A stretch of 32,596 nucleotides of DNA. Origin: a virus (lineage: Duplodnaviria > Caudoviricetes). Shown piece after piece: positions 1 to 32,596 of this stretch. Location of the stretch: IMG/VR virus record IMGVR_UViG_3300044759_000110, positions 1-32,596 of that record; one strand, given 5' to 3'. A program made the position numbers and the translations under genes. The notes below the pieces were generated by a model. It did not search any database and had not been told where the DNA came from. It was given only the letters and a program-made list of their open reading frames with translations. Every line of letters starts with the position of its first letter. Position 1 is the stretch's first letter.

Positions 1-1
1 G

Positions 2-523
2 ATGCGGCACGTGGGATCGGCGCTGGAGCGCGATCAATCACCCGAGACGCTGATGCGTGAGGTGCGCAGCGTACTGGAGAAGATCACGAAGCTGCGGCTG
101 CACATGCTGGTGAACACATCGGTGGTGCGCGCAGTGAACGCAGGCAAGCTGTTCGGCTACGTCGAGAACGGCATCACGCAGGTGGGCATCTCGCCCGAGT
201 GGCTGCCAACACGTGACAGCCACGTGCTGCATGATCGCACGCCGCCGATCATAGGAGGTCGAGCGCCGATCTCTTCACGCACGCAACAGCGACGCGAGCG
301 TGCAGAGCGCAAGTTGCAGGCAGCACTCGAAGAGAGCGGCGTGCAGGTGCTGACCGCAGGCGACGACAAGGTCTGCGATGATTGCAGCGACATCGCAGCG
401 GAAGGTCCATACGACCTCGATGCGGCGCGCGGCTTGATACCGGCACATCCGAACTGCCGGTGCGCGTTCATTCCGTTCGGTGACAAGAGGTTCGCTCCCA
501 TCGAGGAGCAAGAGGAGGAATAA
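2..523 (+). CDS. Phage head morphogenesis protein (MuF/SPP1 gp7-like), probably 5'-truncated by the window edge
   Basis: C-terminal TAGDDKVCDDC...GPY...IPAHPNCRCAFIP motif typical of MuF-family proteins; lies upstream of the head genes. Confidence 0.8.
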   Translation: MRHVGSALERDQSPETLMREVRSVLEKITKLRLHMLVNTSVVRAVNAGKLFGYVENGITQVGISPEWLPTRDSHVLHDRTPPIIGGRAPISSRTQQRRERAERKLQAALEESGVQVLTAGDDKVCDDCSDIAAEGPYDLDAARGLIPAHPNCRCAFIPFGDKRFAPIEEQEEE

Positions 524-745
524 ATGGGACGACGTTTTACGGTGATCGACAACTTCCACAGTGACGAGTTCGAGTGCGATTACGTTGCGGGCCTGAGCTA
601 CGAGGCGCGCGACGAAGACGAGAAGTTGCTGGGCCTGATCGACAAGTGGATCGAGGACGGCAAGGTGCGCGAAGGCGGACCGGAATCCAGCGTGTCCGGC
701 ACTGCGGAGGTGACCGAAGCCGAAGAACCTGAAGCGAAGAAGTAA
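524..745 (+). CDS. Small acidic hypothetical protein (73 aa)
   Basis: ATG immediately after the upstream TAA; GAGGAGG upstream; codon usage matches neighbours. Confidence 0.75.
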   Translation: MGRRFTVIDNFHSDEFECDYVAGLSYEARDEDEKLLGLIDKWIEDGKVREGGPESSVSGTAEVTEAEEPEAKK

Positions 746-787
746 CCCGCGCGCACGCGCATCATCCAACCTCAACAGGAGGCTCTA

Positions 788-1165
788 ATGGCAGTGACCC
801 ACCCGACCGCAGTGCGAACGGCGCTTGCGGATTTCGTTGTTGACCAACTCGACGTGAACACTCCGCCCGGCAAGCTGATCATGCAGACGGCGGCGAACGC
901 GACGGTCGCAACGCTCACGTTTGCCAACCCGGCGTTCGGTGCTGCAGCAACCGGCACGGCGACGGCGAACGCCATCGTCGCCGACACCAACGCAGTGGGC
1001 GGCACCATCGCGAAGGCGGAGCTACGCCAAGGCGGTGGCACACCGATCATCCTGTGCTCGGTCACGACAACGGGCGGCGGTGGCGACATTCAATTGAACT
1101 CGGTTGTGATCTCTGCGGGCCAGCAAGTGTCGCTGACCTCGCTGACCTACGCGGCTCCGGCGTAA
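788..1165 (+). CDS. Small beta-rich virion protein (125 aa), candidate fibre bead subunit
   Basis: Strong SD AGGAGG at 777-782; Ala/Thr/Gly-rich; ends DIQLNSVVISAGQQVSLTSLT; paralogous to 18346..18729. The function is inferred. Confidence 0.75.
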   Translation: MAVTHPTAVRTALADFVVDQLDVNTPPGKLIMQTAANATVATLTFANPAFGAAATGTATANAIVADTNAVGGTIAKAELRQGGGTPIILCSVTTTGGGGDIQLNSVVISAGQQVSLTSLTYAAPA

Positions 1166-1215
1166 CGGCCCCCCTAGCGTTGGAGATGGCGAGCGAGTTG
1201 CGCGGAGGAGAGCCA

Positions 1216-1563
1216 GTGTCTCAACCGCGCAACGTCGTGCCATGCGGCACCTGTCATCTGTGCTGCAGGCTGATGACGCCGGTGCGTCCAGAGATGGGCG
1301 ACGACCCTTCGCAGTACATCACGGCGACATGCTTCACGCCCGGCAAAGCGCCGTACATGATCCTCGACCGTCAAGCGAACGGCGATTGCATCTATCTCAG
1401 CGAGAGCGGCTGCACGATCTGGGAACGCGCGCCGCATGCGTGCAAGCAATTCGATTGCCGCTTGATCTTCAAGAACTCTGATCGCATCGGGCGCAAGCTC
1501 GCGATCAAGAACAACGACATGCCCAAAGCAATCTTCGACAGAGGACGTGAGCTTCTGAAATGA
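1216..1563 (+). CDS. YkgJ-family (CxxCxxCC) cysteine-cluster protein
   Basis: PCGTCHLCC...GDCIYL...GCTIWERAPHACKQFDC; GTG start at 1216 has SD GGAGGAG at 1204-1210 (alternative ATG at 1186). Confidence 0.8.
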   Translation: MSQPRNVVPCGTCHLCCRLMTPVRPEMGDDPSQYITATCFTPGKAPYMILDRQANGDCIYLSESGCTIWERAPHACKQFDCRLIFKNSDRIGRKLAIKNNDMPKAIFDRGRELLK

Positions 1564-1739
1564 ACGAGTGGATCGTGCTTGACCCAGAACCGGATGTGGC
1601 TATCGCCACCGGCTTCGCCGAAAGCGAAGACGCGGTGACGTGGGTTGCGCGCGCGCTCGAAGAGACGACCGATGAAGATCGCATCGCGATGCTGAAGCGC
1701 TGCGTTGTCGCGCCACATGATCCTGCGAGGGATTCCTGA
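1560..1739 (+). CDS. Small acidic hypothetical protein (59 aa), absent from the ORF track
   Basis: MNEWIVLDPEPDVAIATGFAESEDAVTWVARALEETTDEDRIAMLKRCVVAPHDPARDS; ATGA overlap upstream and TGATG overlap with the giant gene. Confidence 0.7.
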   Translation: MNEWIVLDPEPDVAIATGFAESEDAVTWVARALEETTDEDRIAMLKRCVVAPHDPARDS

Positions 1740-4700
1740 TGGGCACGATTGCCGAGTTCACCAACGGCACTGGCGCGGCCGGGCTTGTGAACCCGACGAC
1801 GCGCGCGGGTCAGGAATTTCTGACGCCCGGCTACGCGACCGAGACCAACGCCGTGATGCTTCAGTTGATGCGAAGCGGCACGCCGACCGACAATTACATC
1901 GCAGAACTGTGGAGCATGAGCGGGCCGGGCGGGACGCCGGTCGAGCTTCTCCGAACGTCGCGACCTCTTGCGATTGCCACGGTCGTAACAGGAAACCCCA
2001 CGCTGTTCGGGCCATTCGTGTTCGACGTGCCGTTGTCGCTTGCAGCGTCCACGACATATCTGGTCGCGCTCAGGCGAGAATCGGTAACCGATTCCGGCAA
2101 CTACATCAGCATCGGATCGAACACCGCGAGCGGGTATGCGAACGGTCGCTCGTACTCGCACAACGGCACCGCTTGGAATATCGGGTCCGCTGTCACCGAT
2201 TACGGATTCAGAATCCTAGAGACCATCGTTCCCAGCTTCTCGACAAGCATCCCGATGGTGGGACCGTTCAAGACATCGAACGGTCCGCCGCTGGCGCAGA
2301 GCGTTGTCACCACGGCTAGTTTCCAGATCGGCTACACCACCACCGGTTCGCAGTGGGCAGGGCAAACCTTCACGCCTGCCACCGGATTTACGCTCACTGC
2401 GATCTCGCTGTGGCTGTCGCGCATCACGCCAGCGCCGACCTACGGCATCCTGATCACGATCCGGTCGCTCTCTCCAACGGGCACGATCCTCGCCACATCG
2501 GACACCGTCGCGCCCGCCACGGTGGGGAGTGCCAAGAGCTACATCAGGTTCGAGTTTCCATCGGGCTTCACGTTTCAGGCGGGCGTTACCTACGCGATAC
2601 GGGTGCAGACGGTCTCGCTGCAAGCTGGCTACGGCTACAACGCAGGCGGCTCGAACACCGATGTGTTTCCCGGCGAGGGCTCAAACGACAACGGTGAGAC
2701 GGGCGGCGATCTCGGCTTCGTCATGCACGGTGCGTCCACCGACATGTACTACGCTGCGGGCGTAGACGATAACGGCACCACGATCAGGTTTATCAAATCG
2801 AGTGATCCGACCGCTGGGTGGACAACCACGGCTTCGGTCCCCTTGGGCGTACCGTGCACGTCGCTGTCAGCGTATCAGCAAGGCGACACCGTCCACTTCG
2901 TCTACGGCTACTCGAACGCGGGCAATGCGTTCTTGGCCTACCAGAGCCTCGATATGACGCTCGGCGGATTGTCCGGAAACGCCGAGACGATCCTGAACGG
3001 CGTGATCACGACCGGGCAGTTGGGCGCGCTGCAGCATAGTGCTTCGGTGGTCGTGCGCTCGAACGGCGAAGTGGTCGTGCTGCACAATGGCGTGCAGACC
3101 AAGACATCGGGCACCTACCGCGCGCGCGTCTATCACACGCGGCGAACTGCGGTGAACACGTGGTCCGCTCCTGTACAGTGCGATTCGAATACGGCTGGCG
3201 ATTTCGTGGTTCGCGAAAGCGTGCTTGGCGCAGGCGATGTCGTCCACTTGTTCTGGTTCAACCAGACCATCGGACAGGGGCTATCGCGAACGCTCAGCGC
3301 GGCCAATGCACTAAGCACCGTGGTCGATTGCGGATCGGTTGGCACCAGCACCTACGATTATGCAGCGGACGCGCTGGTCGAGGGTGCGAACACGCGGGTC
3401 GCTTACGCCTACGGCAACAGCACCAGCAACAACATCGGGCGCTTTCTCAGCGCCGCAGCGCCGTCGTTCACCACCGGCTCACAACTTCCGGCAGGCGCGG
3501 CGCAGCCTGCAAGGCTAAGGCACGACGGCACTGATTTCTGGGTGTTCTTCCGCAACTCGGCGGGCAGCGCTGTCAACGTCGCGAAATCCGTGAACTACGG
3601 GCAGACGTGGGATTCGCCCGCCACGTCGCTTGTCGCTGCGGTCCCGGCATCGCGTGCTTCGCTATCAAGAGACGGAGCAATTTATCAGTACGGTTCTTCC
3701 ATCGTCATCCCGTACTTCGTCGTCGATGGCAGCACATGGAGATACAACCAGCACGTTGCTCGCTATATCGCGCAGGCGGATGCGTGGAACGTCAACGACA
3801 AGAGCACTGGCGTCACCTTGTCGAACGGCGACAAGACAGCGACCACTTCAAACGGCAGCCAATATCTACGCTCGACCCAAGGCAACCCATCGGCGACAGC
3901 GGCAAAACTCTACGCCGAGTTCAAGAAAGAACTCGGCACATCGTCGCTGACGGTGGGATTCGCGGATGGTGATTCCACGCTGGCGAACGCCGCTGCACTG
4001 GCAGCCACACTCAACATCAACCACCTGTCCCAGAACGGTGGCAAGATTTTTATTAACTCCGTCGATACCGGAGTAAACATCGGCACCTTTGCGAACGGTG
4101 ATGTCGCTTGCGGCGCGTGGGATACTTCAGCCAAGCTGGTCTGGTTTCGGAAAAACGGCGGGCTGTGGAATAACAGTGCGACAGCCGATCCGGCGACGGG
4201 CGTCGGGGGCATCAGCTTCCCCACGCCACCAACGAACAGCAAGTTGCTCGGCGTCATAATAAACTCTGGCGATTCGCTGAGTGTTCGCACTGAGGTCGCC
4301 GATTACACGCTCGCTCCACCGATTGGATTCAAATCGTGGATGGGCGAGATCATCCCGACCGCTGGTGCGTGGAACGTCAGTGACAAAGACGCATCGCTCT
4401 CGCTCAGTGGTAGCGACAAGATCGTAACGTCGAGTGTGACGCAATCGCAGGCTATTCGCTCGACCAGAACGATCCCCCTTGGGGCCGCAGAAAAATACTA
4501 CGCAGAATACTTGCAGGACAATTACGTCACCGATCATGCTTTCGGTATCAAGCAAACTGGCAACGCCTTAAATATTATCAACAACGGCTGCGCCATCCTC
4601 TCGCAGATGGGCAATGTCCTCGTTGATAACGTCTCTCAGGGATCGTTTTCTGGATCGCCGTCAGCCCTCGTAGACGGAGATATTTACAGCGTCGCTTGGA

Positions 4701-7700
4701 ATGTCCCTGCCAAACTTATCTGGTTTCGAAAGAACGCCCTTAACTGGAACAACAACGCCAGCGCTAATCCGGCGACAGGTGTAGGTGGATATTCGACAGC
4801 GGCCTTCCCCGCCGCAAACTATGCGCTGTTCGCCCAGTTGAGCGGAGTAGCGAGCAAGGGAACGCTCCGCACAGAGAAGGCAGAGTTCACTCTACCGACA
4901 CCGGTTGGCTTCCTGTCGTGGATGGGTGAGACGCTCGTCATCCCCGACATGGGCACGCTGACATGCGGTGCAGCGAGTGTCTCAGGCGTTGGTGCAGCAA
5001 CGCATCACGGCACCGGCACGCTCACTGCGCAGAGCGTCTCGCTCGTCAACCCGGGCGGCATCTCCGGATCGACCGGCACCGGCGCGCTGACGGCGCTGTG
5101 GACCGCGCCTGTATCAGCCAACACGATCCTGAACTCCGAAGAATTTGACAACGCCGCATGGTCGAAGACCAACGCGACAGTAACAGCCAATGCTGTCACG
5201 GCACCGAACAGTACGCTGACAGCCGATCAAATCTTCGACGACGCGGTGGCGTCTGGCGGTCACGCCGTTTCGATGTCGCGACCGACGGTCGCCGGTCAGC
5301 CGCACACGTTGTCGGTCTACGCCAAGGCTGGCACGCGCGGCTTCATCAGGCTGTCTCTCAGCGGCGGCACGTACTATTCGGTCTTCGATCTCAACGCCGG
5401 AACGCTGGGCCTCACGTCGGGGCTGACATCAAGGAATATCGAAGCGGTCGGCGGCGGCTGGTATCGATGTTCGATCACGATCACCATTGCCGGTGCGAGC
5501 GTCACCAACACTATCGCGTTGATGCCCGCCAACCAAGTGAACCCGAACTATGCTGGCGATGGCAGTTCGCTTTATCTCTGGGGCGTGCAGCTAGAACAAG
5601 CATCCGCTGCAAGCGCCTACACAAAACCGGCTGGCAGCGAGATCAGCCCGCTCACCGGCGTTGGCACCGCAAGCTGGAACGCGACAGGTGCGCTGCCTGC
5701 GGGAATTGCCGCCGCGTCTGGCATTGGCGAGGTCACGACGCCGCCAGCTATCGGCGTCGGCGTGCTGACGACAGGCGTTGCAGACCTCGATGCGTTCGGC
5801 AATGTGCGCTCGACCGGCTCTGGTGCAGGCGGTCCAGCCACCATCGAGATCAGCGGCACCTCGACGGAAACCGATTGGGGCAATCAGGCTTTCGGCCTTC
5901 ACCGCATCGGACAGACCTTCCTCTCTGTCGCCGCGCGCATCGACAAGATCGCCGTGCCGCTGGGCAGGCTTGGTAGCCCGACGGACGACGTGGTCGTGAA
6001 GGTCTACGCGGTAGACGCGCAGCATTATCCAGCCACGTTGCTCGGCACATCGAACGCAGTGGCGGGGATGTCTCTCGCCGACAATTCAACGCCGACGGTC
6101 GAGTTCACATTCACGCCGCAGATCGCGGTGACGAACGGCACCGAGTATGCGTGGGTGCTGGAGCGCACCGGCGCGCTCGACGACAGCAACGAATTTTTGA
6201 CGCGGCTGGTTGACCCGCCGACCTACTCCGGCGGCAAGGCGATCTATTACAACGCAGGTGTGTGGGGCGATGTCGGCCCTTACGACATGCTCTGCACCAT
6301 CAGCCAGTACACCGTTGGCGGCTTGCAGCCCGCGAGCGCGTCGCTGTCAGGTGTTGGTATCTCGCGCATCGTGATGACCGGCGCGCTGGTGCAGGGCGCT
6401 GGCGAGATCACCGGCGTAGGCTTCTCCGGCGCGACCTCGACCTCGACGTTGCTGCAGGCAAGGATGATGCCGCTCACATTGGGCGGCGGCATCTCGTCAT
6501 CGACCGGTGGATCAACGCGCACGTCAGAAATCGCTATCGACGGCGCGCGTACCACGTACGTGTTCGGCACCTCCCCGCAGCCGCGTGTCGGACAGAACTT
6601 CGTCTCGCAGGGCGAGGTGCTCACCAGCGTCACGGTCTACGTCTCGAAGAACGCAGCACCGACCGATTCTCTGCGTGTAAAGATTCAGAGCGTCGATGCC
6701 GCTCATTTGCCAAGTAGCGCTCTGGTCGTACAATCGCTTTACATCACCGGGTCAACGCTGCCGACCGGCGCGCCGGTAGCTCGCACGTTCACGTTCAGCA
6801 CGCCGGTCTATCTCCAGAAGGGAATCGAGTACTGCGTTATTGTCGAGCGCACTAGCTCCGCGAACGCCACCAACAACTACAACATCAGCGCGACCACGAA
6901 CGTCTATGCGCCAGCCTCCTTCCTGTACATGTCCACGAGCACGTGGTTGCTCGACGACACGCGCGATCTCGTGGTCTCCATCTCTCAGATCGAAGGCGGA
7001 TTGTTCTCGGCTCGCGGCTCGATCAACGGCGCGGGCATCGGTCCGGCGTGGGTCGGCACCGGCGCGCTTGGCCCGTCACTGCCGCCGCTGCCTGATCCGA
7101 TCACGCTTGGCGCGACGATCAGTATCGATTTCCTCAAGCGCACGGGATGGGTGCAGGGCGTTGGCAACGTCGGCATCGAGACCTTGCTCGGCAACGATCC
7201 GAACTACACTAGCTCAGTAACCGGCTACGACCCGCTGGGGATCACGCAGTGGGGATATAACCATCGCAAGGGTGCGCTTCAGCAACTACCGGCGTTCATC
7301 GGAGCGCTGCGTGATCAGGTGCTCGCTGGCAACTCGGTGATCATCAAGTTTCAATCGGACGATCAGCCCTTCGGAGAGTACGAAGAAGAGTTCGACCTCG
7401 ACATCATGAACACCGGCAATGATCGGTGGGCGTGGGTCGCCGCGCAGGGAGATTACGTTTCCTCCGGCATGTACTGGGATTTCGGCCCGGAGTTGGGGCC
7501 GGGTGCTTGGTTCTTCTCACCGCTGCCCGGGCTGATCAATTCGTTCGGCCTCACCTTCCACAAGGGGCAGAACCGGTTTGAGACCGCCGCCAACAATGTG
7601 ATGTCTGCGGGCTCGGCGATTCTCGGCGAGAACAACGCGCCAGCCGCGAACCCGATGCGCACCGTGATACTTTCGGCGTGGGGCGCGATTGCTTCGATCA

Positions 7701-10700
7701 CCGTATTCAACACGCTGTCGCTTGCGGAGTTGCAGGCGCAAACGGTGCAGCGTATCTACAACGGCGATCCTATCCCGTCGCCGATTGCTGGTGTCGGCGT
7801 CGCGCACTACGTTGCGACCGGCGCGTTCGTCACCGCTCGATCCATTGTTGCTGGCGCTGGTCTCGTGCAGCACGCTGCATCCGGCACGATGCCTGCGCAG
7901 ATCGCATCGCTTGCAGGCGTCGGCACCTCGTCGTCGGCTGGCACTGCGGCGCTGCCGTGGATCACACCAGCGTTGCCGCCCGACGCAATCATCAACGTCG
8001 ATTTCCTGACGAACAAGGGATTCGTTGCAGGCACCGGCGAGGTGGGCATCGAGACCTTGATCGGCTCCGATCCGGAAACAGAGTGGGCACTCGGCCCGAC
8101 GGAGTACGATCCGGCGTACGTCACGCAGTACGGATACGAGCCATATCGCAAGCCGGGCGAAGTGATGCCCGCGATGATCGGCGCGCTGAAGACCGCAGCG
8201 CTCGGCGGCAAATCGATTGTCATCAAATTCCAGACGCCACCGTCGCCGCCCGCGAGCAATTGGGTCAACGTCTACTTGATGAAATCGATGGGCTTCGACG
8301 GGCCTTTCTGTGAAGGCTTCCCGGTCCAATCGAACTTCGGCACCAGCAAGTGGCAGCAACAGATCGGCGATGGCGCGTGGACCGCGCGCGCTCCGGGCAA
8401 CATCAACGCTCTCGGCTTCAACGTCGTCGGCCCGCAAGCTACCGGGCGAATGGATTTCGCTGCAGGCAATTTCGGTTCGGGGACGCATGCGTTCTCGGCG
8501 GCGGATTGGTCTGGTCCTCTCGCGCTTGCGATGATCATTACGTACGAGGCGATCACCTCGATCACGGTCTATGAGACGCTTGCGCTTCCTGCGCTGCAGG
8601 CGAAGACCGCGCGCACACTGCAGGTCGCGACAGGCTCGTTGAACTACGCGACGATGACCGGTCTCGGTTCTGCGGTCACCGGCGTCGGCGGCACAGGTGC
8701 CTTCATTCCGGCAGACGCGATTGCTGCAGGCGCTGGCATCTCCGGCACCTATGGCGGCACCGGTGTGCTCACCTCGAACGCATCGCTCGCTGGCGTCGGC
8801 AAAGTGATCGCAACAGGCAGCGGCGCGCTTGTTGTCCCGGGTGTTGCGGCGATGGCTGGCGTCGGCGTCGTCCGCGCGGTCGGCACCGCAGCGCTGAATG
8901 CACAGGCTGCGGTCGCCGTCGGCGCAGGCATCGCGCGTCACGTTGCAACAGGCACGATGCCGTCAACGTACGCGACGCTCGCTGCCGCTGGCTCTGTCGT
9001 CGCTGGACCCGAAGGCACCGGCACCTTCGTTGCGCAGGTCGCGAAGGTCGTTGCATCTGGCGTCGCGCATCACATCGCGACCGGCGCGCTTGTCGATCAG
9101 GTGGCGTCGATCACCTCGACCGGCAACGTGCGATGGAGCGGCACCGGCGCAATGCCCGCAGGCGTCGCGGCTGTTGCTGGCGCAGGCGTCTCGTCTTCGA
9201 GCGTGACAGCGGCGAGCTTGCTTGCGGCGCGTTCGCAGGTCGAGGGCTGGGAAGGCGTTGCGATCATCGCTGGCACCGGCGCGCTGGTCGCTCAATCGCA
9301 TACGCTCGCATCGTCGGGCGGCGTTCTCACTTCCGGCACGGGCGCGTTGCTCGATCAGGCGAGCGCTCTTGCTGGCGCTGGTCTCTCTAGATCGCTGGGC
9401 ACCGGTGCACCGATCTCGCAGGCCAGCGTAATTTCCGGCGCTGGCGTCTCGTCTGTGGCAGGCGCTGGCGCGATCATCCCGACGACGGCGGCTGTCGTCT
9501 CCGGCGCTGGCATCATCATCCCGGCTCCGTCAGGGACCGGCGCGCTGTCGTCGGGCGTGTCGCGCGTTACGGCTTTCGGCGTTGTCGAGCGCGTCATGAC
9601 CGGCGTGCTCGTCGCGCAGAATCGCGTGATGTCGAGCACGGGCGGCGTGAGCCGAACGGTCGGCACCGGCGCGATTCTTGGGACAGAGGCGGCGGCTGCA
9701 GGTGTCGCGGTCGGCACCTCGCGCGGCACCGGCGCACTGGTCACGGTCTCCACTCTCGCAGGCGCGGGCGTGTCGCGCGTCGAGGGTGCAGGCGCGCTGT
9801 CGAGTGGCGTGGCAGCGGTCGCTGGCACGGCGGTTGCGACGCAACTCGGCAACGGCGCGCTGACCGCATCGAGCGCTGCGGTCTCCGGCGCTGGCTTCGT
9901 GCAGCACGTTGTCGTATCGGCGGCGCTGGCTGCGCAGGCGGCTCAGGTCACGGCTGGCGGTCTGTCGTCCTCCACGGCAACCGCTCCCCTGCAGGCGTCG
10001 CGCTCGACCGTGCAGGGCGTCCAAGGCGTCATGATCGGCTTGGGCGTCGGCGACCTGCAGGCTCAATCCCGGCTGATGGCGGGCGCTGGTCTGGTCAGGG
10101 CTATCGGCACGGGTTCACTTTCCGTTGCTGATTCGTCCACCGTGAACGCCGTAGGGGAAAGCGATTCATCTGGCAGCGGCGTGCTGGGATGTTCGCCGTC
10201 GATCATAGAAGCCACCGGCAAGGGGGATATCGAGGGCACCGGTGAGCTTGAAGCCGCCGGGGCTGTCCTTGCCTCAACCGGCGGATCGGTGCGCTGGGCG
10301 GGCACCGGTGAGCTTGAGGCGCAGGATCGCAAGGTCGTCGGCATCGGGCGGGCCATCGCCACCGGCACCGGCGCGCTGCAGCTTCCGACCGTCGCCACGG
10401 TCACCGGCACCGGCACGACCTCGTCGCGCGGCTTCGGCAACATGACCTCGAAGCGCGCCACCATCTACGGCACGGCGTTCCTTTCGACGTTGGGCTCCGG
10501 CGAGCTTCAGGCTCAGAACCGCAAGCTGACCGGCGTCGGCAGGGTGATCGCGACCGGCACCGGCATCCTGCGGCAGGCGCGTCCGGACCTCGACGGCGAG
10601 GGTCTCTCGTTCTCGCGGGGCACCGGACAGATCAAGCCAAGGTCGGCGCAGATACATGCGTTCGGCGTCGAGACCGCGTACGGCGAAGGCGATCTCGTCT

Positions 10701-10918
10701 CGCTGCCTGTCACGATCAGCGGCTCGAACCTGATCGAGGGCGACGCTGTCATCGATGCGGCATCGGCGCAGATCGTCGGCGTCGGCGAGGTCGGCGCGTA
10801 CATTCCGGCAGCACCGCCCGATCCTCCGGGCTCATACCCGGGCACGACGACGTGGGCAGGCTACACGCGCACGCCTTCGCAGCTTCCGCCGCCGTGGTGG
10901 ATGAGGAAGGCTGCATGA
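1739..10918 (+). CDS. Giant modular fibre/adhesin protein (3059 aa)
   Basis: Four GQ(E/T/N)F jelly-roll-type modules, a BNR/propeller-like region (SVNYGQTW), two SPRY/B30.2-like domains, one CBM-like module (NTILNSEEF...GWYRCS...LWGVQLE), two related IDFL..GIETL domains and ~46 Gly/Ala-rich 21-aa repeats. Confidence 0.85.
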   Translation: MGTIAEFTNGTGAAGLVNPTTRAGQEFLTPGYATETNAVMLQLMRSGTPTDNYIAELWSMSGPGGTPVELLRTSRPLAIATVVTGNPTLFGPFVFDVPLSLAASTTYLVALRRESVTDSGNYISIGSNTASGYANGRSYSHNGTAWNIGSAVTDYGFRILETIVPSFSTSIPMVGPFKTSNGPPLAQSVVTTASFQIGYTTTGSQWAGQTFTPATGFTLTAISLWLSRITPAPTYGILITIRSLSPTGTILATSDTVAPATVGSAKSYIRFEFPSGFTFQAGVTYAIRVQTVSLQAGYGYNAGGSNTDVFPGEGSNDNGETGGDLGFVMHGASTDMYYAAGVDDNGTTIRFIKSSDPTAGWTTTASVPLGVPCTSLSAYQQGDTVHFVYGYSNAGNAFLAYQSLDMTLGGLSGNAETILNGVITTGQLGALQHSASVVVRSNGEVVVLHNGVQTKTSGTYRARVYHTRRTAVNTWSAPVQCDSNTAGDFVVRESVLGAGDVVHLFWFNQTIGQGLSRTLSAANALSTVVDCGSVGTSTYDYAADALVEGANTRVAYAYGNSTSNNIGRFLSAAAPSFTTGSQLPAGAAQPARLRHDGTDFWVFFRNSAGSAVNVAKSVNYGQTWDSPATSLVAAVPASRASLSRDGAIYQYGSSIVIPYFVVDGSTWRYNQHVARYIAQADAWNVNDKSTGVTLSNGDKTATTSNGSQYLRSTQGNPSATAAKLYAEFKKELGTSSLTVGFADGDSTLANAAALAATLNINHLSQNGGKIFINSVDTGVNIGTFANGDVACGAWDTSAKLVWFRKNGGLWNNSATADPATGVGGISFPTPPTNSKLLGVIINSGDSLSVRTEVADYTLAPPIGFKSWMGEIIPTAGAWNVSDKDASLSLSGSDKIVTSSVTQSQAIRSTRTIPLGAAEKYYAEYLQDNYVTDHAFGIKQTGNALNIINNGCAILSQMGNVLVDNVSQGSFSGSPSALVDGDIYSVAWNVPAKLIWFRKNALNWNNNASANPATGVGGYSTAAFPAANYALFAQLSGVASKGTLRTEKAEFTLPTPVGFLSWMGETLVIPDMGTLTCGAASVSGVGAATHHGTGTLTAQSVSLVNPGGISGSTGTGALTALWTAPVSANTILNSEEFDNAAWSKTNATVTANAVTAPNSTLTADQIFDDAVASGGHAVSMSRPTVAGQPHTLSVYAKAGTRGFIRLSLSGGTYYSVFDLNAGTLGLTSGLTSRNIEAVGGGWYRCSITITIAGASVTNTIALMPANQVNPNYAGDGSSLYLWGVQLEQASAASAYTKPAGSEISPLTGVGTASWNATGALPAGIAAASGIGEVTTPPAIGVGVLTTGVADLDAFGNVRSTGSGAGGPATIEISGTSTETDWGNQAFGLHRIGQTFLSVAARIDKIAVPLGRLGSPTDDVVVKVYAVDAQHYPATLLGTSNAVAGMSLADNSTPTVEFTFTPQIAVTNGTEYAWVLERTGALDDSNEFLTRLVDPPTYSGGKAIYYNAGVWGDVGPYDMLCTISQYTVGGLQPASASLSGVGISRIVMTGALVQGAGEITGVGFSGATSTSTLLQARMMPLTLGGGISSSTGGSTRTSEIAIDGARTTYVFGTSPQPRVGQNFVSQGEVLTSVTVYVSKNAAPTDSLRVKIQSVDAAHLPSSALVVQSLYITGSTLPTGAPVARTFTFSTPVYLQKGIEYCVIVERTSSANATNNYNISATTNVYAPASFLYMSTSTWLLDDTRDLVVSISQIEGGLFSARGSINGAGIGPAWVGTGALGPSLPPLPDPITLGATISIDFLKRTGWVQGVGNVGIETLLGNDPNYTSSVTGYDPLGITQWGYNHRKGALQQLPAFIGALRDQVLAGNSVIIKFQSDDQPFGEYEEEFDLDIMNTGNDRWAWVAAQGDYVSSGMYWDFGPELGPGAWFFSPLPGLINSFGLTFHKGQNRFETAANNVMSAGSAILGENNAPAANPMRTVILSAWGAIASITVFNTLSLAELQAQTVQRIYNGDPIPSPIAGVGVAHYVATGAFVTARSIVAGAGLVQHAASGTMPAQIASLAGVGTSSSAGTAALPWITPALPPDAIINVDFLTNKGFVAGTGEVGIETLIGSDPETEWALGPTEYDPAYVTQYGYEPYRKPGEVMPAMIGALKTAALGGKSIVIKFQTPPSPPASNWVNVYLMKSMGFDGPFCEGFPVQSNFGTSKWQQQIGDGAWTARAPGNINALGFNVVGPQATGRMDFAAGNFGSGTHAFSAADWSGPLALAMIITYEAITSITVYETLALPALQAKTARTLQVATGSLNYATMTGLGSAVTGVGGTGAFIPADAIAAGAGISGTYGGTGVLTSNASLAGVGKVIATGSGALVVPGVAAMAGVGVVRAVGTAALNAQAAVAVGAGIARHVATGTMPSTYATLAAAGSVVAGPEGTGTFVAQVAKVVASGVAHHIATGALVDQVASITSTGNVRWSGTGAMPAGVAAVAGAGVSSSSVTAASLLAARSQVEGWEGVAIIAGTGALVAQSHTLASSGGVLTSGTGALLDQASALAGAGLSRSLGTGAPISQASVISGAGVSSVAGAGAIIPTTAAVVSGAGIIIPAPSGTGALSSGVSRVTAFGVVERVMTGVLVAQNRVMSSTGGVSRTVGTGAILGTEAAAAGVAVGTSRGTGALVTVSTLAGAGVSRVEGAGALSSGVAAVAGTAVATQLGNGALTASSAAVSGAGFVQHVVVSAALAAQAAQVTAGGLSSSTATAPLQASRSTVQGVQGVMIGLGVGDLQAQSRLMAGAGLVRAIGTGSLSVADSSTVNAVGESDSSGSGVLGCSPSIIEATGKGDIEGTGELEAAGAVLASTGGSVRWAGTGELEAQDRKVVGIGRAIATGTGALQLPTVATVTGTGTTSSRGFGNMTSKRATIYGTAFLSTLGSGELQAQNRKLTGVGRVIATGTGILRQARPDLDGEGLSFSRGTGQIKPRSAQIHAFGVETAYGEGDLVSLPVTISGSNLIEGDAVIDAASAQIVGVGEVGAYIPAAPPDPPGSYPGTTTWAGYTRTPSQLPPPWWMRKAA
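8687..10792 (+). repeat. Uninterrupted array of ~33 degenerate ~21-aa (~63-nt) coding repeats
   Basis: Consensus xxGTGALxAQxAxVxGxGxx; recurring DNA word GGCACCGGCGCG; counted by eye. Confidence 0.85.
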
Positions 10919-11712
10919 CGAAATCGAAAGCGAAGATGCGCGGCTTCATCAGGCAACCAAGCGGGCCGACGCAGCCGCTGCCTGAACAGAAGCCGCCGCT
11001 CGCTTGGATGATCAACCGGCTGCAGGTCGATGCAGAAGGCCAGCCTTTGATGGAGGGCATCTTCTCGAACTACAACGACGACATCCTCGTCGAGGCTGAT
11101 GCGGCAACGCTGGTCGGTCGTGCCTCGAATGTGCGCGGACCGGTCGAGAGAATCGCAATCGGCACAGGGCTGAGCATCGAGAACAACACGCTGAACGCCA
11201 GCGGCACGCCGGGGATACAAGGACCCGTCGGGCCTGTCGGACCGCCGGGACCTGCAGGCGCGTCGTCGTCGATGTTTCTTTATCGCTTCGATTCGAACAC
11301 CGCGTACAACGATCCGGGCGCTGGCCGCATGCGTTACAACGCATCGACGCCAGCGGCGACGACCAAGCTCTACGTTGACCGGCTCACGCAAGACGGTCTC
11401 GATCCGACGGTGATGTTCACGCTTGCGACCTTCGATGACACCTTCATCATTCAAGAGCGCGGCACCTCTGTGCGCTATCAGCAATTCAAGTTGATGGGAC
11501 CCGCGACGATTCTCGGCGGCGATTGGTTCGAGGTGCCGGTGCAATACGTGACGCAGAACGGCGCGAACTTCTCCAACAACATGGAGATCACCGCTCTGTT
11601 GCGCACGATAGGCAAGCAAGGCATTCCCGGCCCGTGGACGCAGATCACGCAGGCAGCATACAACGCACTGTCGCCGCCTGATCCCGCAGTGCTCTACGTG
11701 ATCATCGGATGA
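10915..11712 (+). CDS. Collagen-like fibre protein with C-terminal adaptor motif (265 aa)
   Basis: ATGA overlap with the giant gene; six G-X-Y triplets at 11203-11259; ends TQAAYNALSPPDPAVLYVIIG. Confidence 0.75.
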   Translation: MTKSKAKMRGFIRQPSGPTQPLPEQKPPLAWMINRLQVDAEGQPLMEGIFSNYNDDILVEADAATLVGRASNVRGPVERIAIGTGLSIENNTLNASGTPGIQGPVGPVGPPGPAGASSSMFLYRFDSNTAYNDPGAGRMRYNASTPAATTKLYVDRLTQDGLDPTVMFTLATFDDTFIIQERGTSVRYQQFKLMGPATILGGDWFEVPVQYVTQNGANFSNNMEITALLRTIGKQGIPGPWTQITQAAYNALSPPDPAVLYVIIG

Positions 11713-13193
11713 CGGCGCTCAATCACGCCGACATGATCTTCTACAAAGGCATGGCGGCGGACAGGGTCTACGCCGGATCAGTAAAGGTGTGGGAGAGGTT
11801 CTCTCCGCTCAACTTGACAGGCTGCAAGGTCTGGCTTGATGCATCGAAGCTCGCGGTGCCGAACGGCGCACCGGTGTCGTCGTGGACAAACCTCGCGGGC
11901 TCACCTCACCCGGCGCTGTTGGGTTCGCCTTCGCCGGTGATGATGACCAACGCGATCAACACCAGCATGCCGTGCGTGCGTGTCACGCAAGGGCAGGGAC
12001 GGTGGCGGTTCACTGGTCTCGATCTCGACAGGGAGTACACGGCTTTTATCGTAGCGCGTCGCTGGCAGTTGCGCGGCGGTCGCATCCTCACCTCACTCGG
12101 CACGACCTCGAACTTTCTCATCGGCTGGCATGGCAATGAGTTCGAGTGCATGTATCAGGAGGGATGGTTCAACACGCCGGGACCGACGGGCGGTCTACTC
12201 TCGACGACGGCGTGGCGCATGTACTCTGCGGACGGATCGGCGTCGAACACGTCGCGCCTGTTCGGCTTCGGCTACTTGCTCGGTCAACATCCAACGCCGC
12301 CAGCGAGCAAGGGCTGGGGCGGCACGCTGAACATCAGCGGCTACACCAACGACGTTGATATCGCGGTGTCGCAGCAAGCCGATTGCGATGTCGCAGAACT
12401 GATCGTCTACAACAGGAAGATGCCCGACCTCGAACGACAGAGGGTCGAGAGCTACCTGATGACGAAGTGGAATCCGATCACGGCGTTCAAGCCGACCGAT
12501 CTCGGATCGAACCTCGTCGCATGGTTCGACGCGAAGGATGCAGCGTCGGTGCAGCGTGGCACAGGTCCATCTACTCGCGGCGCTTACTACGGCGTCTACA
12601 ACTGGAAGAACAAGGGCGCGGGCGCGATGACGCTCACGCAATACACCGACGCTTATCGACCGCTCTACACTTCAGGCGTGTCGGTGAACTTCGCTCAGGG
12701 CGAGATCATGAACCCGGCGAACGCACCGGCATCGTTCGATGTCTACGTCGTCAGCCGACCGAATCTCGCAGGTGATTGGCGAACGCTACTGCGCAGTGCG
12801 CAGGGGCACGAGATGATCATCGAGCACAATAGCAATCGGCTCGGTGTCTACACGACGACCGCCTTCAATCCTGCGGGAGCGCTGGAATGGCCGGGCGTTG
12901 ACGGGCTTGGCTTCGCTCGCGTCGCTGCAAGCACTGCCACGCTGATCTCGCGCGACGGCGGACCGCTGACAGCAACGGCCACCGCGCTTCCTGCGGGAAG
13001 CCCGGCGGCTACCATGTTCGGAGGATATGCGAGCGCTCCGCCTTCGCAGCCTTGGGGCAAGGTCTACGAGGTCATCTTCGTGCCGTACAATCTCGAAGGC
13101 GCGCGGCTGATGATCGAAGGCTATCTCATGCATCGGCACGGCTTCGCTTCGCTTCTTCCATCCAACCATCCGTACAAGATCAACCCACCGTAA
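11709..13193 (+). CDS. Tandem LamG/ConA-like domain protein, putative receptor-binding fibre tip (494 aa)
   Basis: Two homologous domains (FSP..L..WLDAS / FKP..L..WFDAK; ELIVY..VESYL / EVIF..IEGYL); N-terminal DRVYAGSVKVW motif. Confidence 0.75.
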   Translation: MTALNHADMIFYKGMAADRVYAGSVKVWERFSPLNLTGCKVWLDASKLAVPNGAPVSSWTNLAGSPHPALLGSPSPVMMTNAINTSMPCVRVTQGQGRWRFTGLDLDREYTAFIVARRWQLRGGRILTSLGTTSNFLIGWHGNEFECMYQEGWFNTPGPTGGLLSTTAWRMYSADGSASNTSRLFGFGYLLGQHPTPPASKGWGGTLNISGYTNDVDIAVSQQADCDVAELIVYNRKMPDLERQRVESYLMTKWNPITAFKPTDLGSNLVAWFDAKDAASVQRGTGPSTRGAYYGVYNWKNKGAGAMTLTQYTDAYRPLYTSGVSVNFAQGEIMNPANAPASFDVYVVSRPNLAGDWRTLLRSAQGHEMIIEHNSNRLGVYTTTAFNPAGALEWPGVDGLGFARVAASTATLISRDGGPLTATATALPAGSPAATMFGGYASAPPSQPWGKVYEVIFVPYNLEGARLMIEGYLMHRHGFASLLPSNHPYKINPP

Positions 13194-13205
13194 AAGGAAA
13201 CGACA

Positions 13206-13517
13206 ATGCCTATCGACCAGAACACACTGAGCAAGCTCGTTGATGAGAAGGTTCGCATGACAATCGGCGAACTCACGATGCAGACCATCGTGCTGAAGAC
13301 GCTCCTCGACATGCAGGGCGAGGTGGTGATGTCGCCGGAGAATCAGCCGCAGACGCCGCACACGCCGCGACCGAATCCGATTCCGCAGCCGATCCCTGCG
13401 GACAATCCGACGCCGCCGCGCACGCAGCCGTCGCCGCCGGACAAGCCGGAATCGCAGCCGACACCGCCGCAGCAAGCGAAGGGCAACGGCAGCCTGCATC
13501 CAATTCGCGGAGCGTAG
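13206..13517 (+). CDS. Hypothetical protein with a short helix and a Pro/Gln-rich tail
   Basis: SD AAGGA upstream; 103-aa ORF in operon orientation. Confidence 0.65.
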   Translation: MPIDQNTLSKLVDEKVRMTIGELTMQTIVLKTLLDMQGEVVMSPENQPQTPHTPRPNPIPQPIPADNPTPPRTQPSPPDKPESQPTPPQQAKGNGSLHPIRGA

Positions 13518-13520
13518 TTC

Positions 13521-14015
13521 ATGGTCAAGGTAACGGTTGACGCCTCGTGGCGCATGGCGCGCGTCGAGTTCAACACGCCTTACGATCCGGGCGGCACCAT
13601 CGTCGGCTTCGGCGAGGTGCTGTTGCAGGACCCGGGCGGCGAGCCATCGCCCGACGCGAGGGTGCTGCGCGTGCGTGGCCGTTCGACCGGCAAGACCTAC
13701 GGCACGATGCAGGGCTCGACCGTCACGCGCGTGCTCGCCGACGTGCTCGATGAAGAGATCGACATCGAGGGCGTCGGCAAGGTGACGTTCTCGCAGGCGA
13801 TGGCTGCAATGGAGATGTTCCTGCAGACGTGGCTGATCGAGGACGAAGAGAAGCCGGAGACCGCCGCAGTGCCACAGGCGGAGGAGCTTACATCGGTGCC
13901 GGTGCTTGGAGCGAAACCGCCGCAGGGCGACGAGCTTCCGAAGCCGCTCGATCCTTTCGCGCCGACCGGACCTGATCCGATTGTCGAGCCGACGCCGCAT
14001 GGAGAGGAGCGTTGA
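13521..14015 (+). CDS. Hypothetical protein (164 aa) with an acidic/Pro-rich C-terminus
   Basis: GGAG upstream; tiles between its neighbours. Confidence 0.7.
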   Translation: MVKVTVDASWRMARVEFNTPYDPGGTIVGFGEVLLQDPGGEPSPDARVLRVRGRSTGKTYGTMQGSTVTRVLADVLDEEIDIEGVGKVTFSQAMAAMEMFLQTWLIEDEEKPETAAVPQAEELTSVPVLGAKPPQGDELPKPLDPFAPTGPDPIVEPTPHGEER

Positions 14016-14019
14016 TGTC

Positions 14020-14310
14020 ATGTCTGATCAACAGCCTGAAGGGAGGGCCAAGAACGTAGGCATGTTCCTGCGCATCATGGATGACCAGCCGCTGTCGCTG
14101 GCGCTCGTGGTGATGAACTTCGTGTTGCTGGGCTTCCTGTTTTATTCGGGGACCTCGCAGCTATCGCAGAGGCAGGAGACCTCTTCGATGATCGTGAAGT
14201 GGCAGCAAGACACCGACAAGCTGATGGCGTCGTGTGTCTCCGCAGAGATCATGAAACTCGTGCTCGACGCCGTGCAGCATAAAGCTCCGCCGGTCGCGGA
14301 GCCGAAGTGA
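14020..14310 (+). CDS. Single-pass membrane protein (96 aa)
   Basis: GGAG upstream of ATG 14020; hydrophobic stretch PLSLALVVMNFVLLGFLFY. Confidence 0.65.
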   Translation: MSDQQPEGRAKNVGMFLRIMDDQPLSLALVVMNFVLLGFLFYSGTSQLSQRQETSSMIVKWQQDTDKLMASCVSAEIMKLVLDAVQHKAPPVAEPK

Positions 14311-14624
14311 TGGTCGAGGTCGCTAAGGGCTGGATCAAGGAAAACTCGACCTTGGTGACATTCCTCGTTGCACAACTATTCGCGATGGGCGCGGGCGCTG
14401 CGTGGATCATTGCCTATAGCGTGAAGCTCGACACCAGAGTCGAGATCATGGAGACGCGCGGCGCAGAGTACAGCGTCGCGCGCATGGCTAAGATGGAAGA
14501 GCGCATCACGATCATCGAACAGCGACAGGCTCGCAACGAAGATCAGATCAAGCGTCTCGTCGATGAGTTTATCAAGGACACGCAACAGCGTGCTCGGCAG
14601 CCGCAGCCGCAGGCTCCTCGCTAA
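14310..14624 (+). CDS. Membrane protein with coiled coil, possibly holin-like
   Basis: TGATG overlap (alternative GTG at 14307); TM segment LVTFLVAQLFAMGAGAAWIIAY followed by a heptad-rich helix. Confidence 0.6.
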   Translation: MVEVAKGWIKENSTLVTFLVAQLFAMGAGAAWIIAYSVKLDTRVEIMETRGAEYSVARMAKMEERITIIEQRQARNEDQIKRLVDEFIKDTQQRARQPQPQAPR

Positions 14625-14641
14625 CTACCAAGGTGAACATC

Positions 14642-15838
14642 ATGAGCAAGAAGAAAACGGACGCCGTGGCGTTCGAAGAGACGGTCATGCTTGACGCATC
14701 GGCCACGAATATCCGCGAGCTTGGTGACGGCTACATCGTTTGCTCGCCGCGCATCGCGCGCACCGGCATCCAGATTTATCAGGGGCGCGAGCTTGGCCGC
14801 CCCGACCTCAAGGAGGTGCGGGTTTATCGCCCGGAGAGCGAGGTCTTCAACAAGGACGCGATCAGCACGCTGGCAGGCAAGCCGGTCACCATCGAGCATC
14901 CGTCCGAACCGGTCACCGCAAGCACGTGGCGCGATGTCGCTGTTGGTCATGTCGGCAACGACATCCTGCGCGACGGCGAGTTCATCCGCGTGCCGCTGCA
15001 TCTGATGGACGGAGAAGCAATCAACGAGGTGCGCAAAGGCCGCTCGCAATTGTCGGTCGGCTATTCCGCAACGCTGTTGTGGCAGGACGGCGTCACACCA
15101 AGCGGCGAACCCTTCGATGTCACGCAGACATCCATTCGTGCCAACCACGTAGCAATTACCCATACGGCTCGTGGTGGACCCAAGCTCCGTATGGGTGATC
15201 GAAAATCACAGGAGAAGCAAATGGCTACCCGTAACATACTGATCGACGGAATCGGCGTGGACCTTGAGGAGCGCGATGCTCAGATCATCGAGCGCAGCCT
15301 CACCAAGCTCAGGGAAGAACTCGCCACAGCGCAGACCGCGCTCGCGACAACGAAGACCACGGCGCAGAACGATTCCGCTACGGCGGCAACGAACCTCGCC
15401 AACGTCAACGCGACCGTCGCGACGAAGGACGCTGAGCTTGCCACGCTGAAGCAACAGCTTGCCGATGCGAAGCTCACGCCGCAGAAGCTCGACCAGTTGG
15501 TCGCTGATCGCGCGCAGACCATGATCCGCGCCAAGGCGCTGGTCGGCGATGCGCTCGTCGTCGAAGGCAAGACCGACGCGGACATCCGTCGTCAGGTCGT
15601 GGCCTCGAAGCTCGGCGAGGTCGCCAAGGATTGGACCGACGATCAGGTCACGGCGTCGTTCAACACGCTCACTGTTTCCGTTGGCGACACCAACGGCAAC
15701 GGCAACCTGCGCCAAGTGGTGAACGTCATTCGCCACGCTGACAACAGCGGCGGCGACAACGTCGCCAAAGCCTACAACGAGTACGACGAAGCTCTCTCCA
15801 ACCGCTGGAAGACCGCAGGCGTTCGGCAGCCTGCCTGA
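14642..15838 (+). CDS. DUF2213-family prohead protease/scaffold
   Basis: IARTGIQIY, VYRPESEVF, GKPVTIEHP, QLSVGY, NHVAI...ARGG motifs; coiled-coil C-terminal half; SD AAGGTGA before ATG 14642. Confidence 0.9.
   Translation: MSKKKTDAVAFEETVMLDASATNIRELGDGYIVCSPRIARTGIQIYQGRELGRPDLKEVRVYRPESEVFNKDAISTLAGKPVTIEHPSEPVTASTWRDVAVGHVGNDILRDGEFIRVPLHLMDGEAINEVRKGRSQLSVGYSATLLWQDGVTPSGEPFDVTQTSIRANHVAITHTARGGPKLRMGDRKSQEKQMATRNILIDGIGVDLEERDAQIIERSLTKLREELATAQTALATTKTTAQNDSATAATNLANVNATVATKDAELATLKQQLADAKLTPQKLDQLVADRAQTMIRAKALVGDALVVEGKTDADIRRQVVASKLGEVAKDWTDDQVTASFNTLTVSVGDTNGNGNLRQVVNVIRHADNSGGDNVAKAYNEYDEALSNRWKTAGVRQPA
15155..15199 (+). promoter_or_regulatory. 13-bp stem-loop inside the protease CDS, upstream of an internal RBS
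   Basis: ATTACCCATACGG (15155-15167) pairs with CCGTATGGGTGAT (15187-15199) with one G-U pair. Confidence 0.65.
15221..15838 (+). CDS. Nested in-frame scaffolding protein (205 aa)
   Basis: AGGAG at 15210-15214, 6 nt before the in-frame ATG at the protease/coiled-coil boundary. Confidence 0.65.
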   Translation: MATRNILIDGIGVDLEERDAQIIERSLTKLREELATAQTALATTKTTAQNDSATAATNLANVNATVATKDAELATLKQQLADAKLTPQKLDQLVADRAQTMIRAKALVGDALVVEGKTDADIRRQVVASKLGEVAKDWTDDQVTASFNTLTVSVGDTNGNGNLRQVVNVIRHADNSGGDNVAKAYNEYDEALSNRWKTAGVRQPA

Positions 15839-15881
15839 TTCCATCGACGCTTAAACCCATCCATCAAGAGGAGTTACGACA

Positions 15882-16496
15882 ATGGCAGACACTAATGTGC
15901 AGGTGCGTCGCACGCCTGATGACATCGCCGGTCAGGTGCCGGAGGTGATCAAGGCTCGACAGGAGATCGTCGAGACGCAGAGCAAGGAGATCGAGGCTCG
16001 CAACAAGGCGGGCATCAATCCTCTCGGCGTGCCGCAGAGCACGTTCCCCGAAGGGATGCGTCAGGGCATCCACGGCATGATCAACCGCATGGTTGATTTC
16101 AATACCGTGACACGCTCGGTCGAAGGCCCGGCGACGGGAATCGGTCCCGGGCGCGTGGTGTCGCAATCGACGGCGTACGACATCAACTGCATTCTCGGCG
16201 GCACGCTCGTGGGCTTCATCGGCTTCACGGTTCTCGACCCGACCAACATCAGCCCCATCGGCTCTGCGGTGCCGGTGGATCATACGCCGCAGTACATGAA
16301 CGTCGGCATCCTCACCAAGGGCGAGATGTTCATCACTGCGACCGTCGCCACGCTTGCTGGTGATCCGGTGCACTTCGGTACGACCGATGGTGTGCTCACC
16401 AACACCGGCGGCATCGGACCCATCGTCGGCGCACGCTGGAAATACTCTCGCCCCGCGAACGAACTCAACGTCGTTCAACTCGGCATCCAGCGCTAA
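15882..16496 (+). CDS. Capsid decoration/cement protein (204 aa)
   Basis: Lies between scaffold and MCP; QSTF...GIHGMI, GIGPGRVV, VGILTKGEMF, GDPV, GARW pattern; SD GAGGAG. Confidence 0.75.
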   Translation: MADTNVQVRRTPDDIAGQVPEVIKARQEIVETQSKEIEARNKAGINPLGVPQSTFPEGMRQGIHGMINRMVDFNTVTRSVEGPATGIGPGRVVSQSTAYDINCILGGTLVGFIGFTVLDPTNISPIGSAVPVDHTPQYMNVGILTKGEMFITATVATLAGDPVHFGTTDGVLTNTGGIGPIVGARWKYSRPANELNVVQLGIQR

Positions 16497-16550
16497 CCCC
16501 GTCACACCGACGTTTCATCCCTCATCGAAAGAACCCGTCAGGAGGCGGAC

Positions 16551-17504
16551 ATGCGAGACATGTATTCACGCGACGCACAGCAAAGTGCTTACAACTTTGT
16601 TGTGTCACAAAACACGGCCATCGAAGCGCAGGTGGTCAAGATGCAGTATCCCGAAGTGCAGTATCCGGACCTCGTTCCGGTTGACACTGCAACGGGCAAC
16701 GAGTGGGTGAAATCGATCACGTACTACTCAGCCGATATGGTGGGCCGTGCCGATTGGTTTCATCACACTGCGATGGACGTGCCGCTGGCAGAACTGACCC
16801 GCGATAAATTTGAGCGCGGGATGGAGATGGCAGCCATCGGCTATCGCTACACCCTTGAGGAGGTGGCGCAGGCGATGAACACGCCCGGCCTCAACCTCAC
16901 CGCAGACAAGGCGGTCGCTTGCCGCCGTGCCTACGAGGAGTTCGTTGACGGCGTTGCGCTTCGCGGTTCTGCCGCGAAGAACATGCAGGGGCTGATCAAC
17001 TCGTCGCTCGTCGCTGCAACAACGGCACCGGCGGACGGCACCGCAGGTGGCACCTCGTTCGCCAGCAAGACCAACGATCAGGTCATCCGCGACATCAACA
17101 GCGCGCTGACCGGCATCGCCACCGGTACGAACTGGCTCTACTACGCCGACACTGTCTTGCTTCCGCCAGCGGTGCTGGTCGGCATGGCAGGACGCATCAT
17201 CCAGTACACGCAGATCACGTTGCTGGAATGGATCAAGACCTACAACGTGCTGACGGTGCAGACGGGGCGACCCATCACCATCGCTGGCGTGCGCGGTCTT
17301 GAGACAGCGGGTGCCGGTGGCATCTCGCGCATGGTCGCCTATCGTCGTGATCCGCAGGTTCTCAAGATGTGGATTCCGATGCGCCACAAGTTCTTGCCGG
17401 TGTGGCAGCGCGGCCCGCTGGTGTTCGATGTGCCGGGCATCTTCCGGATCGGCGGCATCGAAATCAGGATGCCCGCAGCGATGCGCTACCTCGACGGCGT
17501 CTGA
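16551..17504 (+). CDS. Major capsid protein, DUF2184 family (HK97 fold)
   Basis: YPEVQYPDLVPV, GYRYTLEE, GLIN, DTVLLPP, RMVAY, GGIEIRMP..MRYLDGV; SD AGGAGG. Confidence 0.9.
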   Translation: MRDMYSRDAQQSAYNFVVSQNTAIEAQVVKMQYPEVQYPDLVPVDTATGNEWVKSITYYSADMVGRADWFHHTAMDVPLAELTRDKFERGMEMAAIGYRYTLEEVAQAMNTPGLNLTADKAVACRRAYEEFVDGVALRGSAAKNMQGLINSSLVAATTAPADGTAGGTSFASKTNDQVIRDINSALTGIATGTNWLYYADTVLLPPAVLVGMAGRIIQYTQITLLEWIKTYNVLTVQTGRPITIAGVRGLETAGAGGISRMVAYRRDPQVLKMWIPMRHKFLPVWQRGPLVFDVPGIFRIGGIEIRMPAAMRYLDGV

Positions 17505-17514
17505 TCCGTCGAGG
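17489..17514 (+). promoter_or_regulatory. 9-bp stem-loop with the MCP stop codon in its loop
   Basis: CCTCGACGG-cgtctgat-CCGTCGAGG; no U-tract follows. Confidence 0.55.
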
Positions 17515-17549
17515 CTCGTTCGTCACATCATCATCAACAGGAGATCAAG

Positions 17550-17879
17550 ATGGCGAAGATTAAGAACACCGGCAGGCAGCCTCGCGGCTTCTTCACTGAC
17601 GAGGGCACCCACGTCGTGGTGCCGCCCGGAGGTGAAGCCGAGTTCAACATGAGCGAGGCGGATTACAAGCACCTCGAAGAACTCGTGAAGATGGAAGACC
17701 CGCCGCTGTACGAGATCAGCGGCGGTCATGGCGGCGTCAAGAAGCTCAACGCGAAGGAGCAACGCGAAGCCGACATCAAGAAGGCGGAGGAGGATGCGAA
17801 GAAGGCATCCGACGCCGCTGCCGCTCACGAGAAGGAAGTGGCGAAGGACGCCAAGGACGCTGAGAAAAAGAAGGCTTGA
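17550..17879 (+). CDS. Hypothetical protein with a Lys/Glu/Ala-rich tail (109 aa)
   Basis: SD AGGAG; small gene directly after the MCP. Confidence 0.75.
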   Translation: MAKIKNTGRQPRGFFTDEGTHVVVPPGGEAEFNMSEADYKHLEELVKMEDPPLYEISGGHGGVKKLNAKEQREADIKKAEEDAKKASDAAAAHEKEVAKDAKDAEKKKA

Positions 17880-17882
17880 TCG

Positions 17883-18344
17883 ATGCCGGTCAACCCGACG
17901 CTGCCACCTACTATCGCGGAATTTCGGGTGATGTTTCCGGAGTTCTCCGAAGTATCAGACGAGATGGTTCAGTTGCGGCTCGACGAGGGCATGCTCTGGG
18001 TCGATGCGTTCTGGTATCCGGTCGATGCAAAGTTCGCCGTGTTGTACGCCGCTGCGCACTACCTCTCGCTCCACGACAAGGCGAGCGGTGGTGAGATCAG
18101 TAGCGGCGAAGAAGGCGGCGGTGGTGGCAGCGTCGTTGATCCGGAGATCGGGAAGGTGTGGATCAAATCGGTTCGCTTCCGCGACCGCTCGATATCCTAC
18201 GAACGTGTCGGCGCGTCTGACGAACAGCAAAGCGGCAGCGGCAGTGAAGCCGCCGCGTCCGCTGAGTTCTGGGAATCGACACCGTACGGTCAGATGTACT
18301 TGTCGTATCGGCGGCGCAACGTGCCTCATGTAGCGGTGATCTGA
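17883..18344 (+). CDS. DUF4054-family head-tail adaptor
   Basis: FRVMFPEF, YAAAHYL, SISY, FWESTPYGQMYL motifs. Confidence 0.85.
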   Translation: MPVNPTLPPTIAEFRVMFPEFSEVSDEMVQLRLDEGMLWVDAFWYPVDAKFAVLYAAAHYLSLHDKASGGEISSGEEGGGGGSVVDPEIGKVWIKSVRFRDRSISYERVGASDEQQSGSGSEAAASAEFWESTPYGQMYLSYRRRNVPHVAVI

Positions 18345-18345
18345 G

Positions 18346-18729
18346 ATGGATTATTCACTGAACGTAAAACGTCAGCGCATGCAGGCTGTGCTCAACGCCA
18401 TCGATGGCGGCAACGGTCCCGGCATCATCGAGCTTCGTGACAGCGAGCGCGTGATCCTCTGCACGCTGTTGCTGCAGCGACCCTCGTTCTATCTGGTCGG
18501 CGAGAACCTGCAGCTATGCGCGCCGACGACAGGCTTCGTTTCCATCGCGGGCGTCGCCAGCATCGGCACCATCAGCGATGGCTCCGGCATCATTGTCGTG
18601 GACGAGATGACGGTCGGCATCGATACGACGCCGGACCAGATTCACGATTATGAAATCGTGCTCGACGACAACGTGCTCGATGTCGGCAAGCAAGTGACGA
18701 TCACGAACGCAACGCTCGAACATGGGTAA
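18346..18729 (+). CDS. Small beta-rich virion protein (127 aa), paralogue of 788..1165
   Basis: Shared pattern D...PG.(L/I), TL....P.F, I.L...V...G.QV(S/T)(L/I)T. Confidence 0.7.
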   Translation: MDYSLNVKRQRMQAVLNAIDGGNGPGIIELRDSERVILCTLLLQRPSFYLVGENLQLCAPTTGFVSIAGVASIGTISDGSGIIVVDEMTVGIDTTPDQIHDYEIVLDDNVLDVGKQVTITNATLEHG

Positions 18730-18823
18730 GTGGACCCGTGATCGCTTCCTCGTCCTGATGGCGATAGCCCTTGCATTCGCAATGGTGATTCTCGTGGTGA
18801 TCTTCAATGGCCCGTCGCACTAG
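18722..18823 (+). CDS. Putative 33-aa single-TM membrane peptide, absent from the ORF track
   Basis: MGKWTRDRFLVLMAIALAFAMVILVVIFNGPSH; fills the 77-nt gap and overlaps both neighbours. Confidence 0.5.
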   Translation: MGKWTRDRFLVLMAIALAFAMVILVVIFNGPSH

Positions 18824-19217
18824 CCGCAAGATACTCGCCGACGACATGATCCCGGTGGATGACGCCGTCGATGATGCGTTCGCCGAACAGGTCGTGCTGC
18901 AGCCGATGCTGACGCAGAAGACCGGCTATCGCGAAGCTGTGCCCGATCCCAATCGCCAGACCGTCATCACGCGCGGCATCTACGATCAATCGCGCGGTGC
19001 CACCGAAGGGACCGGCGGCGGCTTGATGCACAAGCAAGCCATCGTGGACACCTCGCTGTCGATCAGGTGGGAGCCGGTCAGGCAATGCGGGTTGAGGAAA
19101 GGAGATCGCGTTTTCTTTCCTGAGCGCGACGAGCACTACGAGGTGACGTTCATCTACGAGGAGCCCGGCGGTCGTCCCGACGTTCATCTAGTGCGCGTAC
19201 TGGACGAGGTGCCATGA
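18807..19217 (+). CDS. Putative head-closure/head-tail joining protein
   Basis: Position after the adaptor; LRKGDRV...YEV beta-barrel-type motif. Confidence 0.6.
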   Translation: MARRTSRKILADDMIPVDDAVDDAFAEQVVLQPMLTQKTGYREAVPDPNRQTVITRGIYDQSRGATEGTGGGLMHKQAIVDTSLSIRWEPVRQCGLRKGDRVFFPERDEHYEVTFIYEEPGGRPDVHLVRVLDEVP

Positions 19218-20143
19218 GCATCATCCGCATGCTGACACGGCTCACCGCAGTGGCGGCGTTGCGTGGCACGACGTGGGCAGATGATCGCGTGTTCGACAGC
19301 GACAACACGCCGCTCGGTCAGGCGCTGGTGCTGAACGAAGCGGCGAAGCCTTACATCGTCGTCTACACCGACAGCGATAGCCGTGGCGGCGTTGACGGCA
19401 CGAACCTCTATCTCGTGGATCGCGAACTGAACCTCGTCATCGAGATCGGCGTCGCGTCGAAGATCGAGGGCGAGACCGGAGGAGAGACACTGAAGATTCC
19501 GCAGACCGACGAGGGCATGGAGATCGCGCTCGACATGGTCGAGGACCAAGCGCTGGGCTCGTTGTTCGGCAATCCGCAGAACGAGTGGGCCGAGTTGCTG
19601 AAGCACTTCGTCATCAAGGTGGTGCGCGTCAGCGGGCAGCGGGGCGCTGCGGCAGAGCGAGACCGTCGCTGGGCCGCGCGGCAACTGAGCATCATCTGCG
19701 ACGTGCAAGCCGACCTGCCGCCGGGCGTCGAGATACCGGCGAACCATCCGATCAGGAAGTTCATCACGGTCGCGAAAGAGAATCCGGAAGCGCACATGGA
19801 GCACGCTGCAGAGATATGCGAGGCGCTCGTGAGCCGCACGCCAGCGCCGGGCTGGGAGCAATTGCAGGCGTGGCTCGGTCTGCGCCGCGAAGGGCTGCGC
19901 GCCATCGGCAAGGCACCGCTGTCGTCCGACCTGCCAGCGATGGCGACCGGCTACGGCGACGACCTGACCGACACGAAGGGCGAAGCGCCGATCCTGCGCA
20001 AGCTCGGCTACGACGACATCGAAATGCCGGAGGGCATGGAAGAGGTCGGCCTGATCGATGTCGGCGTGATCAGCACCAACGTCGTGGTGATCAAGCCGGA
20101 CGAGAAGAAAGACAAGGTCGTGATCGATGGCAGCGGGGATTAA
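19214..20143 (+). CDS. Putative tail terminator/completion protein (309 aa)
   Basis: Neck position; AALRGTT.A.DRVFDS and PYIVVYTD motifs; ATGA overlap. Confidence 0.55.
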   Translation: MSIIRMLTRLTAVAALRGTTWADDRVFDSDNTPLGQALVLNEAAKPYIVVYTDSDSRGGVDGTNLYLVDRELNLVIEIGVASKIEGETGGETLKIPQTDEGMEIALDMVEDQALGSLFGNPQNEWAELLKHFVIKVVRVSGQRGAAAERDRRWAARQLSIICDVQADLPPGVEIPANHPIRKFITVAKENPEAHMEHAAEICEALVSRTPAPGWEQLQAWLGLRREGLRAIGKAPLSSDLPAMATGYGDDLTDTKGEAPILRKLGYDDIEMPEGMEEVGLIDVGVISTNVVVIKPDEKKDKVVIDGSGD

Positions 20144-20765
20144 ACTCAACATCGACACGTCGGAGCTACTCGATTTCGTCAAGCATCTGCAGAAGGCAGC
20201 GAAGGTCACCAAGCCGATCCTCGCTGTCGGGCTCAACGATGTCGGCGATTCTCTGGTGTCGTTGCTGGCGGTCAACCTGACGAAACAGACCGGGCTGTCG
20301 CTGGAGGAAGTGCGCGGGCTGTTCAAGGTCAAGCGCGCCAAGGTGGCCGACCTCACCTACGACGTGAGTATCGATCCGGCGCTTCTCGAAGACACGGCGC
20401 GCAACCTCGAAGGCGGACGCGAGAGCACCGATTTCGGAAAGATGGACCCGAACCGATTGGTGGTCTGGGTGTCGAAGAACGACGAGTTGGTCTGCATGGA
20501 TTGTGAAGAGATGCAGGCGGCTGGTCCGATGCCTGCGTCGGTCGCCGCGAGTAGGCACCCGAGACACCCGAACTGCCGGTGCATCCTCCTGCCCTATGTG
20601 CAGAAGGGCAAACGTCTGCCGGTGACGATGACGACAGTGACCGGCACCAGCGCGACGAAACGTGGAGGAAGGAAGACCATCGTCGATCAGGATCGAACGC
20701 TGCGCCAACTCGCGCAGGACATCCTCGACAAGACATCGAAGGCGATAAGGATCGAACTGTCATGA
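20127..20765 (+). CDS. Minor tail/neck protein (lambda gpZ-like N-terminus) with a MuF-type CxxC...HPNCRC module
   Basis: GLNDVG...KQTGL...VR N-terminal pattern; VCMDC...HPNCRC; lies directly before baseplate V. Confidence 0.55.
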   Translation: MAAGIKLNIDTSELLDFVKHLQKAAKVTKPILAVGLNDVGDSLVSLLAVNLTKQTGLSLEEVRGLFKVKRAKVADLTYDVSIDPALLEDTARNLEGGRESTDFGKMDPNRLVVWVSKNDELVCMDCEEMQAAGPMPASVAASRHPRHPNCRCILLPYVQKGKRLPVTMTTVTGTSATKRGGRKTIVDQDRTLRQLAQDILDKTSKAIRIELS

Positions 20766-21448
20766 GCGAAGATTACAACAGGCTCCTGCAGGAATTGTCC
20801 GACATGAAACGCCGGATGGCGGACATGCATCAGAACGGCACCGTGCACGAGGTGAAGGGCACGAAGCTGCGGATGTCACTCGGCAAGGACAAGGACGGCA
20901 AGGACATCCTGACGCCGTGGCTCAACACCGCGAACCATCGCGGCGGCGCGACCGAACAGCGCTTCTACAAGAAGGGACAGAACCTTTCCATCGTCTGTCC
21001 CGGCGGCGACATCACGCAGGGGATGATCACGCCGTACGCGCCGAACAAAGAGTTCAAGACGCCGGAGCACGCCGACGGCTCAGGGCAGGACGAGGAGAGC
21101 TATCAGCAAGGTGATTATCGCGGCAAGCAAACCAAAGAAGGTCACGATCACTGGCTGCAGGATGAAGAGAAAGAACAGAGCGGCGGCGGTGGTCAGCAAG
21201 GCGGCGGTGGTGGCGGCAAGCAACAGAAGAAGGGCCACACCGGCGGCGAGAAGGCGAAGGTCAAGAGCCGCATGAACAAGGACGGCGGGCACACGCTGCG
21301 CGTCGGCAAGGATGCTCGCGTCGCCTCACACAAGGAGGGCGCGAAGCTGCGGATGGCGAGCGATTGGGTGGTCGTGAAGAAAGGCCAGATCATTTTCTCG
21401 AAGCCGCCGATTCTGGGGCGCGATCCGATACCGAACGACGACAAGTAA
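20762..21448 (+). CDS. Baseplate assembly protein V / central spike (228 aa)
   Basis: GTVHEV...LTPWL...GQNLSIVCPGGD OB-fold pattern; ATGA overlap. Confidence 0.75.
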   Translation: MSEDYNRLLQELSDMKRRMADMHQNGTVHEVKGTKLRMSLGKDKDGKDILTPWLNTANHRGGATEQRFYKKGQNLSIVCPGGDITQGMITPYAPNKEFKTPEHADGSGQDEESYQQGDYRGKQTKEGHDHWLQDEEKEQSGGGGQQGGGGGGKQQKKGHTGGEKAKVKSRMNKDGGHTLRVGKDARVASHKEGAKLRMASDWVVVKKGQIIFSKPPILGRDPIPNDDK

Positions 21449-21470
21449 TTTGTCTCACGCCGAGACAAAT
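21448..21470 (+). promoter_or_regulatory. Perfect 9-bp stem-loop upstream of an RBS
   Basis: ATTTGTCTC-acgcc-GAGACAAAT followed by CCCTCTTCACCACAGGAG. Confidence 0.6.
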
Positions 21471-21496
21471 CCCTCTTCACCACAGGAGAAGCCACG

Positions 21497-21937
21497 ATGG
21501 CAAAGCACATGGTTATGCAGAAGTACTTCGTCTACGACCCGGGCGTTCACGCTGGTGACGAACTCGGTGGTCTGCGCGTGCACGATGGCGACGACGGGCT
21601 GCACGTTCTCGCCTCGCCGCTGATGATCCAGTACTGGATCGATCAGGGTTTGATCGGCACCGATCCCGTCAGCAAGCTCAAGAACGGCGCGAAGAAATTG
21701 CTCGCGCAGATCACGCGCGGTCGCAGCGAGAGCGACGACGATCCGAAGCGCGTGCCAAGGTACAGCCGCCGCACGCAATCCGGCGCACCGTCGTTTGCCG
21801 CCACGCCTGCATCGGTGCGGCAGAAGGAACGCAACAAGGCGCGCAGAGCCGCCAAGAACGGCAACGGCAAGAACGGCAAGCCTTCGAAGAAGGAAGATCG
21901 CAAGCCGTCCGCTCCGTTCGTCGCACCGGCGGAGTAG
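21497..21937 (+). CDS. Hypothetical protein with a basic C-terminus (146 aa)
   Basis: SD AGGAG; lies between V and W. Confidence 0.7.
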   Translation: MAKHMVMQKYFVYDPGVHAGDELGGLRVHDGDDGLHVLASPLMIQYWIDQGLIGTDPVSKLKNGAKKLLAQITRGRSESDDDPKRVPRYSRRTQSGAPSFAATPASVRQKERNKARRAAKNGNGKNGKPSKKEDRKPSAPFVAPAE

Positions 21938-21940
21938 CGC

Positions 21941-22510
21941 GTGGCTGATTTCGTTTACGATCCGACCTTGGACATGTGGCCTGACCTCAAGTATGGCCGC
22001 ATCGTTCTGAGCCCGACGCGCATCGGCATGGACCGGGTGACCGGCAAAGTGCTGACGGGTTGGGATCACGTCGTTCAGAGCATGCTCCTGATCTTCTCGA
22101 CGAGATTTCACGAGCGTGTTCTGCGGCGCTGGGTCGGCTCGTTCGTCCCGCACATGATCGGCAACAACGCGACCGAACCAACGATCACGAGATTCTACTG
22201 GGCGATAGCAACCGGCCTCGATCTCTGGGAGCCGAACTATCGCATCCAGCGTGTTCGCGTCGGCACGCGCGCGGATGGCTCGTTGCTGTCCTCGTCCGAA
22301 GAGTTGCGCACCGGTCGTCTGACCACGTCGATGGAGGGCACCTATCGTCCTCGCGGTCATCTCGGCAACGACCAGCCGCAGGTGCGTCGCTCCGTCGGTC
22401 TGGTCTCGCAGGGCTACAATCTTTGGGAGCGGCAGCCGGGCTACGTGGTCGGCGCTCCTGCGTACGGTGAAGGCACAACGCCGACCGTTGTACCCGGGAG
22501 CAATTACTGA
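21941..22510 (+). CDS. Baseplate wedge protein, gpW/gp25 family
   Basis: GMDRVTGKVLTGWDHVVQS...ST...RVLRR..GS...WEP. Confidence 0.85.
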   Translation: MADFVYDPTLDMWPDLKYGRIVLSPTRIGMDRVTGKVLTGWDHVVQSMLLIFSTRFHERVLRRWVGSFVPHMIGNNATEPTITRFYWAIATGLDLWEPNYRIQRVRVGTRADGSLLSSSEELRTGRLTTSMEGTYRPRGHLGNDQPQVRRSVGLVSQGYNLWERQPGYVVGAPAYGEGTTPTVVPGSNY

Positions 22511-23445
22511 TGGCGAGCGGACAGGCGCTGACCGATAGATTGACGGAGCGCATCTCCGTCATCCTGCCTGCGAACCTGCAGCCGATGATCGTGCTGGAGA
22601 AGCTCGACGTGGAGACGATCCTTGCGGATCGGATGACACGGCTCAAGCAACTCTGGGCGCTGTACGATCCACCGGCAGCGGCGCAGTACGATGTCGAGAT
22701 GCTTGAGTTTGATCCGATCAAGATCAACCAAGAAGCCAGCACCTACTTCGAACTTCTCGTTCGAGATCGAGTGAACCAAGCGGCGCGCTCGATCACGCTC
22801 GCCTACGCCATCGGCACCGACCTCGATGCAATCGCATCGCGCTATCCCGGCGGCGTGCCGCGTCTGCCGGGCGAGAGCGATGATCGATATCGTCGGCGCA
22901 TCTGGTTGTCGCCGAACACGCTGTCGCCTCACGGCACGGCAGAGGCGTACGAGTTCTGGGCGCTGACCGCGCTCCCTGCACTGCGCGACGTGACGGCGAT
23001 CCGCGCGGTGGCGCACGATTACTACCCGACGATTCTGATCACGTGTCTGATGAACACGAACTACGACGACCCGAAGCCGTCGCAAGAGCAACTCGTTTTC
23101 ATCCGCTCGTACATCCAGAGCCTGTCGCGTCAGGGTCTCACCGATGTGATCTCGGTCAATCCGCCGAAGATCATGGAGATCAACTACAGCGTCGCGGTGT
23201 GGCTCTATCCCGGCACGCTTCCCGATCAGACCATGCTGAAGATCAGCCTGAACCTGAGCGAGCTTGTCACGAACCAGTACTGGCTTGGGCATGATCATTC
23301 GCTCACCGCGATCCACGCGGCGTGCAACGTCAGCGGCGTGCATCACGTCGATGTCGAGGAGCCGACCGACAACGTGATCGTGCCGCTCGATTGGGTCGTG
23401 AAGGTCAAGACGATCAACGTGCGAATGGCCGGGCGTCAACTATGA
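22510..23445 (+). CDS. Baseplate J/gp47-family protein
   Basis: RDRVNQAA, LAYAIGTDLD, ESDDRYRRRI, G...AYEFWA. Confidence 0.9.
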   Translation: MASGQALTDRLTERISVILPANLQPMIVLEKLDVETILADRMTRLKQLWALYDPPAAAQYDVEMLEFDPIKINQEASTYFELLVRDRVNQAARSITLAYAIGTDLDAIASRYPGGVPRLPGESDDRYRRRIWLSPNTLSPHGTAEAYEFWALTALPALRDVTAIRAVAHDYYPTILITCLMNTNYDDPKPSQEQLVFIRSYIQSLSRQGLTDVISVNPPKIMEINYSVAVWLYPGTLPDQTMLKISLNLSELVTNQYWLGHDHSLTAIHAACNVSGVHHVDVEEPTDNVIVPLDWVVKVKTINVRMAGRQL

Positions 23446-24923
23446 GCGACATCGTCACTGAAGGCATCATCCAGTATCCGGGCGCGAAGCTCCTCTATCG
23501 CAACGCGACCGGTCTTGAGAAGGCGATGGCCGACGTTGACGGCGAGCGCTTGATCGGCACCTACGCCGAGATCGTCGCCGATCAGTGGGACCCGTACCGC
23601 ATCAGCTACAACAACCTGCCCTATCTCGGCTACGCGCACGGCGTGATGTTGTGGGAGGACGGCTGGAGCGAGAGCACGCAGCGCGAGTGGATCGCGCGGC
23701 AGTTCGAGTACAAGAGCCTGCGCGGGACGCAAGCCGGAATCGAGATGGCGCTGAACTACAGCGGTCGCGATTTCAGTGGACCTCCCGGCTACACCATCGT
23801 GCAGGCGATCCGTCCGCCGCAATCGTTCTTCGCCTCGCCGTCGCTGAGCAAGGCGGAATACGATTTCTGGATTCACCTGATGCCGGAGTTGCGGATCACC
23901 TTCTATGAAGGGATCGGCTGGGACAGCGAAGAAGTTCTCTTCTCCGACGACGGTGGCTGCAACTGGCACGTCGGGCTCGACGACGGCGAAGCGCTGCACG
24001 GGCGCAAGGCTTTCCTTCGCGTGCGTGGCGTCGATCAGCCGCTGGAGATTTACCAGTTCACCAAGACGATCAACGGCAAGACCTCGATTGATTACGAGCG
24101 CGTGTCGATCCCCGGTCACGGCGGCTTGGCGATGATGTGCGGCGACATCTTCGTCAACGAGGACGACCGCTACGTCTGCGCAGAGAAGATCGTGCCGCAG
24201 CTTGTCACGGTCCGCGTCGATGGCACGTACGACCACGAGCAATCGTTGCTGCATCTCGACACGGTGGTGCCCGGGCTCGACCCTATCGATGTGCGCTACG
24301 AGCGCGACAGCGACATCGGATGGGGCAACAGCTTTCTGTTCGTCAACGATTGGCAGGACAGCCGCAACTTGATCGTGCCGTCGTATCCCGTCGTCGGCGG
24401 TGGCGATCTTGTGGCAGGCGCTGCGACATGCGTGAGCGGATGGACCGCGCACGAAGGCTTCGGGAATCTCGTGGCGCAGCCCACGCAGATAACCAGCACG
24501 AGCCCGCTCTATGGCGATCCGCTCGTGGTCTACGCCGACGCAGGATACGACGCAGCGAGGATGCTGGCTGATCGCATCTTCCTGCACGACCCGGAGATCG
24601 TCGGCGTCATCACCGGCGGCATCTCGTTCGTAGGTGTCGATTACGTTTCGTGGCCCGCGTACACGGCTGATCTCATGATCGCGCTGCGCACGTGGGACAA
24701 GAAGTGGAGTTGGTTCGCTGACGAAGGTTATCTGCACGACGACAACTACTTCGCAAGCGCGCCTGACCTTGATGATTTCGACCGTAGCAATCGCGCGGTC
24801 GTCACCTCGCAGGCGCTGCGGGATCGAGTGCGCGTTGCTTACGATCCGACACGCTTGATCGAACTACGCGAACGCGCTTGGCCCGAAACCACAATAGATC
24901 AGCAAGTGCCGAACTTGCTCTAG
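23442..24923 (+). CDS. Baseplate/tail protein I (P2 gpI-like), C-terminally extended (493 aa)
   Basis: NATGLEKA, WDP...LPYL, W...W.E..QR, RGT..GIE.AL; follows J. Confidence 0.8.
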   Translation: MSDIVTEGIIQYPGAKLLYRNATGLEKAMADVDGERLIGTYAEIVADQWDPYRISYNNLPYLGYAHGVMLWEDGWSESTQREWIARQFEYKSLRGTQAGIEMALNYSGRDFSGPPGYTIVQAIRPPQSFFASPSLSKAEYDFWIHLMPELRITFYEGIGWDSEEVLFSDDGGCNWHVGLDDGEALHGRKAFLRVRGVDQPLEIYQFTKTINGKTSIDYERVSIPGHGGLAMMCGDIFVNEDDRYVCAEKIVPQLVTVRVDGTYDHEQSLLHLDTVVPGLDPIDVRYERDSDIGWGNSFLFVNDWQDSRNLIVPSYPVVGGGDLVAGAATCVSGWTAHEGFGNLVAQPTQITSTSPLYGDPLVVYADAGYDAARMLADRIFLHDPEIVGVITGGISFVGVDYVSWPAYTADLMIALRTWDKKWSWFADEGYLHDDNYFASAPDLDDFDRSNRAVVTSQALRDRVRVAYDPTRLIELRERAWPETTIDQQVPNLL

Positions 24924-24932
24924 GAGAGACAA

Positions 24933-27290
24933 ATGGAACGTAAAGTTAACATCCAAGATTGGCAGAAGGTCACGGTCGAGGATTTCAATAACTTCGGCCT
25001 GTTCCCGCGCTACTCGTTTGATCACATCGTCGGCGACACGCTCGTCCCCTCGATGGCGTTCACCGGCTTCACGACGGTGCAGACCGCACCGGCTGTCGTG
25101 ACGGTCGGCAACGGTCGGCTCTATCACAACGGGCTGGTGTTCTATAACGACAGCGAGGGCGGATCATCGCTCGATCTTCTCAGCGTGCTCCCGGTCGTCA
25201 CGCGACGCTACGTCGGCATCGTCGTGTGGGGCCAAGAGATCGAGACGGACACTGAGCCGCGAACCTTCCTCACCGACCCGGTGACGCGCGCAACGGTGGC
25301 TCGTGTTGTCTCGACCGAGAGCCGTCGCTGGGCGAACATCTCGACAGTGGTAGGCGCTGAAGGTCCAGACCCGCAGCCGCCGACGGTCGCGTCGAACACG
25401 CTGGCGATTGCGTGGATATTGCTCGACAGCACCGGCATCGTCTCGATCCAGATGGTCGATGAGAATCGCGCGCCGAACCTCGTCGCGCTCGACGACCGCA
25501 TGAACGAGATGGATGCGTGGCGAACTCAGACCGCCTCGCGTCTCGACACTCTCGCAACCGACATCGCTGCATTGGCCGCTCGTCTCAGCGGCACGGCGAC
25601 GATGAAGTTCGTGCTCAACATCGCGGTCGATGTCGCGCGCGTGCGCGAGGTGTTGAACCTGCCCGACACCTACTCGGCGTGGGGTGCCGATCACTTCCTG
25701 ACACCTGATGAATCCGACATCACCAACGTGGATTATCTGGCGAAGGTCGAGGAGGGTGTTCGCTTCCCGAATGCTGCAGAGCGCGATTCTCAATTCGCGT
25801 TGCTCAACCCGATGGACCCTGCGGTCGTCGTGCAGGCGAACTTCGTGTTGCCGGTCTACGATCAGGTGTCACGTCTGGAGGTGCTGGGCCGCGACAGCGA
25901 GATGTCGATTGCGCAGTATCAGTATCAGACAATCTCGTGGGAGCTTTGCGCCAAGACACGCACGCGCATCCGCTGGGGCACGCCGATGGTGGTGTGCTCG
26001 AACGGTGTGTGGTGGTTCGCTCCAGCCGGTCACGATTACGGAACAGGCTGGCTCAATCCAAGCGCTGCGCAGGTCGGCGGCTACACGCCGAACACCGACC
26101 TGATCTACGACCCGATCCGCAACATCCTCACGCGCGGCAACGAGACGTTCCAAATCCTCGACGTGATGGACAACCCAAGCCACACGGTGCTTCGGCTCGT
26201 GCAGTTCTGGGTCGATGAGATCATCGACAGTTACTACTGGCGACAGGTGATCACCATCGAAGGTCTCAACGGATCGGTGATCTCGCAGAGCTATCTCAAC
26301 TCGCAGGGCGGCTGGCTGACGGGCGTGGATATTTTCTTCACGCGCATCTCGACCAGCGGCGACGTGCACATGATCATCTGCGAGTGCAACGAGGCTGGCG
26401 CGCCGAACTTCCAGCGCGCCATCGCACGCTCGACCGTGGCGGCTGATCTTCTTCGCGCTCCACCGTACGCGACGAAGTTCAACTTCCTGCCGACGTATCT
26501 GGCGAAGGGTCAACGCTACGCCTTCGTGCTGCAGACACCCGGCAACCACTTCGTCTCGCTCGTGCACAACAACAAGTTCGCGCAGGGCTCGATGTTCACA
26601 TCGACCGACGGCGCGTGGTCGGTCGGCGACCTCACGAAGGATTTGGCATTCCGCCTGTACTTCGCGAAATTCCGCTCGACCATCTGCACCACGCAATTGC
26701 TGTCGCTCGAACTGAACGGCGGCATCTCGCAGATCGATCTCAACTACGACAGCACGCGACCGCCCGGCACAGCGATCACCTTCGAGGTGCAGGTCAACGG
26801 CACGTGGGTCCCGCTCGGTTACTACGACACCAACCCGCTCGTCGCTCTTCCACCGTTGCTGCCGTTCCGCGTCACGTTCACCGGCACGACGGACGAAATG
26901 CCGGGCATCGGTGTGGCAACCAATTCGCGTTCGCTCACCTCGCGACCGCGTTCTGATTTCAAGCACATCTCGATCATGCGCACGACGCCTTCACCGGTCA
27001 CGACGATCTACTGCGATTTCCGTTTGGAGAGTTGGCGGGGCGCTCCCTACCACACCTTCCTCGCGCGCATCCTGACCGGCGCTGGCTACACCGTTGTGCG
27101 CACGCCGTCGCTGATCGCGGATGAAACGGACCCGAACGATCCAACGGTTCTGATCAGGCACTGCACGTGGAATCTCGCAGCGCTCGGCGGCGTCGCGATC
27201 AGTTCGTACAAGATCAGGATCGAGGGTCTGACGGACAACGTCAACGCTTGCTACCTCGTCGCCGAACGCATCGACATCGGCATCGCGTAA
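24933..27290 (+). CDS. Baseplate-associated fibre-attachment protein, DUF4815-like (785 aa)
   Basis: Follows I; ADHFL...ESD, SQSY...LTGVDIFF, L.KGQRYAFVL, DLAFRLYFAKF. Confidence 0.65.
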   Translation: MERKVNIQDWQKVTVEDFNNFGLFPRYSFDHIVGDTLVPSMAFTGFTTVQTAPAVVTVGNGRLYHNGLVFYNDSEGGSSLDLLSVLPVVTRRYVGIVVWGQEIETDTEPRTFLTDPVTRATVARVVSTESRRWANISTVVGAEGPDPQPPTVASNTLAIAWILLDSTGIVSIQMVDENRAPNLVALDDRMNEMDAWRTQTASRLDTLATDIAALAARLSGTATMKFVLNIAVDVARVREVLNLPDTYSAWGADHFLTPDESDITNVDYLAKVEEGVRFPNAAERDSQFALLNPMDPAVVVQANFVLPVYDQVSRLEVLGRDSEMSIAQYQYQTISWELCAKTRTRIRWGTPMVVCSNGVWWFAPAGHDYGTGWLNPSAAQVGGYTPNTDLIYDPIRNILTRGNETFQILDVMDNPSHTVLRLVQFWVDEIIDSYYWRQVITIEGLNGSVISQSYLNSQGGWLTGVDIFFTRISTSGDVHMIICECNEAGAPNFQRAIARSTVAADLLRAPPYATKFNFLPTYLAKGQRYAFVLQTPGNHFVSLVHNNKFAQGSMFTSTDGAWSVGDLTKDLAFRLYFAKFRSTICTTQLLSLELNGGISQIDLNYDSTRPPGTAITFEVQVNGTWVPLGYYDTNPLVALPPLLPFRVTFTGTTDEMPGIGVATNSRSLTSRPRSDFKHISIMRTTPSPVTTIYCDFRLESWRGAPYHTFLARILTGAGYTVVRTPSLIADETDPNDPTVLIRHCTWNLAALGGVAISSYKIRIEGLTDNVNACYLVAERIDIGIA

Positions 27291-27311
27291 AACCAAGGGG
27301 AGTACTACCGA

Positions 27312-27779
27312 ATGGCTACCGATAAATATCCGCAGCGCAATCACAACATGCCGATGAACGAAGGCGCGCTCGCTGCAGCGCGCGCTCGTCTCAACCCGGG
27401 TGGCGGCGTTGCGCCGGTGCAGCCACCGGCCAGCGGCAAGGGCTCGCGGCGCGAAGTGCGCCCGGGCGAATGGGTCGATGATCGCGTCATCGAGTTCGGC
27501 AGCATGACGGCGTCGCCTTCGGAGGGCGAGCCGCCTGCACCACGCGGCATGGACGGCAAGAGCTTGCCGACCTTCACGGCAGACAAGGTCTACAGCGTCT
27601 TGCTCGGCAAATCCTGCATGTACGCCGGTCGTACGCTGTCGCCATCGATGACGTTCGAGATGACCGGCGATGTGTGTCTCGATCCGAACGTGACGCCGTG
27701 CATCGTTGAAGCGACGGAGATTGGCGACAAGCCGGTGTCGCAAGACGCTGCCCCGAGTGGTGCGAAGAAGAAGGCCTGA
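27312..27779 (+). CDS. Hypothetical protein (155 aa)
   Basis: SD GGGGAG; tiles between the tail genes. Confidence 0.65.
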   Translation: MATDKYPQRNHNMPMNEGALAAARARLNPGGGVAPVQPPASGKGSRREVRPGEWVDDRVIEFGSMTASPSEGEPPAPRGMDGKSLPTFTADKVYSVLLGKSCMYAGRTLSPSMTFEMTGDVCLDPNVTPCIVEATEIGDKPVSQDAAPSGAKKKA

Positions 27780-27783
27780 TCAC

Positions 27784-29682
27784 ATGGCACTGAAGCGGCT
27801 GGATGAAGAGTTCGAACTGAAGCCGGGCACGCAACTGTTGCCGTATATGAAGCGGTTGCTGCCTTCGCTTGAGGGCCGGTTTCAGGAAATCGAATCCGAT
27901 CAGGATGTCGTCAACAAGCTGGCGTCGGAAATCCGCGCGGCAGCCTTGTTGCGCATGAACGAGATTCTGATTCCCGCGACCGAAGACATCATCGCGGTCA
28001 CCAAGCTCGGCTTCATGCTTGGTCCGGTCTCGACGCCGTACACGCTCGTGATGGGCTACATGACGATGATCGTGGACGAAGGTCCGCAGCGCGACAGCTT
28101 CACGCCGTCGCCTTATCTGATCATCGAGCACACGCCTGACGATTACGCCATCGCGCGATTGATCGGCTACCATCAGGCCGACGGTCTGTGCGAGTTCACG
28201 GTGACCGCGATCCACGGCAACCCGGGACCGCACTCGACGTGGATGATCTCATCGACGCCGGGCATGGCGGATTCGACCAAGCTCTATCACGACAACGTCG
28301 CGCCGATGCACGACACGGTAGTGGCCGACCACGCAGAGGTCGTGCAGATGCACGCCGACATTCTGGCGGCGGCGCAAGCCCTCGCCGAATCCGGCCTCGA
28401 CGCCTACGCCTTCATCCGCAAGGACGGCACCGTTCCGTTCGAAGCGCTGCAGATAGGCATGCATCCGCCGCCCGGTTCGAACGACACCTACATTCCGACG
28501 ACGAACTGGGTCCGCCTTCGCCTGCAGGAGTACGCTGGCGATGCGCTGATGAAGAGCGGCGGCACGATGACCGGCGCGCTCTATCTCAACGGTCCGCCGA
28601 CATCGAACCTGCAGGCTGCGACGAAGGCCTACGTTGACGCGATCATCGGGCAGGGCGGCACCGTCAACGGCTTGCTGACGATCCGCTCGGTCAACGCGAC
28701 GCTGAAGCTGCAATCAACCGGCACGCAACAGCATCGAACCATCGAGGCGGTTAATCCCGCAGGAGCGACGCGCTGGCACCTCAACATCGCGAACGGCGAT
28801 CTGGAGACCGGCGGCGATGTCGGTTCGAACTTCGTGCTGCATCGCTTCAACGACAGCGGCGGCTACGCTGCCGAAGCGCTGCGCGTCGCACGGCAGACCG
28901 GCGTGATGACGATCTACAACACGCTCAACGTCAATGCTGGCGGAGCGAGCATCACCGGCAACCTCAACAACATCGGCGACCTGCACACCTATCGCGCGGG
29001 CACCAACACCGGCGTGATCTACTTCGGCAACCAGCGCAGCGCCTATCACTACTGGGACGGCGCGACGCATCAGTTCACCGCAGGCGGCGGATCGTTCGGC
29101 GGCAACCCGTTCACGTCGGGCCACATCAATTGCTACTCGATCTACACGCAAGGCCACTACGCAACGGTGTGGGGCGCGACGGTTCACGGCGTCTTGACCG
29201 TCAACAACGCGATCAACATCAACGGCGGCGGCAACCAGCTTGTCTTGTCCGGTCAGACCCATAACCAGATTCAATTCTACGACACCGATTGGGGGGCGAT
29301 GTACCTCCATCACAACGGCGACCTGATCGGCTTCCTCAACAACGGCGGCGGCTGGTGCATGTGGGTGACGAACGCCGGTCACATCTGGGCCGGTCAGTAC
29401 GGATGGATTCACGATTACGTCAACAACACCGCGAGCAACCACGCATGGAGCGCGGCGAACACGCGCTACAATCAACTCGTCAATTCGATTCGCTGGGTCC
29501 ACGCCGGTGACATCGATTGGTATTACTACTGGTATCAACTCGCTGAAATCGGCAACGCCTGCATCACCGGGCTGTTCATCGCCAGTTGGGCGTACGGCGG
29601 CATCGGTCCGTACGCCGGACGCTGGCGTCAGTGTCAGCACAACGTGGCGGGTGGCTGGTACACATCGGGATGGGCGTCATGA
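27784..29682 (+). CDS. Tail fibre protein (632 aa)
   Basis: KSGGTMTGAL...AATKAYVD shaft motif, Gly/Asn-rich beta segments, IGFLNNGGGW, C-terminal ITG...R..Q....GGWYT tip. Confidence 0.85.
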   Translation: MALKRLDEEFELKPGTQLLPYMKRLLPSLEGRFQEIESDQDVVNKLASEIRAAALLRMNEILIPATEDIIAVTKLGFMLGPVSTPYTLVMGYMTMIVDEGPQRDSFTPSPYLIIEHTPDDYAIARLIGYHQADGLCEFTVTAIHGNPGPHSTWMISSTPGMADSTKLYHDNVAPMHDTVVADHAEVVQMHADILAAAQALAESGLDAYAFIRKDGTVPFEALQIGMHPPPGSNDTYIPTTNWVRLRLQEYAGDALMKSGGTMTGALYLNGPPTSNLQAATKAYVDAIIGQGGTVNGLLTIRSVNATLKLQSTGTQQHRTIEAVNPAGATRWHLNIANGDLETGGDVGSNFVLHRFNDSGGYAAEALRVARQTGVMTIYNTLNVNAGGASITGNLNNIGDLHTYRAGTNTGVIYFGNQRSAYHYWDGATHQFTAGGGSFGGNPFTSGHINCYSIYTQGHYATVWGATVHGVLTVNNAININGGGNQLVLSGQTHNQIQFYDTDWGAMYLHHNGDLIGFLNNGGGWCMWVTNAGHIWAGQYGWIHDYVNNTASNHAWSAANTRYNQLVNSIRWVHAGDIDWYYYWYQLAEIGNACITGLFIASWAYGGIGPYAGRWRQCQHNVAGGWYTSGWAS

Positions 29683-30128
29683 AGATCATCGATCACGGTG
29701 AGTGGATCGCGTGCCCGAAGCCGGAGAACTATCCGGTCAAGCTGCCGCCGAACATCCTGTTCTCGAAGCGCGTCTCCGACGGTGTCGATTGGTACATCTT
29801 CCAGCGCCGCGAACTGCACGACGCGAAGGGGCTGTTCGTCATCACGGTGCCGACCGAAGACGGCGGTCTCTCTGTCGCGACGACGACGCACGATGTGACG
29901 GCGCTGTTTCCAACCGGGAAGATGCGGCTGTTCGAGGTGCTCGACGCGCCAGAGGATCACGAGAAGCTGCGCATGCAGCGCCTCGATCTCAAGAAGAAAA
30001 AGTTCGTGCCTGCACCGCCGCCAGCGCCATCGATGATCGAGGTGCTGATGGAGGAGCTTGGGCTCGACCCGAAACAGATGCAGGCAAAGCTCGACGCGGC
30101 GAGAAAGAACAGGAGCCAACATGGCTGA
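29679..30128 (+). CDS. Tail fibre assembly chaperone-like protein (149 aa)
   Basis: DGVDWY and DVTALFP motifs; ATGA-coupled to the fibre gene. Confidence 0.7.
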   Translation: MKIIDHGEWIACPKPENYPVKLPPNILFSKRVSDGVDWYIFQRRELHDAKGLFVITVPTEDGGLSVATTTHDVTALFPTGKMRLFEVLDAPEDHEKLRMQRLDLKKKKFVPAPPPAPSMIEVLMEELGLDPKQMQAKLDAARKNRSQHG

Positions 30129-30414
30129 CGTAGCATTCTTCGAAGGCCGACAGACGACGCCGGTCCCGACCGCGCATCAGGTCACACCGACCAGCGCGCT
30201 GAGCATGATGGCGGTGAAGCTGGAGTGCAATCCGGTCGGCACCATCGTGGTGACGCCTATCGTGCAGGACCAGAACATCGGCGATTACGTGCGCGAGTTG
30301 CGCATCTTCTCTCTTCCGGCTGGTGGCGCAGAGCCGGAGTTGTTGTTGGCAGTGAGGCTACATGCGCTGACGGTGAAGCAACTTGAGATCATGACGCCCG
30401 CGCACACGATCTGA
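30121..30414 (+). CDS. Hypothetical protein (97 aa)
   Basis: SD AGGAG 5 nt before ATG 30121. Confidence 0.65.
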   Translation: MADVAFFEGRQTTPVPTAHQVTPTSALSMMAVKLECNPVGTIVVTPIVQDQNIGDYVRELRIFSLPAGGAEPELLLAVRLHALTVKQLEIMTPAHTI

Positions 30415-30446
30415 AATCTATCCCCCTCGCAACAAGGAGACATCAA

Positions 30447-32213
30447 ATGTCTGATCCGGTCTTTGGCATTAGCATCCGCAAAGTTGACGAAGGCGCGCGT
30501 CCCGTACTGGGCGCGGACCTTTCCACCATCGGCCTCATCGGTCCCGCACCGCTCGCCGATCCCGTGCTGTTCCCGTACGACACGCCGGTCGTGTTGAACT
30601 CGAACGACACCAAGAAGACGAGGAAGCTCGGCGAGAGCGGCTATCTCTCCGACGCTGTGCGCGGCATCAACGATCAGCTTGGCGAGACACAGTTCGCCGC
30701 GCGCATCGTCGTGGTGCGCACGGCTGAAGGCACTGACCCCGATCCGGCGATCAAGCTGCAGCAAACGATCTCGAAGATCGCTGGCGACAGCCTGAACGGC
30801 ACCGGCATGTGGGCGTTCCTCAAGAGCGCAGCGAAGCTCGGCTGCACGCCGCGCATCCTCACCGCGCCCGGCTACACCTCGCAGATGGCTAACGGCGTCG
30901 GCGAGATCGAGCGCACCGGCGGCGGCACGAACTACGTGATGGATCATCTCTATCCCGTGGCGTTCGAAGGCGGCGGTCCGGATGTCGTGTCAGCGACGGG
31001 CCACGCATATGGTCTGAGCAACGGCACGCTGGGACCTGTCGAGCTTGAGCTTCCCGGCGCGTGGTACGACGTACCTCCGACGATCACCGCTCCTCCTCCC
31101 GGCAACAGCGTCACGGCTGCGGCGGTCGCGGTCGGCGGTCTCGGCTATCAGGTCGGCGAGCAACTGATCCTCGATAACGAGATCATCCTGAACGTGGACA
31201 CGATCAGCCCCTCCGGCGGATCGGTGCTCACGGTCAGCGTGGTCGCTGGCGGCTTCTTGGTCGGCACTGAGGACACGCCGACGACGCCGCTCGACGTTCT
31301 CAGCACGACCGGCTCCGGCACCGGCGCTTCGTTCAACACCACGTGGGAGCCGACCGGTGAGGTCGCCACCTACACGGCGGAGATCGTCGCGGGTGCGAAC
31401 CCGGTGGTCGCGGGTGCAACGTCGATCTGCAATCAGCTTCTCGGTCAGATGATCGTGGAGAGCGCAGGCTCTTCGTTCCAGAACGATCTCGATTGGCGCG
31501 AGACGATGCAGAGCCATCGCCTGATTCCGATCAGCGGCGGTTGCCGTGTGATGGACCCGGTGACGAGCTACATCATGATCCGTCCGCTTGCGCCTCGCAT
31601 GGCGGGCATCATGGTGCGACGCGATCACGAGACCGGTGCGCCGTTCCACTCGGCGGCGAACCAAGCGGTGCAGGGGATCATCTCTCCGAACCGCGACATC
31701 GGCTTCAACCTCACCGACAGCGCGAACGAAGCTCAGGAGCTTCTGGCTGCGAACATCGGTGTGCTGGTGCGCGGCGAGATCGGCGACGATTTCGCAATCG
31801 CATCGGGCGGCTTCGTCCTGATCTCTACGGACAACGCAGGCGAAGACCCGTTGTGGCAGATGTACAATGTGATGCGCGGACGCGATTACATTCATCTGGG
31901 AATGCTGAAATCGCTGCGCTACTTCCTTGGTCGGTACAACATCATCGGCCACACCGTGCAGGCGATTCTCAACACGATGCAGTTCTTCCTGCGCGACCTT
32001 CACGCCGACAATCACATTCTCGGCTACAAGGTGAACTTCCGCACCGAAGGCAACTCGCCTGAACAGATCAGGCTGGGGCATCTCACCGTCGGCTTCAAGG
32101 CAGAAGAGCCGCCGGTCTTGAAGCACCTGACCATCGAGAGTTCGCGCTACCGCGAAGCCATCGATGCGATGGTCGCCGATCTTGCGACGCAACTGAACCT
32201 CGCAACGTCCTAA
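30447..32213 (+). CDS. Contractile tail sheath protein (P2 FI-like) with inserted domains (588 aa)
   Basis: STIGLIG.AP.AD...FP..TPV, PRILTAPG, PFHSAANQ...GI, N..EQIRLG; SD AAGGAG. Confidence 0.92.
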   Translation: MSDPVFGISIRKVDEGARPVLGADLSTIGLIGPAPLADPVLFPYDTPVVLNSNDTKKTRKLGESGYLSDAVRGINDQLGETQFAARIVVVRTAEGTDPDPAIKLQQTISKIAGDSLNGTGMWAFLKSAAKLGCTPRILTAPGYTSQMANGVGEIERTGGGTNYVMDHLYPVAFEGGGPDVVSATGHAYGLSNGTLGPVELELPGAWYDVPPTITAPPPGNSVTAAAVAVGGLGYQVGEQLILDNEIILNVDTISPSGGSVLTVSVVAGGFLVGTEDTPTTPLDVLSTTGSGTGASFNTTWEPTGEVATYTAEIVAGANPVVAGATSICNQLLGQMIVESAGSSFQNDLDWRETMQSHRLIPISGGCRVMDPVTSYIMIRPLAPRMAGIMVRRDHETGAPFHSAANQAVQGIISPNRDIGFNLTDSANEAQELLAANIGVLVRGEIGDDFAIASGGFVLISTDNAGEDPLWQMYNVMRGRDYIHLGMLKSLRYFLGRYNIIGHTVQAILNTMQFFLRDLHADNHILGYKVNFRTEGNSPEQIRLGHLTVGFKAEEPPVLKHLTIESSRYREAIDAMVADLATQLNLATS

Positions 32214-32223
32214 GCTCCAGCCC

Positions 32224-32284
32224 GGAGGGCAGCACGAAGTAACGTGCTTCAAACTGTCGGGGCAACTGTAAGTGCCCGCCCTCC
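32224..32284 (+). ncRNA. Candidate cis-acting three-way-junction RNA structure between sheath and tube genes
   Basis: P1 GGAGGGC/GCCCTCC, P2 AGCACG/CGTGCT, P3 GGGCA/TGCCC; all pairs are Watson-Crick. Confidence 0.5.
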
Positions 32285-32317
32285 ACCTCTTCACCTGTCA
32301 TCGGAAAGGAAATTCAA

Positions 32318-32596
32318 ATGTCACAGACGATCTACGTCATGGAGAGCGCGAACCTGATTTGCGGCGACACCGCTGGTCCGGCAGGCACCGGCTCCGGCAC
32401 TGCATCGCCCGGCATCAGCACTCACCTCATCTTGCAGGAGTTGAAGCTGCCCGGGCTCGAAGAGAACTATGTCGATCACACGCCCGGCGGCGTGATGGTG
32501 GGCATCGAGATTCCGACGCACATCAACAAGCTCGAAGCGACGTTCAACCTCGCGGGCTGGGACCCGGATGTTATGACGTTCATCGGGCAGAACGAT
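32318..32596 (+). CDS. Major tail tube protein (P2 FII-like), 3'-truncated by the window edge
   Basis: MSQTIYVMESANL...ELKLP.LEE...HTPGG....IEI....KLEATF.LAG.DPD; follows the sheath; SD AAGGA. Confidence 0.85.
   Translation, partial: MSQTIYVMESANLICGDTAGPAGTGSGTASPGISTHLILQELKLPGLEENYVDHTPGGVMVGIEIPTHINKLEATFNLAGWDPDVMTFIGQND

What the first reader, a model, noticed from the sequence alone, without database searches (positions are those of the whole stretch)
788..10918. Candidate beads-on-a-string virion fibre system: repeat template plus small bead subunit
Seen: a 125-aa beta-rich gene with a strong SD sits in the same operon as a 3059-aa protein with ~46 repeats of ~21 aa (GxGxLxxxxxxxxGxG). 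A paralogue of the small protein lies among the neck genes, and two repeat copies occur in the gpI-like protein. From recollection, to be verified: cyanophage A-1(L) has bead-chain neck fibres built from small subunits on a repeat-containing protein. Inference: each repeat (or pair) donates beta-strands to one bead, so repeat number sets fibre length like a tape measure, and ~10 glycan-binding-type domains are displayed toward the N-terminal end. This would be a long multivalent appendage for capsule, EPS or surface binding.
Basis: partly seen in the sequence, partly recalled or inferred. Interest (0 to 1): 0.88.

Follow-up and report, generated by a model that had tools for sequence, protein, structure and literature searches.

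The report
Giant beaded phage fibre with cargo
An uncultured phage encodes a small protein predicted to fold like the 'beads' of a few recently solved phage fibres, next to a 3,059-residue protein with about 45 short repeats that likely serves as their string, which would give a fibre with roughly four times more beads than the longest solved one we found, likely carrying about ten surface-binding domains.

Summary
Observation essentially confirmed. The 125-aa protein is a homologue of the phage 7-7-1 garland protein (PDB 9RKV; profile E 5e-8; fold Z 13.6), a fold shared with Bas63/Sf14 whiskers, GP4 fibre I and phi812 arm segments. In those phages, dimers thread on an extended 'rope'. The giant carries 38 clear and about 44-46 total 21-aa repeats, which are pseudo-palindromic (G3-G5-L7 / L14-G16-G18). 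A model of four beads plus 54 rope residues scores 0.72 against 0.00 for the best control, with two monomers per repeat; it may pass by likeness to solved complexes. The rope alone gives no confident fold. Rope genes follow bead genes in 43 of 48 loci with enough sequence. The A-1(L) precedent is wrong: that fibre has no template. The mechanism is known (2-11 dimers solved), and this scan found long ropes on other DNA before. What differs here is ten cargo domains, three of them inserted mid-repeat. A side lead: repeat proteins gp108/gp109 of cultured phage 7-7-1 are candidates for its unidentified garland string or capsid fibres. Attachment site, host and ligands are unknown.

The parts
777..782 (+). 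Shine-Dalgarno AGGAGG of the bead gene
   Evidence: sequence
788..1165 (+). bead subunit, 125 aa; 7-7-1 garland / whisker / GP4 fibre-I fold
   Evidence: PHROG 3758 virion structural protein E 4e-7; profile vs 9RKV_A E 4.8e-8; AF2 pLDDT 96.7; Z 13.6, rmsd 1.9, 120 aligned
1054..1563 (+). intervening Cys-cluster ORF (start uncertain); not a constant part of the cassette
   Evidence: PF03692 E 5e-4, below cut-off; bead-to-next-large-ORF spacing varies among relatives
1560..1739 (+). intervening 59-aa ORF overlapping both neighbours
   Evidence: no Pfam or PHROG hit
1739..10918 (+). giant rope protein, 3059 aa: cargo domains plus about 44-46 docking repeats
   Evidence: same N-terminal frame in independent contigs L001 and L002
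1739..2737 (+). cargo D1, D2: choice-of-anchor R domains
   Evidence: NF041539 E 6e-8 and 2e-7, above cut-off
2738..3775 (+). cargo D3: possible beta-propeller (inferred from one Asp-box-like motif; label recalled)
   Evidence: motif at aa 617; no Pfam, NCBIfam or PDB hit
3770..4963 (+). cargo D4, D5: duplicated domain (phrog_10080, unknown function)
   Evidence: E 7e-18; D4-D5 E 4e-35; no useful PDB hit
4940..5095 (+). two repeats plus the left half of a split repeat (aa 1068-1119)
5129..5650 (+). cargo D6: RcGTA head-spike-fibre-like domain, inserted inside a repeat
   Evidence: NF048003 E 4e-37; PDB 6TB9 Rcc01080 E 1e-24
5648..5809 (+). right half-repeat (seen by eye) plus two repeats (aa 1304-1357)
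5822..7006 (+). cargo D7 and D8 (choice-of-anchor-R-like), with two to three repeats between them (aa 1523-1585)
   Evidence: D8 NF041539 E 2e-7; D7 had no NCBIfam hit but matches D8 at E 2e-16 and D1 at E 1e-9; repeats
7070..8620 (+). cargo D9 and D10 (duplicated, unknown), each following a left half-repeat, with two repeats between them
   Evidence: D9-D10 E 8e-32; Atlas LamG-like lead 0.91 with only 103 of 256 shared features; halves
8621..10795 (+). main rope block, about 33 contiguous 20-24-aa repeats
   Evidence: aa 2510-2563 modelled with four beads
10796..10918 (+). Pro/Trp-rich C-terminal tail with a PxSYxG-like motif shared by close relatives; candidate anchor (inferred)
   Evidence: similar tail in 7 of 14 rope C-termini listed
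10915..11712 (+). downstream fibre/adaptor gene (short collagen, PF24243 tip motif); also present in relatives that lack bead and rope
11709..13193 (+). 494-aa virion protein following the adaptor; link to the rope not shown
   Evidence: phrog_10356 E 9e-11
18346..18729 (+). distant bead paralogue among neck genes; conserved whether or not the rope is present
24390..24512 (+). two degenerate rope-like repeats in a variable loop of the gpI-like baseplate wedge protein (23439-24923)

Best explanation
The two genes most likely build a rope-and-bead virion fibre: the 125-aa protein is predicted to have the garland/whisker fold with an open beta-sheet groove, and each 21-aa repeat of the giant would run through two bead monomers as an added strand. 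Shown: bead homology and predicted fold, repeat periodicity and mirror symmetry, gene coupling. Predicted: the rope's Leu7 and Leu14 sit in the same pocket (bead residues 88, 90, 100-105, 112-125) of two monomers, with the strand running in opposite directions, which would explain the palindrome. Inferred: the two monomers form the family's usual dimer. About 44-46 sites would load about 45 dimers, so repeat number would set bead number and length (about 120-320 nm at 2.7-7 nm per site). Cargo domains loop out at the repeat centre or between repeats along the N-terminal part. The fibre is probably tethered to the head or neck by its C-terminal tail and serves reversible, multivalent binding to capsule, EPS or surfaces before tail attachment.
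For: Bead: profile hit to 9RKV_A, E 4.8e-8; hhalign prob 96.8 to 7-7-1 gp103; VIA Z 13.6 (rmsd 1.9, 120 aligned), Sf14 neck chain 9C39_K Z 9.2 (2.5, 102), phi812 9EUF_b Z 6.2 (3.8, 104), GP4 8JOU_a Z 5.3 (4.1, 93); Bas63 9MT4 chains by Foldseek. Published mechanism: whisker dimers on a rope that completes incomplete sandwiches (PMC12609058); six dimers on scaffold linkers (PMC13433997); 11 dimers on A1002 rope residues 243-468, about 20.5 aa per dimer by my arithmetic (PMC13730344). Complex model: score 0.72 vs best of 3 controls 0.00; the mark was reached by 116 of 157 solved and 2 of 215 mismatched pairs; runs agree in at least 93% of contacts; partner pLDDT at least 66; four beads cover rope residues 1-44. 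Mirror correlation 0.65 about position 10.5, next best 0.25, reached by 0 of 2000 column permutations. Rope alone: pLDDT 43-61, pTM 0.49. Co-occurrence: 43 of 48 bead loci with at least 5 kb downstream (32 of 37 not used for training); no rope-profile hit on the opposite strand in 85 loci; main bead and rope both present in 3 and both absent in 2 of 5 near-complete genomes. The pair also occurs in Vibrio myophages and a P22-like podophage.
Against: No experiment. Like complexes have been solved, so the complex score may reflect memory, and the job differs from the tool's calibration. Bead-bead contacts were not reported, so dimer identity is inferred. 4 of 48 bead loci show no rope within about 8 kb and 1 is borderline. 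The loci are related and were not corrected for phylogeny. The rope-alone run was a monomer on a register-shifted alignment, so a trimeric self-fold was not tested. No collar, nozzle or wedge domain is fused to the giant, so the anchor is unidentified. Nine of ten cargo domains have no ligand evidence.
Confidence: 0.85

Rival explanations
1. Same bead-on-rope assembly, but it lies as a compact garland or wrap on the capsid, neck or tail (reinforcement, shielding, or a folded-back trigger) instead of an extended search fibre. This differs from the best explanation only in geometry and use.
For: The closest bead homologue forms a baseplate garland. A1002 fibres wrap the tail tube, partly stacked. 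Bas63 whiskers are proposed to brace the head-tail joint.
Against: Ten cargo domains, one homologous to the capsule-binding RcGTA head spike fibre, suggest display. Rope length varies widely among relatives (about 8-41 units per block in stand-alone ropes), which fits a free appendage better than a fitted brace.
Confidence: 0.25
2. The repeats fold on their own (a beta-solenoid or trimeric beta-spiral shaft), and the small protein is an independent decoration or chaperone.
For: The AF2 model of five repeats is nearly all strand. A few bead loci lack a rope. The neck paralogue exists without this rope.
Against: Low and inconsistent confidence alone against a confident interface with beads. No PDB or family match for the repeat. 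Mirror symmetry and insertion of whole domains mid-repeat fit an extended strand better than a solenoid (inference).
Confidence: 0.07
3. A-1(L)-type fibre: beads polymerise head to tail without a template, and the giant is only a terminal cap or anchor.
For: Such a fibre exists, and beads of the A511 type can chain in crystals by exchanging tags.
Against: It leaves about 45 conserved repeats unexplained. A-1(L) beads are trimers, whereas the matched family forms dimers.
Confidence: 0.03

Closest known systems
Pseudomonas podophage A1002 chain-like fibre (nozzle-rope gp39 + 11 gp40/gp41 dimers; PMC13730344)
   Same: Dimers augmenting beta-sheets on an extended rope, about 21 residues per dimer; the rope also carries an Ig-like domain.
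   Different: About 45 sites instead of 11; rope on a separate giant protein, not fused to a nozzle; ten cargo domains; the word 'repeat' does not occur in the paper's main text; myophage-type virion.
Ralstonia podophage GP4 fibre I (gp80 dimers on a separately encoded rope; PDB 8JOU; known to me only through PMC12609058, PMC13730344 and the PDB title)
   Same: Separately encoded rope; a longer rope holds more dimers; fold match Z 5.3.
   Different: Five dimers; an Ig-like fibre-tail adaptor was not identified here.
Agrobacterium phages 7-7-1 / Milano baseplate garland (PDB 9RKV; PMC12796354, PMC10811340)
   Same: Closest bead homologue by sequence and fold; two bead paralogues; genes with 21-aa repeats lie directly downstream.
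   Different: The garland's string is unidentified in print. 7-7-1 gp108 shows no profile similarity to this rope. No giant cargo rope.
Bas63 / Sf14 collar-whisker complex (PMC12609058; PDB 9MT4, 9C39)
   Same: Incomplete-sandwich beads completed by a rope; fold Z 9.2 to Sf14.
   Different: Two dimers on the N-terminus of a collar protein; no cargo.
phi812 arm scaffold/arm segment and A511 BW3/gp105 (PMC13433997; A511 via PMC10811340)
   Same: Bead-coated linkers alternate with folded domains in one scaffold chain; the window's wedge-3-like protein has two rope-like units.
   Different: Three to six dimers, baseplate-bound; larger beads (Z 6.2).
Cyanophage A-1(L) neck fibre (gp82-gp81-gp80; PMC10966104)
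   Same: Bead-chain appearance, with a carbohydrate-binding module at the tip.
   Different: Trimeric beads modelled head to tail with no template; not the precedent.

Membership tests
Rope-and-bead fibres (GP4 fibre I / A1002 / Bas63-Sf14 whisker / Milano-7-7-1 garland / phi812 arm segment) | bead fold: N-terminal helix plus open beta-sandwich | tested here: met
Rope-and-bead fibres | extended partner chain augments the bead's sheet | tested here: met
   prediction only: 0.72 vs best control 0.00; mark reached by 116 of 157 solved and 2 of 215 mismatched pairs; may pass by likeness
Rope-and-bead fibres | about 20-21 rope residues per two monomers | tested here: met
   four monomers touch rope residues 1-44 in the model; period 21; A1002 226 aa / 11 dimers
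Rope-and-bead fibres | beads form C2 dimers through their N-terminal helices | tested here: inconclusive
   bead-bead contacts not reported; rope mirror symmetry is indirect
Rope-and-bead fibres | rope anchored to the virion by a collar, nozzle, adaptor or wedge domain | tested here: inconclusive
   no such domain recognised in the giant; the C-terminal tail is only a candidate
Rope-and-bead fibres | both proteins present in virions as a beaded chain | not testable with these tools
   uncultured virus record, 38% complete
A-1(L) neck fibre | trimeric beads joined head to tail without a template | not tested
   no homo-trimer or homopolymer run was made; definition
A-1(L) neck fibre | homology to gp82/gp81 | tested here: inconclusive
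   a family missing from the rows of a fold search is not excluded
RcGTA head spike fibre domain (cargo D6 only) | NF048003 / Rcc01080 homology | tested here: met
RcGTA head spike fibre domain (cargo D6 only) | binds capsular polysaccharide | not testable with these tools
   reported for the RcGTA protein (abstract of PMC10218006)

The most novel reading that the evidence does not exclude
Bead plus palindromic 21-aa rope is a portable two-gene fibre kit, in which repeat count programs length and any binding domain can be dropped into the middle of a repeat. Here it yields a fibre of about 45 dimers, up to about 300 nm, with ten adhesins. The same kit explains the unidentified fibres of cultured flagellotropic phages: 7-7-1 gp108 (12 strict repeats, about 14-15 with gaps) threaded with garland-type beads would be about 90-105 nm if extended, matching the 88-114 nm capsid fibres whose proteins are unknown, and gp109 / Milano gp3 (5 and 4 repeats) would be the missing garland string.
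Probability: 0.3. Interest if true: 0.8.

Novelty: new variant of a known kind. Interest (0 to 1): 0.55.

Why it matters
Solved rope-and-bead fibres in the papers found here hold 2 to 11 dimers and are described phage by phage. This locus suggests a sequence code for the rope (one mirror-symmetric 21-aa unit per two beads), a natural insertion point for cargo domains, and length set by repeat count, all testable with two recombinant proteins. It also offers named candidate genes for two questions left open in print: the string of the Milano garland (PMC10811340) and the proteins of the flagellum-wrapping capsid fibres of 7-7-1 (PMC12796354). Both phages are cultured. The family is large (1,267 clusters at 50% identity), so many 'hypothetical' small-plus-repeat gene pairs could be annotated.

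Tried and rejected
Single-sequence searches of the bead against Pfam, NCBIfam and PDB gave nothing useful; only the profile reached 9RKV. The Atlas lead PF23140 Gp80 (0.83) did not appear among the 25 of 36 families shown for the 133 alignment members. The repeat has no match in PDB, Pfam, NCBIfam or cultured phages by tblastn. No A-1(L) chain appeared in the displayed fold-search rows; that does not exclude it. I recalled that phage Chi might carry this pair, but the bead and rope profiles found nothing in three loci spanning its record, so this was dropped. The idea that the neck paralogue is dedicated to the wedge-protein repeats was rejected: the paralogue is present in 11 of 11 homologue loci with at least 5 kb upstream, but only 3 of those 11 have rope-like units, and G001 has the paralogue with no rope match. 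Profile comparison of this rope with 7-7-1 gp108 found no similarity, so that link rests on period, gene position and pattern only. Self-blastp of the N-terminal part showed only the diagonal; segment-wise phmmer found the duplications. The host was not determined: the best cultured capsid matches are only 46-47% identical (Pam3, Rhizobium phages), and genome hits of the bead are mostly proteobacterial MAG contigs. Fusions of bead to rope were not searched for. Locus searches with the diverse bead alignment and with the rope alignment could not run for lack of conserved stretches, so rope-anchored sampling (rope without bead) remains untested beyond five genomes.
Full report
Context. The window is a whole virus record of 32,596 bases, estimated 38% complete. 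It holds a myophage-type structural operon: Mu-F-like head gene, DUF2213 protease, Pam3/E217-type cement and capsid proteins, neck genes, P2-like wedge genes and a sheath. The finding sits between the F-like gene and the protease.

Observation. Both ORFs, the SD and the 21-aa period are real. A self-trained profile finds 38 units against 0.3 in shuffles; one trained only on relatives finds 28 against 0.17. With gaps, split and degenerate units the count is 44-46. About 33 units form a block at aa ~2300-3019; the rest lie in twos and threes between folded domains from aa 1068 on. Two small ORFs separate bead and giant here, and the spacing varies among relatives. The unit is mirror-symmetric: G3, G5, L7 face hydrophobic 14, G16, G18 (mirror correlation 0.65, next 0.25, reached by 0 of 2000 permutations).

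The bead. It belongs to a large unnamed family (1,497 proteins at 90% clustering; 1,267 at 50%). A 133-row profile hits PDB 9RKV_A at E 4.8e-8. That chain's sequence matches 7-7-1 gp103 in GenBank numbering. I identify it as the paper's garland protein from its size and its four chains, since the entry's other proteins are the 587- and 298-residue fibres. The AF2 model (pLDDT 96.7) matches 9RKV_A at Z 13.6 (rmsd 1.9, 120 aligned), then a Sf14 neck chain (Z 9.2), HFTV1 (6.3), phi812 (6.2), GP4 fibre I (5.3) and a T4-like baseplate chain (3.9), and Bas63 connector chains by Foldseek. Z under 8 alone is weak; those links rest also on the papers' own comparisons.

What is known. Bas63 whisker dimers wrap a collar rope 'such as beads on a string', the rope completing incomplete sandwiches, and the larger GP4 rope holds five dimers instead of two. 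phi812 scaffold linkers complete sheets between six dimers and alternate with folded domains. A1002 has 11 dimers on a rope of about 300 A. For Milano the authors write that the string is unclear.

Direct tests. Five repeats alone gave pLDDT 61/54/46/46/43 and pTM 0.49 (monomer, register-shifted alignment). Four beads with rope aa 2510-2563 scored 0.72, 0.61 and 0.73 against 0.00 for three controls. The mark was reached by 116 of 157 solved and 2 of 215 mismatched pairs; runs agree in at least 93% of contacts; partner pLDDT is at least 66. The counts hold only roughly for this job, and a pass may come from likeness to solved complexes. All four copies use the same surface and cover rope residues 1-44, that is two monomers per repeat. 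Copy 3 pairs residue 121 with rope Leu28 (position 7) and copy 4 pairs 121 with Leu35 (position 14), with the strand direction reversed, as the palindrome predicts. Which monomers form the dimer was not reported.

Co-occurrence. Of 85 de-duplicated loci with a bead-profile hit, 49 have at least 5 kb downstream. One (L134) holds only the neck paralogue and was set aside. Of the other 48, 35 have a downstream same-strand rope by HMM and 8 more by a 21-23-aa periodicity test (z 7.4-15.8); one is borderline and four have none. Eleven of the 48, including the window, supplied training rows, leaving 32 of 37. No rope hit lay on the opposite strand in any of the 85, and none in 16 bead-less loci (a loose control). 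In 13 bead-less loci the periodicity score stayed at or below 4.2, except for collagen repeats in three. In five records at least 92% complete, main bead and rope were both present in three and both absent in two; the three were chosen for having the bead, and two of them trained the rope profile. Cultured carriers include four Vibrio phages and the P22-like Sphingopyxis phage VSN-002; in the three examined, a repeat gene directly follows the bead gene. Ropes occur alone or at the end of cargo proteins of up to about 2,800 aa. A close relative without the cassette has the downstream adaptor gene extended into a long collagen fibre, which suggests an interchangeable appendage slot (inference).

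Cargo. Ten domains: four choice-of-anchor-R-like (three above the NCBIfam cut-off, the fourth by similarity to them), one possible propeller, two phrog_10080 copies, one RcGTA head-spike-fibre domain and two copies of an unknown domain. The RcGTA protein binds capsular polysaccharide (abstract); the others have no ligand evidence. D6, D9 and D10 each follow a left half-repeat (aa 1111, 1771, 2066). Right halves follow D9 and D10 (2015, 2305) and, by eye, D6 (~1304). Left halves without a partner also occur in the relatives L034 and L006. I infer that domains loop out at the repeat centre.

Paralogue and wedge repeats. The neck paralogue is a true distant homologue but does not track with any rope. 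The wedge protein's two units replace a Pro-rich loop in 3 of 18 distinct homologues (two by score, the third by eye). They probably dock one or two dimers, as in A511/phi812, but they are optional.

Side lead. In 7-7-1 the two garland genes are followed by gp107, by gp108 (12 strict repeats at about 21 spacing, about 14-15 with gaps) and by gp109 (five repeats at exactly 21). Milano's gp3 aligns to gp109 with one 21-residue gap in that block. GenBank annotates all three 7-7-1 genes as structural proteins. Capsid fibres measure about 88-114 nm and their proteins are unknown. Against this link, gp108 shows no profile similarity to this rope.

Novelty. The mechanism is published. My searches (open-licence PMC and bioRxiv only) found no rope longer than 11 dimers, no description of a palindromic repeat code and no mid-repeat cargo. 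The GP4, VP1 and A511 primary papers were not seen, and no supplements were read; either could hold rope sequences or repeat analyses. This scan noted long rope-and-bead loci on other DNA in at least eight earlier findings (unchecked AI notes, seen after my reading was formed); look-ups by this sequence, by place and for the 7-7-1 or cargo angle returned nothing.

Papers as seen. PMC10966104: abstract, passages, section 8. PMC12796354: abstract, passages, sections 7, 10, 11, 13, 14. PMC13730344: abstract, passages, sections 9, 11, 12. PMC10811340, PMC13433997, PMC12609058, PMC10491603: passages only. PMC10218006: abstract only. The 7 nm upper bound per repeat is standard extended-strand geometry (own knowledge); 2.7 nm is 300 A divided by 11.

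Verdict: new variant of a known kind; mechanism confidence 0.85; interest 0.55.

Noticed in passing
L043:8297-10740 (phage 7-7-1 gp108, gp109); L175:1527-3916 (Milano gp2, gp3): 21-aa repeat proteins directly downstream of the garland genes; Milano gp3 lacks exactly one 21-aa unit relative to 7-7-1 gp109. Candidates for the unidentified garland string or capsid-fibre core.
   Followed up: partly
L039:10417-12426, L041:10411-12162 (Vibrio phages K354, 501E54-1); L040:5956-7422 (Sphingopyxis phage VSN-002): Cultured phages with bead plus rope: nearly pure 21-aa ropes in the Vibrio phages, and a 23-aa rope in an ORF not annotated in the VSN-002 record.
   Followed up: partly
L130:1098-4331; L128, L129: Relatives lacking bead and rope carry a long collagen-type protein at the same slot; in L130 it is a homologue of window 10915-11712.
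   Followed up: partly
window 18346-18729: Bead paralogue kept at 62-71% identity in relatives whether or not a rope is present; its partner peptide is unknown.
   Followed up: partly
L005, L008, L014-L018, L087, L098, L109: Loci with two bead paralogues close together, as in A1002 and 7-7-1.
   Followed up: no
L010/L012, L028, L005: Rope function split over two or three consecutive genes (cargo-rich proteins with few repeats, then a repeat-rich protein).
   Followed up: no
L009, L015, L016, L032, L036 rope C-termini: A different tail type (a charged stretch then a short hydrophobic end), suggesting alternative anchors in other phage groups.
   Followed up: no
window 20127-20765: Neck-1/tail-completion-like protein carrying a Cys/His motif like that of Mu-F-type head morphogenesis proteins.
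   Followed up: no
window 30447-32213: Tail sheath with an internal stretch (aa 213-322) weakly matching a head-decoration family (phrog_9703, E 1e-3).
   Followed up: no
L088, L103, L106, L123: Bead genes with no detectable rope in about 8 kb downstream; unexplained.
   Followed up: no
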